NCBI GenBank assembly: GCA_050084515.1
Contig: CM114271.1
Coordinates: forward strand, 46,190,001 to 46,254,000
DNA: 64,000 bases
Direction of reading: 5' to 3'
Source: Blasia pusilla
Lineage: Eukaryota
In this document: piece by piece, positions 1-64,000 of the stretch
How the letters are laid out: the number at the start of each line of letters is the position of its first letter
Numbering within the stretch: position 1 is the first letter of the stretch
Translations under genes and position numbers: made by a program
The notes under the pieces: generated by a model
The model's input: the letters and a program-made list of their open reading frames with translations, nothing else
What the model was told of the DNA's origin: nothing
Database searches by the model: none

Positions 1-430
1 GGAATACGTCCGTGAAATTCAGTCCGACGAGGACATCGCAAAGCTTAAACAATCGGCGGCGACAGCATCTTACGTCGACAGCTTTCCTCCGTTCTATGTT
101 CAGCCTTACGACGAGCATGGAACCCAAGCTCTGGTTACGGAGGAGGACTTGGAAAAGCTCGACACATTCTGTAGGATGCGAGACCAGGATTTCAGAAGGC
201 AAGTAGAGGGCACGGAATTCAGCTGGATGAGGAATCTGCATTTCTTCATCTGGGATGGAAATCACAGGTTCATGGCGTGGACCAAGTTTGCGGAGGAGCG
301 GCCCAACTCATTGGACGCACATTTTTGCGTGAAGGCAGTGGTCCTTCACCCATTCCCTCATCACATGGCGACGGTGGAGATGGCAATGCATGCCATGAAC
401 ACGTGAGTATCTTCTTACTTTTACACTTAC

Positions 431-1140
431 GCAACTCGTCAGACTCCGACGAGTTACTCGATTGATGAATGGGTTAGGTTTCTTTTTGCCGAAAGCAACA
501 CGTCGGACTCCGACGAGTTGCTCGACTCGACGCTTTTTCAGGATGTTTTTTTAAGAATGCAACTCGTCGGACTCCGACGAGTTGTTTGATTGACCACAGA
601 TTTAATTAGTTGTTGGCCCAAAGCAAACCGTCGGAGTCCGACGGGTTGCTCGACTCGCCGCCTTTTCAGGATGTATTTTGAAGAATGCAACTCGTCGGAC
701 TCCGACGAGTTGTTCGACTGACCGCAGGTTTAGTATGGTTTTTGCCCAAAGCAACCCGTCGGAGTCAGACGGGTGGCTTGACTCGAAACTATTTTTGGCC
801 GAAATCAACTCGTCGGAGTCCGATGGGTTGCATTCGGAAGTTGGTTCCCCAAATTTCACGTTAGTATGTTCAGTTGCACAACCCGTCGGAGTCCGACGGG
901 TTGAAACCAGGCATTAGCAAATCTAAATGCAATCCGTCCGACTCCGACGGGTTGCATCATTTAGCTCGAACCTAGAATCCGACCTTGAGCTGTGACGACC
1001 CGTCGGAGTTCGACGGGTTGAAACCAGGCATTAGCAAATGTGAATGCAATCCGTCGGACTCTGACGGGTTGCATCATTTAGCTCAAACCTAGAATCCGAC
1101 CTTGAGCTGTGACGACCCGTCGGAGTCCGACGGGTTGCAG
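431..1140. repeat. Array of ~12 copies of a 27-bp palindrome GCAACYCGTCGGASTCCGACGRGTTGC in intron 1
   Basis: Copies near 431, 496, 559, 623, 687, 750 (~64-bp period with alternating related spacers), then a ~117-bp higher-order duplication at ~880-1140. Confidence 0.9.
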
Positions 1141-2944
1141 GAACCCATGTAATTTCCTGACGGGTTGAGTTTGGATGTGCAAGATTGTATCGGAGGGGAA
1201 TGTCACCCACCACTGGATCCAGGACTGCGATCGGGTGAGGAAGGTGCTTACGACGCACCCGGGAGAGTACAAGGGGTTCTTGGGCAATGCCCTTGTCAAT
1301 CAGATGCTTGCAAAGGGTGCTCAGATAAAGAAGAAAACTTGGGCAAATAAGTTTATTTTCCAAGATGCAGCCGTAACCATCCTTTTCTGGTCGAAGATAC
1401 AGGCCGCGAAGAAGAGCGTTGCATTGGAGCTGGAGCGGAGGGAGAAGGTATCTGCGTCTGAGCGCGCGAAATTCATCCAAGCTGCAGTATCTGCAGCAAC
1501 GAAATACACGGCGAGCAAGATGCAGCGATATATCAGCATTCTCAACCCCGAACTTGGTCCGGAGTTCTACAAGGAGATGAAGGCGATTATCAAGCGCCAG
1601 CGGAAAAGGGATGAAGATCCGCATGGTCGGATTGGGGAGAAAGTGTCCCTGGATCGCGTGCATCGGTTTGCGTTGTCCGGCATAAGCGAGTTTAGGAGGA
1701 TCCGACTGATGAAAATCAGTCTCGAGGGCCCAGAGGCCCAGAAGAGGGCGGCACACCATCCTCCAGGTGTGTCCGATCCAGTGATCTCCCAATGGCTACG
1801 CGAATGGTCGTTCTGGGACGCGTTGCGGGTTATCGGGAAGTCTGTGGTGGAGAGTCTACAAGCGGAGCTCAGAAGATTAGAGCCCATCTCGGATGAAGCA
1901 AACCTTGAAAGTTTTGGAGATTTTGAGGTTTGGCTCGACGACATCCGGGAGAAGCCAATGAAAAACCCAGGATTCAAGACAATGTTCAAGGTTTGCGTCC
2001 TCCCTCAGGCAGAGCTTAACGAAGAAGTAGAGGGGAACAAACGGGATCAAGCGAAGAAGAAGCGAGATCTACAGGATTAGGCGGCCGATTCTATTCGACT
2101 AGAAGCTGCCCAGAGGATGGTCTTCAAGTACCTCGTCCAATGTAAGAATGCAGGTACGTGGGGAAAATTATCGACAGCCTTGAAATTGTGGGCTTCGCCG
2201 CCGGATGCAGAGGGTCGGACCAGTTCCTCGGCGAAAAAAACCCCACCAGAGTCTGAGGTCATAGAGACCCCGACAAGCCGTCCGCAGACTTGGGAGAAGC
2301 AGAGGCGAGAGGTGTCAGGGTTGTCCCAAGGAGAATACAGTCCATCATCCTTGGGAAGACAGAGACAAACAACGACCGGACAAGCGTCCTCCTTGATTCA
2401 CTCCTTTCTTGGATGAGTCAAGAGCTTCGATTCTCAGCGTCAACACCGACCATCAAAAATTGACAACGTTGGGACGGAAGCTCCAACAAAACGGGCACGC
2501 TGCCTGGACGGTGAATGGAGTGGTCAAAGAGGTTGCGGTGGATCTCTTGATCGCTGATCTGCCCTCGGGGTTGCGACTTTAGGGCGAGAATTCGTCGGAC
2601 AAGGTACCTGAGTGGAATGTGCCGCTATTTTATGACCAAATTGCACTATTGTTCTCCTTTGTAGACGCCTATTTAAGTGACAGGGGCTGCTTCTTGGTGT
2701 TGACTGGAGGGAGCGAGGACGAGCTCTTCAACCTCCAGTGCGTCAAGAGGTCGCTAAAGTGGAGGACGGCGCAATCGTGGATCATAAAAAACGAGTACCC
2801 ACTCCGATCTGCGACGAGTCAGATTCGGGTAAGGCTCAATTCCTGTAGTATAATCTCAATTATATTTTAATGATGTGTATAAAGAGTTTTTTTCTCCGTT
2901 GAGTGAGTAGAATGAGTGTCAATCTCAGTTTTTTTTGTCCGTGA

Positions 2945-3290
2945 GCAACCCGTCGGAAGGCAACGGGTTGCTGGCTAAGAGCAGCCCATGCTCGGCTGAG
3001 AGCAACCCGTCCGTTTCCGACGGGTTGCATCTTTCCCACATACACAGGGAAAACTTTGGTGTACCTGCAACCCGTCGGAACCCGACAGGTTGCAGTTGCT
3101 TTTGGTTTTTCCCTGTGTTTCCGGAAAGCTGCAACCCGTCTGATAGCGACGGGTTGCTCTCAGGCGAGCATGGGTCGTTTAGCTCTAAAGCAACCCGTCG
3201 CCTTCCGACGGGTTGCTCACGGACAAAAACAACGGAGCCCGACGGGTTGGTCCGGGACAAAACAACCCGTCGGACTCTGACAGGTTGATC
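2945..3290. repeat. Second array (~6-7 copies) of the same palindrome in intron 2
   Basis: GCAACCCGTC...GACGGGTTGC near 2945, 3002, 3067, 3130, 3190, 3263. Confidence 0.85.
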
Positions 3291-4159
3291 CAAAGTTAGT
3301 AATTGAAAATGTTCTGAAGCCGACTTCTTTAGTTGCTTACATTGTTTCCAACGTGCTTATTTACAGATGGACCACTCCTACATCTACTGCTTCGTTCGAC
3401 CCGAGCACAATTTCCAGGTGTTCAAGATCCAGGATCCTATGGATCCATGCTCAGATGGGTACAGCTTAGATAGTTTGTACAATTCCCCCCGGGAATTTAC
3501 AAGCAAGACTGTACCCCACTTTTGGGAGGAAGGGAAAAGTCGCCAGCCTTGATGCAAACGCTCATCGAGCTCTGCTCAAGGCCGGGTGACTTGGTGTTCG
3601 ACTTAGTGGGACTTTCAGGGGCAAGTATCAAAGGCGCCTGGCAGAGTGGCAGGAACATTCTCTGCCTCAAGGGAACGCAGGAACTGTTTGACCTTTGCAA
3701 GGAGGCAAAGGCAGAATACGAAAGGCTCGTTGGGGCGTACAACTCTCCACCGAAGCCGAGAGCTCCGGTTCCAGATCCACCCTTGGTACACTAGAAGAAA
3801 TGGGTGGTTTTTATGACTAAACTTTAAATGACTCACCAAAAGAATGACTCAAATTAGTACTTAAATGGTTTAGTCATAAAATTTAGGGTCGTACAACTCA
3901 TTGAGTCATCTCCTTATGACTAAAGAAGTTTTCAATACCCACTAGTCACTTACTTGAGTCGGACTTGTTTCACTCGCCTAGTAAAGATGAGTCATAAAGA
4001 ACGACTCATATGTTTAAATGATTTCATGCTCCCATTTTGAGTAGGATTATTCAGAGTCCTTGTGTCATTTTCATGTTAACATGGAGATATCTTTTCATCC
4101 AACCATAAGATGGTGATAAAAGTAAGCACAAGACTTTGCATTAATTCTCTTTGTTACTG

Positions 4160-5730
4160 GACCCCTCGTTGAGGTGGGAGGGTCGAAAAAGAGGCGTCAT
4201 GATGGGGGAGGAGGGCATTAAGTAGGATTGTTTCGAATCCTTGTTGCAATTTCATGTTATTATGGTGTTGACTCTTCTTCCAACCATTGGATGGTCTTGA
4301 AAGTTGGCACATGCCTTGTTATTTAATGCCTCCACAATTGCAACGGTTCGGATCTATCCCATAGCCCTCTATGCTAGTACCAAAAATCAAAGTCCTTATT
4401 TAGGGATTACGATTTTTTATTCAATGTGTGAGTGATCATTTGAAGTTTTTTCTTCTTCCCTGTGTTCGTGGGGTTGGGGTGGCTATCTAGGAACCTTTTC
4501 TTGTTTTTTCGACTCCTGGTTGAGGGGGGAGGGTAGAAAAAGAGGTGTCATGCAAGTGGATGATGGCATTGAGTAGAATTGTCTCAAGTCATTGTTGCAA
4601 TTTCATGTTATTATAGTGTTTACTCTTCTTCCAACCATTGGATGGTGGTGAAACTTGGCACAAGCCTTGCCATTAAATTCTTCCACACACTCAACGGTTC
4701 AGATCTATCCCTTAAACTTCTATGCTAGTACCAAAAATCAAAGTCCTTATTTAGGATTTACGATTTTTAATTCAATGTGTGAGTGGTCATTTGAAGTTTT
4801 TTCTTTTGCCTTGTGTTCATGGGATTGGGATTTAGGTGTAGGAAATTTTCCTTGGTTTTTGGAACCCTCGTTGAGGGGCAAGGGTCGAAAAAGAACTGTC
4901 ATGATGGGGGAAGAGGGCATTGAGTAGGATTGTTTCGAATCCTTGTTGCAATTTCATGTTATTATGGTGTTGACTCTTCTTCCAACCATTGGATGGTCTT
5001 GAAAGTTGGCACATGCCTTGTTATTTAATGCCTCCACAATTGCAACGGTTTGGATCTATCCCATAGCCCTCTATGCTAGTACCAAAAATCAAAGTCCTTA
5101 TTTAGGGATTACGATTTTTTATTCAATGTGTGAGTGATCATTTGAAGTTTTTTCTTCTTCCCTGTGTTCGTGGGGTTGGGGTGGCTATCTAGGAACCGTT
5201 TTCGACTCTTGGTTAAGGGGGTTTTTTTTTTTCCTTGGGGCCCTGACCATGAAGGGCATGGTGTGATCAAGTTTCATGATTTATGGGCTTGTTTTGGAGG
5301 AGAAGGAACATCAAATGAAGAAGAAAGTGGAAGAGGAGTGACTTACAAGTCTTTTTCCTAGTCCTCCTTCCATTTTTCACCTTTGTTGCCACTCATCATT
5401 TGATGCCACCGTTGGATGGAGCTTAAACCTGGAAATTTGTGGATGGTCATGCCCCTCTTGAACTTGGACGATGTAGATCTTATATAGAATTCTCCATGCT
5501 GCATTAAAAAATGAAGACCTGAGCTAAGGGTTTTTGATTTTTAACTCCCAAACCCCAAGAAGCATTTGGGGTTTTACTTTTTTTTCCCCCTTGGGTCCTA
5601 ACGTGAAGGGCATGGTGTGATCAAGTTTCATGATTTATGGGCTTGTTTTGGAGGATAAGGAACATCAAATGAACAAGAAAGTGGAAGAGGAGTAACTTAC
5701 AAGTAATGTTCCTAGTGCTCCTTCCATTTT
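4160..5730. repeat. Degenerate ~350-bp tandem repeats with a ~703-bp higher-order duplication
   Basis: 4164-4500 recurs almost identically at 4867-5200, with a diverged unit at ~4515-4860; a second unit at ~5222-5400 recurs at ~5578-5730. Confidence 0.85.
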
Positions 5731-6147
5731 TCTCGAGTGAGATTTCTTGCGGGGTTTTTTTTGCCGACGATGTGACCTCCACCCCTCTAATCTTCAAGAC
5801 TTATTTGGGCCTTCTTACTTATATCACGGGCATGCGCATGTTTGGATTTTGTGTAAAATTTTTTTCATATGCTTAATGTAGCAAAGCAAACGGGTAGGTA
5901 TTTACTACTTGGAATTATAACCAACTCAATGTGGTCAACATTTTTAGGTCATCTCTCCACCAAATTTTTATGGATGCTAAAAGAATGGACAACAATTTAG
6001 CACCATGTGAATGGGCACCTAGAGTATCACATTTTTTTTTCTATGCCAACGTGGCAATCAAGCTGGGTTGTAGGCTTATTTGACATGTTGAGTGTGCCGT
6101 GGCAAGGACCTAGGCTTTGGCTCTGTTTTTCGGTGCGATGCGATTCG

Positions 6148-6273
6148 GTTTTGAAGGCTTTGCACATTCCCGCGTTTGCAAGCTCCTGCACCCTACTAAC
6201 AGTGGGCGAGGTTTTGAAGGCTTTGCACATTCCCGCGTTTGCAAGCTCCTGCACCCTACTAACAGTGGGCGAG
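6148..6273. repeat. Perfect 63-bp tandem duplication
   Basis: gttttgaaggctttgcacattccc...cagtgggcgag at 6148-6210 and 6211-6273. Confidence 0.95.
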
Positions 6274-6660
6274 ACGATTGAGGGAAGGAAGTTACATGGA
6301 GAGTGATGGAAAAAAGTTTGTAGTGGTCTTATGATGTCTACTTTTTTTTCGCCCCCAGGAAAAAGGAGGTTTTTTTAGGGCCAAATGTGGACCACTACCT
6401 ACTCTCTTCTAAAGATTTCTTGAATTTGAAAGCAAACGAAAATTTCAAATATGTCAAAAAGTTTTGAAGAGAGGAGGCGGATTTGGCCCTTTTTTTTTTT
6501 TTTGAAGAGAGACTCTCCTCTCTTCCTCTCTTCCTCTCCTCTCTTACTCTCTCCTGCCAGAATACCAGCCCCCTCCTCTTGGGGATCGAACTTATTAAAA
6601 TACTATAAAAAGATGAATTATGTTACTCATTGTTCATTACATATAAGTGATAAAACTTTT

Positions 6661-8389
6661 TGGCGCCGCTTCCGGGGATCATAAGCTTTGCTGGAGAGGG
6701 AGAGAGACACATAGGGAACCCAGGAGCGGGGAAAGAAGCCTCGTCTCCTAGAAGATCCAACCATCTAGTGCTTACTGAAGACCATCTACTATCTCTAGCT
6801 ATCCCCCTAAGACAATGGATGAAAGAAGATAACAATTGGTTTGCTGCATTGGTGCTAGAAAAGATAGAACAACTAATTAGTATTGTCAAAGAACCAGTCA
6901 TCGAAGGGTGCTTTGCCCATGAACGTCAGTTGTACTTGGTGATGACCCGGTACTTCTGTTTATGGGAGGAAAACCTGGCAGGTAGATTAAGAGCACCCTC
7001 ACACTTGTGTGGGAATTAGGAAGATCCAATTTCCCTCCATGGACCCCTACCTTGTGGGGATTGTGGGTGTGGAAGCAAGCTCCCGAATTCCATAAGGGCC
7101 TCATGGAAGTCTCCTGTCCCTCATCGCGAGATCAGCGAGCTGATCGACGCAATAAGCAACAAGAAGATCACACGTCTTGGAGACCGCCAGGGGTGTCCCC
7201 CAATCTTCGGCCTCGCACGAAGCCCAAGAGCAAGAGGGACAGGAATACGCTCCCCAGCAAGTCTCCTACCAATTCGTAGTCGGACGAAGAGTGAACCTTT
7301 GGGTACGAGGAGCCGACCAAATCAACCAGATCAGAACCGTTGCCTCCTCCCTCTTGAGCATCAAGCGTGGAACCCCAGCCGCAGAAATTTCCCAATGGCC
7401 AACACTAGAAAGACGTTGCTAAGATACCCCATGTTTGCAGGGGGACGGAGAGATGATGTTGACAACTTTGTGCTTGAATTTACCCATGTAGCTAAGGCTA
7501 ATGGGGAAGGCTCAGAGGAGGATTTGTTGCGAGTCTTTCCTGGCCTACTTAAGAAGCGAGCAAGCCAATGGTACAAGGGTCTGGGAGCGGATGTCACAAA
7601 AACCTGGAAAAGGGTACTAGAGGCCTTTCTTCCTGAGTTCCGTGACCTGGAGTTCGAGGACATGCTTCTGACAAAGCTTCGCCATCTGAAACGTAAAAGG
7701 AAGGAAACTCTCAAGGAATGCACCCAAAGGTTTCGTAGCCTTGTAAACAAACTTGAACACACAACTACCTCACAATTGGTAGATTGGTTTGTGTTGGGAC
7801 TGTCCAAAGGAATGGACCGGTACTGCCGCGAGGCCAACGAGGCCAACGAGATTCCCTGGTAGCAATCATAGCATCCGCAATGGCGTACGAGGCCTCCGAG
7901 AAATCCTGAAAAATGCGAAGACGGCGTCATCAACAACGAGGTTCTTCGCAAACTAGTTCTTCTTTCAGGACGAAGCGTCCTCTACAGACACCAGAGCCTC
8001 CACGGATGGCACGACGGAGTCCAGAGACTCCAAAGAGGACCAAAAATCCAAACGGAAGCGACGGACACGCCACCGCACTCCCAAGCGAGGAAGGACAGGC
8101 AAGCCTACCAATCATGGCCCTCAAAGGTCTGTCAGCCCAATACGAGGGGCATCGAAGAGGTCGGGCAAGTCTGCCATTGAAGAGTTAAGCAAACAAATGG
8201 CGGAATTAAAAGTACATATGGCGGCCCAGAAGGACCCCAGAAGACGACTAGGTCTGATGAGGCCCAACGTGTGGTGTAGTGCCTGCGAAACCCAAGGGCA
8301 TAGTGCTCATGAATGTCATACTCAAAGAGATTTACGTTGGATCGAGGAAGAACCAACGGCGGAAGAAGGGTGGTATGAAGCCCCCTTCA
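6661..8389 (+). mobile_element. Truncated Ty3/gypsy (Athila-like) internal region: PBS and decayed gag
   Basis: PBS-like TGGCGCCGCTTCCGGGGA at 6661, resembling the tRNA-Asp PBS of Athila-type elements; retrotransposon-gag-like ORF 7299-7862; zinc knuckle CSACETQGHSAHEC at ~8275-8317. Confidence 0.75.
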
Positions 8390-8867
8390 CAACTCACACA
8401 TATACATCGAGACCCCACATAAAAAATAAGAGAAAAAAATGGCACATCTGGCCTAAAACTCCACTCCTTAGTCTACATCGGCATATCGAGCCTCGTCCAT
8501 CCTATGTTGTTAGGGAATCCAAATACTAACATCCTGGTCTTAACTCACACACATGAGCAAGAATGGTGCTCTAACGGCCCAACATGAGAAAGATGAATTG
8601 GGGAAGCCATCTTCCTCCCTTATATAGGAGTGGGAAGAGCCAAAATGCTCTTCCCCTAGATATAGCAACCCTCTAGTAACTTGCGTGCACAGGTTACCAG
8701 GGGCGGATGACCTACTGAACAAGTCACCCGGTTGTGAAAGACCCCAAAAGGAAAGTTGTCAGAAACGACGTTCTTGACACAACGGGACGAAGTTACACTC
8801 AAAAAAGTCTGTTGGCTCTCTATGTTGCCACAATAGATCTCTACCTATCGGCTACTAAGATGTGACA
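8390..8867 (-). mobile_element. Solo A+B terminal repeat of the element-1 family (A 8421-8867, partial B 8390-8420)
   Basis: Reverse complement starts TGTCACATCTTAGTAGCCGATAGG like 11821 and aligns along repeat A; it then runs directly into tgtggggtctcgatgtatatgtgtgagttg, which matches the start of B at 26312. Confidence 0.85.
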
Positions 8868-9899
8868 CATGTTTCATGTGTCTTATGGCTAGAGTCCATC
8901 TTGACTCCCCATTTGGTGTCTCATGGTTGTCTTAATCACCCTTCACATTTTGTGGCGTCTCACCCATCTTAACTACTCATACATTCCTTGCTTCTCACGC
9001 TTGACTTGGCCTTTGGATCCTAGGTCTCAAACCTTGCTTGCCTTACCTTTGACCACACGTGTAGTGATGCCCCTTTCTCGCTTAAGTCTAGTCACAAGAC
9101 ACATGCACGTCTTGCCTAACGCTAGTTCCATAATGGGTTTTTCCGCCCTTCCTAGTCAATCTCGCGACTAGCTTGGCTAGGTTTTGACTTTGGTGAGTGA
9201 CGCCAAGATCTTTCCTCCTTGGACATGTGATCATGAATCTCTTCTCAAGTTCACCTTAGGATGAGAGTAGTAGACTTAGATATTCGCAACCACGGGCCTA
9301 TCGCAAGTCTCAAGCGAGTATTGTTGCAACTACCAATATCGTGTTAGAGTCATGCAAGTCATGTTCAAGTCCTAGGACTCACAACAATTTGTGGGGAGAA
9401 AATCCACGATTAGAGTCAAAGACGAACTATCTGACGGTCTTCTTGAACCACTCTCAAAACCCTAATGCATGACTGGATCTTAAGACCAATGGGATGTCCC
9501 CATATTACCTAACGTGACAATCATATTCAATGTGGTCAATTATGTTGGTAAACTAGAGAAGAGGGGTTTTCTAATTTTGGGGTTAACTAATCCAAGTACC
9601 AAATTTACACTCTTGTCAACAATATTTGGAAATTATGATGTCATTTTCTTCATGAATAAAAGGATTCCAATGAGTTCCTCTTTAACTAATTATTTTAGAA
9701 GATTTTGATTCAAGGATAATGCAATAGAAGATATTGAATATTGGGTCAACATTGAATGTTAATGCTTGAGGGATTAAAAGTACCATTTTTCACATCCCTA
9801 TAAATTGACAATTTTCAAATTCCATAATGTCTAAATCAATCTATTTCATACATAATGGGAGAGAAACTAGACCCACGGAACCATCATACATGGAAGTTC

Positions 9900-10410
9900 A
9901 AGATCCAAAACTTCATGACCCATCAAGAAGTTTTGGATCTAATCACAAGTGACAAGCTCACGCAAATAGGATAATCAATTTATCTAAAGGTCGGAATGTG
10001 AAATAAGAGGGCAAGGAAGATAGGTTATCAATTACATTCAGATTACATAAAATCTTCCATAAAAAGGTTATATTCAAGATGCTGAGATATCTAAGAACGC
10101 ATGGGATGCACTAGCTAAAGTATTTGAGTTGTAATTGTTACTAAAACTATGAAGTCGCAGTTAAATCAATATTTCAATAAGGTAATGGGAAGAATCTTAG
10201 AATATATATGATTACATCCTTAGTAATAGAACAATCATTGATCAATTAACTAGTGTTGGGTTTGTTTTGGAGGATGGGAATCTCATTCTAATCATACTCC
10301 AAGGATTGGAAAATGGATAGAAGCCTATCAAAATATCCATATTTGATGGGGAGAATTTTTTGGCATTTCAAGATTTCTTCCATTTTTAATCAATGAGGAG
10401 ATGAAACGAG
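9900..10410 (+). mobile_element. Highly degraded Copia gag remnant
   Basis: AWDALAKVFE at ~10098 and DQLTSVGFVLEDGNLILIILQGL at ~10240, resembling Copia gag segments; many stops. Confidence 0.55.
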
Positions 10411-12094
10411 GGTGTATTATGCATTTAATATCTTAAACACTCGTCTTGTGTGTTATAAAAGCTTGCGCTCAACAGTCACATTCTCATTAATGATTAGTAT
10501 CCAAACATCATTTATTGTGCTCCGTCTCATTTTAGCTATTTTGGATAAACCAATCTTGCATCTCTCTATTCTAGGTCTTTTGTCATCCCTCAACCTCAAC
10601 ACTCCTAAACATGGTGAGATACTAATCTAACCTCCTACTTCCCAACGCAAGAGAGCCATTAAAGACTTGAGATAGACTTTATTAATAGTCTAGGGTCTTG
10701 AAATAGTGCAAGTGCAACAAATGGTCCCAATTGCCCAATGGACCTCCAATAACTCTCTATCCACGACTTAACATATATGCTCTAGGTCAAGGTCAAAGGT
10801 TAGGGTCCATAATTGGACTACATAGAGTTGGCTTATTGTCAAAACTCTAATATCGCCCTCTTAATCCATCTCGTATCCCTAGTTCATCCCCCATGATTCC
10901 CAACGTGCTATCAGACTCTTTACTCCCTTAAACTTAAATTACGTTCTAGTAGCTAACCCACAATTCCTCTTTTGGTTTTAAGTCTTAAGTTATCACATCT
11001 CATACTTAGAAAGTATTTAGATTCTTCTTCTTTTTAGAATGCTTCTAGAATGACTACCTTGGAAAAAAACTAAGCCAACTTAATAGGCTTACCAACCTAA
11101 TATTCTATGTACTAGTCCCTCTAAGACTTCACATGCTCATAATTTGTAAATATTCCACCTATTAACAAGGTCCCAAAGGTGCGTTACTTTCGGATCACCA
11201 TTAAACTTGACTTAAGTGCATCACTAAGTTTAATCATTACTTCTCCAGTAATATCATCCCAAGATGGATTTGTCTATTTCACTAATCCTAGGGCAATCCC
11301 AAGCATTCGTGATCCAATGCTAAATCTTGTTCTAGTTGCTTATCCAAATTCAACCGCTCTCCTAAAATATGCCTTTGCATCTCCTCTTGACATACATCCT
11401 AATTAAGCTCATGGAGAACTATTCATTGTCAGGCACTACCACAAACAAATTGCATTCATTCAACTATGCATCAAATGTCCAAATCTATGCACAAATTTAT
11501 TGCAAAACTATCACATCCGAAATACAGTGGCTCTCAAGCCCCAAACTTCCAAGGGTGACAACTCATATCTGTAGCATCTCCAAGTACTAACACATGTGCT
11601 TCCTTTCATTACTACATTCAAAACCACTTTGCAAAGTCATGAGAGTTGTAACTTAGTTGAAGTACAATCGCAATACATCCTTATTGGACTTTCAAACTTG
11701 ACAATTGGATCCATAGATTATGACTGCAACCCGACTTAAAAGTTATATTTTCTTACACTCGTAGTCTAGTCATAATTTAGTCATAGTTCAATTGCCAAAG
11801 GCTTGCAAAGTTCTCTTCAATGTCACATCTGAGTAGCCGATAGGTTGAGATCTATCGTGGATAGGGCGTAGGAGCCAGCGGACTATCTTGGGTGTAACTT
11901 TGTCCCACAATGTCGGATGAGGTTGAGGATAGGTCCATTGTGTCAGGAACGTCGTTTCTGACAACTTTCATGTTGAGTTCTTTTACAGCCGGGTGACTTG
12001 TTGACAAGGTCACCCGCCCCTGGTAACCTGTGCGCGCAGGTTACCAAGGGGAGGGCTATTTTTAGGAGAAGAGCCTTTTGGCTCTTCCCAACCC

Positions 12095-12314
12095 TATATA
12101 AGAGAGGAAGATGGCTTTCCTAAGCCATCTTTCTCATGTTGGGCCGTTGGAGCACCTCCCTTGTATGTGTGTGAGCTAGGACTAGGGTGCTAGCGTCCGG
12201 ATTCCTTGATAGCACAGGGTGGACGAGGCTCAATATGCTGATGTAGATTGAGGAGTGGAGTTTTAGGTCGGGTGTGCCATTTTTATTACTCTTTATTTTT
12301 AAATGAGAAAGATG
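12095..12314 (+). promoter_or_regulatory. TATA box, predicted transcript start and self-priming PBS of element 1
   Basis: TATATAA 12095-12101. CATCTTTCTCAT 12126-12137 is the exact reverse complement of ATGAGAAAGATG 12303-12314, which lies just after repeat A1. Confidence 0.75.
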
Positions 12315-14179
12315 TCAGGGGGCTGGTGGGAATTCGTTGTTTGCAGGTAGGCAAGTGAGTTGCCTTGGTCGGGAACCCCTGGAGACGCGTGTGTTGCGGG
12401 TGTTTGTCATTTTTCTGTTCGGAAGGTCGTGGGCGGAAGCGCTATTCATTTTTCTCAGATTTTGTTGGTGCGGATTGATGGGGGACGGCAGCAGGGTGTA
12501 GCGCAGGTTGTGTCAGCAGGAGTAACGTTGTCTTATAGCTCGTGGAATATCGGGAGTACTTAGGGAGAAGAGTTAGAGCTTGCAGCCGCCAGGGGGCTGT
12601 CAAGTAAAGGGCGGCTAGGTTGCCTAGGGTTAGGTCGCGCAACTATTAGGGGTAGGGCACTGTGCATGGGAAGGAAGGCGCAGGAGGTAGCTAGGTCAGG
12701 ATGAGTAAATCTGGCACAGGTGGACCAGGTGCAGAGGGACGGGCGTCACACGCTCCGAGGATGCAAGGAAGCAGTGCCGCAGCCGCATAGGGCTACGTGC
12801 CCTCAACGCGCCACGTAGGCCCAAGGCCACGGTAGAGAAGGGAGAGCCGGGACTCGGGAGCAAGGAGCTCCAAGAAGCCGAGCAAATGCAGATAGGGGCC
12901 AGCGCTTGAACGGGGTCCGGCGAGGCGGGCGGGCTCATAGGGAGCCGCGTCGCGCAAGTCAAGGTGGGAGCAAGGGCTGACCGCATATGGCGGCATGCCC
13001 GGAGCTCCAAGGACATAGGAAGCTCCATAGGGCCGCGTGCCCATACAAGATCGCGGCTCCATAGGGAGCCGTGCAAGTGTAGTTAAAGGGCTCATAGGGA
13101 GCCGCGCAGCAAGAAGCTCCGAGGTTGGAGGGAGCTTGCATAGGGCAACGGACCCGCAAAGAGTTAACGATAGTGTAAAGGGGTAGAGCAGGCGCGCAAG
13201 AAGCTGCAAAGGGCACTGTGTGCGCGCCAACGGAGAAGCAGGGGGGTCAAACGGTGGCAGAAAGAGAGGTTGGGTGTGAGGCGATGGAGAAGCTGCGAGG
13301 TGCAATGTTGGATAGAGGCGTGATAAGGAGGCACGGAAGCCATGGTGGCCAAGGCCGACGGATCTAGAGGAAGGGAGCGACGGGGTTGGAACGGTGGACG
13401 TGATGCGTAGGGTGAATATGGTAGACGTGCTACCTGGTTGAGCGTCGGATGTGGTGAATTTGGATTACATAGTAGGGGAGATTTTGTGGCTTGGTATTTC
13501 TGAGGAGGGATCGCGATGTGTGGCGGGAGTTTGATTACCGTTCATTGAGAGTTTTAGAGATTTGGTGTATTGGTGAGCGTGGATGAGATTTGCGCGTTTT
13601 GTGATGGTGAGTGAGATGGGATATTCTCATTGATAGTTTTGCAATGAGAGTTTGGGACGAAGTGTTAGAGGTGGAGATGCGTGTCAATGCCGACAGGTAG
13701 TCTGTATCTATTGGCGGGAGGTTCGGCGTGCTGGTCAAGGAGAGTGTTATGTTGCGGGGGTTGCCACACCACATAGGGGAGTGCATGCTGACGGTGCCGT
13801 AGGTTGGAAGGCGTTATCAGGTTACCCATTCGAGTCCCTTTTCCCGCACTTGTCGTGTGTGATTGAGAGTGCCGGGTCACGGGTAGTAGCTGGTGCTAGG
13901 TGGGTGCAGCGATGGTGACGAGTGTAGATTCTTTTCATGTGTAGCATGTTGGTGGATATACGGTGGTTGCCACGTAGGGGTCGCATGTATGACCCGAGAG
14001 AGTGTCGCTATGTTAGGTGAGTCAGTTGGGAGGCTCATGGTGAGCCCGAGTGTTGAGCGTGCGTGAGGCCGGGTATGTCATCACGGGATTGATGTTAGCA
14101 TAAGTGAGCTAGTGAGGCGTGTGGGAGACTCTCGGTGAGTCTGAGTGCTTGAGCGGGTGAGACAGGGTTTGTCATCACG

Positions 14180-16660
14180 GTGTTCTTCCAGGGTTCGGAA
14201 GAACGGGGTAGTGTGAGCAGTAGTAGTGGTGTGATACGGAGTGGAGTGAGATACCGAGGGGTTACCAGTGAGGAGCTACCTCGACATCCATCCGTGGCTG
14301 GATCGTCATCACTCGACACTGGGTCTAGTGACGAGATCACAGACAGAGACAGTAGTACTTGGCAGGAGATGGACGACATGGGCCATCGGGGCATGCGTCG
14401 TTTCTTGGGTGCAGTGGGCACCATCGACTTAGATGATTTTATCCATGAGTTCGACACATGGTGCGACTTCCAGGAGATACGGACCCCGACACGGTTCAAC
14501 CCTTTCATGGCATGGAAGGGGTTGTTCCAACACTTGGAGGGTCCTCCGATGGATGATTACATGGAGTTTCGATCACTGTATTCAATAGAGATCGATGCTT
14601 GGAGGATGTATTGGGCTCCAGGGTATGTGTCCACTAGTGGTCGCGAGGCATATGATGGGATTGTGAGAGGAGAGAGACCCACACCATCAGCCTGGAGACT
14701 AGATGGAGAGGAGGGCAGTGAGACAGGCGATGTGGTAGAGACCTTTGGTGGTAGAGGGCCACCCAGCTTCAGCCCCACAGTGGAGTTCTTCCGACAGAGC
14801 TACCAGGGCGTACGCACCGACAAGTTGAAGAGTCTACAGGATTTTCAGCGACGATCGGGTGAGAGTCTAAGAGAGTCATTCACACGCATGAGGAGGCTGA
14901 TCATTGCTATGTATGGAGTAACTAAGGCGCAATCAGTCTAGTATTGGTACAGGGTTCTGGATCGAGAACTACGGAGGAGAGTCCGAGATGCGGTGCTGAT
15001 TCACACAGCGAAGCCCACATTGAAGATGGTCTTTGAGTTGTCTGAGCGAATTGAGCTCAATATGAGTGAGGAGCAGGTAGTGACCACTGGATTTTCTCGA
15101 GAGTTGACGGGTCCATGAGCGACGGTGACCCCACAGGTGCCACAGTGAGCACCAGTACCACGGGAGCGAGCCAGTGTGCCTAGAGAGCAGGGCGGGTACC
15201 GTGAGCCTATGAGGCAACGACCCGCACCTACATATGTTGCCCAACAGGGACCGATGTGGTCTTGTTGGACGTGTGGAGGGGCCCATAGGCAAAGAGACTG
15301 CCCACAGCATGGGAGAGGACCACCAACGCCTCCGATTGCTCAGGAGCCACAGAGGATGGCCCCACCACAGCACCAGTGTGACCATTGCCACAGATATGGT
15401 CACACTAGGGATAGATGTTTTGACCTTCGCCGAGGGGCACGTCCCAGGTAGGCCAAGGGCCCGGGGCGGCCGCCTGGAGGAGGTCGGGAGTTCTTCCTGG
15501 ATGTGGTGGTAGAGGACCACCACCACCATAGGAGATGGAGCGAGAGCACGAGCCGACACTTCTCTCACGCATCGATCGTTGGAGCAGAGGATTGCGCCAT
15601 GACGATGATGCGGCTTAGGAAAACGGAGCTGCGGCGGCTAGTGTGACTCGGCTTCTACCTCTTACCCGACCGGGTGAGATCTCGATATGGGATTTATGCG
15701 TAGTGCGGCCCAGGTTGAGGCGACTGCGGTGGTGACTCGGGTGTCTTTGCGAGAGGCACCGAGCCATCGAGAGGTGGAGTTGAGATTGACCCATCAGAGG
15801 GGACCAATGGGCGGCAAGCCAGGGTTCCACAGTCGTTCACATTGTCGGAGGCACTCCACACACCATCGATGGTGCCTCGACAACCAGCGGTGCCTACAGT
15901 TCAGCCACCTACATCGACGTCACGAGGAGTTGGAGTGACAACTCCTATGCCGGCTCGAGTGGAGTCAGTGTCGACCATAGTGTTGGAGGTGGCCACCAGA
16001 GTGAGTCAGACTCCACTATTTTCCGCCATAGAGTTGGCGACGTTGGGAGTTGGACCAGTTGAGGTGTTCCGGTTGGCCGCCACGTTGTGTGAGCCTGGAG
16101 AGATGACTGCTTCTTGTTCAGAGGTAGTTGAGGAGGTGGTGGAGTTGCCCTCAGAGCCGGTGTTGGGGACGTTCCCCACAGAGTCATGGCATGCGGCGGC
16201 GGCGAAGTTGGTAGATATGCCAGCTCGACCGGCCATAAAGCGAGCAGTGGTGACACATGGAGTAGTATTCTTGGATAACCGAGCCGAGTATTTCGCTTGG
16301 TTAGTCCGACGGGACAATATACCACCAGCAGCTGTAGCCCTACTTGATTCGGGGCGTAACCCTTGATGTTAGGAAGGCGGCCTGTTTAGCGTTGGGATTT
16401 ACGGAAGGCCGACATTGAGCCTTGTCCCTTCCAGATCTGAGACCTCGATTGGGGCGTATCACCCACTCGATATATAATCCGGCAGAGATTGTTGTCGAGT
16501 CGGCGAGCATGCGGCGGATAGTGCTATGATGCGCACACGTGCGATTACAACACTAGCTGAGTCGTACGATGTGTTGGTGGGGAGTGCAATGTTATATCCC
16601 CTAGGATTCATCCTTGACTTTTGGGAGGAGACCGTTGCTTATCGGCCAGGATTGCGTTCA
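14180..16660 (+). pseudogene. Element 1 gag and aspartic protease (disrupted)
   Basis: Gag-like ORF 14180-14941; knuckles CWTCGGAHRQRDC and CDHCHRYGHTRDRC (15260-15420); LLDSG at ~16340; YDVLVG at ~16565. Confidence 0.8.
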
Positions 16661-17049
16661 GGTGATGGCCGGATGAATCAGTTACCCGTGCAGTTTGTGG
16701 GACGAGGTGGTCGATCACGAGGCGAGTCTGTGACCACGTTGGCAGCTTTCACAGGTAGTGTTAAGTGGCCAAGAGAGTTGTTGGAGGGGAATGCACATGC
16801 GGAGGATTTCCCAGTAGCGGATAGTCCCACGGAGAGACAGGCCATGGCGGGTGTCTCTTCCCATGTTGGCGAGGCCTCTTCACCATTGTGGGGTACGACT
16901 CGGGAGCTACAGAGGAGTGCCGACGATCTCGTGAGGCAGGCGTGGAGTCGTGTTTTTATCCCAGAGTAGCGAGAGTCACGTGGCGATCGGGATTTTGGAG
17001 TGGAGACGTTGACCCCACTGGATATCACACCTGTTGTGTGGCAGTGCCC

Positions 17050-18020
17050 AGAGGAGGGTGTTAGGGTGTTAGATCTCTTCGGAGGGATTAGCACCGGATT
17101 GGCTGCACTATTGCAGGCGAGCATACGGGTGCATCAGTACCTTTATGTGGAGAGAGATGAGACTGCGCGGCGAGTATCATTACGTCACGTGGCGAGATTG
17201 GTCCAGAGATATCCTGAGTTGTTGCCGGTATCTGCAGTACGGGGATATCAGCATATGCTACTCGCCGACATCTCTTTGGTGGGGGCGTAGGATCTGGATA
17301 GAGTTGGCACCATTCATTTGGTGATTGCTGGATGGCCATGTCACGGTCATTCATCAGTTGGCTGAGGATTTGGATTGCAGGATCCGAGGTCAGGGATATT
17401 TTGGGAGATGCTGCGAGTAGTACAACACTTGCAGGAGAGTCAGATATGTTCTCCAGCGTACATTTTGGAGAACGTGTTGTTGGGAGACACTCGTGCACGG
17501 GATGACGAGTGTACATCAGGTGAGGTCCTGGTTGGGACCTGCTGTATTGTTAGATCCAGCGAGAGTTGGGTCACGTGCCCATCGTCCACGACTGTGATGG
17601 ACGAACCTGATTACCATCAGAGGTACTGAATCGAGCATACGGTGGAGTCCAGAGAGCACCACATCTCATAGTGGATGCTATTTTGGGCTCAGGGCGTCGA
17701 TCTCAAGTGGTGACACGGGATGATAGACCACCGTTGGCCATGGCCAATAGGGTGAGGGAGTTGAGGGCAGCCTTACCTACGTTGGTGAGCTTCCCAGCAT
17801 CCCATGCCTTTCGTCAGGGAGGGCCCGGCATGATTTGGGATGAGGTGACCGGAGCATTGGAGGAGCCTACAGCAGATGAGCACGAGCGCGCCATGGGGTT
17901 CACTACGGGCCTACTCTGGCGGTGCCGGGGATGATCGAGGCATCCAGAGGCAGTGTTGGGGCAGGCGATGGACCTCAACTGTCTCACATGGATAGTCAGC
18001 CTAGGTATGGCTGAGCAGAG
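17050..18020 (+). pseudogene. Element 1 DNMT3-like C5 cytosine methyltransferase domain (disrupted)
   Basis: Motif I VRVLDLFGGISTG; II YLYVERD; IV LVIAGWPC (~17318-17341); VI YILENV; VIII SRAHRPRL*WTNL; IX ERAMGF; X LGQAMDLNCLTWI, all in canonical order. Confidence 0.9.
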
Positions 18021-18148
18021 ATGGATGCGAGTGTCATCCATGCCATCACGTCCATGAGTTGGACCATTGCCTACAGGGTCTGTACAGGCATTGGCTGGGG
18101 GCAAGACAAGGAGAGATAGGCACCCATAGACTTCATGGGACGTCGTTC

Positions 18149-21100
18149 TATTGGATTCTCAACATCCACTCCTCTGAGCACCATTGATTTGATTGGCCCC
18201 CTTGTATGAGGAGAAGCCTAGATCGATGGTTCCGACTTAGACGTCGAAAGAGTCATAGTAATATGACGTAGGTGGTTTACGGAGTAGCGTTACTAGGTTT
18301 ATCTAACGAAGAAAAATATTTCTATTAATAGAAACGAAGAAACAAAGAAAAATAGGTAAAAACCCTAGTTTTTCCGAGTAGTCAAATAGTCGGGAGCCGC
18401 AGCGGTAGCGCATTCTCGTATGTTGAGTTATCTCGATTCGAGTTCCATCGAAGCTCTTCAGAAGCGCACGGACGGACTAGGCCACTTTGTATCTCTAAGT
18501 TTTGTAAAGATTTGTGATTTAGTCACTTTCGCTTTTCTCACATGGTATCCGAGCGCAAAGAGGTTTTTCCAAAGTATTTTGTATCCGGCGATCTAGTGTG
18601 TTTGCACAAAATCTTGAGAGATGGCTACTTCTTCTCGTCGATTCGTGCTCGCCCTCCTCCATTTGGGTGAAGGGAAGTTAGATGGGTCTAACTATTCGTT
18701 GTGGAAGTTCAAAATGAGAACTGTTTCGAATCATTTGAGATCCGGGAAACGGCCACGTGGGTCGATTCAAATCCACAAGCTAGTTTGAGTTCGCAAGTTC
18801 ATCTTCATCCGGGGATATCGATCATGTTGTATTATTGGCATGGAGACGCAAAACGCTGATGCTCTATATGCGATTGTCACGAATGTAATCGATTCTGTCA
18901 TGACTCTCATTCAACATACAACCACCTTCTTTGTTGAGGCGTGGAACATTTTGAAGAATCAAGATGAAACGAGGAATGAGACTCGGATTCAGAATGTGGA
19001 GAATCACTTACGTCAGAAATTTTCAGAAGGAGAAAGCGCGGAGCAATTTTTGACAAGGATCAAGAATCTTCAAGATCAGATGGCGTCCGTGGGAATTTCA
19101 AAGTCTAGCGAAGATTTGGCACGCCGGATTTTGCCTCCAAGGTATGACAATTTGGTCACTGCACTGAATACTCAAGTAAGACCCACGCCGCTTACTTTTG
19201 AACAATTTAGTGCAATGTTGGTAGAAGAGGAAATGCGCTTCAAAGCAAGAGAGGGAAGTGACGCAGAATTTACTGCCAACGTACAGAGAGGTAGAAATCA
19301 GGATTACAGTTCAAATGTCAAGAAGAAATTTCCAAGAAAAGCCTTCAAATGCTTTTATTGTGGTAAGCTAGGTCATCTTATCAAAGATTGTAGGAAGAGA
19401 AGTCAGGATGAGAAGAACGGTTGTTTAAGAAGACCTAAGAAGGAGTCTGGAAATTTTGTAGAACTGGGAGAACATGAAGTAGATGCTTGGGTAGCAATAG
19501 AAGAGTTCTGCACACAGGCAGAACATACCACTAAGACAAAGAGTGAAGATGCATAGGTGCTCGATAGTGGAGCATCTAGGCATATGACCAATCATAAGGA
19601 TTGGTATAGCTCCTTCTGACCTCTCTGAGAGCCCATCGTTATTCTTGTTGGGAATAATGCAAAGTGCCTGTAGAAGGGAAAGGCACAATTTCTTTAGTCT
19701 CACAAAAGGAGATGAAAAGAAGTTAAGCGATGTCTTTATGACGTACGAGTTGAAGCGAAATTTGATTTGATGGCGTGTATTATGTGATCGTGACCTAGAA
19801 GTTCGTTTCAAGAAAAGCTGGAGCGATCATTGAGGATGCCAATGGGAAATTAGTGGGTGAAGGTATACGACGTGGAAATATCTACGAGTTGCATGCTTTC
19901 ACGACAAGTGTAGGTCTGAGATCTTAGTAGCGATAAGTTGTGGCATGAAAGATTTGGTCACCTAAGCTTTCCCTTACTAAGTCGGATGCAAAAATCTGGC
20001 ATGGTTCTTTGATTTACCAACAATTTTCGGAGTGTCGGATACTTGTGAAGCTTGTATGATGGGGGCAACACCGACAACCATTTCCACAAGAGTCCGACAA
20101 TAGGGCAAAGGCTCCTCTAGAGTTGATACATCTTGACCTCTGTGGTAAAATGAGAAACGATGGCATTAGGTGGTTCTTCCTACTTCTTTTTAGTTGTCGA
20201 CGATTATAGTAGGAAGATGTGGGTGTATTTCCTTCGTGATAAGGCAAGTGCTTTTGGAAAATTTTAAGTATGGCACAAGCTGGTTGAGAATGAGACAGGA
20301 AAGAAGGTACAAAAGCTTCGCAGCGATCGAGGAGGAGAATTCTTATCAACGAGAATTCAACAAATATTTGGGAGAGCATGGAATCAGTTTACGATTAACC
20401 ACGGCACATACACCACAACAAAATGGAGTTGTTGAGCGTCGAAACCGCAAATCTGATGGTGGAGATGGCAAGATGTATGATGAAAGCAAAAGGTTTGTGA
20501 AGGATTTTGGGTGAAGTCATTATCTTGCCGTATACATTCTAAATAGAAGTGCTACCAAGTCAGTGCAAGGCATGACTCCTCATCAATCATACTCAGGTTA
20601 GGTACCATCAGTCCAACATTTCAGGACTTTTGGTAGTGAGTGTTTTGTACATATTCCTGAAGCATCGAGGACCAAGTTGGAGTCCAAGAGCAGGAAGTGC
20701 ATCTTTATGGGATACAGTGATGAGTCTAAAGCTTATCGCCTTTGGTGTCCTGAGGAAAAGAAGATGCTTGTGAGTCGTGACGTGGTGTTCCAAGAACAAC
20801 CTCGTCAAGTGGCGGATATCAGTGGTCCGTCCACATTATCATCAAACGAAGACATAACCCACCAGAGCACACCACAGATGTTTACACCAGATCATCAAGA
20901 AGAAGAATTTGGTGATGATTACAAAGAGCAACCTGCTCTTCCACTACGGTCGTCATACCCTAAGTGGATAAAGCAGCTCTTGGATGGTAAGGATCCACCA
21001 AAGAATCGATGAAGTTGTTACACATCCAAGGAGATCCAAGAGACTAGAGGAGCAGAATAGAGCTTCCGCACATCTCGTCAACATGGCCCTGATGACAGAG

Positions 21101-23034
21101 GTCTTGAAGGTGGAAGAGCCATCATGCTTGGATGAGGACCTGGCTCATCCTCAATGGAGAGAGGCCATGCAGACGGAGATGGACGCTATTCAAAGAAATG
21201 AAACTTGGACTTTGGTTGAAAAGCCAGAGGACAAGAAGATAATACGCACCAAGTGGGTGTACAAGACCAAGTACAAGTCGGACAGTACATTGGATAAATT
21301 CAAAGCGAGGTTGGTTGCACAAGGATGCTCACAAATCAAAGGCTTTGACTTCTATGAGACTTTTGCTCCCACTGCAAGGATGACAACCATTCGAATTGTT
21401 CTAGCGGTTGCAGGAACAAGACGTTGGCATGTATACTGTACGATGTGAAGTCTGCTTTTCTGAACGGGAGTCTCAAGGAGGAGGTATATGTTTCTCAACC
21501 ACCAGGTTTTGAGACACCCGGATCAGAAGAGAAAGTTTGTTTACTTCATCGAGCATTGTATGGGTTGAAGCAAGCCCCAAGGGTATGGTATCAACGAATA
21601 GATACATTCTTTCGAGAGAAGGGTCTCATGAAGAGTCCTTCAGAAGCAAATTTGTATGTGTTTTGCGAAGATGGGATGTATATATTGATAGTCTTGTATG
21701 TGGATGATCCGATCATCACAGGAGACCCTGAGAAGAAAATAGAGGAAATGAAGGGAGTGTTGGAATCTGAGTTTGAAATGTCGATTTAGGTCTTTTCACT
21801 ACTTTATAGGACTGGAAATTTGGCAACAATCAAATTCTATTTTTCTCTCTCAGCAGAAGTATGCTAGAGAAATCTTGAAGGCATTCGGGATGACCGAGTG
21901 TAAGGCGTGGTCTCGCCAATGGAGGTAGAGTTGAAACTCGATGGAGGATGTTTCACCATTGGTAGATGAAAAGATGTCTGAAAGCTTGTAGGCGTTTGAT
22001 ATTTTTGTGTAACAAGAGACGGACATTAGCTTTGTGGGAGTATTGAGTAGGTTCTCAACTAAGCCTCGTGAGAACCATTGGAAGGCGAGGATGCGTGTGT
22101 TGAAGTACATCAAAGGCACTATCGAGTACGGCATCACCTATGGAGCAGGGACGGAAATTTTTGTGACTCACATTGGGCAGGAGATTCAGATTCTCGAAGA
22201 TCAGTTTTGGGTTATTGCTTCTTGGTAGGATCAGGTGTGGTATCATGGGTCAGCAAGAAGCAACCTACAGTGGCTCTTTCTTCTACCGAGGCAGAGTACA
22301 AGGCGGCTTGTTATGCTTCTTGTGAAGCAGTATGGTTGAGATGGATACTAGAGGATATAGGAGAAGCACCAGAAAGTGCTACTGTAATGTGGTGTGACAA
22401 TCAGAGTTGCATTGCCATAGCACATAATCCTGTGTTTCATGCTCGTACAAAGCACATAGAGATCCAGTACCATTTTGTTCGTGAATTGATCGAGAGAGAG
22501 GTTTTGAAGTTAGTCTATTGTCCAACAGAGGATAACCGTGCAGACATCTTCACGAAAGTCTTGAGCGGAGATCGCTTCACCGACATCGAAGGGTCTTGGC
22601 ATAGGTCCAAGACAAGAGTCCACATGAGAATGGATATTGAGGGGGTATTGGATTCTCAACATCCACTCCTCTGAGCACCATTGATTTGATCGGCCCCCTT
22701 GTATGAGGAGAAGCCTAGATCGATGGTTCCGACTTAGACGTCGAAGGAGTCATAGTAATATGACGTAGGTGGTTTACGGAGTAGCGTTACTAGGTTTATC
22801 TAACCCAAAATTTTTCTATTAATAGAAACAAAGAAAAATAGGTAAAAACCCTAGTTTTCCCGAGTAGTCAAATAGTCGGGAGCCGCAGCGGTAGCGCATT
22901 CTCGTATGTCGAGTTATCTCCCAGTTCAGGTTCCATCGAAGCTCTTCTGTGAGCGCACGGACGGACTAGGCCAATTTGTATCTCTAAGTTTTGTAAAGAT
23001 TTCAGTGATTTAGTCACTTTCTGCTTTTCTCACA
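18149..23034 (+). mobile_element. Full-length but decayed Ty1/Copia LTR retrotransposon nested in element 1
   Basis: LTRs 18149-18542 and 22646-23034 (TA..CA); TSD CGTTC at 18144-18148 and 23035-23039; PBS TGGTATCCGAGC at 18543 (tRNA-iMet-like); purine tract before 22646. Confidence 0.96.
18621..22600 (+). pseudogene. Copia gag-pol polyprotein (frameshifted)
   Basis: CFYCGKLGHLIKDC knuckle; VLDSGASRHM protease; WHERFGHL, VDDYSR and QQNGVVERRNR integrase; LYGLKQAPR and LYVDD RT; TEAEY, CDNQS and ADIFTK RNaseH. Confidence 0.93.
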
Positions 23035-23173
23035 CGTTCGAGCAAAGAGTGCAAAGGCGGCTAGAGTAGCACATGTTCATTTTTCGGATGTGGAGCATGG
23101 TGTGGGAGGTCAGAGTGGAGTGGCTGTTGCGGAGGTGGCTAGGGTTGCTACATAGCAACCAAAGCCGGAGGTT

Positions 23174-26100
23174 GTGTCCTCTCCGAGTGAGGTCACGATG
23201 GAGACTTGGGAGCATGTGATAGGTCTCAAGTTGATAGGAGGAGATCGACGGCGAGTTCATAGGTTTCTGAGAGGGCATTTCAATTGTTTTGCCTTCAGTA
23301 TGAGAGACTTGGGTACGCTGAAGGGTCCCGGGATACGGATTGAGTTGGCTAGTGATATGCCGATCTTTTGTCGACCCTACAGGTATTCTGATATGGAGCG
23401 AGCCTTGATTCAGAGCAGGAGTCAGGACTTGTTGGAGGCAGGACTTGTGGAGTTATCACATGGGGAGTATGCATCTGCCACAGTCATGCCGACAAAGAAG
23501 TATATGTATGGCAACTGGACGGATAGGCGGATGTGTGGAGATTACCATCCTATCAACCGACAGACGAGGTCAGATCGGTACGCTATGCCTACTCCTGAGG
23601 AGATCTTTGATGCGGTAGGGCATGCAAAGATCTTCAGTACTTTAGATCTCCGTGCTGGCTATCATCAACTTCCTATCAGGTTGGAGGACAGGGAGAAGAT
23701 AGCATTCTGGGGGATAGATCGGTTCGGGAGAGATTGCTTGTATCAGTGGCGGTTCTTACCATTTGGGTTGAAGAATGTGCCTGCAGAGTTTCAGAGAGTG
23801 ATGGATAGGATTCTGGCTGGCTTGGATTTTGTACAATGTTACATAGATGATATTCTTATCTTCAGTTCCATGGTTGAGGAGCATGAGCGACACTTGGAGG
23901 AGGTGTTTTGGCGATTGCCGTTACATGGACTGAAGTTATATCCAGGCAAGTGCAGATTCTTTCAGGAGCAGATTGAGTACTTGGGACACACCATATACCC
24001 GAGTGGGTTAGGCGTTCAGCAACGAAGGTAGAGGCTATTGCGCAGATTCCATGCCATACAGATGTGAGTCGAGTCCGAGCATTTCTTGGACTGGCGAACT
24101 TCTATCGACGGTATGTGAAGGGTTTTAGTGTGATCGCAAAGTCTTTGACCTTGTTGACGAGACTTGATCAGGTTTGGTTGTGGGGAGATGATCAAGAGCG
24201 AGCATTTCAGGAGCTCAAGGACAGGTTGACGTCCTCACCCATTTTACAAAGACCGGTTAGGGGTCGCCCATTCCAGTTACATACGGATTGGAGCATGTTG
24301 GGTCTAGGAGCAGTGCTTACTCAGAGAGATGACAAGGAGAGGGAGTTTGTTATGGCTTACGCCAGCCGATCGACCAACATTGCAGAGGCGAAGTACATCT
24401 CCTATGAGGGAGAGTGCTTGGCTGCAGTGTGGGTCGTGGCACATTTTAGGTGCTATTTATTCGGCAACCCTTTCACACTTATCACTGATCATCAGCCGTT
24501 GAGGTGGTTGATGGAGTCCGACAAGCTTACGAGCAAGCTTGCCAGGTGGGCTCTATTACTACATGAGTATGAGTTTGAGGTGGTTCATAGGCCAGGTCGG
24601 CTGAACCAAGATGCGGATGGGTTGAGTCGTAACCCATGTCCGAGTCAGAGAGACGACACATGAGCTCGATGGCACGGAGAGAGTGATGAGGAGATGGTGC
24701 CCGGTTGGCATGCATCTGCCTATCTTTGTTGGTTGACTATGGCAGGTCAGCCACAGGTGATGACTCCACTGGTGGGGTTGGATGATGAGTCTTTGGATCC
24801 GGAGGTTAGTGAGGAGGCGAAAGGTGGTCGTGATATCCATGATGACGTGGAGGTTGTGGAGTTCTTGCGCACTGGCATCATTGCGAGTACAGTGAGTGCT
24901 AGGGGAGCGGATCGAGATCCTCTGAGAGAGCCAAGAGGTTCAGGTGGGAGGGGACTCACATTTTGTGGGTATGGGGAGATGGTAGGATACGAGTGGTACC
25001 TCATCCTTCCCAGCGAGCACGTGTAGTGAGACATGTCCATGAGGAGTTGGGACATTTCGGAGTAAAGCGTACTTACAACTTACTCCAGGTTCAGTATTGG
25101 TGGCGCGGCATGCATACTGGAATACAGCAGTTTGTGGCCAGAGCATCCTTCAATGCTCCCACTCCGCAGTTACATCCTTTTCCGATTATGGGTTTAGGTT
25201 ATCGGTGGAGTTTAGACTTTGCGGGACTTTTGCCATTGACTGGGCGTCATCATAGGTACGTGTTGGTCATGGTGGAGCATTTCTCCAAGTGGATAGAGTT
25301 GGTGGCAATACCAGACAAGGCGAGCGAGGGAACAACTTATGCGTTTCTAGATCGTGTGCTTAGTCACTTTGGTGCACCGGCGGAGGTGTTGACTGACCAG
25401 GGTACCGAGTTCAGGGGAGAGTTTCAGGCCCTGTGTGATCAGGCGCCGATAGATCACCGCACCACGTCCAGAGATCATCCTGAGGCGGATGGGTTGGCGG
25501 AGAGAGTGGAGACGGTGAAGAGAGGATTGCGCAAGTATGGCTTGCAGCAGGGACAGTTGAGGGAGTGCGACCTACAGTTGCCATGGTTGACTATGGGTTA
25601 TCGCTTTAGTCGGCAGGCATCCTTTGCGTTATTTTCATCGTACTTTTTGCTCTTTGGGAGAGAGCCAGATTTACCTGCAGCGATTTGACGTGACGTGGAG
25701 GAGGTGTTAGATCTTGATGATCCAGATGTGTGGGTACAAGCATGTTCTCAGAGGGCAGAAGTTTTTCGTAGAGTTATGCCTATGGCCTTTGAGAACTTAG
25801 CTATTGCCCAACATAGAGATACATTGAGGTACGCGACCATTCGTGGAGGAGGTTATCGTCTAGGGATTAGGAGGTTTCATCATGGAGATGACGTGTATTT
25901 ACAGTAAGCGGCACCCACGACGCTAGATGTCACTGTAGGGCGCACGATCCTACGTGTGCGCGAGGTATTGCCGACCAGAGTCCTCATGTTGGAGGGACGG
26001 GATGGTATGGTTTGGAAGGATCATGTGCGCAATTGTGCGCCATGTCATCTTTGGAACGTAGATGGGACGGTGGATCCGAGCTTGGCAGTGGTACCTGCAG

Positions 26101-26240
26101 GCTTGAGGTGTATGTTGTGCGGATCTGCGAGGGGTGCAGCCACCATGTTGGTATGTGATGGTTGTTCTCGAGGCCTGACCCCCCCTCTTGATATGGTTCC
26201 CACGGGATGATGGATGTGTCCGAGATGTGTATAGGGTAGT
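23174..26240 (+). pseudogene. Element 1 RT, RNaseH, integrase and PHD finger (disrupted)
   Basis: RMCGDY, LDLRAGYHQ, PFGLKN, YIDD; TDWSMLGLGAVL, TDHQPL, DADGLSR; HEELGHFG, SLDFAG, TDQG, GLAER; PHD CMLC..VCDGC..WMCPRC with an internal deletion. Confidence 0.93.
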
Positions 26241-26899
26241 AGGTCATGTTAGAGAGATGTGATATTTTCTATCTGGAGTTGGGAGGATCCAACTGCCAGC
26301 TAGGGGGCGGTTGTGTGATCTCCATGTATATGTATGAGTTGATTTTTGTACATGTGTGGATCGATCCGTGTGTGGGGAAGATCGGTGTTGTATGGTGTAG
26401 ATGTGATGAGCGGTGTATGTTGTGTAGCGATATGTATGCGCACGACAGCTGTCACATCTGAGTAGCCGATAGGCCGAGATCTATCGTGGATAGGGCGTAG
26501 GAGCCAGCGGACTATCTTGAGTGTAACTTTGTCCCATGGTGTCGGATGAGGTTGAGGATAGGTCCATTGTGTCAGGAACGGCGTTTTTGACAACTTTCAT
26601 GTTGAGGTCTTTTACAGTTGGGTGACTTGTTGACCAGGTCATCCGCCCTTGTAACCTCTGGTCAACAAGTCTCAATAGTGGCAGACAATCCACACAAAAA
26701 TTGACTCACACCTACCTCGCAACAAAACTCAAAAATTTGCATAATAGTCGACTTACACAAACCCTCATTTACCATCTAGAAAACTATATCTCTACCAAAC
26801 CATCCGCTTCAAGAGAAATTTTTCAATTTGTACAATGGTCAATCAACACTTGATTGTGCAAGGCCTAAAGCTCCTCACAAAACCCAATATGATTAGTCA

Positions 26900-27180
26900 T
26901 AACCATAATTGGTACATTATATTGCTTAAGCATTTGATCTACAAATGCATACTCCAATACTTCACTAACCTAATCTTGTAATAAAACCGTGAACCCTGTC
27001 CATTTCAAAAAGTTTTCCACCATTACCAACATATGTTGGTAATGATTCTTCATCAATAGCAAGGGTATGATAAAAATCCTATCACCATTAGTCACGCAAT
27101 TACCTCCACAATTGGTAGTATCAAGTATATGGCTACGATTGTGGAGTTGAAGCATCATATAGTGCCCATACTTTGTCAAA
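26900..27180 (-). mobile_element. Old degraded gypsy integrase fragment related to elements 1 and 2
   Basis: ORF 26970-27179 (-) HYQHMLVMVENFLKWTGFTVLLQD resembles HHRYVLVMVEHFSKWIELVAIPD of element 1. Confidence 0.55.
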
Positions 27181-28111
27181 AGCCAAACTTAAATTATAAA
27201 GCCTCATCTAGGAATGGAATGGAGAGGTGCATGCTTGCCTTTTACTCAAAGATCAAATTGCTTTTATGAGAAGGGGAGGAAATAATTTTTCTCGTCATGA
27301 AGAGGTATTCACCCTTGTCTCTCCAATCTTGACATGTTTTATTTCCCAATGTGACATCGATACATCGCAAGAGCATTGTTAATTATAAAAATCTTAAAGA
27401 TGTGTCAAGAAGTTTAAGAAACTCAAAAAGATGGAGATTTTCAAGATAAACAATTGTAAAAATTAGTGGAACAAAATGAAGGCTCCATATAAATATTCAA
27501 CCATTAATCTATTATAATGCTATGAAATAATTATGATCATGGGATAATTGGCTCTATTTTCTATGATTATTTCAACATAAACTCCAATCATTTACACTTC
27601 AATGGGTTCATCTATACTATTTTTTCATTTTATTAATACATGAAATAATGATAATTATATTAATTTTTAACCAAAATGTTATCCAATTATTCATTCTAGG
27701 TGTAGTATGTGACTTACCGACCTCCATTTCATATTATCCCCAGCCCTGAAGGCCTAAATCTGATTTCCAAGCATTGCATATTTGATTTTCCAGTTTATTT
27801 AGAATCTTTTTCATATAGAGGGAATGAATCTGAATAAAAGGAAAGTCTTAAAGAAGAAATTTGCACTTCCATTGAAAATAGGAAAATTAAGTAAGACTCG
27901 CCAAAAAAGTCCACACCACCTACTATAAAAATCAATTATCAACAAGATCAAAATAAAATATAAAGACATGTATCAACTAGGCAATCTATACTTTTAATGG
28001 TAGATAGCTTCTTGAATTGTGAGAGCCTCTTTACTTAACACTACAAAAATTTGTATATAATAAAGGCTATTTATTTATTTTTATTTACTTATTTACTTTT
28101 CTCATAGAAGA

Positions 28112-29882
28112 GCCTTTTGGGATCTTTCCCTCTACGATTGACATCGTCTCATTGCCTTCAGGAAAATGTTTGAAATATCTTCATACAACCTATCCACAGA
28201 TACTCCACCCATCATTCTCCATTCAGGGTCTTTACAACCTCTATATATATCACTACGGTTTTTGGTTCTCCACATACATGTGCACTTTGCCCACCATTCT
28301 CCTTTCAAGATTCAGTCTCTCATGTGTATGATTTTCTTTCCTTCTAAAAGGGGCCACATGTTGGTATCGTTTAAATGATAGGTTTAGGGAGACCATGTAA
28401 CTCCTTTATTTACAGGAGAAGTTTCTTGCTTAGAATCCATTTGGTTCTACATTTTATTGCACTATATTTAGGAAGAAAACTCTAATAGTCCGATAAAATA
28501 AGGATGGGAAAAGTCTTCTTAAAATTTTTCAATTTGTTATATTCTCTTGATTGGACTTTTTGCATCCCAATTTTAGCACTTATTCTGCATTTCTAGTCTC
28601 CTTCCCCTCTTGATTGACTGTTGGTTTTTGTTTTCCTCTTAAGATGTTTTCATATTTACGACTTTCAATCATTCAATCCTAAAAAGTCCATAAAGAGAGT
28701 GAATGTATCAAACATACCTCATATTGACTAATGATTAACGACTCGTGAAATTGGCTTTCTTTATAAAGCTAACATGTTTTTTTAGGAAAGTTTCCTTGAA
28801 ATCCTAAAGTTTTGTGAAATTATTGAGAGGAAATAAGGGATTCTAATGTTTTACACAAATATAAATATAATTTAAAATAAAAATATTTGTATTTAACATC
28901 TCCAAAACTACTAATTATCCGTACTACTCTGACAACTTGATTTTTTTGTAAGAGAAGGTGCTAGCATAACCTTTTTCTACACTAGTAACTTCTTATGATT
29001 AAGGACGGGTCTAGTAGTATATGCAAATATCGAGGAATTTTCTCCTTGAGATCTATTTTTTATAATATTAAATTTTTTATTTTTTCTCTAAAAATAATTA
29101 GTTGCATAAGGATTAAATCAAAAGATAAGAGAAGCGCCTTCCTTAAAACTATCATTTAAAAGGATACCAACATGTGGATTTTAGGATTTCAAGGAAAATT
29201 TCCTAAAATGTACATGTTAGCTTTACAAAGAAAGTCAATTTCACGGGTCATTAATCATTAGTCAATATGAGGTATGTTTGCTACGTTCACTTTCTCTTAT
29301 GGACTTTTTAGGATTGAATAATTGAAAGTCATAAATATAAAAACATCTTAAGAAGACAAGGAAAACCAAAAGTCAATCAAGAGGGGAAGGAGACTAGAAA
29401 TGCAGGAAAAAATGGTAAAATTGGAATGCAAAAAGTCCAATCAACGGAATACAAAAAATTGAAAAAGTTTAAGAAGACTTTCCCCATCCTTATTTCATCA
29501 GACTATTATAGTTTTCCTTCCTAAATATAGTGTAATAAAATGTACAACCAAATGGATTCTAAGCAAGAAACTTCTCGTGTAAATAGAGGAGTTACATAGT
29601 CTCCCTAAATCTATCATTTAAAAGGATACCAACATATGACCCCTTTAAGAGGGAAAAAAAATCATATAAGTAAAAGACTGAATCTTGAAAGGAGAATGGT
29701 GGGCGAAGTCTATATGTATGTAGAGAACCAAAAACCACACTTATATGTAAAGAGGTTGTAAAGATCATGAATGGAGAATGATAGGTGGAGTCTATGTGGA
29801 TAGGTTGTATGAAGAGATTTCAGACACCTTACCGAAAGGCAATGAGATGAAGTCAATCGTAGAGGGGAGGATCCCAAAAGGC
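28112..29882. mobile_element. Foldback / long-TIR non-autonomous element with ~700-bp inverted arms
   Basis: 28112-28808 is a diverged reverse complement of 29180-29882; AT-rich ~370-bp spacer; no ORF; TSD not resolved. Confidence 0.85.
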
Positions 29883-30929
29883 ACTTATGTGATCGATCCC
29901 TCAGATGTCGTGCGCCTACTCTCCTTGAACGTTAATCTTGTTTGTTGCGGAAGCGTGCGTTCAGTAGGTCACGCTCTCAACGTTGATCTGCATCCAAACA
30001 TGCACTTCGGTTAGTCGGGTCTTGGATCAATCAGCGGGATTACTTTCCGAGTTCTCGTCTCGGACTCTCTTCAAGCTCAACCTTCCTAGTTTTGCGGTTT
30101 CCAACACGGGCAAGTCTCGAAAGACTTGGGACAGACTTTCTGGTCGGTTCAGGAACTTGAAACGGCGTTTCGCGCCTAGCGCTTCCAACTGTCCGATGAA
30201 CATCCAATGAGTTCCTCACCAAGACTCGCACAAAGTGAATCTCGGGTTGGAATCCAAGTGTGGCATACAAAGTCCACTCTCTTGGATCAGGTTTGGGTTT
30301 CGGGTTTCCGCGCCAAACTCCCGTTCCATCCCGTGCCTCTAAAACGCCGTTTGGCGCCCAAAGTGGGGTTTCGTTTCCCGAGACATCTCAGAGAAGGTAC
30401 TTCCCTTACTAGTACTTCTGGGGATCTCCGGGGGCCCCCTACATTTAGGGAAAGACACCCGGGCCTCTCCAATTGGCCCTCAACCCGATTGCTCTCTCAA
30501 TCGTTTTCGGCCAATATCTCAGCCTGTACTTATGCGTTTGCTGAGATCTTTGGTGCGTTGGAAGCGTCTCAAGATCAACTTTTGAGAGTTGTTCGAGTTG
30601 GATGTGGTGCTCTCAAATGTGAGCATGTGTGCACAGTCCGGTGTACATACATGTGAGGTTGAATTGGATGCGATGATAGGTGAGATTTTCCACCAAGTGT
30701 AGGGCAGGAAAAGTGAATTTTATATGATGATCCCCCGTTTATACATCTACCTCGCGTTAGGGTTCAGGAAGTTAAGAGGGAAACATGTTAGGAGCTAGTT
30801 CCCTTTTTGTACTTTTGATAGATTTTCTCATACCCATTGTTCACCTTATAACCTACCTATATGCAAAATGATTTCTATTCCACGGGCAGCAAGAAAAAAC
30901 ATTTGCATGGAACATGATTAGTATTCACT

Positions 30930-30958
30930 CCCGTGCATGGCACGAGCTTCACACTAGT
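30930..30958 (+). mobile_element. Helitron-type 3' terminus of a short non-autonomous element
   Basis: Hairpin CCGTGCATGGCACG followed by CTAG|T. Confidence 0.55.
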
Positions 30959-31364
30959 AAAGATAGGTAGATATAACCATTAGAAAACAATCCTCCATCA
31001 ATAATTTTTGCAATCTTGTTGAACATCCATGATTTTTCTTAGATTCATTTATCTTTATTATTACGGAAGAATGCCTTCTTGATTTGAAACCATCTTTATG
31101 TTTGACACATGGCAACTAGAAATTATTTCAATGATATAGGCAGAAAAAACAAATTTATCATTAACTAGACAGCATCATTAATCCTTTCCTTAGCATGCTA
31201 TACACTAGAAAACCTCTCCAACACTTTTTTAAGTGCTTTTGTTTCCTCAGGTTCATCCCATCCCATCATGTGCACCTTACTAGTCCTTTTTATGGAACAC
31301 CCACAAGCCAACCACAATAAATGGTGCATATGGTGCTTCAATCGTCCCAGCCACTTAAACACCA

Positions 31365-31628
31365 CCACCAGAATCGCGTCAGTCGGCAAGGGTGCCTCCA
31401 ATTGAACGCGACGACTGGAAAAACCACCAGAATCGCCGGAGTCGGCGATGGCGGCTCCAATTAAACCCGACAAAAAACCCCACCAGAATTGCCGAAGTCG
31501 GCGATGGCGGCTCCAATTTAACCCAACAACCAAAACCCACCGGAATTGCTGAAGTCGGCGATGGCGGCTCCAATTTGGCCCAACAACCAAGAACCACCAG
31601 AATTGCTGAAGTGGGCGATGGCGGTTCC
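31365..31628. repeat. ~60-bp minisatellite, 4-5 copies, upstream of the TBL gene
   Basis: Recurrent CACCAGAATTGCYGAAGTCGGCGATGGCGGCTCCAATT. Confidence 0.9.
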
Positions 31629-32034
31629 AGACAAAATCCCCACCGCCTTCATCGCTTACGTTAGCGATGGTGGTTACGATCCAAGCAAACACCAAACACA
31701 GAGAATTGCTCAGCTGGAGAATCGCTTCATGAATCTGAAGCCTCGCGGTTCCAAATTCATCGCAGTCCTGTGGGCAATTACGGATCCGACCCCACCACTC
31801 TCTCATGAATGCATGAATCATCCATCCTCTTCGAGCCCTGGTGCTTTCAAGTGCATGACAGCATCCGATTGCTCCTCCATTGCCCGTCTCTCTGTGCCAA
31901 CTCCAACTCCCGCAATCGCGCACTACCACGACCTTCAGCCGCAGGTCTCTTTTTCATCCTCCTCCTCCCCAACTCCTCTCTCCATCATTCACGCACAGCA
32001 TCGCAGATTCCGTTAGTCCGGCCTTCGCCCACAC

Positions 32035-32048
32035 AGAGAGAGGAGAGG

Positions 32049-32088
<40 letters not shown>

Positions 32089-32090
32089 AG
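32035..32090. repeat. (GA)n microsatellite, probably near the TSS or in the 5' UTR of the TBL gene
   Basis: agaggagaggag...(ga)n run. Confidence 0.9.
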
Positions 32091-32701
32091 TGCAGAGGTA
32101 GTGGCCGGTACCTGAATCTGAACTCCAACTTCTATGGAGAGGAACTGACTTTTTCTTTCCTGGAGTTGGTGTGTTCGTTTGGGAGCTCCGTCTGCACCCC
32201 GCAGGATTCAGCTCAGCTCCACTTCACTGTGCACAATTCGTCGGAGGAGGTTCGGAATTTCTCGGGGGGAGCTGATCTGATGTCTGAGTGTGGGCTTTCG
32301 TGTGTGGGTGGGTGATCGTCTGCAGGCTTGAATTTGGGATCCGGTTCAGGTGATGGTGTGAGCGTCAGGCACTTGCTGAAGAGGAAGAAGAGGCTGAGGA
32401 GGAGAGAATGAAGGTGGAAGCTCCGGAATTGGATGCGATATTTCAGGGTTGTAGGGCACTGTTGGTGGAGAATTTGGGCCGGTGATTAGGTGGGTAGGGA
32501 TCTGGAATGGTGGGAAGGGAGTCTACACCGGTGTTGTAGAATTAGGACAGGCTTCAATCGGTGGTGAATTGAGGATGTTGCAACCGAAATTGAGACATAT
32601 GTGCTTTGAGAAGCGGGCTATGGAGGATAGAACCCAAAGGAGCGGATCAGCGGAGGAGTTGAGCGGAAGTTGGGATTCATAAATGACATAAGGGAATTCC
32701 G

Positions 32702-35700
32702 ATGAGGTGGGCAGATGGGCTTCGCTGCAGAGACTTGGGATGGCGATGTTACGTCACCGTTCCTGTGCTCTTTTTCCTCGTTTCGTTCCTGCTCGTTTTC
32801 TTCCAGTCGTACCTGCACTCACTGATGTTATCGCTCGATCTCCGCATCTCTCCATTACTGTCAGTCTACGAAACCCCCAAATCTAGGGAGCGACATCTTG
32901 CCGGATGCGACATCTATTCTGGAAGCTGGATGCTCGATGAGAGCTACCCTATGTATGAAACCTGCAGTTTTGTAGAACGAGGATACCGTTGCAGGAAAAA
33001 TGGGCGCCCAGACCGGGAGTATGAAAAATGGAGATGGCAGCCTAATGATTGCAACACAAGGTACATTAACCTTCTCCTCCCATGAATTCGCCTCGAGGCC
33101 TCTCACGCAAACATCAAAGTTGGTTGGAATTTGACATTCAGTCGGTTGAACACTCGATACGGGATTTTTTACTGGGAGGAGGTTTGACATTCTCTGATTT
33201 TTCGTCCTGAGAAGACTGAGGGGTAGCAAACCGTAAGTACATAAATTCACACACGCACTTGTTCTGGAAAGCTCCTCAAGTGCACCAATGAGTTGCTGCC
33301 CTCACCAGAGTGAAGGAGTGACTATATGAGAGTCTGCTGTGATGCAGGCCATTGGGCACATCTGCCAGCAGCCACTGAATTTCTCACGCATTCTCCAATC
33401 GTAACGAACGGATATCTATGAATTCACACTTTTCCGTCTTCAGAAACTGAGGTAGCAAGGCGTCTTTTCATGTACACACACACCTACGTAGTAGTTCTCG
33501 AGTGCATTGACGGGTTGCTGCCCTCACCAGAGTGAAGAACGATTGACAACAGTTGAGAGTTTGGTGTGTTGAAGCCTATTGGCACATCTGAAAGAAGCCA
33601 GGGAATTCGTTCGAGATTTCCATCAGTTCACACGTTTGCCGAAGTCCACACCTGAAGAAGAGCACCGACCCAGTGACGCACATGAGAAACTTTTCGATTG
33701 CCTCCCTTGCCAAATCCAGCTCGGCACCCTTTGTCTTTGCACTTAACCCCATTCGTGTGAATTGATACTCCGAGCTAATATGGACGAACCCATCTGTGCC
33801 CCAAATTGAAACCTAGGAATAGGTTGCTCTCAGAATCGGTGATAATTTGTGAAGACCTAGTGCAGATTTGAAAGGTAATAGAGATGGCTGAAACAACAGT
33901 CTGCAATGGAGATCCTCTCGGAAGTCAAAATAGTCTCCTCTGACTTGGGGCGACCTTGCGTTCTGACGCAGATTCAATGCGCTGGATATGTTGAGGAGGT
34001 TGAAAGGATCACGAGTGGTGTTTGTTGGAGACTCAATGGGTCGCACACAGTGGCAGTCTTTGGTATGCCTTTTGTTGCAGGCAGTGGAAAACAAAGCTTC
34101 TGTGACGTTGATCAATGGCCCCATAACCAAGACCGCTCCTTTCTTCAAGGCACGCTTCACAGAGCACAATTTGTCTATTGATTACTACAGGAGCCCTTTC
34201 TTGGTCGAAGGAGGCCGTGATGTACCTCCTCGATCTCCTAAGAGGGTCCGCTCTACGTTGAAGCTGGAGAGAATGGGACAAGGTGCAAAGAAGTGGCAAA
34301 ATGCAGATCTTCTGGTGATAAATACAGGACACTGGTGGACATCACAGAAGACTCGCGATGTGTATGCTCTTTTCCTTCTCTTGTTATACTTCGGAAGCTA
34401 ACTTCAGCTCATTGTAGTCTGCCTTGTCATGCACAAATTAAATCAGTACATGAACGAGAAACAGAAGAGAGATTGGGATTTGTGGATACTCGTATCAGAT
34501 TGGCTGATTGTTACTGATTGGCAGGGGCTGCTATTTCGAGGTCAGAAAGAAGTTGATGCTGGGTATGAATCCGGATGTAGCATTTCAAACAGCCTTGAAG
34601 ACTATCACTTCGTGGGTGAATGATCATATTGATGCCAACAAAACGGAAGTCTACTTCCGAACCTTCGAGCCTGCTCATTGGGAGTGAGTAACAAACAAAC
34701 CTGGTCATAGAAATGTGCTTGAAAGTTCATGACAGGCAGTAAAGTCTCCATCAATGAACTCGGGAACCCCAGTATTTTCTAGCTCGCTTGATGCAGGCTG
34801 ATGATGTAAGAAGAAAACCCACAAAAAAGAAATCCAGCCAGAAGTTTGAGTCCCAAGCAAATCATCCAACTGATACGTTTGTACGCTGAGCTAGCGGTTG
34901 GTTTAGCGGTTGGTATGTCTACATATGGTCTAATCACCATCCCGGAAAGAAGCTTCAGGACAGGTCGATTTGATCATCACCTGTGGATTAGGGTACAAGA
35001 TCTCCAGATTTGAAATTGAGGTTTCCTGTTCTATACACACAAAAAGGACCTTTCCTGTTCGTGACCTTTCAACGTGGCACTTTTCCCACTTTCTAAATTT
35101 TACACTCGATATCAAATCTAAACCTACCTTTAGTTGCACTACTCAATATTTCAGTGGAATGAGGCATAGTCATTCCATTCTAGGAAGAATAATCATATAG
35201 CGATTGCCGTCTTTCTGCATTCAGTTCTCTGTTGTGTTGTGATGGAACCTACGTCATTTATGCTAAAAGGAAGATCGGATTACCATGAACCTCTCGTGGT
35301 TGTGGTCCAAGTAGGAGATTGGCTCTGGGTGACCAGGGCTACATAACAGTCTTTCCAATGAAAAATAATTCACTCGCAGTGATAAATCTTATCGACTGCT
35401 CTTACAGCTTTTGCTGGACATGTGGTCGGGGAAAATATCCTGCTTTTCGCAACCGAGTATGCATTCTGCTGCAGTTTGACGAGCAACTCCTGACTTTTCT
35501 TGACTCGGTTTTCAGGATGTCCAGAAGCACTCAACCCCTCAATATTTCCCAAGCAACACGAGAACAACTTTTAAGGGCAGGATATCTAAAGCAAGCTGTG
35601 GAGCAGATGACCAAACCTGCAACTCTACTGAACATCACGTCTCTTTCAGCTTTTCGACCTGATGGCCATGTCTTCAACTGGACGGGAAGTCCAATTCTAG

Positions 35701-35795
35701 ATTGCGCCCACTGGTGTCTGCCTGGTGTTCCTGATACATGGAACGAGCTACTCTATTCGTCCTTGATAGCAAGAGGTAAAGGCATATGGGCTTAA
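32702..35795 (+). CDS. TBL: Trichome birefringence-like (PMR5N + PC-esterase) polysaccharide O-acetyltransferase; exons 32702-33060, 33972-34361, 34525-34683, 35516-35795
   Basis: N-terminal TM segment; CDIYSGSW, CRKNGRPD and WRWQPNDC; FVGDS; NTGHWW; FRTFEPAHW; RPDGH and DCAHWCLPGVPDTWNELLY (DxxH). GT-AG introns, all phase 2, preserve the frame. The start codon and a possible small missed exon are uncertain. Confidence 0.93.
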
Positions 35796-38700
35796 CAAAA
35801 AAATCAGCATACTAGTCTTTAAAGTGGTGGTGATCAGGTGCACCATGGGCTTGGGTTTTCGAAGAAATTTTTTTCAGCTCTAGCTTGGGATTTCGAAATA
35901 TTTTTGGCCGGTTACTACTCAAGTAATCGTCTCGAGGCTCTCACCATACCTGGATAGCCGAGCTGTACACCAAGTGGTAGGGCTTCTGTGGGCAAAGCCC
36001 GTAATTCATAGCGATTCACAATTCTAGGATGTGAAGTTTGTCGGTTTCAACCCATATGTACTTCTCATCAAATGCAATAATTGCCTACTTCAATGCGCAA
36101 TAAGATGCTGGTTCTTACCGTCATTTTTGAGTCGATGCTCGTCAAAATGCTGCCCGACGGACTTTCAGGAGGTCAGCAATGATCAAATTGACCTCTTCCC
36201 GAGGAAAGTGTGCATCCACTACAAGCAGCACGAGATGCGAGTGTAGTGTTGTGCTTCTATCATAAGCTAGCCGCCTTTCTGTACAACTGGAGAGTTCTGG
36301 GCGATAGAAAACGGGTTGAAGTCTTTGTTGGACGAGTGCCAATGTGAGGTTTCCTGGCGGTGAGGAGAATGGCTTTGTAAGAAGCTCTTTCTTGATCGGG
36401 CTGGGTCCGGATGCGTCGTCAGGTGGTTTTCAACACTTTTCGTTTTGTTTATAGCTTCAGGGTTCCAGCAGATATCTCGCAGGTCCCGGTGCATGGTGAG
36501 ATTCCAACATTGGTGGTCAAGGTCTCCAACCCCACCTGGCTGATGGTTATTTCTCACACCTGTGACGTCCCCATAGCTGAAGTTTCAGAAGAAATGGAAA
36601 CAGCAGTGGCAAAACTATCTATGCGAATCCGTGAGAGGAGATGCGGTGGCAGAATGGTGACATGTCTTAGAAACCATTAGGACAGCCTCAGGAGAGTTCA
36701 GACTTGCAAGAGCAGCAAGAGTTGTAGAACCGAAACCATATTGTATGGCGGAAGGGAATATTGCGAAGGCAATGTACTGGAAAACGCGTCGGGCATCTTG
36801 AGAGAATGACCCTTCTGACTACTGCACGTGGACTATCACGTCCCGTACAATAAACGTAACTGGGCAGCGTGGGCAGAGACTCAGCTTTCTAGCCAATCCG
36901 GAATCCGAGACAGTTTGTGCTGCAGCCCCGCTCGTCCCTGATTTGGGGTGTGATGTTATTGTCCAGCAGGTAGACACATAGATAAGATGCAGAGGGGAAA
37001 ACTTGATGCTCTGCAAGGGAACACAGTTTTCCTGAGCGCCCAAGAACACTACAGTTGTAGCTGGAAGGTTTCTTCTGGCATTGCATCGGTAGCCATATTA
37101 TATCTCAACTAAGAGCACACGGAATCACTGTCTACTATCCAAATGTGAAGAGGTTGGAGAACGTCACCCACGGGCAGATGAGCAGGTTTCGGAACGATGG
37201 TGATAGGTGGGGCCGACGCCCCACCTATGAGCGTTTTCGAAGTGACTGATTGCGGAAGGAGCAATCCACAACAAGGTTGGGAATTCGGCTAGACTACCCT
37301 GGGATAGATTTTCCGAAGAGCATCTCCGCATTACCATTTCCATGTACTTGGTAGATCAGGAGGTCCGGCAGGTATGATGAGAACATGGAACCTAACGGAG
37401 AACCATGAAAAGGTATTCAGAGGACTGTTACCCTCGTGTAACGAAGGCACTTCTTTGTTTACGAACAACCGTACACTCACTTAGAGAACCACCTCAGGAT
37501 CAAAAGGTTGGGAGTTTGGCGAGGTGATTTTGTGATTCTGTTAGATTCCTTTTTCTATGGTACACTTTACTTGAGCACATGGTGTATAGTCTTCACTCTC
37601 AAGGTTCTGCGTATCTAAAACGAGGAAAGTAAGGATCCATGTGCAGTCCTGCAAAACTACTTCACTTTAGGAGATTTGGAGGCTGGAAGAAAAGGCGAAG
37701 AGTTGGAGGATATGGTCCAGAATTGTACCGAGGCTTGGAAAAGCCGCGTCGGGCGGCATGTCGACACGATTATGAGTAAAGAATCCAGTAAAAGGCCGGG
37801 CACAACATCAAAATTTGATGGAAAGCGGAATTTGTGCTTCTGACGGTGAGATGGAGGCATTTCGATCGTCGTGCCCTCGTGCATGGCAGCTCGTTGCAGA
37901 TATCTGTCATTTCTTGCATGTGCTTTTTCGCTTCTACCTCGGTATCCATGACGTATGAATCCGCTCAGTTGTGCTTAACGTGACCTCCTCGAGAGCACGC
38001 GTCTGCCAATCTAACTCTTCATGGGAGGAACAGTCATCAAAATTCCCAAAAATCCGAAAACCCCAGGAAACTTGCCAAAGATGTCACACCGCGTCTCTTA
38101 TCCCCTCGCCGCTCATTTTAATTGGTACTTCTACCGAGGTGGATGCTGCAGATAAATTTTCGACGGACCTCTTGATCTTCCCTTCTCCCCAACTGCGCTG
38201 AGGTTAAACACAACAAACGTTAAAGATGCTGTCCATCACAAGCAAACTCTGCCCACGAATAGATGCCCTGATTGGACAGTCAATTGTTCTTGCATTCCCT
38301 GGCGATTTAAATAAGCTTTTCCTGCACTGACCTACCCCGCCACGCAACTCGCCACGAAATTGGACCTTGGAATTTTCACGAAACTTCAGGTTACCACGCG
38401 TTGGTTGTGAATCTCAATCAGCTTACCAACGGCATGCTCTTCCCGCATTGTCATGTGCGAGCGGATCCTAGCGCGGCGATCACGTGTATGCGCTCTAGTC
38501 TAAGAGAGGAGTGCATGCCATATGCACCAATTGTCAGTTAGTTCTTCCACTGCTGCAGTCAAAGGTGCAAGAATAGAAGAGTGGTGCCAGTGATCAGATG
38601 CGCTCTTGTCCTTTTTCTTCGCACGATGTCGTGACTTGTGAATCAAACCTAGTCGATGGTGCTACAAGAAGCGGTCAAATTGCCTCATTCAGTCGGTCGT

Positions 38701-41163
38701 AACGTGAAACAAACGTCCAAACACCTTGATGAGGTTGAAGATTAAACAGAGCACAAAACAAGGAGTCAGCTGTGATGAGTTTGTGTGTGCCTTCGATCGT
38801 TTTCACGTGATCACAGATAGCGTCATAGTCTCTCCCTCGAGCTTTCATCCGGATAGAATCCGAATTAGCTGCCTACGCGTGCATGCGCTTTCCCATCGCT
38901 CTCAAGCGTGTACGTCTGCCTTCTCATGGGGGAGTGCACGGATACTCGTGTCCCACATCGTCGCAGCCATGCTACAGCCCGCACTCCTATGCAACAATGT
39001 CGGGCGAGTTCAGTCCACGATCCGCCATCATCGTCACAAAGTTCACTCGCGGGTTAAACTCTTCGGGAAACCTCCAGTCCGATTTGACACCCGAAGTAAT
39101 CCGTGCGCGAAACACCTCCTCCGATTCCCCTTCAACGCACACACCGAGCAAGACTACGTACACCGTGAAGCTCGCTGGAAATCCCGATGGATAATATCTC
39201 AATCGCATCGACCATAGCCTCATCGCCCGACGGATCCGCCAAATCGAAACCCTCCACTTTCTCGTAGTGCTCACGATCACCAGATTAATTCTTTCACGTC
39301 ACTATTTATTACCCCATCCAGACACACGCGCACTCGCACTCTCTGTATGCTCTGCCCCGAGTCCACCAAACTTCCCTTTTTGGCTACAAGAACATTTCAA
39401 AACCTGGAGTTGTCTCGTGCCTTGTTGGCTGGCTGGCTAGGATAGGGTAATAAGCCAAGGCAACCCGAGAAGCTAAGACTTGGCCGAGCTTAGGCTGCTA
39501 GCTTTAGGGCCAAGTCATGACTCAAGAGATCTTGGAGGGGAGGTTTTGTTTCTATGCGTGCTTTGAGCCTTTGGCGACAGGAAAAGTCAACACCACGTCC
39601 AAGTGGGCCCTTCACTTTTCTCTGGATGGCTCCCTGAGTCCCTTCCATAGCCGCCCGCACTCGAGTACAGTAGGGCGTCTCAGAAATGTGTCATAGGGTC
39701 GGACGTACGAAGCCATAACTCTGTATATGGTCAAATTCCGTGCTCGGGTGCGGGCTACTGTTGTTGGAGGTGGACGCCGGACGTCCAAAACATATTCATG
39801 TGTATTTAAGCCGGAGGCCTTCAAACCTACGGAATCTCTCAATATAAATGGAAACCGTCTCTGTTTTATGGTCAAGAGCTTGAAGGACGTCTAAAATTTT
39901 ACGGCCTCCGAGTGAGGCGCCCTAGTAGACGCGCGTCGCTCCGCCACTACCCGATTACCTGTCCGTCTGTCTGTCTGTCACTCACTCACTCGCTCGCTCA
40001 TGAGAGTGCGCTTGGCCGATCTCCCACACCATTTCGCTGTTCCACTTTGACTTTGGTCATGAATGGATCCCTTCCCTGTGCCAAATACAGCTCTCAGAGT
40101 TTTAGCTCATGCAACGAACACAACGTGCGTCACTGCTGATCATAGCGACGGCCACTGACTGCCCGCTCGGACTCGCAGGGCTCGGGCAGTAGTCCTTTCA
40201 CTCCTTTCAGAGGGTGACCGGGAAGTTTGACAATGAGCGACGCCGGTCTAAGAATCAGCGAATCCCAGTGGGTAAGTTCGGGAAGAATCGCTTCTGTTAG
40301 AGTCGGGTAATTTACTGAGTTACCGGTGATGCATCTGCAAATTTGAATTCTGCCGGCGGTAGCTGAGCCCTGGTCTTGAGAGCCTCGTAACTTTGCCGAC
40401 GGGTTTACTGTAATGCCTAAATCTATATTGTTATGGGAGATAAATAACCATCTACATTAATAGTTAGCCCGTGCGCTCGATATTTAATGTTTTTTATTAT
40501 GTTTCTTTAATTCAACTTCCTTTCTAAACATGACACCGTAGGAGTTCTCATAGGAAAAATGTCAACACTTTTTTAATTATATAGATTAGATGTTAATAAA
40601 ATTGTCGACACATCTACAATCTATATTACCAGTTAATGCCCAGATGGACGGTGCCACGGTCTTGTGTATACGCCCCCTCCCATGCGTGATATCTTTGTGA
40701 ATACCCGTTCCGTGCTTATACATAAGGTTCATATGGATATATGTGTGTTCTGCATGTGTTGCCATGTTAAAACACTCCGCAAATTATAGCGTAGATTAAG
40801 GGAGAGTGTCTTCTTGATTTGCAAACACCTCTCTGTTTGACATGTAGCAACCAAACAACCCCAAAAAATTCTGGCCGCAAGAAAATGTTTCCCATTCTAT
40901 GGGCAATAAAAAAGATTTGTGCCAACAAGATTAGTCCTTTCACTCAGGTGCACGGCACGGGCTACCCACTAATTAATTTTATTGGAGAGTGCCTTTTGAT
41001 TTTGCAAATGTCTTTCCTCTTTATATTTGGCACTTTCCACCAATAAGATCTTTTTAATGAAATTGAATCATTCAATTTTAATTTAAAATGATATATAAAA
41101 ATTTTGAAACTTGATTACCAGAGGGTATTTTGCTCGCACAGGCTTGCACTAGTTAGAAATTTA

Positions 41164-44100
41164 CTAGTAAGAATGCCCAACCGATGCACCGGCATTTAGC
41201 ATACAAATAATTTAATAAACAGTTAATAACATTATGTTTTCAATTAGTGAAACATTACCAACTCTAAAACATTTCCAGTCCCGTTTGCTTGTCCCTTTGC
41301 TCCATTCATATTCCATAATAGCATTATCAGAGCTCCAATCTTCACAGTCAAACAATGAGATGGAAATCCAGATCGTAAACATATGTTCAAGCATTATGTT
41401 GGATAAACAAGCCTCATCTTATCATCAGAAACAACACTCCATAAAGTATGCTCCTATAAAAACATATTAAATCATTAATAATAAGATAGAATTAAGATGA
41501 TAGTAAAAAAAATAGCAATACGGTAATGAAAATATCTTCATGATATTCAAGAACATAAATATTTCCTCTTTTGGAAATCGAGACATGATTTCCGCAATTA
41601 AAGTATCCACAATAGTATTCTTTGTCGACAAAATCGAGGTACCTCTCAAGAAATCAATGTCAATCTACTTATCAACATTATGTCCATGAACAATATTGTC
41701 AATGAGATCATTGATCCTTGTAGTCTTAACAATTATCGCATTCAGAACTTGCATAAAATCCTCTTCAAGGTCCAAATATAATGGTATAAAATCCTCTCCA
41801 ATGTCTAATGACCACATTGCAAAGGATTCTTGCTCTTCTCGTGCATATCTTTTAAAAAAATTTGAAGATGAAGGAAGGAATTAGTACATATTTAAAAGAA
41901 ATACATCAACACATGATATGAAAAAGGCGAAACATTAGGTTTATTCTTTTATACCTTGTAAAGTATTAACTATCATATTGGTAGTTAATTTCAATATTCT
42001 CACATCAAACCAAATAAGAGATCTCCCAAGTATTGCACGCACAAATGTGGAACAATCTCCATGACGAAGAACCGTGAGAAAATGTTGAATGTCATCATAA
42101 AAAGAAAACTATCTTCCTCCCAAAAGGTAAGTCTCATTGTCGAGGATCCATCAAACCCATGATATCTTAGAAAGTACGATTAACAGCCTCAAACGCATGA
42201 CGATGGGTCATATGAGCTTCTTCCCGCACGATTAACTTTGCCTTTTGTATAAGTCGTGCCATATGACTTTTGACCAATAAGCTAGAAAATAGATAATAAA
42301 ATTATATGTGAGGGATATTTGTGAATGATAAATCTAAGAAAATAATAATGATATATATGCTATAAAGCATAAAGTAATTGAAAAAATCATAAATATATAA
42401 TTATTTGCAAGCGGCGATTTCATGAACTTGGATAGGGATCTTGAATCCTGAATGAGTAGTACGTCCTCCATCTAATGGTAAAGCAACAATCCTCAAAGAT
42501 GCAATAACAAGAGCTCTATGCCCCTGGCTCTATACCATTGCAAGAAGAAGGTTGTACGAAAAGGTTTGTCCCGTGCTGCCAGGACTATCGATAAAGACAA
42601 ATTTTGCCTAAAAATCCATATTTTTAGCTACAAAAGGTCATTTAAAAGGAATAAAAATTGAGTAAATTATTATTTATTAATATATTCTACATTGTATTCA
42701 GTTACAAAAGGTGGCACGTCCTGTAAGATATCTTCAAAAGCATTACCAAAAACATCCCAAATGCCTCGTTGTCCATCATTTAAAGAAAATCTATCTTGCT
42801 CTCACACGTTCACGAAGCATATTATGGTCGTAGGAGAGCTCTTTTTCATACGCAAAAAAAGATAAATCACGAGCTGGGAAATGTGGTTGAGGCATGTCGA
42901 GGAAGTCTGCCAAACCATGATCGTGAAGATGGTAATGGACCTCCAATAACGCAAGATTAATAAAGTGAATATCCAATAGAAGGTTAAAAATTCCAAGTCT
43001 CCGTCACAAAGAACAAATAAAGAAGTTAAAATAAAAATAAAGTACATAACAAATAAATCATAAGAGAAATAAAAAAATTTGACTTAACAAAAGGTATGCA
43101 TACTACCTCACGCATTTGATGTAGGGTATTTTTTGTTAGTGAAACTTAAGAAATGTTCCCACACCATAGTTGGAAGAGAAGGTATGTTATATAGAAGAAT
43201 GATTGCACCAAATAGATGTAATGAAGAACAAGTGTGAATGACAACCGCCTCTTCAAAGCAAGAAAATATCCCTCTATCATCCCCCAGAAGTCCCATATGA
43301 ATAGCAATTTCTACGAAGGTAAGATAAACTATACCATCAGTAGTTCTCAAATCTTGATATGATTGAGCTCCTCTCATATGATGGAGAAGTGACGCTCCCC
43401 TTCATCTAGGATTAGCAAAAATACAAGTATTAGGAAGAAAACACGAACAAGTTTATAATATTAAATTAATTTTATACCTTAATAATTTTATCTTAACATA
43501 GAATAGAAACTTTACTTGGGTTTCTTGTATAGAGATGTCCGATGGGATATCCACATCCTTTTCATGCATGTTTACGTAGATGCCATAACTTCTTGTTCCA
43601 AGAGTAGTGAGAAGAGAACTCCAAATAAAGATGTTTTCGTCCCGTTGAATCATAAATATTTGTTGCTAACCATTGAGTGAGAGTGGTCTCCTGAGTTGGC
43701 TCCAAAATATTACCCGATGAATCTTGTCAATGAACATATATCATATGGTTATGTGGAAGATGAAAAATCTATCTCACAATACTTGGTTGCTCCGCATGTA
43801 GACTAAACTTGAAGTTTCACCAACATGCTTCTGAAAAAGAAATTTACCTTAATACTAGATAATAATATAAATATTATTAGAGTGAAAAATTATATCACAT
43901 GAAAAAATACTAATATTTTCTAAAATAAGATCAAAATACCTTGCATCAAGATATATTGATGTCTCATCAATAGTATCCTCTCCTGATGTACTATTTGCCA
44001 AGGTATATGATATGGCACCGGGTCCCTTTTACACATACTTATAAAAGTACTTTATTTCCAAGATGATAATTGTTATCTCCAAATTGATATGAAAATCAAA

Positions 44101-44900
44101 TAAATCACATAAGATTAGATTTTATGGAACCATCCACCGATTATCGAAGTCATTATTTGACTTATTAATCAATCTGCCATTATCTCACCTACATAATCAC
44201 ATGTAGAAGCGTGTTAGTAGTTGGAGACAATATGTAGCACACTAATAGAAAACTAATAAATGAAGAAATAAACAACAAAACCAACAAATTACCTCTTATA
44301 AATAGTATATATATACTATTTATGAGAGGATACTAGTTATCCTCATTCTCCATTTTTATTGATACAAAATGCATTGGGTAGCCTTTTGAACATATTTTCG
44401 TTGTTTAATTTGTGCCAGATGCATTTGGATGTACTACTCCATATGGACCATGAATCATACAATTTCTAAGAGTATAATGTAGCCTAGAATAAGTGATGGG
44501 ATTTGGAATCTCAAAAGATGTAATATTGTCAAAATCAGAGATTGTGCTTGGCTTACATTCTAATCCAAGAACAATCAAGATATGCATGTGTAGTAGACCT
44601 CTCTTTTGGAACTCAACTACATGAATACATCTTACCACTCAACCTAAAATATGCTTATTGAATATAAATCTTAACAACTCCTTCTTTTTTTGGAAAACAC
44701 GCATAACCATGTCAGGGCGATCAGATGTTGTTTGCCTTGGAAGTAGAGCATAAGTAATCTCTGGCCATTTAGGGTTGCAAATCATAGTCAAAAAGTAGTC
44801 AAGATTCCCAAAATGTCTCACAAGGGCCATAGAATCATCATACAATTGATGCACATGATGGGGTCTTCCTATGAAAGATGAAGGTAAGATAATTCGTCCC
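41164..44900 (-). mobile_element. Decayed Helitron (RepHel) with apparent introns
   Basis: Rep motifs FLTMICNPKWPEI, DRPDMV, VEFQKRGLLHMHIL, MIHGP; RGAQSYQDLRT; PIF1-like FIDSPGSTGQTF at ~42570-42600 and EEAHMTHRHAFEAV at ~42190-42225; hairpin and CTAG|T 3' end at 41164-41195. Confidence 0.9.
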
Positions 44901-47900
44901 CCCTATGCCTTGACCGTTAATATCATGCTTATGGATGTGAGTACTATTGGTAGTATTTTGAGTTTTGAAATGGCTTTTATTACAATGAAATTTGTAGTTG
45001 AGAAACATGATTTGAATGTTTCAAAAGTCTTTGAAAAAAAGGTTATAATCTCTTACCTAACTTTGGTCCTCTTGGTGGATATTTGAAACACCTGCAACTT
45101 GAGATAAGGGGTTGAAGGTACCATAGCATTGAGATGTTGATGGGTCGGACTGGAAGGAATTAACATGCTCCTATCATCTTCCAAAAGAACGCTATTGAGA
45201 GTATATGTCTCCCTTTACAAGATTGATTTAGGGATAATAGTTTCATTGTTGCGATGAGGATCATGAATACTATACAAATGCCTTCAAGGCTAGTAGTTTG
45301 GAACAGTTTGGGTTGCAAGGATATTAATGACTTATGTGCATATTTTAGAAAGGAATTACTGTTGAGTGATCATTTCCAATCTTCTCTTATGAATTCAAGA
45401 GTTTCAATCATTCAAGCTAATGGCCAAAATGGAGTGGCAAGATCAAAACTTATGGGAAGTTCCACCAAAAACATTTTGGGTTATGTTGAAATAACCCCTA
45501 ATAAATGAGGAAAGGGTTGGTAAAATATTAATATCAAGGTTTTTTTCAAATTATTTTATTATTAAAAAGGATTTGCAAATAAAAGTGCTAAAGCTACAAC
45601 TATTGGAGGAACGGAAAGGATCCTTGGCTCTCAATTGGTGAGAGGGTGGGCTAGCTAAGTTTAATTCCTATTAAGGATGTGAGTATGGGAATGAGCAAAG
45701 GGGTGGGGGAGGAAGATGTCAAATTAGGTGATCCTTGGCTACCAAGTAGTTGGAGGCTTGGCAAGGCATTAGGGAAAGCTCAACTTGTTTCCATTGGCCT
45801 ATGAATCTAACCGTTTGAAAATATTTCTAGCTTGCTTTAGACTACCATAAGTAATTTAGGAAAAAAAAGTTGAAGTGAGTGAAGACTCTAGAGGGTTCAC
45901 TCCCTTCATATCCCTTGAAATGTGTCGTGTAAAAATTTAAAATTCCGAAAATCATTGGAAATTGAAATTCCAAAAAGTACCAACTATTTCAAAAGCCCTT
46001 TTTTTTGGATAGGTTAAAAATTCCCAAATTAGACCCGGTAAAATTCTTCCCAATAAGTTACTAGTTTTATATATATAAACCTTGGTCTGAATATGCCTTT
46101 ATAGTCTCCTTGAAGGCAAGAGTCATTGTTTGGTTCGTTTGTATAAAGATGATAATCCCTTGCTTTGTTCTAAACTCCAGATTTATTCCAAATTTTTGTC
46201 TCTTTGCTCTTGATGCATTATTAGCTAAGTGACCCTTCATCCAAGTAATTGCTATGATCCAATCAAGGATTTAGGGTTTTAGTTCTATTAATCTACCAAT
46301 TACTGCATGTGCTCTGCACACATGAAAGAGAGCCCAAGGAGACAAAATTCCCGAGTTTCAGAGAAGCTTATGTGCTTTGGCTTAGAAAGAGAGACATATG
46401 TCAATTGCCTACAAATCAAAAAGGACAAATTTCATAAAGAGAGATGGCACCTCTATAAGGGCAGTCTCCCATAATAATGTAGATTCTAGTAGGTACATGT
46501 GTAGACTTCAAATTCCCAAGTATAAGATGAAGAGCATTGTTGAATAGTATTGTCAACATAAAAGCTATGTTGGAGTCTATAACTAAATAAGTGGGCACTT
46601 GCAAGAAAAAAATTGGAAATTAGTTTGTTAGTCCACTCTATCTATATGAGCAAGCAATCGATATGCTAGGAAACATGAACGTCTTGTAGCTAATGTTAAG
46701 TTTTCCAAAACCAAATGATATCATAATGTGATACAATCTATGGGCAATGTAAATGATTGATAGTATACTAAGACAAAACACTGATGTGATTCTACATAGA
46801 TCTCACTACGCATCCTAAAATACATTTCCTCTTATAGTAGACTTCCACAACCTAGGTCTAGAGATGATATCAAATCTTTGCCCTTGCACTCCTAAAATGA
46901 TTTTAATCTTGCATGTTATATCAAGTCTTGTTTTTCAAGAAGAGCATTTACTTTGACCTTCGGAAAAATATCATAGATGATTGCATGTAAATGGAGTAAA
47001 GGTGGAGTTCTAGAGTGCAATACCCTATGATGGCAACATCACATTCAATGGGACTACACTTGAAGTGGATCACTGGAGAGCTTTCTTATAACTGGTAGAT
47101 TGATTATCTTATGGAGATTGCGTAAGTAAGAAAATAATATGCATGATTTTATTGGGGAAGAGCATGGTAGATTTCACAAAGTTCATCTCCCTCTAAGGTA
47201 TGATAAACTTAAACTAACTACAATCAAAATATCAAATAAGAGTTTTCTCATATTGATTTTTTTACCCTACTATTTGTGGGATTTGAGAGAAATTTATTCC
47301 CTTAAACACATGATAAGGAAATTTATGAAAATCTCATAAGTTTTGTTATACTTCATTTCATAGTGTAATATTTTTTGAGAAATCTAAGACGTTCTCTTTA
47401 TAGATAAAAATGTTCTCATCAAATCCCATATGAGGAATCAAAATGCTAACCAGAATCGAAATAGTCTACAAAATGAGTTCCTCTTTCCAATAAATAGGAC
47501 AACTCAACCATATTTCCTAGTAACCAAAACTACAATGCTTTGAAGAGTAATGGATTAATAGCTTGGACCACTACGTCAATGGATTTGGACTTCATATTCA
47601 TCTCAGAACATAGCCTCAACATTGGCAAGGATAAATTCTTTTTTGGATTTTTATGCCTATTGTTGAGGTAGGTGTGGAAATCAAAGAGGGTTGAATGGAG
47701 GGCATTGATTATACACTCTCATTTTTTGAACTATCAATGGTGAACACACAAGTTTTTGAGCTCGTTTATTTATTAGAACTGCTTGACTTGTGTATTAGAA
47801 ATGAACCACAAATTTTTTTCCTATAGAGATAAGTCAAGAGTTATATTTTCTCATAAGGCTTGCTCTCTAATCTATAGCATCCACTTAAAGGGTGTTATAC

Positions 47901-48499
47901 TTGAAGTTGCAATAGGATTAAAAAATATTTCTATATTCCAAGGAGGACCTACACTATTTGAATAACAAATCCTCATTTGTCTCCATTTGTTCTTGTATGT
48001 CTTATATTCTTGGAAAAAATGATGTGGAGTTTTCCAGTTTTCTTCTTGTATTCTTTTTTTAATTTATTTTTTTCACTAAAATTTCCATGTTGTTTTTTCA
48101 CAGCTACGATTTTCCCAATGTAATCATCCATAACTTCAACTTTCAGTCCTAAGAATATCATCATGAAAAATTATTCTTTTCAGATTGAGATTTCTTCCTC
48201 CTCCATCATATTGAAAAAAAGTCTCATTGAATAAATATTTTCACTTTATAACTATGTTATGAGTACATAATGTATTAAGCCATAACACATGTTTATTAAA
48301 ATGTCATAAAAAATTCATTAGAAATTTTATTACTTTTACAATCCTCTTATTTCATCAAAAAAATTATGTAACAAAAGAATATTGACCTTGAAAAATAGAA
48401 AATGAGGTGATATACGAGCCAAAGTCAATTTATTAGAACCAAAAAAAAATTCCTTACAAATATTTATGGATTCTCTTATGATCAACATGATTATTATGA

Positions 48500-51400
48500 T
48501 CTATGCATAGATACATCCTTGAAAAGGGTGGCTTGAGGGGCTCAGGTATGAGTGGTTGACTACATTAAGTCTCAATCTATAGAACATCTGAATCCACTTT
48601 ATTATAAAATAAACCTCAAAAGAGGACAAAGAAAGGTAATAACAACTCAAAAGAGGAGTAAAAAAATGCATAAAAGAATGCAAAAAGAAAATGGCAACAA
48701 GCCCACGTAAACACCGGCTCAACGAGCAACACGATTGATTTCCTGAAACAAATCTGACAAGAACACGAGTGGTTGGTCAGACGTGAATGGATGACGAGGC
48801 AAGCGACCTCCCACCACCTCCGCACGATGTATTAATGCCAAGGCTTGTGCACGTTGTAAGGCCAGTGAGATGCATTGCCTAAAATAAGTAGTAACAATCG
48901 AGAGAGAAAGACTACGGGAAGGGGCAAGGTGATGATTCTCGAGGGAGTGGTGAGCACATGTTTTCAGGAAAGTATCAAAAGACACATGTAAATGACCGAA
49001 TACTTCCACTGCAAATGGAACAAATCCGTCAGTTGCATGTCTCAAAGCATAACTTAACTCCTTGATTCTTGCCGCCAAACCTTTGGTATGTGCTGCTTTA
49101 CACACCAAGTCAGAACGTGTTGGATCAGCAACCACCACATCACCTAGTGTCCAGAATCCACCTCGAGACATAACAAGATTCACTCTCGGACGAGAGGTTG
49201 CTTGTGTGGTTGAAGGTAGGACATGGAGTTGCTCTTGCCCAACGGTGTATCCTGCCGTACGAGCCACCGATGCTATCGCCTCTCTAATGACATCATGTGT
49301 GGCCGTTCGTTCTCCACCATGTGCACATCGGAGAATATGGATACCTTGGCATCAATGGGATCCCCGCATACACAATTTGGCACAGCTAAGAGAGAAGGAT
49401 GGGGAAGTCCAAGACGTAACCACAAAGCTATCGAGAATATACTTCCAGGAAGACGAAATGGAAGAATAAGAGGATTTGCAGTAAGCCACGCCCCCGCTCC
49501 GGTACCCGCACATGAACGTAGACGAGCTCGATTAGCGTCGGAGGATGCCTCTGAGAGAATGTTGGAAAAGTTGATTTGATGCAGATTCTTGGAGATATGC
49601 TCTTGAAGTCGATCGAGCCCTTCTGTAATTAGTTGACTGAAAGGGGGTAGAATTGCTTGTGTAGCAAGAGGAAGAAGAGCTCGTGCGGATCTCAGTTGTT
49701 GTTGAAATAACAAGTCCCCCTCCTCGACATGGGCGATATGATCCATCAAGATAGGTGTATCTCCTTGGAGAAACCTTGAAGCCATAATCGGTGCTACCAA
49801 TGCCCAACTCCCCAAAAAGGCTGCGGGAGCAGATGTGACTGTGGAGGATAGTCCCACCCCTCCAAAAGAAATAGGCAAGATAGCTTGTTGTGGAGCAAAG
49901 ACACCATCCTCTCCCTCAAAGGTATTCGGGCCAAGAATTTGACCAAAAGTTGCCAAGGTAGAAGCATCAAAAGAGGCCAGCCGATGTAAGAAGCTTGAAG
50001 TGGGAGGACAAGTGCGAAGAAGGTAGGAAGGACGTCGAAGAAAACATTGGGAGAGAATCCCATAAGCCACTTGGGGATCCCCAAGATGAGGTAATAAATG
50101 AAGCCATTCCACGTCTTTCAAAAGGGCCTCATCCAAGAACTTTGAGACATAGTCGATGAAGCCAATTGGGACCCCAAGAACTCTAACCCCTTCAATGTAA
50201 ATGGGAAAATCAGGAGTAGGTAGGGTGAATGTTGAGGGAAGGCATGAAGGAGACCATACTCCACATTTACTAGGTTGGACTTTAAGGTTTAAGAAAGAGA
50301 GTTGCTCCACGAAATGGGTATAAGCAAGAACCACTTCTGAAGGAGGACCTAAAATGTGAGTGTCATCAGCAATAGAAGGGAAAAGAAAAGATGGAAATGC
50401 TTGCGCTGATGCTCGAAGGGCATGAAAATGGGCAATGGCAAAGAGTGGGCCCCCCATGGGATCATCTTGACGTGTGCCACAAGCCGATTGTAGAATACTA
50501 TATTCCCCAGAAGTAGCATGATGGGAATAGATAATGGGCGTATCATATGCATAGAAGGAGCAAACAAATGGAATGAGGCTCGCGAGTTGTCCTCATGCAC
50601 AATGTAATTCCTCAAAGATGGACGCACGAGAAACTGAATTGAATGCGTTAGCCACATCGACTTGAATTGCTACCCAATCTGGATGAATATCAAGAGTGGA
50701 GCGAATCCCATGCACCATAGCCTCACAACCTCTAGGAGTTGCTACTCCAAATTGATGAGGAAATAAGTGGGCACTAAAGTGAGGACGAAATTGCAAGCAT
50801 AGGGATCGACTGACCAAGCGGTATAAAGCCTCTCCAATAGCCAAAGGGCGCACACCTGAAGGAGGTTTATCCATAGCCAACAAACGACAAGCCCCTAAGA
50901 GCTTAGAGATAGAGAATGGGAGACGACCTGCCGCCATATGTGCACACACCTTATATAGAGAGACAAAGCCACTTGTTGAATCTGCTGGGATAAAGTAATC
51001 GCTGATAAGCGAGGAGTATGCAAAAAATCCCTTGTGAAAACCTCCAAGTCAAGCTCCAAGTCAAGGTCTGTTGTATAGTCTTCCACAAAAGATGGAGCAT
51101 CGCCACTTGAAGGAGGATAAAGAGCTTCTAAGAGAGCCACTGTTTCCGCACTTGGAACCGCCGGAGAAAGAGGACCCAATGCTCGATTTGCACGTGAAAA
51201 CTCACCAACTTGCCCCAATAGTAGACTTCGTCGAAGGCTTTGTTGTATTGAAGGCCTCCCATGATTGGCATGTTGAGTGGGATGAGCTGCAGCTAAGGCC
51301 TCAACTCGAAGTACATGCTCATTCTGAAGATTCTCCCAATCCCCTGACATAAAGCGTTTAATACGTGTGGAGGTTTCACGACGACCCGTTGCACCCCCCC

Positions 51401-52740
51401 TTGGAGGGAGGACTAAAACCCATTGTGGAAAGAGTAATAGGAGATACCATGTATTTATATCTGTGGGGTCACGCGCTAACCTTTCTAATGGGAATAGCAA
51501 AGCTTGTTGGGTGATGGGGCGAAGAGCAATAGGAATGCGAGTGTAGAGTCTAGGACGAGGAAGACATGGATGGAAAGAGCGAAGGAGATCAATTTGGCTT
51601 AACCAGGTCCAAGCAATTGTTGTGGGGAGTGCAGTAGGAGTTGGTATCGGGTTAGGGATTGAAGGCCCATGCATGGATCGACAGTACCGCTGGTGTCTTT
51701 TGATCCCATTAGGAGCAAAGTCCTTACCACAAGGTATGCAACGAACCTTTGGTACAAGTGGAGAAGTAGAAGGGTTACAAGGAGAGGAGGTGGGAGGTGC
51801 AAGAGGTGGTGATGGCCGACAATGAGGGGGTATAAATAGGTTGGGGAAGGAGGAGGAGGAAGAGGGGAGATTCGGGTAGAATAGATGGGAGTTGGAAGCA
51901 AGGGCATCGATGAGATATGTGGGGATGGCAAAGTAGAAGGATTCGGTTATAATGGATCAGGATTAGGCTCAAGGCGAAGAAGGGAGAAGAGGAGAATCCG
52001 GAAGAAATGTAGTGAGTGTAATGGGTGTATTAGCATCTGGAGGAAAATGGCGAGATCGACGATGAGGAGGTGAACCAGGGGGAGAGGTTACGGTTGTAGG
52101 AGGGCGTATTAAACTAGATAAGCGAGTAGATGGATAATCCATCTCTGATGACATAGAAGTAAAGGTAGGCAAGTCTCCGAAGACAAGAAAAGACATACGA
52201 AACGTGGTTTGGAGAAAGCATGAGGATAAAGAACAAAGCAAAAGTAGTGGAGAGATGAAGATTAGGCAATACCGAATTTATGATTGAAAGTTACTATAAG
52301 AAAAATATAAAAAGTAATTGAAAAGGAAAAGTGATGGATATGGTATCGAAAGAGGTGGCTCAAGAATATGAATTTCTAATGTCCTAAACATATGTAGGGA
52401 CGAAACAATAAGGTAAGGAGTTGAAAGAGCAAGGAAGACTTTTGGGAGGAATTGACCTAAAACAAACCCGTACACAAAAATAGGCGCCTACAAAGAAGGA
52501 AGAAAAACTAGAAAACCTACTTGATATCAAAAGAATGAGCTCGTCAAGACGATCGAAACAGGGCCAAATACGCCCAAAACCGACATTCGAGAAGAAAGTT
52601 ATGAAAGAAATTGGAAACACCGAAAAAGAGGATGTGGGGAGTAAGTGAGCCACCCACCAATGACCGCTATGAGGGAATGAGTTCGTAATGTTGGGCCCAG
52701 CCCGTATGAAAAGATCCAAAAAAGCAAGAGGAATCCCTTA
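48500..52740 (-). mobile_element. CRE-like non-LTR retrotransposon with zinc finger, RT and restriction-like endonuclease (frameshifted); outer boundaries approximate
   Basis: CIPCGKDFAPNGIKRHQRYC at ~51683-51742; GVRPLAIGE, HQFGV, DVANAFNS, QDDPMG, IADD; C-terminal CVCG..H..C knuckle; DVVVADP..FVPFAVEVFG in ORF 48719-49267. Confidence 0.85.
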
Positions 52741-53057
52741 AACCGATGTGTCACGTCTTTTAGGATAGATCGATGGGATCTAATAGAGCGCCTTCATGAG
52801 TAGTGGAGGACACGCCCAGTAGGTCAAGGGTGACCTGCTGAGGCCCTTGGAAACCTGAGATGGCAGGTTTTCCCTTCGTTTCGGTTCATTTGGAGCCATA
52901 TTGAGGAACTTACTATTTTAGGTAAGTACCATTTTGAGTATATGATCGACTTACTATTTTTGGTAAGTGGCCTTTGACCTCCTACATCAGGTCAAGAGCC
53001 AAGGAGGTGACTTGGGAGAATAGGTTACCATGGAGAGAGCTTGGGAGAGGAGAGGGG

Positions 53058-53277
53058 TATACCTCAAGGAGAGAGAGCTTGAGAGCTCATTCTCTCTTTG
53101 TTGAACCTCTTGGCATGAGGCGGCGGAGCTATGGTACCTTGCCTTGTGAGTGTAACCCAAGCCTCTCATTAGGAGAGTGGGTTTGGTTTGACATGAGAGA
53201 GAGTGCACACCTTTGAGAGCTATGGTGTGAGATGGTGGAGAGAGAGATTGGATCTTACTTTACAAAGAGAGAATGAG
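53058..53277 (+). promoter_or_regulatory. TATA-like site, predicted transcript start and self-priming PBS of element 2
   Basis: TATA at 53058. CTCATTCTCTCTTTGT 53086-53101 is the exact reverse complement of ACAAAGAGAGAATGAG 53262-53277. Confidence 0.8.
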
Positions 53278-53854
53278 AGAATGAGAGAGTGAGAGAGCTT
53301 CATGGGGGAGCTCGCGGGTCACTCGCTGTTTTTGCAGGTTGGGGACCGTGTTTCCCGTTCAGCCGCTCATGGGAGTGCTCACCGGAGCAAGGGCTGCTTT
53401 CATTACTCTTTGCATTTGCCGATGTTTCGTGTGGAAGAGTGGCGCGCGGAAGCGCTGCCCAATTTCTGATAGGGATTGAGTATGGGCGCGGGTTGCCCAA
53501 TGCTGGTGCTCTTGGGAGCACCATGTAGCTTGCTGATATGTATTTTTACAGATGTTACATTTTCGTTGGGAGAAATCAGCGCGGGAGCGCTGCCGAATTT
53601 TGTGTAGGAGAAAGAGACATTGGGCTTTACGACAGTCCCCGTCAATTTTTACTGAAATGTTCGATTTTAAATATTTTTTGATGGTAGCGTAGATTGTGAA
53701 GCTGTGCATGCTGTGCAACAAACAGTGCACAATTTAGAGTTGCGAGCAAAAAGTTATGGGCAATCTTGTAAAGCTGCCATTGCTAGGTGATTTTTAGGGT
53801 TAAATCGTGCAAACCCTAAATCAGCCGCCACACCGGCGGCGGCCGTCGCCATCA

Positions 53855-53980
53855 TAGTCACCGTCAACGGTCGACGGTCAACCGTCAAAATCAACAGTCA
53901 ACCGTCACAATCAATAGTCAACCATCACCGTCGACGGTCAACCGTCACTGTCAAGGGTCCACCGTCCATTGTCCACCGTT
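53855..53980. repeat. Short degenerate ACCGTCA/GTCAA repeat tract in the 5' leader of element 2
   Basis: Many accgtca, acggtca and acagtca units. Confidence 0.75.
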
Positions 53981-55079
53981 TGGGTGCCATTGCCGCCATT
54001 ACGGAGTGGAGGGTCTTCCATGACGTTCGTTGATTCCTTGATTTGCGTCGCCACCACGTACTTTGTTTTTGGCCGCCACCGTCATCGCAGTTTCTTCATC
54101 AACCAATGAAGGCAGATGACCTCCGGTTATGGTGTTTGAGTTTTGATTTCATGCTGCTATGTTGTGATTGGTAGCCGCTCGACGACGATCGAGTATCGTG
54201 CCGTGACGCCCGTAGCCGCAACGCGCGCCGCCGATTGCAGCCGCGCCGTGCGCTCGTGGCACACCGCACCATCTCGTCGCGAGCCGCACCGTCATTGTGG
54301 AGCGAGTGTGGGATTATTATTGATTGAGGAGGGTATGCGCCGAGTGCCGCATCCCACCATCGAGGGCCATGCCGTTCAGAGCCGCGTGCGCCGCTGCAAC
54401 GCCGCACCGTTCATTGGGACCGCACTGTCTATCGAGGAGTTTTGAGCAGCATGAGTATGGGAGGAGTATGACTTGCTGATTGGAGGAGTTGTCTCCATGA
54501 TCAAGTTGGGGTCGAGATTTGCAGTTGCTGAGGAGCGACATCGACATGTGTTCGAGTTACCCATTTCGGTCCTTTACCCCGCACGTGTGAGGGATTTAGG
54601 ATTTATTTGGGGATATTGGGTGTGTGGATCGAGAGCATCATTTATGTATGTGGTTTAGGGGACATAGACCTGTGTGGGATGTCCGGAGTTGAGGGTAGGT
54701 TGTCGATGAGATGATAGCCTGGTCGATTTGCCGCACCCCGCCGCATGTTTCCGCACGTTACACGTCTCGGGGAGAGAGAGTGTAGATCGAGTGCCGCATG
54801 TTTGGGATGAGTGATTGAGGGATTCCTCACGAGGTTGAGTGATCGGGTGAGAGGGGCACGAGGGTCATCACGAGTCTGCTCGGGACTTTGAGAGGCGAGG
54901 TGGTGAACCCGAGAGTAGCTCTAGAGGTTTTACGCGGAGTGGCGCGAGGTTTCGAGGGTCTCCACGTGAGGGACCACCTCGACCTCCTTCTGTGTCATCG
55001 TCAGACAAGGGGGAGGGTGTAGAGGAGTTTGTGAGCACATCGCCACACATTGTGAGTGGTCCTACCGGTTGGGCGTTTG

Positions 55080-57400
55080 AGATGGAGGACCGGGGTAGAG
55101 GACCGCGAGGTTTTCAGGATCTGATGAGGGCACGATTGAGTTGCACGATTTTATAGCGAGTTTAGGAGTTGGTGCGACTCCCGGTAGGCCAAGAACTCTA
55201 GAGAGTTCAACCCATTTACAGCATGGAACGGTATGTTCCAGCATTTAGAGGGGGCGCCCATGGACGATTACCATGAGTTCTCTCAGAGATATGCATGTGA
55301 GATCGAGGCGTGGAGGCTCTACTATGACCCACATTATATGTCATGGACGGAGCCGTTCCCAGATGAGGAGGAGGAGTCAGGAGAGGCTACTACCTCTTCC
55401 ACTAGTGACGTTTTAGGAGGGTCACTCGACGACGGAGCAGCGATTGCACCGTCTAGTCGGGTTCGCCCCAGGTTCAACCCCGTGGTTGAGTTCTTTCTTT
55501 GAGTTGAGGGCGAGCTACCAGGGGGTACGGACGGAGAAGTTGCGGAGCATCCACGACTTCCAGAGGCGCTCGGGTGAGAGTTTGCGTGAGGCTTACACTC
55601 GCTTGCGCCGGTTGATCAACATCACTCAGGGGGTGACAGAGGCTCAGGCTATCTAGTCATGGTATGCGATGTTGGACCGGACCCTGCGGACACAGGTGCG
55701 GGAGGGGGTGCTTCTTATGAACACCTCCCCTACGTTGAGAGATGTTTTTAGGACCGCCGAGAACATTGAGCGCAACATGGCGGAGGAGAGCGTAGCCACC
55801 ATGGGTTCTGGGCGAGAGCAGCCACGATTGTCCGCACCACGTGCAAAGAACGTGGACTCCGAGATAGTTCGACTGTGGCACCACGAGCTCAGGGAGGATA
55901 CCGAGAGGCCGTGCCACAGAGACCTGCGCCTTCATATGCGGCTCAGCAGCAGCCGCCTACTATTACTTGTCGGTCATGTGGTGGAGCCCATCATCAGCGC
56001 GATTGCACTCGTCAGGGTCATGGACGTGTGCCTCAAAGATGGAGGAGGAGATGGTCTTTGCACCAGGAGGTTATCAGTGTGACTATTGTCGAGGTATGGT
56101 CATACACGCGCCAGGTGTTTTAGTTTACATCCTGAGTTACGCCTGGACCGAGGGCGAGAGGGCACCAGAGCGAGTAGCCGGTCCGGGTGGGCCTAGAGAT
56201 CGTGCTCCAGGTGGTCCCGTTGGGGGACGAGGAGCTGGAGTTGCCCGACAGGGTGGTGGAGTTGCCCATGGAGGAGGTAGAGTACCACCACCTAGACGCG
56301 CCGAGGGAGATGCCGGACGTGAGGCTGGGATGGCTGCTCAGATACAACAGCTACAGGAGCAGATTGCCGCTATGGCATTGAGGTTACCCGATGCCGGATC
56401 CGTGGCATCGACATCATATGGAGCAGCCAGAGATCTAGAGGATCTGGATGGATGTGCGGGGTTGCCCAGATGGAGGCCGCCGCAGTTGTGACGCGTGGAG
56501 CAGCCACAGAGTTGGATCCATAGCAAGGGGAAGCTAGTAGACAGACTAGGCTTCCTCAATCTTTCACGTTGTCCGAAGCGATGAGGACCCCATCGATGGG
56601 TCCTCATCAAAGTTCCTGGAGAGTTGGTAATGTTGTTGGTGTGCAAGCACGGAGGGCGATGGGAGAAGCGAGTGTGACGACTCCTATTGTTGATGCTCAG
56701 GAGGGGCATGTGTCGAGCACGTTGTTGGGGGCGGCCACCGTTGTGTACCGCACTCCTTTATTTTCTCGCTTCCGATGTTGTGCGTTGGGAGGTACGCCCG
56801 CCGAGGGGCTGGCCGCTTCACTATGTGAGCGAGTTGGAGTTCTGCATCACGTCGTGAGGTGATTGCAGAGGAGGTGATGGACCTGCCCTTGGAGCGGATG
56901 CCGGGCCGCCCACGTCATATTCATGGCAGTCGCGGGTCGCTAGGATGGCGAGATGCCTGCTAGACCCGCAATAGAGCGTGCCATGGCTTCTCCTGGTGTT
57001 GTGTTGCTGGATAACCGAGGAGAGGTCTTCGGTTGGTGAGTCCTCGGAGGTAGAGCTTTTAGTCCGCAAAGACGTCTTGTTGGATTCAGGAGCGCAACCC
57101 TTGATGTTGGGGAAAGCGTCATTGAGGATTGGGCTTGACGAGAGCCGATGTGGAGTGTTGTCCATTTCGGATCTGAGACATCCTTGGGTGGAGCGAGTAG
57201 TACCACAATATATCACCCGACATGAGGTCGTGGTGAGGATTCGCCGGGACATCCTGAGATGAGTCCGTAGCGCGCCAAGGCGATAGTGGATCGATCCGAG
57301 TCCTACGACGTCTTGGTTGGTGGAGCGATGTTATACCCGATGGGGTTTTCCCTGGATTCTTGGGAGGAGTCGTCCTATAGACCAGGATGGCGTCGGTGAT
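55080..57400 (+). pseudogene. Element 2 gag and protease (disrupted)
   Basis: MFQHLEGAPMDDY, FQRRSGESLREAY, CRSCGGAHHQRDC, LLDSGAQPLM, YDVLVG. Confidence 0.8.
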
Positions 57401-57779
57401 GGGCGCCTTAGCTCATTACCCGTTCGATTCACAGTGCGATGATCGAGCAACGGCCTGGAGAGATGGCGACCTTAGCAGCATTTAGCAGTGCCATCACTTG
57501 GCCTAGTGATTTGATTGAGGGACATGTCCATGCAGAGGATACTCCCGTTCTTGACATTTCTATGGAGAGGAGTGTTATGGTAGCCTGCATCATTCTGGTG
57601 GAGGAGAGGTGCACTGTGGGGCTCGGACCGAGGAGCTTCAACGATTGGATGATGCGACACGCGCACCGCATGGAGCGAGGCGTTTGCACCAGAGCGTGAC
57701 GGGTCTGAGGAACCCGAGGTAGCGGGGAGTGCTACGATGACACCCTTGGATACTACACCCATTGTGTGGTGTACCCGGA

Positions 57780-58731
57780 GGAGGGTATTCGAGTGTTAGA
57801 TCTCTTTGGAGGGATTAGCACCGGGTTAGCTGTTGTTTTGCAGGCAGGAGTGCGAGTACAGCAGTACTTATATGTGGAGAGTGATGATGTTGCAGGCGCG
57901 TCTCACTACGACATGTGGCGCAATTACGCCCTCGTTTTCCCGACTTATTGTGTGCGTCCGCAGATCTGGTACCGAGTTCCCTACCGAGGATATTTTGTTG
58001 TTGGGGGGCGCAGGACTTAGAGCGGTAGGGACCATTGATTTGGTCATTGCCGGTTGGCCATGTCAGGCCAATCGAGTCCGGACGAGGCGGCGGGTTGGTG
58101 ACACTCCATCCGGTTGTTTCGGGAGATGTTGAGGGTCTTACGGCGATTCTGGAGCACCAGTCTCGTTCTCCGGCCTACATTCGGAGAATGTGCCGATCTT
58201 AGAGACTCAGTCACGGGTCGTGACGAGTGCTCATCAGGTGCGTGCCTGGATCGGCCCAGCAGTGTTCTTGGATGCGGCGAGTGTAGGTTCTAGAGCCCAT
58301 CGCCCGCGTCTATGGTGGACCAACTTGGTGCCCCATGCGGTGTTATGGAGGGCGTATGCGAGAGTGGAGCGCCCCTCCCCTTTGTTAGTGGATTCCATTC
58401 GGATCCAAGTCGCCGATCACAGCGGTGAGGCACGATGATCGACCACCGCCGATCGTGGGTCACGGGGTAGGCAGGCCGTGGCGCCTTGCCCACGTTTGTG
58501 AGTTTTCCTGCTTCCTATGCATACAAGGAGGCCGGTCCTGGCTTGGTTTGGGATGACCAGGTTCAGCGGTTGGTGGAGCCCAACGCCGACGAGAGAGAGC
58601 GAGCGATGGGATTTCCCACAGGAGTGACGGCAGTACCATCAGTGTCAGAGGCATCACGACGCCATGTCTTGGGTCAGGCGATGGACCTGAACTGCTTGAC
58701 ATGGATCCTTAGCTTGGGAGTGGCTGAGTAG
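57780..58731 (+). pseudogene. Element 2 DNMT3-like C5 cytosine methyltransferase domain (frameshifted)
   Basis: GIRVLDLFGGISTG; YLYVE; DLVIAGWPCQ; ENV at ~58184; GSRAHRPRLWWTNL; ERERAMGFPTGVT; LGQAMDLNCLTWI. Confidence 0.92.
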
Positions 58732-59058
58732 TGTCGTATGAGATCGCGACAGATCACAACGGTTGCGTTGGTGAGCCCCATGCCTACCGAGACGGTGGAG
58801 GAAGTGGCTAGGGGCGAGACCCGAGGAGATCTACGCACCATGGGAGATCGGGAGAGACACCCTTGGACTTCTTGGGATGTTTTGAAGGTACGCAAGGAGA
58901 TGATAGCCACAGCATTGAGCGTGGTTTCGGGCACTGCACGTGGAGGAGATCAGAGTTTGCAGTTGGCTGTAGGAGAGCGGCCGAGTGTTGTTGTTCGAGA
59001 CGGGGTTGCACCATAGCAACCACCGATACCCGCGCCGGAGAGTCCTACCGTAGTCACG

Positions 59059-62000
59059 ATGGAGACTTGGGAGCTAGATATGGGCCCTAAGTTGACAGGA
59101 GGAGAGCGGCGCCGAATACATCAGTTCCTCAGGAGTTATAGGAGCTGCTTTGCGTTTAGCATGGAGGATTTGGGTACGCTGAAGGGACCGGGGATCCGCA
59201 TTGAGTTGTCGAGTGATATGCCGATCTTCCGACGACTCTATAGGTACAGTGATATGGAGAGGGCTCTGATTCACAGTAGGAGCCAAGACTTGGTCGGAGC
59301 AGGACTAGTGGAGATGTCGCATGGGGAGTATGCATCTGCCACTGTCATGCCCGCCAAGAAGGATGTGCATGGCAACTGGACGAATAGGCGGATGTGTGGG
59401 GATTACCGACCTATCAATCGGCAGACAAAGTCCGATAGGTATGCCATGCCCACCCCTGAGGAGATCTTTGATGCGATTGGTCACGCAAAGGTCTTCAGTT
59501 CATTGGATTTTCGAGTTGGATACCATCAGCTGCCTATCAGATTGGAGGACAGGCAGAAGACGGCATTTTGGGGCATCGATCCTCACGGGAAGGATTGTTT
59601 GTACCAGTGGCGGTTCTTACCATTTGGGTTGAAGAACGCCCCGGCTGAGTTTCAGAGGGTCATGGATAGGATCTTGGCTGTTCTGGATTTTGCTAGGTGT
59701 TATATTGATGACATCGTAGTCTTTAGCGCCACGGTTGAGGAGCATGAGCAACATCTAGAGGAGGTGTTTCGACGATTGCAATTACATGGGCTGAAGCTAC
59801 ATCGAGGCAAGTGCAAGTTCTTCTACGACCAGATTTAGTACTTGGGTCATACGATATACCCAGGGGGCCTTGGTGTTCAGCAGACAAAGGTAGAGGCTAT
59901 CTCACGCATTCCACGCCCTACAGATGTGAGCCGTGTTCGCGCATTCATGAGATTGGCGAACTTCTATCGGCGATACGTCAAGGGATTGATTCGAATGGGC
60001 GCTGACCTTGCTCACCAAGGTGGATCACGAGTGGCACTGGGGGGATGAGCAGAGCGAGCATTTCGATTGCTCAGGACGAGTTGACATCCGCACCCATCTT
60101 GAGGAGACCGATCGGGCGTCCTTTCCGATTGCACCTGATTGGAGCATGTTGGGGCTTGGAGCGGTGCTCACCCAACATGATGATGAGGGTAGAGAGTTTG
60201 TGGTGGCTTACGCTAGCCGCTCGAACAACGCCGCAGAGGTAATCACTCGTATGAGGGTGAGTGCTTGGTGCGGTGTGGGTCGCGCATTTCATGTGTTACT
60301 TATTCGGCAACCCCTTTACCATCATCACTGATCATCAACCACTGAAGTGGTTGATGGAGTCCGACAAGCTTACATGGAAGCTTGCGAGATGGGCTCTGTT
60401 GTTGCAGGAAAATGATTTTCAGGTGGTACATAGACCTGGAACGCTCAACCAGGATGCAGATGGGTTGAGTCGTAACCCATGCCCGAGTCAACGAGATGCG
60501 ACTGGAGCTCGATGGCATGGAGAGAGTGGTGAGGAGTTGGTGCCAGGATGGCACGCGTCAGCCTATTTAGGCATGTTGGCTATGGAGAGCCAGAGTGTGG
60601 AGACTTCGATGGTGAGGTCTAGTGGAGAGTCTTTGGATCCCGAGGCCAGTGAGGACACGACAAGTGGCCGAGATATTCATGATGATGGAGTAGTCTTGGA
60701 GTACCTTCGTACTGGCAGCCTTGCAAGCACCATGGATGCTAGAGAGCGGGATCGGATCCTACAGCGGGCCAGACGGTTCCGTTGGGAGGGGACACATGTT
60801 TTGAGGGTTTGGGAGGATGGCGAGTACGCGGCGAGTGCCGCATCCTTTGCAGAGAGCACGACTAGTGCAGCATGCCCACGAGGAGTTGGGTCACTTTGGG
60901 GTGAAGCGGACATATAGCTTGCTCCGATTCAGTATTAGTGGCGAGGCATGCAGACCGGCGTTCAGCAGATTTGTTGCCAGGTGCATGGTGTGTGATCGGG
61001 TCCGAGCATCGCGTTCAATGCTCCGACTCTACGCGATTGCATCCATTACCGATCATGGGCTTAGGATATAGATGGAGTTTGGATTTTGCAGGACCTTTGC
61101 CCTTGACGGAGCGTCCACGATCGTTATGTGTTGGTGATGGTGAGCACTTCTCGAAGTGGATCGAGTTGGTTGCATTGCACGACAAAGCAAGTGAGGGAGT
61201 AGCTTATGCCTTCCTTGACAGAGTCTTTGAGTCATTATGGCGCACCAGGTGAGGTGTTGCTGACCAGAGTGTACCGAGTTTATTTGTGAGTTCCAGGCCT
61301 TGTGTGATCGGGCGTTGATCGACCACCCGACGACTTGCGAGATCATCCTGAGGCGGATGGATTAGCGGAGAGAGTTGTGCAGACGGTGAAGAGGGTTTAT
61401 GCAAGTATGGCTTGCAGAGAGGTCACCTAGAGATTGGGACCTTGGTTGCCATGGTTGGCGATGGGATCTGATTCAGCAGGCAGGCATCCTTAGCGTCTTT
61501 TTCACCGTACTTGCTACTTTATGGCCGAGAGCCAGATTTATCTGCGGCCATTCGTCGAGATGTTGGTGAGGTGCTGAACCTTGATGACCCAGATGTATGG
61601 GTGCGAGCATGTTCTCAGAGGGTTGAGTTATTTCGGAGAGTGATGCCCATGGCGTTCGAGAACTTGGCGATTGCACAGCATCGGGATACGTTGAGGTATG
61701 CGACTATTCGAGGTGGTGGTTATCGATCAACTATCCGGAGGTTTCATCAAGGAGATTATGTCTATTTGCAGCAGACGGCACCGACGACGTTGGATGTGAT
61801 TGCAGGGCGCACTATCCTGAGAGTGCGTGACATTTTGCCATCGGGTGTTCTCTTGCTAGAGGGACGCGATGGTATGGTATGGAAGGACCATGTGCGTAAT
61901 TGTGCGCCATGTCACCTTCCTAACATTGATGGTACAGTAGATCCGAGCTTAGTAGTAGTTCCTGCAGGCTTGCGTTGTATGTTGTGTGGTTCTGTCCGTG

Positions 62001-62125
62001 GTGCGGCCACGATGCTAGTATGTGATGGGTGTTCGAGAGGATGGCATATGGCATGTTTGACGCCACCTCTCACTAGGGTTCCTCATGGACAATGGATGTG
62101 TCCCAGATGTACATCGAGAAGGTAG
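59059..62125 (+). pseudogene. Element 2 RT, RNaseH, integrase and C-terminal PHD finger
   Basis: RMCGDYR, PFGLKNAP, YIDD; DWSMLGLGAVL, DADGLSR; HEELGHFG..CMVC, SLDFAG, GLAER; intact C4HC3 CMLC..CDGC..WHMAC..WMCPRC. Confidence 0.94.
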
Positions 62126-64000
62126 TTCTACATTCTGACTTGTGTCTATGACATGGATGACAAGGAGGCGACTAACGATGGGGCCACATGAGCACCCGGC
62201 CTTCTTGCTCTTAGCGTCAGAGATGTATGTCATGGTAGGTAGGGATAGATGGCTATCCGGAGTTAGAGGACCTAACCACCAGCTAGGGGGCGATTGGAGA
62301 TATTTTGGTTCTTCTTGTCTCGTTGTTTGGATGCCATGAGTTGCATGGGATCATGCGTGTTTTGTGTGTGTTCGGTGTGACAAATGATGTATGTTGTGTA
62401 GCGATGTGTATCGCACGGCGGTATCACGTCTTTTAGGATAGATCGGTGGGATCTAATAGAGCGCCTTCATGAGTAGTGGAGGACACTTGATGGAGGTCAA
62501 GGGTGACTGCTTTGAGGCCCTTGGAAATCTGAGATAGCAGGTTTCCCCCGTTCGGCTCATTTGGAGCCATATTGAGGAACTTACTATTTTAGGTAAGTAC
62601 CATTTTGAGTATATGATCGACTTACTATTTTTGTTAAGTGGCCCTTGACCTCCTACATCAGGTCAAGAGCCAAGGAGGTGACTTGGGAGAATAGGTTACC
62701 ATGGAGAGAGCTTGGGAGAGGAGAGGGGTATACCTCAAGGAGAGAGAGCTTGAGAGCTCATTCTCTCTTTGTTGAACCTCTTGGCATGAGGCGGCGGAGC
62801 TATGGTATCTTGCCTTGTGAGTGTAACCCAAGCCTCTCATTAGGAGAGTGGGTTTGGTTTGACATGAGAGAGAGTGCACACCTTTGAGAGCTATGGTGTG
62901 AGATGGTGAAGAGAGAGATTGGATCTTACTTTAATTGGAGATATTTTGGTTCTTCTTGTCTCGTTGTTTGGATGCCATGAGTTGCATGGGATCATGCGTG
63001 TTTGTGTGTGTGTTCGGTGACAGCGATGTATGTTGTGTAGCGATGTGTATGCGCACGACAGATGGTAACCCGGCATCACTCTATAAGGAGAGCGCTATGT
63101 TTGAAATTGCGTATAGGAATCTATGAGCACATTTAGGAGAGAAGGAGGTCCAAAGATCCCAAGAACTTTGGAAATCTCAATCTTAAGTGGGAAAAAGAAG
63201 AACCCAAAGTTCAAGCTTGAGAAGATGAACACATTGGGCCTTAAATTGAAAAGATTGGATCACCATGGAAATAGTTACAAACAAAATTCTAAACGTCCGC
63301 CATAGTCCTCCTCCTCTTCCTCCATTCCACTCCTCAAATTCCTCTATTTTGTGAGTCAAGCATGTGTTGATTATGAATTATCATGGATGAGTCATGATCA
63401 ACACATGCTTGATTTCCAAATAAGGGTATTTATATTTAATTCCATGCATGCTATATACTCCTTTTTAAAATTTACAATATGTTCTATTGAAAATATTTAA
63501 GTCATTCTTTATGAGCCAAAATAAAAAAATCTTAAAATAGCTCTTTTTATGCCATACTTCCAAAAAACCTTTGTGGATTTATGTCTCTTGACGAACCATA
63601 AGAAGTATGTAGGAAAATTATTGGAAACACTTAGCAAGAAAAGCATTATCTACCTAGTGAGATTGAATATGTAATTTTGGATAATTAAAACAAATATTAG
63701 AATTCCAGAAAAATACTTTAGATGTAAAAAAATATAAGAAGTTTTAAAAGAGAAATATTTTTTCCTGTTAACATTATTCACAAAATTATGCCACTTGATG
63801 GAGAAATACTTTTTATCATTTGATTGAGAGATAATGAGAGTTAGATCGATAAGAGATTTTATTGATGCATATTATTGCACAACATCAATTATTATTAATA
63901 TTTTAATTAAAAATTTATGATTTTATCATTCAAAAACCTTTGAGTTTGAAATTATTTTTCAATGAGAATAAATATAAATTTATTACATATTTTACAAAAA

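Follow-up and report, generated by a model that had tools for sequence, protein, structure and literature searches.

In the standard view, retroelements with LTRs and a DDE integrase insert as linear cDNA, and the tips of their LTRs are the substrates of the integrase. Circles in which two LTRs are joined count as dead ends, and only for foamy viruses is a role of such circles debated. At the circle junctions of retroviruses four nucleotides lie between CA and TG, and circle junctions of abutted ends are also formed by IS3 and IS30. Elements of the DIRS order are not known to produce a target-site duplication. Cleavage by integrase has been reported for the junction of HIV-1 2-LTR circles (PMC1905944, PMC4372172) and, with PFV integrase, for a palindromic LTR-LTR junction (PMC1180852). 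Self-priming of reverse transcription from a primer site complementary to the first bases of the element's own RNA has been described for the Tf1/sushi group and Tj1 (PMC4600332, PMC6317226). KnitGypsy-Dnmt3 from Klebsormidium nitens combines a gypsy-type pol with a DNA methyltransferase (DNMT), and its gross repeat layout is given in a figure legend (de Mendoza et al. 2018, PMC5890265). Compared by description, the elements analyzed here share with it the gypsy pol, and their relatives also carry a DNMT (domain PF00145). The text of PMC5890265 on KnitGypsy-Dnmt3 is silent on termini and target duplications, on the junction sequence, on a primer site or polypurine tract and on the mechanism. 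We found no other mention of a split-repeat layout in an integrase-bearing element in the literature on split-repeat or PHD-bearing bryophyte gypsy elements, although the supplements of PMC5890265 and PMC6317226 may hold structures; judged by titles and abstract openings, papers on split direct repeats and retrotransposons describe no integrase-bearing element either. Features that appear to be new are the termini and the spacer fixed at 2 nt, the duplications of the target, the repeat borders at primer site and polypurine tract, the variability of the joint and the occurrence of the clade in bryophytes.

The window, a stretch of 64,000 nucleotides from Blasia pusilla (GCA_050084515.1, contig CM114271.1, positions 46,190,001 to 46,254,000), contains two elements with split repeats A and B and part of a third copy (Table 1). 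An earlier note on this DNA had described a palindromic junction, GACA-GC-TGTC, at which the two integration ends of element 1 meet. The palindrome at 26444-26453 is indeed composed of the right terminus (B end), two bases and the left terminus (A start): ...GCGCACGACA closes B1 at 26447, GC occupies 26448-26449 and TGTCAC begins at 26450. The sequence GACAGCTGTC occurs only at this place in the window, with an expectation of 0.05 and at least one occurrence in 5 of 100 shuffles. The end of B, described before as nearly identical in both elements, is in fact fully identical over 34 nt, with exactly two matches and no mismatch in the window (26414-26447 and 63027-63060) and none in 100 shuffles, and the B repeats otherwise align poorly apart from the last ~38 nt, as had been seen by eye. 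Element 2 is bounded by the same termini, with TGTCAC at 52749, CACGACA ending at 63060 and GATG on either flank. Its internal junction (about 62410-62428), scored against the expected sequence of B end, GC and A start, contains two 1-nt deletions and four substitutions and is therefore called mutated, in agreement with the note. One correction concerns element 1: the B1 end and the A2 start are as described, but A2 is truncated at ~26660 and B2 is absent from the window, so that the right terminus of element 1 had to be deduced from its B1 and from element 2.

In self-comparisons, the A1 stretch 11821-12032 of element 1 matched A2 (26450-26660) with 92% identity, and the DNA upstream of A1 was unrelated. 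For element 2, A1 (52748-53262) and A2 (62421-62933) were 95.7% identical and B1 (62293-62417) and B2 (62934-63057) 94.5%; no B adjoining A1 of element 2 was found in the self-comparison of the window.

Table 1. Features of the split-repeat elements and of the nested element, in window coordinates
Feature	Position	Strand	Remarks
Third copy	8381..8867	-	flank, A (77% to element 1 A1), ~40 nt of B, break
Element 1 repeat A1	11822..12302	+	left integration end TGTCAC; TATA box 12095-12102
Element 1 predicted first bases of RNA (self-primer)	12126..12137	+	31 nt past TATA box; 12-nt perfect reverse complement of 12303-12314
Element 1 self-priming primer binding site (predicted)	12303..12314	+	directly 3' of A1
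Element 1 gag-PR-DNMT-like region, degenerate	14357..18021	+	tblastn with intact L001 ORF1 (residues 64-1260)
Nested Ty1/copia inside element 1, outside the gypsy family	18149..23034	+	LTRs, Retrotran_gag_2, RVT_2
Element 1 RT-RNase H-DDE integrase-PHD region	23201..26228	+	frameshifted
Element 1 polypurine-like tract AGCTAGGGGGCG	26298..26309	+	directly 5' of B1; motif also in element 2
Element 1 repeat B1	26310..26447	+	right integration end CACGACA
Palindrome GACA-GC-TGTC	26444..26453		B end, 2-nt spacer 26448-26449, A start
Element 1 repeat A2, truncated	26450..26660	+	followed by AT-rich unrelated DNA; without B2
Element 2 left target duplication GATG	52745..52748
Element 2 repeat A1	52749..53262	+	TATA-like motif 53056-53063; predicted RNA start/self-primer 53086-53101
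Element 2 self-priming primer binding site (predicted)	53262..53277	+	16-nt complement of 53086-53101
Element 2 degenerate PR/DNMT-like region, RT, RNase H, integrase, PHD finger	56950..62116	+
Element 2 polypurine-like tract AGCTAGGGGGCG	62281..62292	+	directly 5' of B1
Element 2 repeat B1	62293..62419	+	decayed end and junction at about 62410-62428
Element 2 repeat A2	62422..62933	+	begins TATCACG, a mutated TGTCACG
Element 2 repeat B2	62934..63060	+	abuts last base of A2 directly; CACGACA at end
Element 2 right target duplication GATG	63061..63064

That the ends abutting in the palindrome belong to an element with an integrase, as the note had supposed, is borne out by the coding regions. 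Both window elements contain RT, RNase H and an rve-type (DDE) integrase with an H2C2 domain, and Pfam detected a PHD finger in element 2. Pol follows the order PR-RT-RNase H-integrase, with an RT closest to that of Ty3. As intact reference we used L001, a related metagenome locus (976-8226) that is apparently intact, since L079 and L009 offered only decayed frames. Its ORF1 of 1369 aa, with aspartic protease and C5 DNA methylase (PF00145, E 1.8e-13), is separated by one in-frame stop from an ORF2 of 1047 aa with RT, RNase H, integrase and PHD finger. The L001 contig has the order X...pol-PPT-B-GT-A-PBS-X, a circular permutation for which either the assembly graph or a circular molecule could be responsible. 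Both window elements match the gag-PR-DNMT ORF of L001 in tblastn searches; Pfam found no DNMT in the window ORFs tested and nothing in the three ORFs tested from the gag-PR-DNMT-like region of element 1, but the match to L001 ORF1 covers the DNMT region. PF00145 is also present in many database relatives and the combination of rve and PHD in nearly all. The catalytic D,D35E residues (D684, D744, E779) and the HHCC residues (H617, H622, C652, C655) were invariant in all 12 aligned relatives. The nearest proteins are those of liverworts (Calypogeia fissa, 77%; Marchantia), mosses (Sphagnum) and Chara, and the nearest solved structures are Ty3 Gag-Pol (7q5b, E 4e-98) and, for the integrase, that of PFV (E 2e-21). 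The ORFs of L001 and of the window have no chromodomain at the C-terminus of the integrase, where the PHD finger is found instead.

By these features, the window elements are of the Ty3/gypsy type and probably fall into a DNMT-bearing clade of bryophytes and charophytes. They belong to Ty3/gypsy only in the broad sense, because they lack the identical terminal LTRs bounded by TG...CA: their left end is formed by A only and their right end by A.B, the second B stands before A2, and TG...CA encloses the whole element and the A.B unit, not a repeat common to both ends. Split direct repeats of the form A1-B1A2-B2 are instead the hallmark of Ngaro/PAT-like elements (scheme in PMC5890265, Fig. 1e), and the likeness extends to the internal junction of the ends and to the circular or end-joined intermediate that it implies. 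Insertion of a DIRS/Ngaro-type element through a circle by a tyrosine recombinase is nevertheless hardly conceivable here: the ORFs of intact L001 and of the window contain no tyrosine recombinase (PF00589), and the elements have a DDE integrase, TG...CA ends and 4-bp target duplications, besides a polypurine tract and a self-priming site at the repeat borders.

A scan of metagenome contigs matched the pattern 599 times, and 487 of these matches were confirmed as relatives, of which the best 80 (L001-L080), 39-66% identical to the query, were kept. Self-comparison of these best 80 of 487 detected a B1/B2 pair just past pol in 19. In L012, L034, L067, L072, L079 and L045/46 an A1/A2 pair was found as well, B1 touches A2 and the end of A2 touches B2, which gives the inserted layout A1-internal-B1-NN-A2-B2. 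With a repeat library, B was recognized after pol in 49 of the same 80 loci; 23 of them continue as B-NN-A and 26 have no A after B. Among the 23 loci that have A upstream of pol, none carries a B upstream of A1. Merging of identical insertions from several assemblies (L007/12/37, L033/34, L045/46, L073/75) left 18 distinct insertions, including window element 1. A spacer that varied among copies would, according to the earlier note, have spoken against the junction, but it measured exactly 2 nt in all 18 (GC in nine, AC in six, GT in three). AC and GT are, in our reading, probably single transitions of GC in a CHG context; since intact L001 has GT, the two central bases are not strictly fixed. 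At B1-NN-A2 the integration ends, TGTCAYG at the start of A and CAYGACA at the end of B, stand head to head. A perfect 4-bp target duplication was found in element 2 (GATG) and in 7 of 16 assessable loci; one of the other nine is perfect if a mutated first base is allowed, three match in three of four bases and five show none. Identities of the A pair and the B pair track each other (90.7 and 92.3% in L012, 83.2 and 84.7% in L034, 89.1 and 88.4% in L067, 84.3 and 79.6% in L072, 88.1 and 88.7% in L079, 95.7 and 94.5% in element 2), indicating that both pairs were probably identical at insertion. Moss copies (L007, L012, L044, L068 and others) carry two to three times a unit of ~15 nt (CGTCACGACAC plus 4 nt) in the last ~45 nt of B. 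These units are possibly integrase binding sites; the window copies are without them.

Both copies in the window are old and damaged, with frameshifts, a nested copia element and a truncated A2, and their layout might be suspected to result from an error of the assembly or from a secondary rearrangement such as a nested insertion or a tandem or solo LTR next to a truncated element, with an accidental palindrome. We regard this as very improbable, because the layout and the 2-nt spacer recur in the 18 distinct insertions, in lineages only 39-64% identical in pol, because primer site and polypurine tract coincide with the repeat borders, and because both RNA and DNA reads span the junction.

The borders of A and B coincide with sequences expected to start the two cDNA strands. 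The 9-16 nt that follow A1 directly repeat a site inside A in reverse-complement form. At the end of A1, a perfect complement of at least 10 nt was present in 12 of 26 elements compared to 4 of 156 control windows, and in 11 of the 12 its target lies 26-34 nt past a TATA motif. The primer pair exists in four unrelated sequence versions (in the moss group, L001, window element 1 and element 2), which indicates covariation. No clear pair was recognized in the L005/6/10/11/45 subgroup, and inspection by eye of the sequence past A1 or B1 did not reveal a tRNA-type primer site starting with TGG. The position of the putative primer site directly past U5 and its complementarity to the predicted RNA start resemble those in the Tf1/sushi group. 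Tf1-type elements differ in having ordinary LTRs, with integration ends at the LTR termini, and a chromodomain; the elements described here have their integration ends inside the predicted reverse-transcription LTR, and a PHD finger. At the other border, a G-run directly precedes B1 in 18 of 20 elements (...CTGGGGGGGG; AGCTAGGGGGCG in the window), L033/34 being without a clear one, and B2 begins at the same base as B1. We read this G-run as the putative polypurine tract. A primer site directly past A1 places the start of the minus strand at the last base of A, and a polypurine tract before B1 places the start of the plus strand at the first base of B. Applied to these starts, the established scheme of retroviral reverse transcription predicts a canonical cDNA of the form B-NN-A ... 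B-NN-A.

From these borders a replication cycle can be proposed. The RNA would start ~30 nt past the TATA box in A1, and its first 10-16 nt would fold back onto the site past A1 to prime the minus strand, as in Tf1, while the plus strand would begin at the G-run directly before B1. Canonical reverse transcription would then produce a linear cDNA whose LTR is B-NN-A, so that the sites for the integrase are the templated palindrome inside each LTR. The order found in inserted copies, A1 ... B1-NN-A2.B2, equals this predicted cDNA with the left B shifted to the right end. As an inserted copy would thus be a circular permutation of the cDNA, its formation would require that the last base of A be joined to the first of B. 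The joint might be made in a 2-LTR-type circle or else by end-joining, once a double-strand cut has been made and the DNA inserted. The integrase would open the palindrome upstream of gag by a cut after CA on each strand, and the other palindrome would stay as the internal junction and template the next round. On balance, we consider it probable that the palindrome is the internal B1/A2 junction of an inserted form A1-PBS-gag/pol-PPT-B1-NN-A2-B2 that arises by joining of the cDNA ends and opening of the palindrome by integrase. What an inserted copy retains is, by definition, the junction that was not cut, and the likely role of this junction is that of the template copied into each cDNA LTR. 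If the second, identical palindrome were cut, the permutation A.B-NN-A-...-B would be expected, which was found in none of 23 loci; as explanations we can offer only the timing of LTR completion or a faster loss of this form. Canonical strand transfers alone were considered as a source of the A2.B2 joint and rejected, as by reasoning no model gave the observed order.

The parallel to the circle junctions of retroviruses, IS3 and IS30, drawn in the earlier note, holds for the abutted ends and the short fixed spacer. In both cases two ends of a DDE enzyme form a palindrome, and cuts after CA would give processed ends; judged by the geometry of the sequence, the products of a staggered cut after each CA would be CA-3'OH ends that carry 5' overhangs of 2 nt. 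The parallel fails where the origin of the palindrome is concerned, which elsewhere is made when the ends are joined but here is inherited, probably copied from a template into each LTR, and present in integrated copies, whereas the joint that would form from the cDNA ends is the non-palindromic A.B. The spacer also differs, with 2 nt here compared to the 4 nt of retroviruses.

Of the 49 loci in which pol is followed by B, 26 lack A2/B2, which also counts against the proposed cycle. These loci may be B1xB2 deletions or a direct product that the cycle does not need. The integrase could instead act on the two outermost sites of the linear cDNA, trim B on the left and A on the right and insert a unit-length A-...-B, with the split-repeat form as a rarer by-product that happens to be the only one able to found new copies. 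This is the form of the 26 loci, several of which have intact termini and perfect 4-bp duplications (L006 TACA, L009 CCAA, L063 ATGG). We still consider this course of events unlikely, because a unit-length copy has no 3' A, which the first strand transfer needs, and so is unable to replicate, because a simple deletion between B1 and B2 (repeats of 56-314 bp, typically 115-180, at a distance of 300-500 bp) generates such forms as well, and because the split-repeat copies would require end-joining all the same.

Within the inserted copies, the joint that looks newly made is A2.B2 and not B-NN-A. It is exact in six distinct copies, has one additional nucleotide in L018 and L073/75, lacks two nucleotides in L067 and L033/34, and in L024 ~150 nt of B2 are missing, unlike the B-NN-A spacer, the length of which never varies. 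A variable joint next to a fixed spacer would favor end-joining combined with cleavage of the palindrome. At the joint of element 2, a 1-nt deletion at 62933 was present in 8 of 16, 8 of 19 and 9 of 13 RNA reads and in ~20% of the DNA depth. Differences of +1 and -2 nt are also typical of end-to-end template switches, and the reverse transcriptase might produce the A.B joint by a switch that leaves A at its last base and enters B at its first, which would yield longer-than-unit or concatemeric cDNA with the integrase using the outermost sites and would make ligation by the host unnecessary. To us this appears improbable, since a switch at the other end would yield the permutation that was not seen, and the large deletion of B2 in L024 is better explained by end-joining or by a later deletion than by a switch. 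We therefore continue to favor joining of the cDNA ends followed by opening of the palindrome.

Transcripts of the family contain the junctions. In three RNA runs with the same species label, the depth over the element was 2-140 in one orientation (sense) and 0-9 in the other, and the flanks of element 2 reached 0-0.17 in the orientation of the signal. Since RNA reads were accepted from 90% identity, these values describe expression of the family, not of this copy. RNA reads spanned B-NN-A (from 63058/63060/63061 to 62422/62424/52749, 3-35 reads per run) and the A2.B2 joint, and DNA reads crossed the junction as well. The listed RNA read starts, 62484 and 62790, do not coincide with the predicted start at 62757.

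The split-repeat layout, common to a clade from mosses, liverworts and green algae, suggests that the DNA copy is joined end to end and re-opened at a palindrome of this kind before insertion. In this clade the inserted ends lie elsewhere than the borders that the putative primer site and polypurine tract define. The elements are partly Tf1-like in their priming, partly Ngaro-like in their repeat topology and possibly IS3/IS30- or foamy-virus-like in their integration. More tentatively, and with somewhat less conviction than for the cycle itself, we propose that this streptophyte clade has moved its integration sites to the middle of the reverse-transcription LTR, where they would form an inherited palindrome. 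Every insertion would then require joining of the cDNA ends, in effect a 2-LTR-type circle, and re-opening by integrase in the manner of an IS3/IS30 circle, an obligatory step that would be convergent with DIRS/Ngaro elements. If this is true, joining of cDNA ends and cutting of an internal palindrome are part of a normal cycle, which would provide a natural system for integrase cleavage of abutted ends, and the split repeats of tyrosine-recombinase elements would be linked to a DDE element by convergence. The layout also explains why LTR-finder pipelines would miss or misreport such elements in bryophyte genomes, and it is relevant to a clade with a DNA methyltransferase of its own.

Several observations concern other parts of the window and of the read data. 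The third copy (8381-8867) may be either a solo A.B or a truncated element. A DNA joint from 52748 to 63075 was considered as the empty site of element 2 and set aside, as it is 10 nt off and weak (two contigs, 21 nt on the shorter side). The LTRs of the nested Ty1/copia element (18149-18542 and 22646-23034) are 92% identical overall, with sub-stretches of 98-99%, and the element also contains a zf-CCHC domain. Just past truncated element 1, a short integrase-like fragment of another element lies on the minus strand (26790-27074; 37% to residues 693-787 of L001 ORF2), followed in AT-rich DNA by a foldback-like inverted repeat of ~710 bp with 88% identity (28102-28808 and 29180-29892). Directly upstream of element 2, the minus strand has long open frames of 210, 439 and 353 aa without Pfam match (48719-51956). 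Near the start of the window there are an array of a 64/128-bp unit (431-1137) and a tandem repeat with about three copies of a 351-bp unit (4149-5221; 84-96%). In RNA reads only, 1061 bases of the window between 59184 and 60246 were skipped, with five other letters in between (5, 14 and 7 reads in the three runs), and no DNA contig is listed with this skip, which could represent a deletion variant of expressed copies or a splice. In DNA run X1, the word depth across 52300-63500 was 130,000-265,000 in A and B, which is 5-10 times as high as in the internal region (10,000-60,000) and is consistent with many solo A.B copies or with better-conserved ends.

Follow-up and report, generated by a model that had tools for sequence, protein, structure and literature searches.

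We found that a 10-kb-scale element at positions 52749 to 63060 of the window, i.e., the whole 64,000-nucleotide stretch of Blasia pusilla DNA analyzed here, is a decayed plant gypsy-type retrotransposon (element 1) whose integrated copy is a rotation of the DNA expected from reverse transcription. Its repeats lie in the order A-internal-B-A-B on the forward strand. Repeat A1 (52749 to 53262), which starts with TGTCAC and contains a TATA-like box at 53058 and the predicted R-U5, has no B before it and leads into the internal region (53278 to 62282) with no B in between. Repeat B1 (62293 to 62421, including a degenerate B|A spacer) is followed by repeat A2 (62422 to 62933) across a degenerate joint, CACGGCGG-TATCAC, and the end of A2 is joined directly to repeat B2 (62934 to 63060, ending with CACGACA), so that a U5 end meets a U3 start. 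We give a probability of slightly under 60% to a reading in which the LTR is B+A, the integrase uses the internal B|A site, and a circle or joined cDNA is the substrate for the A-internal-B-A-B form.

The element is flanked on each side by GATG (52745 to 52748 and 63061 to 63064), a 4-bp target-site duplication. In three of the four read runs mapped, an empty-site joint leads from 52744 to 63061, skipping 10316 bases with four letters that fit both sides; it was seen in two contigs of run X2, in 65 reads with 59 starts of X18, and in 74 reads with 62 starts of X19, and in none of X1. The flank of element 1 is itself repetitive (depth of about 120 to 180), indicating that the empty-site reads stem from paralogous empty sites, and such a joint with four shared letters indicates that A1 through B2 is a single insertion, exactly 52749 to 63060, with a 4-bp duplication. 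The two copies of A share 509 matches with 21 mismatches (96.0% outside gaps), and the two copies of B share 132 with 7 (95.0%).

Standard LTR elements are far commoner than this layout, and B2 is just 127 bp long and located at the extreme end of the element, which would suit a conventional LTR element whose B2 stems from duplication in place, from a second, partial insertion, or from faulty assembly. However, the paralogous empty sites remove exactly A1 through B2, position 62933 at the A2|B2 joint is spanned by about 1310 reads in X18 and about 1290 in X19, the same A|B joint is present in a third copy in the window and in the related loci L014 and L011 to L013, and the A and B pairs have diverged equally. 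A local misassembly at this joint was rejected on the read counts, and the artifact explanation as a whole, already contradicted by the empty sites and the joint read depth, is extremely unlikely. The first-pass annotation had drawn the same A-internal-B-A-B layout with GATG flanks, had taken the copy for a circular permutation of BA-internal-BA, and had proposed a raw-read check of B2; the layout and the permuted TG..CA ends with their duplication hold, and B2 arose neither by misassembly nor by duplication in place.

The internal region carries many stops and frameshifts and a 20-nt tandem repeat (53854 to 53966), and its gag/protease-like parts gave no Pfam match. A DNMT3-like cytosine methyltransferase region, in pieces, lies at 57709 to 58731, with the motifs LDLFGGISTGL and AGWPCQ in its translations. 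It is followed by a reverse transcriptase (59017 to 59838; RVT_1, E 1.3e-27), an RNase H in two frame pieces (59990 to 60917; RT_RNaseH and RT_RNaseH_2), an integrase (60805 to 61470) comprising an H2C2 zinc domain (60805 to 61071; Integrase_H2C2, E 1.2e-8) and a decayed catalytic core, and the C-terminal part of the integrase, which includes a PHD finger (61472 to 62125; PHD, E 2.5e-11). The core piece had no Pfam match itself, and it is 76% identical in DNA to that of element 2, a diverged copy in the same window, whose ORF matches rve. The DNMT3-like pieces of both elements likewise had no Pfam match of their own. The 106-aa piece of element 2 found DNMT3A as its best PDB match (E 0.011) and 64 homologues (E up to 5e-36), many with PF00145, which was above the cut-off in the homologous proteins P0013 and P0042. 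Intact database relatives list PF00145, PF00078, PF00665, PF17921, and PF00628 together, and the closest named homologues come from liverworts and mosses.

The Pol order of reverse transcriptase, RNase H, and integrase (H2C2 plus rve/DDE) in element 1, element 2, and the related locus L008, which matches the same set as element 2 (RVT_1, RT_RNaseH, and H2C2 plus rve), is that of Ty3/gypsy elements. So are the TGTC...GACA termini with a 4-bp duplication and the placement of a polypurine tract (PPT) next to the 3′ repeat and a primer binding site (PBS) next to the 5′ repeat. The assignment to DDE-integrase Ty3/gypsy made from the DNA letters is thus borne out. On the other hand, A1-internal-B1-A2-B2 is the repeat arrangement that defines Ngaro in PMC8547959, which would fit a DIRS/Ngaro/PAT-type retrotransposon whose circle is integrated by a tyrosine recombinase through site-specific recombination. 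We regard this as highly improbable, since the H2C2 and rve integrase domains and the 4-bp target duplications are present, a scan of 35 ORF pieces from the window, 10 pieces from the loci, and 5 database proteins gave no match to a tyrosine recombinase (Phage_integrase, PF00589), and PF00589 is listed for none of 48 database relatives; a profile check had been expected to find none.

A PPT-like CTAGGGGGCG (62283 to 62292) adjoins B1, and an exact CTAGGGGG sits 10 to 13 nt 5′ of the B start in nine of ten internal B copies, the exception being L004. The PBS (53262 to 53277) adjoins the end of A1 with a 1-nt overlap. It had been proposed that the PBS lies at the A1 end and the PPT at the B1 start, and both positions were confirmed, but the PBS is of the self-primer rather than the tRNA type: the sequence after A1 is an exact 16-nt complement of a segment inside A (53086 to 53101), where the transcript is predicted to begin. 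No shuffle of 300 matched the score of this complement, which is paired in both the MFE and centroid folds. Corresponding complements were found in element 2 (12 nt; 2/300 shuffles reaching the score), L004 (10 nt; 7/300), L003 (22 nt with one mismatch; 0/300), and L014 (22 nt with four mismatches; 1/300). They begin −1 to +2 nt from the A end and vary in sequence by lineage. The segments inside A start 19 to 31 nt downstream of a TATA motif and are paired in MFE and centroid folds (z of −3.7 and −3.8). The match was significant in five of seven 5′ copies and weak in the other two, L005 (154/300) and L008 (18/300), both of which are decayed. This complementarity suggests Tf1-like self-priming, with the transcript start predicted from the TATA box.

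With the PPT adjoining B and the PBS adjoining the A end, the LTR made by reverse transcription is B+A, in agreement with the first-pass annotation. The canonical TG..CA ends with their 7-nt imperfect inverted repeat (TGTCRTG), and the likeness of the B|A joint to the circle junction of an A+B LTR, could instead point to an A+B LTR in a conventional AB-internal-AB element in which rearrangement removed the 5′ B and placed a B inside. However, the self-primer site lies directly 3′ of A, without B, at all seven 5′ ends, the conserved PPT adjoins B rather than A in nine of ten copies, and lineages just 56 to 76% alike have the arrangement in common, so that a chance event in a single copy would not explain it. 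An A+B LTR is therefore very unlikely.

The split-repeat layout is a trait of the family and is not limited to element 1. Element 2, on the forward strand, has the order A′-internal-PPT-B′-GC-A′. Its 5′ repeat A′ (11821 to 12302) starts with TGTCAC, has no B before it, and is followed by the self-primer complement at 12303 to 12314; its internal region (12303 to 26299), with DNMT3-like, reverse transcriptase, RNase H, and H2C2 plus rve integrase parts, is split by a copia-like element nested within it (about 18149 to 23034). Its 3′ part (26300 to 26660) consists of a PPT (26300 to 26310), B′ (26311 to 26447), a GC spacer, and A′ (26450 to 26660, cut off), and at the B′|A′ joint GACAG|CTGTC forms a palindrome of 10 bp. 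A third copy lies on the reverse strand (8390 to 8867); its A″ (8867 down to 8420) runs straight into the first part of B″ (8419 to 8390), which then breaks off, and the copy could be a solo A-B or a piece of a 3′ end. The order A1-internal-PPT-B1-AC-A2-B2 recurs in L014, a distant relative on a metagenome contig with 68% reverse transcriptase identity, in which divergence of the first 9 or so nt of A1 obscures the target duplication. In addition, about 483 X18 reads of the family, in seven joint rows, join a B end to an A start with AC or GC between.

No B precedes the PBS-adjoining A at any of the seven 5′ ends, and B precedes all three 3′ copies of A with a spacer of 1 to 2 nt. Conventional LTRs were found at none of eight distinct related 3′ ends, and two identical end LTRs in none of the four relatives with both ends visible (L003, L004, L008, and L014), so the outcome named beforehand as refuting, a majority of conventional copies, did not occur. 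Beyond what the first-pass annotation held, six of the eight distinct 3′ ends in relatives read PPT-B-flank, and a mirror product, A-B-A-internal-B, was seen at none of the seven 5′ ends, compared with four copies of the B-A(-B) type. Three of those six ends belong to copies whose 5′ end is also visible, and these are whole A-internal-B copies with 4-bp duplications (L003 and L008, TACA/TACA; L004, GGTA/AGTA), and the A-internal-B-A-B layout is found in element 1 and L014. Every copy found is decayed, and the activity is thus historical.

For the B+A reading, we propose that the plus strand would be primed at the conserved PPT adjoining B and the minus strand at the site adjoining the A end, to which the element's own transcript would anneal through its predicted 5′ end, as in Tf1, so that reverse transcription would set B+A as the LTR. 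The integrase would then ignore the ends of this LTR and act at the palindrome-like internal B|A joint (...GACA-NN-TGTC...), which resembles an LTR-LTR circle junction in form; action at this joint would yield integrated copies that run from the A start (TGTC) to the B end (GACA) with a 4-bp duplication. Integrase cleavage of palindromic LTR-LTR junctions has precedent in the retroviral work of PMC1905944 and PMC1180852. The replication-competent form, A-internal-B-A-B, would require a substrate in which the U5 end (A end) is joined to the U3 start (B start). We infer that integrase most likely acted on a 2-LTR circle or on cDNA joined head to tail, opening it at one B|A site. The A-internal-B form could arise from a linear cDNA that integrase cuts at both of its B|A sites, from a 1-LTR circle cut at its only such site, or by a later B1xB2 (or AxA) deletion.

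However, the mirror product A-B-A-internal-B, also expected from a symmetric 2-LTR circle, is missing from all seven 5′ ends, and the circle-derived form is a minority among the relatives, in whose data primary products and deletion derivatives are indistinguishable. Both observations, together with the three complete A-internal-B copies bearing 4-bp duplications, would favor a scheme without a ligated circle, in which integrase works directly on linear BA-internal-BA cDNA at its two internal B|A sites, with A-internal-B as the main product and A-internal-B-A-B as a rarer one from tandem-LTR cDNA made by template switching of the reverse transcriptase or by extended strand displacement on a circular replication intermediate. 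This scheme is possible but clearly the less probable of the two. An A-internal-B copy lacks a 3′ copy of R and so would allow no further reverse transcription, meaning that the lineage must pass via copies containing B-A, and no known step of reverse transcription appears to join a U5 end to a U3 start. Moreover, the A|B form is not rare in B. pusilla, given about 1310 reads over its joint versus a mean of about 790 for the bin with the A-to-PBS boundary, and a B1xB2 or AxA deletion would also convert either circle product to A-internal-B.

The A-internal-B-A-B layout in a gypsy element is rare but not unprecedented. The first-pass annotation did not know it from DDE-integrase gypsies; however, it was noted once before, in the green alga Klebsormidium nitens, where the Fig. 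4c legend of de Mendoza et al. (2018; PMC5890265) describes KnitGypsy-Dnmt3 with DIRS-type repeats (A-coding-B-A-B) and Gypsy domains. Both KnitGypsy-Dnmt3 and the B. pusilla family combine a Gypsy-type Pol with a Dnmt3-type methyltransferase, and element 1 and L014 share its repeat structure, as compared by description rather than by sequence. They differ in host, the nearest named homologues of the B. pusilla element being from liverworts and mosses, with none from Klebsormidium among the named homologues and relatives of the element 2 DNMT3-like piece and the family proteins. Section 9 and the Fig. 1e and 4c legends of de Mendoza et al., whose supplements may hold some of these features, give no positions for the PPT and PBS of KnitGypsy-Dnmt3 and mention no duplication, B|A palindrome, PHD finger, or A-internal-B forms such as those reported here. 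As portrayed in PMC8547959, Ngaro/PAT elements (DIRS order) share the split direct repeats A1-[ORFs]-B1A2B2, solo AB repeats, and the topology of a tandem-LTR circle opened at the B|A joint, but they use a tyrosine recombinase, unlike the H2C2 plus rve integrase, TG..CA ends, and 4-bp duplications found here.

In place of a chromodomain, which was not found at the integrase C-terminus of element 1, the B. pusilla family has a PHD finger, and its repeats are split. Elements of the Tf1/Sushi group and the plant Tcn1 clade typically have ordinary identical LTRs and a chromodomain at the integrase C-terminus. The family nevertheless resembles these self-priming Ty3/gypsy elements, as described by Neumann et al. 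(2019; PMC6317226), in having no tRNA-type PBS and a U5-adjoining sequence that complements its own RNA at the predicted 5′ end. The 2-LTR circles of retroviruses, according to Delelis et al. (2005, PMC1180852; 2007, PMC1905944), likewise offer a CA-NN..-TG palindrome at which a restriction-like integrase cut gives ends fit for integration, but there the palindrome arises only after end ligation and the circles are largely by-products. In the B. pusilla family, by contrast, a junction-like joint lies within every LTR, and the ligated A|B joint is a separate, non-palindromic site.

Repeat finding and pairwise alignment resolved the Gypsy-type element at 52749-63060 (element 1) into the order A1-internal-B1-A2-B2, with GATG on either flank. 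A1 (52749-53262) starts with TGTCAC and is followed directly at its 3′ side by non-B sequence, B1 (62293-62421) lies directly 3′ of CTAGGGGGCG (62283-62292), and A2 (62422-62933) leads into B2 (62934-63060), which ends in CACGACA. The two A repeats are identical at 509 aligned positions and differ at 21 (96.0% outside gaps), and the two B repeats are identical at 132 and differ at 7 (95.0%), an equal divergence that fits a single time of origin for all four repeats.

For an empty-site test, we compared 52000-63800 at 90% likeness with four sequence sets of the same species label, two of contigs and two of raw whole-genome reads. Three of the four sets contain a joint that links 52744 directly to 63061, leaving out 10316 bases, with 4 letters fitting both sides (2 contigs in contig set X2, 65 reads with 59 starts in read set X18, and 74 reads with 62 starts in read set X19); it was not found in contig set X1 over the same interval and likeness. 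Read depth was about 120 to 180 on the flank versus about 1000 to 2000 on element 1. The target DNA (52000-52748 and 63061-63425) is itself a repeat, with depth falling to zero after about 63425, and the joints therefore represent paralogous flank copies never hit by the element. These show one GATG only, indicating that the insertion is exactly 52749-63060 plus a 4-bp target duplication. The permuted A-internal-B-A-B element with a GATG duplication proposed in the first-pass annotation was thus confirmed by alignments and empty sites, and it extends to a family. That family is abundant in the species, its read depth being about 10 times that of the repeat hosting element 1.

The A2|B2 joint was covered by about 1310 reads in X18 and 1290 in X19, and about 37% of the reads over it were without one base at 62933; it is thus a trait of the family, somewhat variable in length, and not a local error. 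This joint, which brings the U5 end to the U3 start, matches within one base between element 1 and L014, a related locus on a metagenome contig; judged against related copies only, it is apparently 1 to 3 bases shorter in L011 to L013 and in copy 3, a minus-strand fragment of the window (8867 down to 8390) in which A″ is joined directly to the B″ start. Another joint, 62342 to 62984 (641 bases skipped, about 340 reads), was considered as a deletion form between B1 and B2 and rejected, since its offset is exactly the B1-B2 distance and the family reads merely switch between B copies. At 56901/56950 and 60137, 500 to 600 reads per run depart from the reference into other sequence with an agreement of 0.88 to 0.92, which suggests that indels at these places set element 1 apart from most of the family.

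The reverse-transcription signals define a replicative LTR that differs from the integrated ends. CTAGGGGG sits 10 to 13 nt upstream of the B start in nine of ten internal B copies, a position kept across lineages with otherwise little DNA in common. The bases adjoining the A end are complementary to a segment within A that starts 19 to 31 nt after a TATA motif. In element 1, this putative self-primer match pairs 53086-53101 with 53262-53277 over 16 nt, a score reached by 0 of 300 shuffles. It spans 22 nt with 1 mismatch in L003 (0/300), 22 nt with 4 mismatches in L014 (1/300), 12 nt in element 2, the diverged second element of the window (2/300), and 10 nt in L004 (7/300), and is weak in L008 (18/300) and L005 (154/300). 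The pairing is kept between lineages though the sequences differ, and in the predicted fold of a leader stretch whose 5′ end was our choice, the segments paired in both the MFE and centroid structures (z of -3.7 and -3.8). The arrangement predicted in this way is one described for the self-priming Tf1/Sushi elements and the plant Tcn1 elements (PMC6317226).

A tRNA-type PBS candidate, TGGGGGAGCTCGCGGG, located 39 nt after A1, has only its G5 run in common with element 2 and the metagenome loci, and was rejected because the bases after G5 differ, while a tRNA site would be conserved. In all lineages, a GGGGG run is conserved 10 to 40 nt downstream of the putative self-primer site amid differing bases (53303-53310 in element 1, 12319-12323 in element 2, and about 40 nt after the A end in L003, L004, L008, and L014), and it is similar to the run of G in the polypurine tract (PPT). 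Farther along the leader of element 1, a 20-nt unit (GTCAACCGTCA-like) is tandemly repeated in four overlapping copies at 53854-53966. With the PPT next to B and the putative self-primer site next to the A end, U3 begins at the B start and U5 stops at the A end; this makes B+A the replicative LTR and predicts BA-internal-BA as the linear cDNA.

The chromosomal ends, on the other hand, are the A start and the B end, which form an imperfect inverted repeat (TGTCRTG) and are bordered by the 4-bp duplication. Inside the B+A LTR these two termini meet as ...GACA-NN-TGTC..., and relative to the cDNA, the integrated copy is thus circularly permuted. The spacer is AC or GC in family reads (about 483 X18 reads, seven joint rows), AC in L014, and GC in element 2, where the joint reads GACAG|CTGTC, a 10-bp palindrome. 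The B|A joint is built like the junction of an LTR-LTR circle. Element 2 has 76% DNA identity to element 1 over RT-IN; its A′ of 482 bp runs from 11821, starting with TGTCAC with no B upstream, and its 3′ part consists of the PPT at 26300, B′ (26311-26447), GC, and an A′ (26450-26660) that breaks off.

A protein-guided scan of metagenome contigs yielded 17 loci with 56 to 72% RT identity, 13 of them containing A- or B-like DNA; a scan with the RNase H ORF found no relative in viral_contigs. L014 repeats the full layout, A1 (3556-3882)-internal-PPT-B1-AC-A2-B2, with the A pair and the B pair each 88% identical and possibly an AATG duplication. L003, L004, and L008 have a single A at the 5′ end, a single B at the 3′ end, and no other repeat, between flanks of TACA/TACA, GGTA/AGTA, and TACA/TACA, respectively. 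TACA at two independent A-internal-B copies (L003 and L008) and a 3′ flank starting with TACC in L011 to L013 may reflect a weak target preference in this very small sample. Counting loci with shared flanks once (L002 with L003; L011, L012, and L013 as one), we obtained eight distinct 3′ ends, comprising six PPT-B-flank, one PPT-B-A-B-flank, and one A-B-flank behind an internal deletion, with conventional LTRs at none of the eight. All seven 5′ ends (two in the window, five in the loci) have A next to the internal part without a preceding B.

The coding regions are those of a DDE element. In element 1, Pfam detected RVT_1, RT_RNaseH, Integrase_H2C2, and PHD; element 2 and L008 gave rve in addition. 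As the first-pass annotation had anticipated, neither the 50 sequences scanned nor the 48 listed relatives yielded a tyrosine recombinase. Upstream of the RT, inside Pol, both window elements carry decayed DNMT motifs (57709-58731 and 16970-17931). These pieces had no Pfam match, nor did the upstream ORFs of L001, L004, L006, L008, and L014, and the DNMT3-like domain was identified solely through homologues: a 106-aa piece of element 2 had DNMT3A as its best match among solved structures (E of 0.011) and 64 homologues with E up to 5e-36, many with PF00145, which a profile check confirmed in two. Among the named homologues, the nearest belong to liverworts and mosses (Calypogeia, Marchantia, and Sphagnum). 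PF00145 homologues are common in the gene sets of these three genera, some annotated as ordinary proteins. A PHD finger lies at the C-terminal end of the integrase (61472-62125 in element 1; 25908-26207, cut short, in element 2), the place of the chromodomain in chromoviruses. Intact relatives list PF00145, PF00078, PF17917/19, PF17921, PF00665, and PF00628 in a single protein. Stops and frameshifts decay all copies examined here. The co-occurrence of the DNMT3-like domain and PHD suggests a coherent, widespread lineage.

In the accepted view, LTR retrotransposons and retroviruses insert a linear cDNA by its ends and circles are by-products; the circle-as-precursor model was abandoned for retroviruses. 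The chromosomal copy described here cannot be linear cDNA, yet it bears the marks of a DDE integrase, namely TG..CA ends and a 4-bp duplication. It is best read as the product of an integrase acting on the B|A site inside the LTR, where two nicks, one on each strand after CA and 2 nt apart, would produce recessed CA ends as in ordinary 3′ processing. Retroviral integrases have been reported to cut palindromic LTR-LTR junctions (PMC1180852, PMC1905944). The A-internal-B-A-B form would require a substrate with the A end already joined to the B start, the simplest being a 2-LTR circle. A-internal-B copies could come from linear cDNA cut at both B|A sites or from a 1-LTR circle, or be later products of a B1×B2 deletion or of an A×A deletion of the mirror product; without a 3′ R, they should be dead on arrival. 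Two results count against a simple symmetric circle: none of the seven 5′ ends has the mirror product A-B-A-internal-B, and most of the relatives' 3′ ends are of the A-internal-B type. A bolder reading, somewhat less likely than not (roughly 40%), is that a whole DDE lineage spread through bryophyte-like plants has a copy of the circle junction built into its LTR and relies on joined cDNA, either 2-LTR circular or head-to-tail, opened by the integrase in a restriction-like manner. Of the circular intermediate proposed at first pass, the permutation and the DDE integration marks hold, while the 2-LTR circle stays an interpretation.

If that reading is true, the circle-as-precursor model would have a functioning example in nature, the family would have converged on the DIRS/Ngaro topology by means of another enzyme, and most of its insertions (A-internal-B) would be dead on arrival. 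The family also offers a natural system for the old question of whether an internal palindromic junction and joined cDNA can be an integrase's normal substrate. LTR finders expecting two identical terminal repeats would misplace the ends or miss such elements, and terminal repeats are wholly absent from A-internal-B copies; given the family's abundance, annotation of bryophyte-like genomes may be affected.

The layout had been thought new to DDE gypsies, but KnitGypsy-Dnmt3 of Klebsormidium, with its A-internal-B-A-B-type layout, is a published precedent (de Mendoza et al. 2018, PMC5890265), and the combination of a DNMT3-like domain and a PHD finger with the split layout matches that single earlier report. 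A search of main texts for other reports of the layout with a DDE integrase yielded only this paper and a 2026 preprint that mentions "streptophytes (Gypsy-DNMT3)"; in the main text of PMC5890265, we found nothing on PPT/PBS, duplication, internal palindrome, or A-internal-B forms. The kind itself was noted once before, and the mechanistic anatomy resolved here appears new. The repeats of Ngaro elements are laid out in the same way, but their enzyme is a tyrosine recombinase (PMC8547959).

Several other repeats occupy the window. Nested within element 2 lies an element at 18149-23034 with terminal repeats (18149-18542 and 22646-23034) that are 92% identical; from its translation, with a YVDD motif and integrase-like parts before the RT, it looks copia-like. 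A large inverted repeat has 713-bp arms (28102-28808 and 29180-29892) of 88% identity about 370 bp apart, and a palindrome-like 314-bp match (2924-3237) and tandem repeats (4149-5221) lie nearer the window's start.

Follow-up and report, generated by a model that had tools for sequence, protein, structure and literature searches.

Probable self-priming and a candidate end-joined cDNA route of integration in Gypsy-DNMT3-type retrotransposons of Blasia pusilla

Introduction

Self-priming of reverse transcription is an already known mechanism, to which the elements described here add one likely instance. In Tf1/sushi elements, plant Tcn1 chromoviruses and TAR copia elements, as far as the sources cited here describe them, the primer binding site (PBS) complements the predicted 5' end of the element's RNA over about 11-16 nt with no tRNA involved; the present elements share this complementarity and have no tRNA-type PBS. 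Neumann et al. 2019 (PMC6317226) predict self-priming for Tcn1 and TAR elements, and overall for 12% of the LTR elements of plants. The Tf1 pretzel is described as three duplexes (bioRxiv 10.1101/2022.12.06.519325), and Tf1 cDNA as retaining, in single-stranded form, a copy of the PBS at the 3' end together with PPT remnants (PMC11042837), comparable to the PBS that we found behind the 3' repeat A in two insertions. In Tf1, as described, the CA of the 5' LTR adjoins the PBS, whereas here no att site lies beside the PBS or the polypurine tract (PPT); Tf1/sushi elements also differ in having a chromodomain, against a PHD finger and a C5 DNA methyltransferase (DNMT) here.

KnitGypsy-Dnmt3 of Klebsormidium nitens (de Mendoza et al. 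2018, PMC5890265) resembles the present elements in combining gypsy domains with a C5 methyltransferase and, by the legend of its Fig. 4c, in DIRS-type A-coding-B-A-B repeats; compared by description only, it differs in that its DNMT lies in the Pol ORF, whereas here the DNMT precedes an in-frame TAG. The passages of PMC5890265 on KnitGypsy-Dnmt3 give no PBS, PPT, att, duplication or mechanism ('primer binding', 'circular' and 'target site' have 0 occurrences each in a word search), and the supplementary figures may bear on this. PAT-like and Ngaro elements, of DIRS order, are described with the A1-coding-B1-A2-B2 layout also found here; they are unlike the present elements in their tyrosine recombinase and the lack of a known primer, as against the DDE integrase, TG...CA termini, PPT and 4-bp duplications here. 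Judged by titles and abstracts, with most subscription papers and Repbase outside the coverage, we found neither self-priming nor an internal att described in this lineage.

Integration through the junction of a 2-LTR circle was reportedly proposed by Panganiban and Temin in 1984, and reports of cleavage for HIV and foamy virus are said to have followed. That route resembles the one considered here in that integrase opens a palindromic CA-nn-TG in joined DNA, and differs in that att here lies 100-140 bp from the junction and the route would be obligatory. As summarized in the literature, MLV does not use the circle junction as its principal pathway, the model having been rejected there (PMC11054761), and HIV 2-LTR circles are a side route or reserve at most (PMC4372172).

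Results

Two elements with a permuted repeat layout

The window analyzed here is a stretch of 64,000 nt of Blasia pusilla DNA, and it holds two large elements of one kind (Table 1). Element 2 (52749-63060) consists of A1, PBS, internal region, PPT, B1, A2 and B2, and its termini, TGTC...GACA, have GATG on either side. Element 1 follows the same order, with a copia element nested in it and its A2 truncated, and the element 1 primer 12-mer is also present in the third copy, at 8584-8595. Within the long 5' leader of element 2 lies a tandem array with a period of about 20 nt (53854-53966).

Table 1. Coordinates of the features in the window and of one group of 3' ends in related loci
Feature	Position	Strand	Basis or remark
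Third copy, element 1 family: truncated solo A-B, with A and only the initial 30 nt of B	8390..8867	-	
Element 1, repeat A1 (TGTCAC start; TATATAAG at 12095)	11821..12302	+	repeat comparison
Element 1, predicted self-primer	12126..12137	+	complementarity, folding
Element 1, PBS	12303..12314	+	complementarity, shuffles
Element 1, nested Ty1/copia insertion, foreign to the system	18149..23034	+	about 400-bp LTRs (92%), 5-bp duplication
Element 1, TAG-CAA-CCA (23153-23161) and decayed pol	23153..26230	+	Pfam, tblastn
Element 1, polypurine tract	26302..26309	+	conserved in related loci
Element 1, repeat B1	26310..26447	+	repeat comparison
Element 1, intact internal att palindrome GACA-GC-TGTC at B1/A2	26444..26453	.	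sequence
Element 1, repeat A2, truncated; B2 absent	26450..26660	+	repeat comparison
Element 2, left target-site duplication GATG	52745..52748	+	same 4 nt at 63061-63064
Element 2, repeat A1 (TGTCAC start; distal U3, R, U5)	52749..53261	+	95.5% to A2
Element 2, TATA-like motif (GGGG-TATACC)	53058..53063	+	position matches TATA of related families
Element 2, predicted self-primer; predicted start site 53086-53089	53086..53101	+	16-bp PBS complement; folding
Element 2, PBS, without TGG	53262..53277	+	complementarity, shuffles
Element 2, decayed ORF1: Gag, protease, C5 DNA methyltransferase (about 57709-58725)	55188..59013	+	similarity of elements 1 and 2; tblastn with intact L039 ORF1
Element 2, in-frame TAG, then CAA CCA	59014..59022	+	TAG-CAR-YYA common to elements 1 and 2, L039 and L081
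Element 2, decayed pol: RT, RNase H, DDE integrase, C-terminal PHD finger	59017..62125	+	Pfam, tblastn
Element 2, polypurine tract, last base directly before first base of B	62285..62292	+	conserved in related loci
Element 2, repeat B1 (PPT-proximal U3); B1-A2 junction is a decayed att	62293..62420	+	repeat comparison
Element 2, repeat A2	62422..62932	+	repeat comparison
Element 2, extra A at A/B seam	62933..62933	+	missing from about half of relatives' RNA reads
Element 2, repeat B2, GACA end is right terminus	62934..63060	+	repeat comparison
Element 2, right target-site duplication GATG	63061..63064	+	same 4 nt at 52745-52748
PBS-inverted 3' ends in related loci	L001 1283-1798; L022 3361-3878; L025 1412-1929		

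Other features of the window include a decayed non-LTR-like retroelement with an RT match on the minus strand (48719-51956), the C-terminal segment of which we take to resemble a CRE-type restriction-like endonuclease. A 303-aa ORF with no Pfam match lies between two arrays (419-1144 and 2933-3294) in which a palindromic 40-nt unit recurs about every 64 nt; the arrays may be subterminal repeats belonging to a DNA transposon. There are also an inverted repeat pair of about 710 bp, 88% alike (28102-28808 and 29180-29892), host gene exons with PC-Esterase (PF13839) matches (33967-35795), and tandem arrays with periods of about 351 and 57 nt (4037-5732 and 31357-31645, respectively).

Coding content and related loci

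Using an alignment of 28 integrase-PHD sequences as query, we retrieved 83 loci: the best 80 of 246 confirmed metagenome loci, two genome-contig loci and one unrelated viral locus (L083), the single weak match of a viral-contig scan. Named relatives came from Marchantia and Calypogeia (at most 80% identity) and from Sphagnum; Klebsormidium was absent among the named matches. Two intact-looking elements of the lineage, L081 (1-9285) and L082, occur in contigs filed under a cyanobacterial genome; the contigs are probably eukaryotic and binned by mistake, and the terminal redundancy of L081 is probably a collapsed assembly.

Pfam detected RT, RNase H and integrase in both large window elements and a PHD finger in element 2, and tblastn identified in both the decayed homologues of ORF1 and pol of two intact relatives, L039 and L081. 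In these relatives ORF1 (Gag, protease, PF00145) is followed by an in-frame TAG and a 1047-aa RT-RH-IN-PHD ORF, the integrase of which has rve and H2C2 domains. Segments homologous to the DNMT are carried by the two window elements and by 29 of the 83 loci (including the best 80 of 246 from metagenomes); the broken DNMT pieces in the window had no Pfam match and were identified via intact L039. The DNMT3 label for these methyltransferases is putative and based on motifs. The stop between methyltransferase and RT has the form TAG-CAR-YYA in 4/4 elements (elements 1 and 2, L039 at 5083-5091 and L081 at 3489-3497), which is presumably a tobamovirus-type readthrough context. Since the DNMT lies ahead of this conserved TAG, it would be made at the Gag level and RT-IN by readthrough. 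Some family S copies (see below) have TAA in place of TAG, likely through decay.

The elements have the PR-RT-RH-IN order, DDE integrase, PPT and target duplication of Ty3/gypsy elements; in place of two full LTRs whose TG...CA ends adjoin PPT and PBS, they have an internal att and the layout A-internal-B-A-B. Pfam gave no tyrosine recombinase match in the scanned ORFs and no Chromo domain in the two intact ORFs at E up to 0.05, where a PHD finger is found instead. The closest relative with a solved structure is Ty3 RT, and ESM Atlas matches fell into generic RT clusters, the top one mostly Streptophyta. By their sequence, the elements are Ty3/gypsy retrotransposons of the Gypsy-DNMT3 kind.

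The bases after repeat A are complementary to a segment below the TATA-like motif

The initial annotation had proposed that the bases after A1 pair perfectly with a segment about 30 nt below a TATA motif, over 16 bp in element 2 and 12 bp in element 1. An inverted-match search recovered both complements exactly, and each is the longest inverted match of its region. In both elements the first PBS base is the base directly 3' of A1, which in element 2 corrects the end of A1 to 53261, the A at 53262 being PBS base 1. The primer segment lies 28 nt downstream of the TATA-like TATACC at 53058 in element 2 and 31 nt downstream of the TATA-like TATATAAG in element 1, and dinucleotide-shuffled A gave as long a complement in 0/3000 cases for either element. 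Consistent with the proposed absence of a TGG-type tRNA PBS, TGG was absent from -6 to +8 nt around the A end in 6/6 test elements. No tRNA genes were found in the 64-kb window and the 83 related loci.

Further support is provided by three additional repeat families from the related loci: S (a label coined here), L065/66/67 and L039/L081. In the four test elements that represent them the PBS complements 12, 13, 13 and 16 nt (matched by 2, 0, 1 and 0 of 3000 shuffles), so that the counts for all six test elements together are 0, 0, 2, 0, 1 and 0 of 3000. In every test element the 12-16 nt after repeat A pair with a site in its own A, the sequences being unrelated between families, and the primer lies 26-31 nt below TATA in all families. 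Repeat A followed by PBS is present in 17 of the 83 loci (which include the best 80 of 246 from metagenomes). The pairing had been called covarying between the two window elements; it is indeed kept in both, but two sequences that cannot be aligned give no true covariation. A compensatory double change, mirrored in primer and PBS, was found in L039 versus L081. A sequence-only alignment of nine leaders (46% column identity) misplaced the PBS and was too poor for pair counting. Older family S copies retain an exact match of only 6-11 nt in 9 of 11 loci, three of these having their longest match elsewhere, and we attribute the shorter matches to decay.

Leader folding agreed with this pairing in most cases. 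With the start at an A according to the YR rule, the mean primer:PBS pairing probability was 0.66-0.98 in seven of eight leaders, while the element 2 leader, which is GA-rich with competing partners, gave 0.19. When start sites were scanned, element 2 pairing was favored only for starts 53080-53087 (0.76-0.91); it reached 0.91 from 53086, in agreement with the start predicted initially, and 0.11 from 53089, where the plant YR rule would place the start. Addition of 40 nt of U3 reduced PBS pairing to 0.00 in five of eight leaders as a local hairpin captured the primer, suggesting that this hairpin may conceal the primer copy in the 3' repeat; in L065 and L066 it fails to out-compete the PBS, and pairing remains high with U3 attached. 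In element 1 the hairpin spans the predicted start at 12108-12131 (arms 12108-12117 and 12122-12131). A hairpin is seen at the same place in L004, L011, L039, L081 and L066, so that all families inspected have one, and is weak in element 2. Nested folding gave no consistent PBS-adjacent helices, and the three-duplex pretzel of Tf1 was not recovered consistently.

Overall, self-priming is well supported at the sequence level by six elements from five repeat families, the TATA spacing, the absent TGG and the PBS copies behind the 3' repeat described below, and Tf1-like self-priming in these elements is likely. The Tf1-type arrangement proposed initially is in part supported by this comparative evidence; carrying a PHD finger and no chromodomain, the elements need not be Tf1/sushi chromoviruses.

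Repeat, att site and insertion products

The PPT reaches up to the start of B and the PBS follows directly after A, which shows that the reverse-transcribed repeat is B+A; its ends have no TG...CA, and att is internal. This att, GACA-G(C/T)-TGTC with a 2-nt spacer of GC (GT in some families), recurs across families, and the element termini lie at its TG and CA, the spacer being lost. B is 97-138 bp long in the measured families. A different placement of the boundaries, with B starting at a TG two bases past the PPT and A ending in CA, was rejected: there is no conserved CA at the A end, and the termini are at B/A. Among 10 elements with both ends intact (L054, with a damaged left end, was left out), six have an exact 4-bp duplication, two have one with a single mismatch and two have none; no exact 5-bp duplication was found among them.

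The A/B seam joins the PBS-side end to the PPT-side end, exactly in seven of nine distinct family S insertions and with an added G in two. This G corresponds to the last base of the PPT. In the element 2 family the added A, which is variable, corresponds to base 1 of the PBS; in three runs, 8/16, 8/25 and 9/14 RNA reads of relatives lack the extra A of element 2. We classed 58 of the 83 loci by hand, the other 25 being too short, collapsed, damaged or unrelated. The 40 distinct 3' ends (from the set with the best 80 of 246) comprise 22 PPT-B-flank, 15 B-A-B, two PBS-inverted and one internally deleted; the end of one B-A-B group, L057-59, is uncertain. The mirror form, A-B before A, was found in none of the 14 left ends that are distinct, an outcome with P about 0.001 on the assumption that mirror products and B-A-B ends are equally common. 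Within four elements B1/B2 divergence equals A1/A2 divergence. L039 and L081 have the order B, A, PBS, probably because assembly collapsed the repeat.

The two distinct PBS-inverted insertions (L001, and L022, which is the same as L025; flanks differ) read PPT, B, att, A, 12-nt PBS, inverted U3 and CA. As a genomic template has B after A2, the PBS behind the 3' A is most simply explained as a copy of the primer. This PBS tail may then have paired with a primer site, folding back on itself or annealing to a copy in the opposite orientation; the inverted arm has its best match in the element's own copy in L001, by a margin of one base, but not in L022.

Transcription

In each of three raw RNA runs from one study, 6574-7018 reads matched element 2, mostly at 85-95%. 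Reads with the first mate on the minus strand outnumbered the others by about ten to one, which for libraries stranded in the usual way indicates sense RNA. Transcription of relatives is on the inferred sense strand, and the reads cover 30/30 bins of element 2 and cross the B/att/A joint. No pile-up of starts was seen near 53086-53089 in the three runs, where fragmented reads from both A copies overlap. Reads also cross the A/B seam at a depth of 14-25, so the seam may be copied from an RNA template. In all three runs reads (9, 22 and 8) skip 1061 nt of pol (59184-60246), which is probably a deleted relative rather than an intron.

Discussion

The best explanation of these findings as a whole, to which we assign a probability of roughly 0.6, is self-priming followed by internal cutting of an end-joined cDNA. 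Transcription would start about 30 nt below TATA in A1; the first 11-16 nt would pair with the PBS, be cut free and prime the minus strand, by analogy with Tf1, and we consider these three steps together likely. A hairpin with adjacent U3 bases would mask the 3'-repeat copy, leaving priming to the true 5' end alone. The anatomy shows that the PPT primes the plus strand at the start of B and that the linear cDNA is B-A-internal-B-A, without terminal TG...CA. The U5 and U3 ends would then be joined, either by ligation or because reverse transcriptase jumps from one end to the other, and the DDE integrase would cut both strands after CA at the att closest to the seam, some 100-140 bp from it, so that insertion with a 4-bp duplication gives A-internal-B-A-B. 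The genomic products on balance favor this sequence of joining, internal cutting and insertion. Dead-end A-internal-B copies would come from unjoined cDNA cut at both att sites or from later B-B recombination. The initial annotation relied on the PBS to fix the end of U5 for a permutation model; the U5 end is fixed, but the mirror copies of a simple permutation are missing from the 14 left ends, and a putative asymmetry must be added to the model.

A symmetric variant, in which self-priming yields a closed 2-LTR circle cut at either att and A-B-A-internal-B mirror copies are lost by A-A recombination or missed in assemblies, seems doubtful to us. The layout is the exact circular permutation of an end-joined cDNA, HIV 2-LTR circles are described as able to be reopened and integrated (PMC4372172), and the A-internal-B forms (22 of 40) could include collapsed mirror products. 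From such a circle, mirror forms and B-A-B would be expected in equal numbers, which leaves either a bias of the cut toward the seam-proximal att or loss of the mirror form; yet B-A-B is kept in 15 of 40 3' ends, and A1 and A2, 87-95% identical, should be separated by assemblers.

A PAT/Ngaro-like route might also be considered, with RNA running through B2, an RNA-templated A/B seam and the 5'-end/PBS pairing serving as an annealing site like the DIRS ICR. The layout equals that of split-direct-repeat DIRS elements as described (PMC7192593, PMC5890265), and the RNA reads over A/B are consistent with it. We nevertheless regard it as unlikely, since PBS and PPT adjoin the seam with single-base precision, some seams have an added G or A (though no family S 5' end has that G), PBS copies stand behind the 3' A, and the elements have a DDE integrase and 4-bp duplications with no recombinase. 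Priming by a tRNA fragment or other cellular RNA, the complement in A being a leader or promoter structure, has a precedent in the half-tRNA primers described for plant copia lineages (PMC6317226) and is quite improbable here, given that the PBS is almost wholly different among families, always matches its own A and is without TGG in all six test elements. Chance complementarity in GA/CT-rich sequence, which the GA-rich leader of element 2 with its competing partners might invite, was rejected as next to impossible on the shuffle counts (0-2 of 3000 in six tests) and the fixed position relative to TATA and the A end.

Under the preferred reading of self-priming and end-joined cDNA, the value of self-priming lies in defining one cDNA end with single-base precision, while the PPT defines the other. 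With both ends so fixed, integration of a simple linear cDNA could not leave a replication-competent copy in this lineage, and integration probably proceeds via end-joined cDNA, as the genomic products suggest. We see about even odds that these elements represent an LTR lineage of streptophyte algae and bryophytes in which att has moved off the cDNA ends and end-joined, 2-LTR-circle-like cDNA is the sole productive substrate, combined with hairpin-gated self-priming and a Gag-level DNMT before a readthrough stop. Finders that require paired TG...CA LTRs would miss such elements or misplace their ends, which may account for how little has been written on the lineage in bryophytes. If true, a route proposed and then rejected for retroviruses would here be obligatory, and the DIRS-like layout of KnitGypsy-Dnmt3, reported without a mechanism, would be explained. 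A retroviral-type integrase would then routinely cut an internal att in joined DNA, making the old circle-junction question testable.

What the first reader, a model, noticed from the sequence alone, without database searches (positions are those of the whole stretch)
57780..58731. DNMT3-like cytosine methyltransferase embedded between protease and RT
Seen: C5-MTase motifs I, II, IV (catalytic PC), VI (ENV), VIII, IX and X are in order. SRAHRPRLWWTNL and ERAMGFP resemble the DNMT3 signatures AAHRARYFWGNL and ERVFGFP. Known, from memory: DNMT-carrying retrotransposons were reported in dinoflagellates and the charophyte Klebsormidium, so the capture is not unprecedented, but here it sits in a land-plant genome. 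Inference: as a Pol subunit it would be packaged and could methylate nascent cDNA or the target site.
Basis: partly seen in the sequence, partly recalled or inferred. Interest (0 to 1): 0.85.

Follow-up and report, generated by a model that had tools for sequence, protein, structure and literature searches.

The report
Decayed DNA-methylase retrotransposon in a liverwort
A broken copy of a jumping gene that carries its own DNA-methylating enzyme, a kind described so far in algae, sits in a liverwort genome and belongs to a large family that also lives in other liverworts and in mosses.

Summary
Window 57769-58728 (+) carries a complete set of C5 cytosine-methyltransferase motifs in order. It is a pseudogene: at least three frame changes, in-frame stops, and only 263 of 333 profile columns still open.

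It lies inside a 10.3-kb Ty3/gypsy-type element (52749-63060) with TG..CA ends and a 4-bp target duplication. The repeat layout is A-coding-B-A-B, the layout printed for KnitGypsy-Dnmt3 of Klebsormidium. A second, older, equally broken copy lies at 11821-26660.

The host is a liverwort: a host exon is 75% identical to Marchantia. Intact relatives are gene models of Marchantia, Calypogeia and Sphagnum, and 381 clusters match at E<=1e-30.

The domain is DNMT3-type by sequence and by predicted fold. Catalytic residues are invariant in 21 diverse relatives, and dN/dS between lineages is about 0.15.

The methylase ends the Gag-protease frame and is followed by a conserved in-frame UAG (both window copies; 41 of 42 informative loci), then RT-RNaseH-integrase-PHD.

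RNA reads from the same species label show related copies transcribed, apparently in sense.

Verdict: a new land-plant member of a known kind. This copy is dead and what the enzyme does is untested.

The parts
52745..52748 (+). left copy of the 4-bp target-site duplication (GATG)
   Evidence: Read directly from the sequence. The same 4 bases follow the element at 63061-63064.
52749..53262 (+). repeat A1, the 5' terminal repeat, which starts TGTCAC
   Evidence: 95.7% identical over 517 columns to 62421-62933. Its start is homologous to the LTR start of copy B.
55149..57000 (+). gag-like part of the first frame, broken
   Evidence: tblastn of Marchantia ORF1 (P0205, residues 26-~600) lands here in several frames.
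57083..57091 (+). aspartic protease active-site motif DSG, within LLDSGAQPLMLGK
   Evidence: Translation. The motif is shared with relatives. Two relatives, P0234 and P0242, carry a precomputed PF13650 hit. The Pfam hit in P0014 is below the cut-off.
57769..58728 (+). DNMT3-type C5 cytosine methyltransferase domain, a pseudogene in three frames with stops
   Evidence: Relatives pass PF00145.
58729..58731 (+). premature in-frame stop just after the domain, where relatives read Q
59014..59016 (+). conserved in-frame TAG between the Gag-PR-DNMT frame and the RT frame, followed by CAA CCA
   Evidence: The same is seen at 23153-23155 in copy B and in 41 of 42 informative metagenome loci.
59068..60512 (+). 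reverse transcriptase and RNase H, broken
   Evidence: Pfam RVT_1 E 1.3e-27 and RT_RNaseH E 5.8e-11; tblastn map.
60820..61975 (+). integrase region, broken
   Evidence: tblastn with P0042. The homologous ORF of copy B hits Pfam rve at 2.2e-15 and Integrase_H2C2 at 1.4e-12.
61976..62110 (+). PHD finger at the C-terminal end of the integrase frame
   Evidence: Pfam PHD E 2.5e-11. The same domain is in relatives.
62281..62292 (+). polypurine-like tract AGCTAGGGGGCG directly before repeat B1
   Evidence: Conserved at the same place in L064 and L062. Its role as the plus-strand primer is inferred.
62293..62417 (+). repeat B1
   Evidence: 94.5% identical to 62934-63057.
62422..62933 (+). repeat A2
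62934..63060 (+). repeat B2, the right end of the element, which ends ..GACA
   Evidence: RNA reads run up to 63060 and then into unlike sequences, with agreement about 0.5 (table 7).
63061..63064 (+). right copy of the target-site duplication (GATG)
11821..26660 (+). second, older copy of a sister lineage (copy B). Its LTRs are 11821-12032 and 26450-26660, 92.5% alike. It is interrupted by a nested element at 18149-22804.
17036..18024 (+). DNMT domain of copy B, broken; motif IV reads PCH; 303 of 333 profile columns are open

Best explanation
The stretch is the decayed methyltransferase domain of one old copy of a Ty3/gypsy-type retrotransposon family that carries a DNMT3-type cytosine-5 DNA methyltransferase. 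It sits in a liverwort genome.

Shown:
- The element spans 52749-63060. It has TG..CA ends, a 4-bp target duplication and the repeat layout A-coding-B-A-B.
- The coding order is Gag, protease, DNMT, a conserved UAG, then in the same frame RT, RNase H, DDE integrase and a PHD finger.
- The family is large, and its catalytic residues are kept under purifying selection between lineages.
- Related copies are transcribed in the same species label.

Inferred:
- In working members the methylase is translated as the tail of the abundant Gag-protease product, and is joined to Pol only when the UAG is read through.
- It is then released by the element's protease, travels with the particle or pre-integration complex, and methylates DNA de novo. 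The target is most likely the element's own new cDNA or the freshly integrated copy, as proposed for the algal elements.
- The PHD finger on the integrase steers insertion by reading histone tails.

This particular copy, and copy B, are dead and do nothing enzymatic.
For: Domain and order.

Element limits:
- A1/A2 are 95.7% alike and B1/B2 94.5% alike.
- The ends read TGTCAC...GACA, flanked by GATG on both sides.
- The same A-coding-B-A-B layout with 4-bp duplications occurs in two unrelated metagenome loci: L064 (CATA) and L062 (AATC).

Integrase, RT, RNase H and PHD.

DNMT3 type:
- A profile of 21 relatives matches DNMT3A at E 2.3e-24, DNMT3C at 4.8e-22 and DNMT3B at 1e-21. NtDRM scores 9e-16, DRM2 1.4e-11, M.HhaI 4e-10 and DNMT2 7e-7. 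No DNMT1 chain is listed at E<=0.01.
- The AlphaFold model of relative P0010 has pLDDT 88.9. Every match listed down to rank 48 is DNMT3A, B or C, with TM-score up to 0.84 when normalised to the target.

Selection:
- The C and Q of motif IV, the E of ENV, and R..R..N of motif VIII are invariant in 21 diverse relatives. The N of ENV is kept in at least 90%.
- dN/dS is 0.15-0.17 between distant lineages, against 0.62-0.95 between close dead copies.
- Copy A against copy B gives 0.17 over 238 codons.

Stop codon:
- DNMT and RT are in phase 0, with one TAG followed by CAA CCA in both window copies.
- 39 of 66 loci show a stop followed by Q (29 TAG, 10 TAA). Of the 42 loci that hold the landmark, 41 keep a stop there.
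- Four database ORFs end at the same alignment column.

Family size: 6202 representative clusters at E<=1e-3 and 381 at E<=1e-30.

Named hosts: Marchantia polymorpha, M. paleacea, Calypogeia fissa and four Sphagnum species.

Host of the window: an exon of a TBL gene is 75% identical to Marchantia, 71% and 70% to Riccia, 62% to Calypogeia and at most 57% to the other named hits, which are seed plants, a moss and a lycophyte.

Transcription:
- 694, 664 and 785 reads from three RNA runs lie on the element.
- They fall almost entirely in the orientation expected of sense RNA in the usual stranded library.
- Only 12, 19 and 22 of them are 99% or more identical, so they come from other copies.
Against: - No enzyme activity, packaging, cleavage or readthrough has been measured for this family; only the anatomy is shown.
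- Pfam scores of relatives are modest (35-51 bits), and the window's own pieces score nothing in Pfam.
- dS between lineages is 1.6-3.3, which is saturated. It could not be computed for copy A against 5 of 7 loci. The dN/dS values are therefore rough.
- Only 4 of 66 metagenome loci have the domain in one open frame. No wholly intact element was seen in any DNA in hand, so present-day activity is not shown.
- A conserved RNA structure that could drive readthrough was not convincingly found.
- Copy B shows no B2 repeat after its 3' LTR, so the A-B-A-B layout is not universal.
- No Klebsormidium sequence could be obtained, so kinship with KnitGypsy-Dnmt3 rests on shared features, not on a tree.
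Confidence: 0.8

Rival explanations
1. The methylase module is kept by the family for something other than methylating its own cDNA. It might act in trans on host chromatin or on older copies (self-limitation, or mimicry of gene-body CG methylation). It might methylate RNA, or serve as a DNA-binding or tethering module.
For: - The domain sits in the abundant Gag-protease frame rather than in Pol. That fits a job needing many molecules, or one outside the particle.
- The 2018 paper itself calls the role unclear and probably host-specific (PMC5890265, Discussion passage).
- Dead copies in the loci are broken mostly by in-frame stops: 78 single stop codons against 35 frame changes. Heavily methylated DNA could decay that way. 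The direction of those changes was not determined.
Against: - The catalytic Cys, the ENV Glu and the motif VIII arginines are invariant in 21 diverse relatives, which argues against a purely structural role.
- The closest solved relatives are DNA enzymes (DNMT3A/B/C). The RNA enzyme DNMT2 scores E 7e-7 against 2e-24.
- Nothing in hand separates action in cis from action in trans.
Confidence: 0.25
2. The land-plant elements are not descendants of the lineage seen in Klebsormidium. They acquired a DNMT3 domain on their own, or reached bryophytes by horizontal transfer.
For: - The DNMT tree does not follow the hosts. The Marchantia and Sphagnum clades are sisters (support 98/93) inside a clade that leaves out both copies from this liverwort.
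- Related elements have the domain at another place, in the order RT-RNaseH-DNMT-integrase-PHD. So the module has moved or been taken up more than once.
- The 2018 paper describes recurrent acquisition.
Against: - The unusual A-coding-B-A-B repeat layout combined with Gypsy-type domains is what the paper prints for KnitGypsy-Dnmt3 (legend of its Fig. 4c), and it is found here.
- All Gag-PR-DNMT rows form one clade with 100/99 support.
- Several old lineages kept unevenly in different hosts explain the tree as well as transfer does.
Confidence: 0.2
3. The stretch is a fragment of a host DNMT3 gene that merely lies beside retrotransposon debris, or it is an assembly chimera.
For: Bryophytes do have host DNMT3 genes (PMC10952607 and PMC9516144, passages read). 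The window copy is broken, as a pseudogene would be.
Against: - The same protease-DNMT-stop-RT order is present twice in this window in copies only 67% identical. It is also present in dozens of loci and database ORFs.
- The domain lies inside an element bounded by a target duplication.
- No PWWP or ADD domain was found in the 7 Gag-PR-DNMT relatives scanned.
- RNA and DNA reads from other copies cover the junctions.
Confidence: 0.02

Closest known systems
KnitGypsy-Dnmt3 of the charophyte Klebsormidium nitens (de Mendoza et al. 2018, PMC5890265; passages read, figures and supplements not seen)
   Same: - An LTR Gypsy-type element with a DNMT3-related domain whose motifs are not rearranged.
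- Repeats in the order A-coding-B-A-B.
- Key catalytic residues are kept.
- Purifying selection on the domain: the paper gives Ka/Ks < 0.2; here it is 0.15-0.17 between lineages.
   Different: - The host here is a land plant (a liverwort), with relatives in other liverworts and in mosses.
- The paper places the domain in 'the Pol polyprotein ORF'. Here it ends the Gag-protease frame ahead of a conserved UAG. Whether that differs from Klebsormidium could not be checked.
- No sequence comparison with the algal copies was possible.
Elements with the order RT-RNaseH-DNMT-integrase-PHD (metagenome proteins P0042, P0053, P0060, P0047; the one named record is Haematococcus lacustris, P0245)
   Same: - A homologous DNMT3-type domain, 32-42% identical, matched at E 1e-85 or better for most.
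- Homologous RT, RNase H and integrase.
- A PHD finger at the end of the integrase.
   Different: The methylase lies between RNase H and integrase, not between protease and RT. These rows fall outside the Gag-PR-DNMT clade (support 100/99).
SymbioDIRS-Dnmt3 and SymbioLINE-Dnmt of Symbiodinium (same paper)
   Same: Retrotransposon-borne DNMT. The DIRS type has DNMT3-like domains and A-coding-B-A-B repeats. The paper's abstract states that retrotransposon DNMTs methylate CG de novo.
   Different: These are DIRS and LINE elements. The DIRS type inserts with a tyrosine recombinase. Here there is a DDE integrase and 4-bp target duplications.
Host DNMT3A/3B/3C of animals and DNMT3 of mosses
   Same: The catalytic fold, the motif order I to X, and the signatures around motifs VIII and IX.
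   Different: No PWWP or ADD reader domains on the same chain. The domain is embedded in a transposon polyprotein. It is about 22% identical to human DNMT3A in the structural alignment.
Plant DRM methyltransferases
   Same: Distant DNMT3 relatives; matched at E 9e-16 (NtDRM) and 1.4e-11 (DRM2).
   Different: DRM has its motifs rearranged (stated in PMC5890265); here the order is the ordinary one. The matches cover only part of the domain.
Chromoviruses (Ty3/gypsy elements with a chromodomain on the integrase)
   Same: A histone-reader module is fused to the C-terminus of the integrase. The function is by analogy only.
   Different: No targeting test has been done.
Leaky-stop expression of Pol, as at the gag-pol UAG of murine leukaemia virus, and the UAG-CAR-YYA context of tobamoviruses (both recalled, not from a call)
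   Same: One in-frame UAG separates an abundant upstream product from the polymerase. Both window copies read UAG CAA CCA.
   Different: Most loci read CAA CCC. No stimulatory RNA structure was shown. Readthrough is not demonstrated.

Membership tests
C5 cytosine methyltransferase (Pfam PF00145) | Motif I (FxGxG, SAM binding), motif IV (PC, catalytic Cys) and motif VI (ENV), in that order | tested here: met
   DLFGGISTG, GWPCQ and ENV are read in copy A. Copy B has PCH at motif IV.
C5 cytosine methyltransferase (Pfam PF00145) | Score above Pfam's gathering cut-off | tested here: inconclusive
   The four window pieces gave no hit at E<=0.1. All 9 intact Gag-PR-DNMT or domain-only relatives that contain the domain score 34.9-51.3 bits against a cut-off of 22.
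C5 cytosine methyltransferase (Pfam PF00145) | An open reading frame able to give an enzyme | tested here: not met
   Copy A has three frame changes and stops; 70 of 333 profile columns are not in any open piece. This copy is a pseudogene.
DNMT3 clade | Closest to DNMT3 among solved methyltransferases, by sequence and by fold | tested here: met
   (values given in the For line).
DNMT3 clade | Motif order not rearranged, unlike DRM | tested here: met
   Profile columns run 1 to 333 in genomic order.
DNMT3 clade | Groups with DNMT3 in a tree that includes plant DNMT3, DRM, DNMT1, CMT and bacterial enzymes | not testable with these tools
   No host DNMT3, DRM or Klebsormidium sequence could be brought in as a stored protein. 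The tree holds transposon-borne domains only.
DNMT3 clade | PWWP and ADD reader domains of host DNMT3 proteins | tested here: not met
   The 7 Gag-PR-DNMT relatives scanned with Pfam show no PWWP or ADD. This bears on the claim 'host DNMT3 protein', not on the catalytic domain.
Gypsy-DNMT3 elements (KnitGypsy-Dnmt3 type) | Ty3/gypsy gene set: protease, RT, RNase H and DDE integrase, in that order | tested here: met
Gypsy-DNMT3 elements (KnitGypsy-Dnmt3 type) | Repeats arranged A-coding-B-A-B | tested here: met
   Met in copy A, L064 and L062. Not seen in copy B.
Gypsy-DNMT3 elements (KnitGypsy-Dnmt3 type) | [quoted passage not shown] | tested here: met
   dN/dS is 0.15-0.17 between lineages, with saturated dS.
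Gypsy-DNMT3 elements (KnitGypsy-Dnmt3 type) | Sequence kinship with the Klebsormidium copies | not testable with these tools
   No record named Klebsormidium appeared among the 36 and 63 hits listed.
DIRS retrotransposons | Tyrosine recombinase and insertion without a target duplication | tested here: not met
   A DDE integrase is present (rve, Integrase_H2C2). 4-bp duplications flank three copies.

The most novel reading that the evidence does not exclude
Methylase-carrying Gypsy elements are not an algal oddity of one charophyte. They may be an old, very diverse lineage of the green lineage, found in liverworts, mosses and at least one chlorophyte.

This lineage makes a DNMT3 enzyme in Gag-like amounts behind a leaky UAG. 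It inserts a permuted A-coding-B-A-B DNA with a DDE integrase, and it is still transcribed in bryophytes. If so:
- the capture is far older, or far more mobile between hosts, than the 'acquisition in the K. nitens lineage' proposed in 2018;
- DNMT counts in bryophyte genomes are inflated by transposon ORFs;
- the role of transposon-made DNMT3 becomes testable in Marchantia, a genetic model that carries many such ORFs.
Probability: 0.35. Interest if true: 0.65.

Novelty: new member of a known kind. Interest (0 to 1): 0.5.

Why it matters
Transposons that carry the enzyme normally used to silence them are a paradox. So far they have been described by name only in dinoflagellates and one charophyte alga.

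This window shows the same kind of element in a land plant. The searches show that it is common in liverworts and mosses, including the model Marchantia polymorpha, where the ORFs sit in the annotation as hypothetical proteins. One of them is named a DNA (cytosine-5-)-methyltransferase by UniRef.

That gives a tractable organism in which to ask what a transposon-made DNMT3 does. It also warns that surveys of bryophyte methyltransferase genes may count transposon copies.

The conserved UAG after the methylase changes the expected dosage. The enzyme would be made with Gag, not with the scarcer Pol.

For this locus itself there is no functional consequence: the copy is dead.

Tried and rejected
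- Pfam on the four single-frame pieces of the domain: no hit. Replaced by a profile of intact relatives.
- Whole genome of the window: none is held. Copy number, intact copies and host DNMT3 of this species could therefore not be examined.
- Index of sequencing runs: no RNA holder listed.
- Depth in DNA run X1: 194,235 of 10,516,715 contig records lie on the element at 95% identity or more. This fits a repeated family, but the tool warns that depth is no copy number, so no number is given.
- A joint 52748>63075 in two contigs of X1 (21 letters on the shorter side) looked like an empty site. It does not fit the target duplication and was set aside.
- RNA structure downstream of the UAG: RNAalifold on 10 copies gave -9.16 kcal/mol with a covariation term of only -0.35. 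The one steady hairpin (CUUGGG...CCCAAG, about 47 nt downstream) lies in conserved coding sequence. Inconclusive.
- A B2 repeat after copy B's 3' LTR, and a B repeat after A1 in copy A: none found.
- Primer-binding site: the bases after A1 begin CAAAGA in copy A and L062, and two bases further on in L064. No tRNA match was tried.
- ESM Atlas: the nearest cluster is a streptophyte PF00145 cluster; the next two are phage methylases at the same score. Uninformative.
- Names for ten long relatives: none informative.
- Literature: eight full-text searches and passages of seven papers turned up no statement of retrotransposon-borne DNMT3 in bryophytes. A 2025 paper and a 2026 preprint speak of 'streptophytes', citing the 2018 work. 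Their supplements, and those of the 2018 paper, could not be opened and may list such copies.
- Dating the insertion from 4.3% (copy A) and 7.5% (copy B) repeat divergence: not attempted, since no substitution rate for this liverwort is in hand.
- Reading as a host DNMT3 fragment: rejected (see rivals).
- A homodimer prediction for the domain was considered and not run. The report makes no binding claim.
Full report
WHAT IS AT THE COORDINATES

Stop-to-stop frames on the + strand between 57.7 and 58.8 kb read, one after another:
- VLDLFGGISTG
- DLVIAGWPCQ
- ENVPIL...SRAHRPRLWWTNL
- ERERAMGFP...GQAMDLN

They lie in different frames. Pfam found nothing in any single piece at E<=0.1. I therefore looked for intact relatives.

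The 101-residue piece 58133-58438 found 36 longer proteins. Many carry PF00145 and four carry RT and RNase H families as well. They are named as hypothetical proteins of Marchantia polymorpha, M. paleacea, Calypogeia fissa and Sphagnum species.

A profile of the domain from 8 of them, run against every open piece of all six frames of the window, gave five ordered matches at 57769-58728 and six at 17036-18024, and nothing elsewhere. E-values were 1e-16 to 3.5e-46.

But the gene is broken:
- three changes of frame;
- an in-frame stop at 58130-58132 and another at 58729-58731;
- 263 of 333 profile columns still in an open piece, against 303 for the second copy.

THE ELEMENT AROUND IT

The stretch from about 54 to 62 kb is richer in G+C (0.53-0.56) than most of its surroundings. 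It is bounded by repeats:
- 52748-53262 matches 62421-62933 at 95.7%.
- Unexpectedly, 62293-62417 matches 62934-63057 at 94.5%.

The layout is therefore A1, coding, B1, A2, B2. The left end reads TGTCAC and the right end GACA. GATG flanks both ends. RNA reads run up to 63060 and then continue into unlike sequences (table 7), as expected at the end of a dispersed repeat.

Two unrelated metagenome loci show the same layout with their own 4-bp duplications: L064 with CATA and L062 with AATC. A polypurine-like tract, AGCTAGGGGG(G)CG or ...GTG, stands directly before B1 in all three.

Inside the element the order is:
- a gag-like region;
- a protease motif (DSG);
- the methylase;
- RT (Pfam RVT_1);
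- RNase H (RT_RNaseH);
- the integrase region;
- a PHD finger.

The better-kept second copy confirms a DDE integrase (rve, Integrase_H2C2).

The paper that first described such elements prints the arrangement 'A-coding region-B-A-B' as typical of DIRS. [quoted passage not shown] The window's element fits that description.

How a DDE-integrase element comes to insert such a permuted DNA is not known to me. By inference only, if the tract before B1 primes the plus strand, the unit copied as a long terminal repeat would be B+A. The inserted form would then be a circular permutation of it, opened at the palindromic B|A boundary (GACA|TGTC).

THE SECOND COPY

11821-26660 is a sister element:
- its 3-kb RT-to-integrase stretch is 76% identical to copy A and its methylase 67%;
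- its LTRs are 92.5% alike;
- another retrotransposon is nested at 18149-22804.

Its methylase is also broken and reads PCH at motif IV.

Between the two copies, over 238 shared codons, dN is 0.27 and dS 1.6, a ratio of 0.17. Two old lineages of the family therefore live in this genome, and the domain was under constraint while they diverged.

WHICH METHYLASE

A relative consisting almost only of the domain (P0010) matches DNMT3A best among all PDB chains, at E 6e-12.

A profile of 21 diverse relatives ranks the solved enzymes as follows:
- DNMT3A 2.3e-24
- DNMT3C 4.8e-22
- DNMT3B 1e-21
- NtDRM 9e-16
- DRM2 1.4e-11
- M.HhaI 4e-10
- DNMT2 7e-7

An AlphaFold model built on that alignment is confident, with pLDDT 88.9 and pTM 0.88. 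Every match listed down to rank 48 is DNMT3A, B or C.

The motif order is the ordinary one, not that of DRM. In the 21-sequence alignment the C and Q of motif IV, the E of ENV and the R..R..N of motif VIII never vary, and the N of ENV is kept in at least 90%.

I could not bring in plant host DNMT3 or Klebsormidium sequences. 'DNMT3-type' therefore rests on these rankings, not on a full tree.

A CONSERVED STOP AFTER THE METHYLASE

Four database ORFs end about 70-80 residues after the domain, at the same alignment column.

In the window the methylase frame and the RT frame are the same frame. They are separated by one TAG at 59014-59016 followed by CAA CCA. Copy B has TAG CAA CCA at 23153-23155.

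Among the 66 metagenome loci:
- 42 hold the ETWE landmark of the RT frame's start.
- 39 have a stop directly before the Q (29 TAG, 10 TAA).
- 2 more keep the stop and have turned the Q codon into a second stop.
- 1 is rearranged.

There are 37 distinct sequence contexts among the pattern matches at and near this site.

A stop kept at one codon in copies that are otherwise peppered with random stops is most simply a working feature. The element would make Gag-PR-DNMT, and by occasional readthrough Gag-PR-DNMT-RT-RH-IN-PHD. UAG CAA CCA fits the UAG-CAR-YYA readthrough context of plant viruses as I recall it. Most loci read CAA CCC, and I found no convincing downstream structure. Readthrough is therefore inferred, not shown.

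The methylase belongs to the abundant upstream product.

HOW LARGE THE FAMILY IS

The domain profile scored against 1.84 billion cluster representatives gives 6202 proteins at E<=1e-3, 1326 at 1e-10 and 381 at 1e-30. The best 150 all score below 1e-54, and many are 1000-3400 residues long.

Two architectures appear:
- Gag-PR-DNMT, ending at the stop. Named hosts are liverworts and mosses.
- RT-RNaseH-DNMT-integrase-PHD in one frame. The one named host is the green alga Haematococcus lacustris.

I built a tree of 33 domain rows. I chose 27 of the 372 proteins in hand, added 4 of the 66 loci, and added the two window copies read with X at the gaps. In this tree:
- all Gag-PR-DNMT rows sit in one clade (support 100/99);
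- within it, a bryophyte-type clade (100/99) holds both window copies;
- the Marchantia (100/100) and Sphagnum (100/100) clades are sisters (98/93), and both window copies fall outside them.

The tree thus does not mirror the hosts. Either several old lineages persist unevenly or elements have moved between hosts. I cannot tell which.

STATE OF THE COPIES AND SELECTION

Only 4 of 66 loci have the whole domain in one open frame. Breaks are mostly in-frame stops: 116 same-frame junctions, 78 of them a single stop codon, against 35 frame changes.

Between close copies dN/dS is 0.62-0.95, which is decay after insertion. Between distant lineages it is 0.15-0.17. dS is saturated, so these ratios are rough. 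The paper gives Ka/Ks < 0.2 for the Klebsormidium copies.

HOST AND EXPRESSION

A host gene of the trichome-birefringence-like family lies at about 32.7-35.8 kb. One exon is 75% identical to Marchantia, 71% and 70% to two Riccia species, 62% to Calypogeia and at most 57% to the other named hits, which are seed plants, a moss and a lycophyte. The genome is that of a liverwort nearer to the complex thalloid group.

Three RNA-seq runs filed under the same species label as the best DNA holders gave 694, 664 and 785 reads on the element, from the 6-12% of each run that was read. Nearly all are 95-99% identical: only 12, 19 and 22 reach 99% or more.

The reads are strongly one-sided. Over 58276-58636, first mates on the minus strand reach depths of 13, 9.7 and 22, against 0.8, 0.2 and 2.6 on the plus strand. 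In the usual stranded library that means sense RNA, and it excludes DNA carry-over.

Other copies of the family, not this one, are therefore transcribed.

WHAT IS KNOWN AND WHAT IS NEW

Retrotransposon-borne DNMTs were described in Symbiodinium and in Klebsormidium nitens. The paper's abstract states that retrotransposon DNMTs methylate CG de novo, with the suggestion of self-methylation of cDNA (PMC5890265).

Later texts speak of DNMT3 in retrotransposons 'in streptophytes and dinoflagellates' (PMC12344493) and of 'streptophytes (Gypsy-DNMT3)' (preprint 10.64898/2026.05.21.726589). I read passages only of both.

None of eight full-text searches found a statement about liverworts or mosses. 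A Marchantia review that discusses DNMT3 does not mention such elements (PMC9516144, passages).

I therefore file this as a new, land-plant member of a known kind. Three details I did not find in print:
- the conserved stop that puts the methylase in the Gag-protease product;
- the 4-bp target duplications around the A-coding-B-A-B form;
- the second architecture in green algae.

VERDICT

The motif observation is confirmed. The reading as a DNMT3-like enzyme carried by a retrotransposon in a land plant is right.

The functional inference is unproven, and 'Pol subunit' needs correcting. This copy is a fossil.

Noticed in passing
window 18149-22804: A retrotransposon is nested in copy B just after its methylase domain. 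It is flanked by 159-nt direct repeats 99% alike. Its ORFs read like a copia-type element (zinc knuckle, then integrase-like, then RT with YVDD). This was read from translations only; no family search was run.
   Followed up: no
window 32687-35795 (+): A host gene of the trichome-birefringence-like (PC-esterase) family, in several exons. It was used here to place the genome among liverworts (75% identical to Marchantia).
   Followed up: partly
proteins P0042, P0053, P0060, P0047, P0245: Related elements carry the same DNMT3-type domain between RNase H and integrase, in the order RT-RH-DNMT-IN-PHD. One of them also has a Tudor domain. The only named host is the chlorophyte Haematococcus lacustris. 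The module has changed place within otherwise homologous elements.
   Followed up: partly
proteins P0021, P0205, P0237, P0248, P0030 (Marchantia gene models): Several numbered Marchantia gene models are ORFs of this transposon family. One, Mp_8g17980, is named a DNA (cytosine-5-)-methyltransferase by UniRef. Counts of DNMT genes in bryophytes may include them.
   Followed up: no
loci L001-L066: Dead copies in metagenome contigs are broken mainly by in-frame stop codons: 78 single stops (35 TAG, 23 TGA, 20 TAA) against 35 frame changes. Transition-driven decay of methylated DNA could give this pattern. The direction of the changes was not determined.
   Followed up: partly
tree: The Marchantia and Sphagnum copies are sisters, to the exclusion of both copies from this liverwort. 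The element tree does not follow the host tree. The cause could be old lineages kept unevenly or transfer between hosts.
   Followed up: partly
window 59060-59095 and the same place in 9 other copies: An inverted repeat CUUGGG...CCCAAG about 47 nt after the conserved UAG is kept in all 10 copies aligned. It lies in conserved coding sequence (ETWE..GPKL), so the structure is unproven.
   Followed up: partly
window 4149-5150 and 5224-5732: A tandem repeat of a 351-nt unit (3 copies, 85-96% alike) and a further pair 354 nt apart.
   Followed up: no
window 48719-51956 (-): Long open frames on the minus strand, of 439, 353 and 210 residues, that look like the RT-bearing ORF of a non-LTR retrotransposon. 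They were not searched.
   Followed up: no
window 53263-55148: About 1.9 kb lie between repeat A1 and the first match to the gag-like frame. This is an unusually long leader, and its content was not examined.
   Followed up: no
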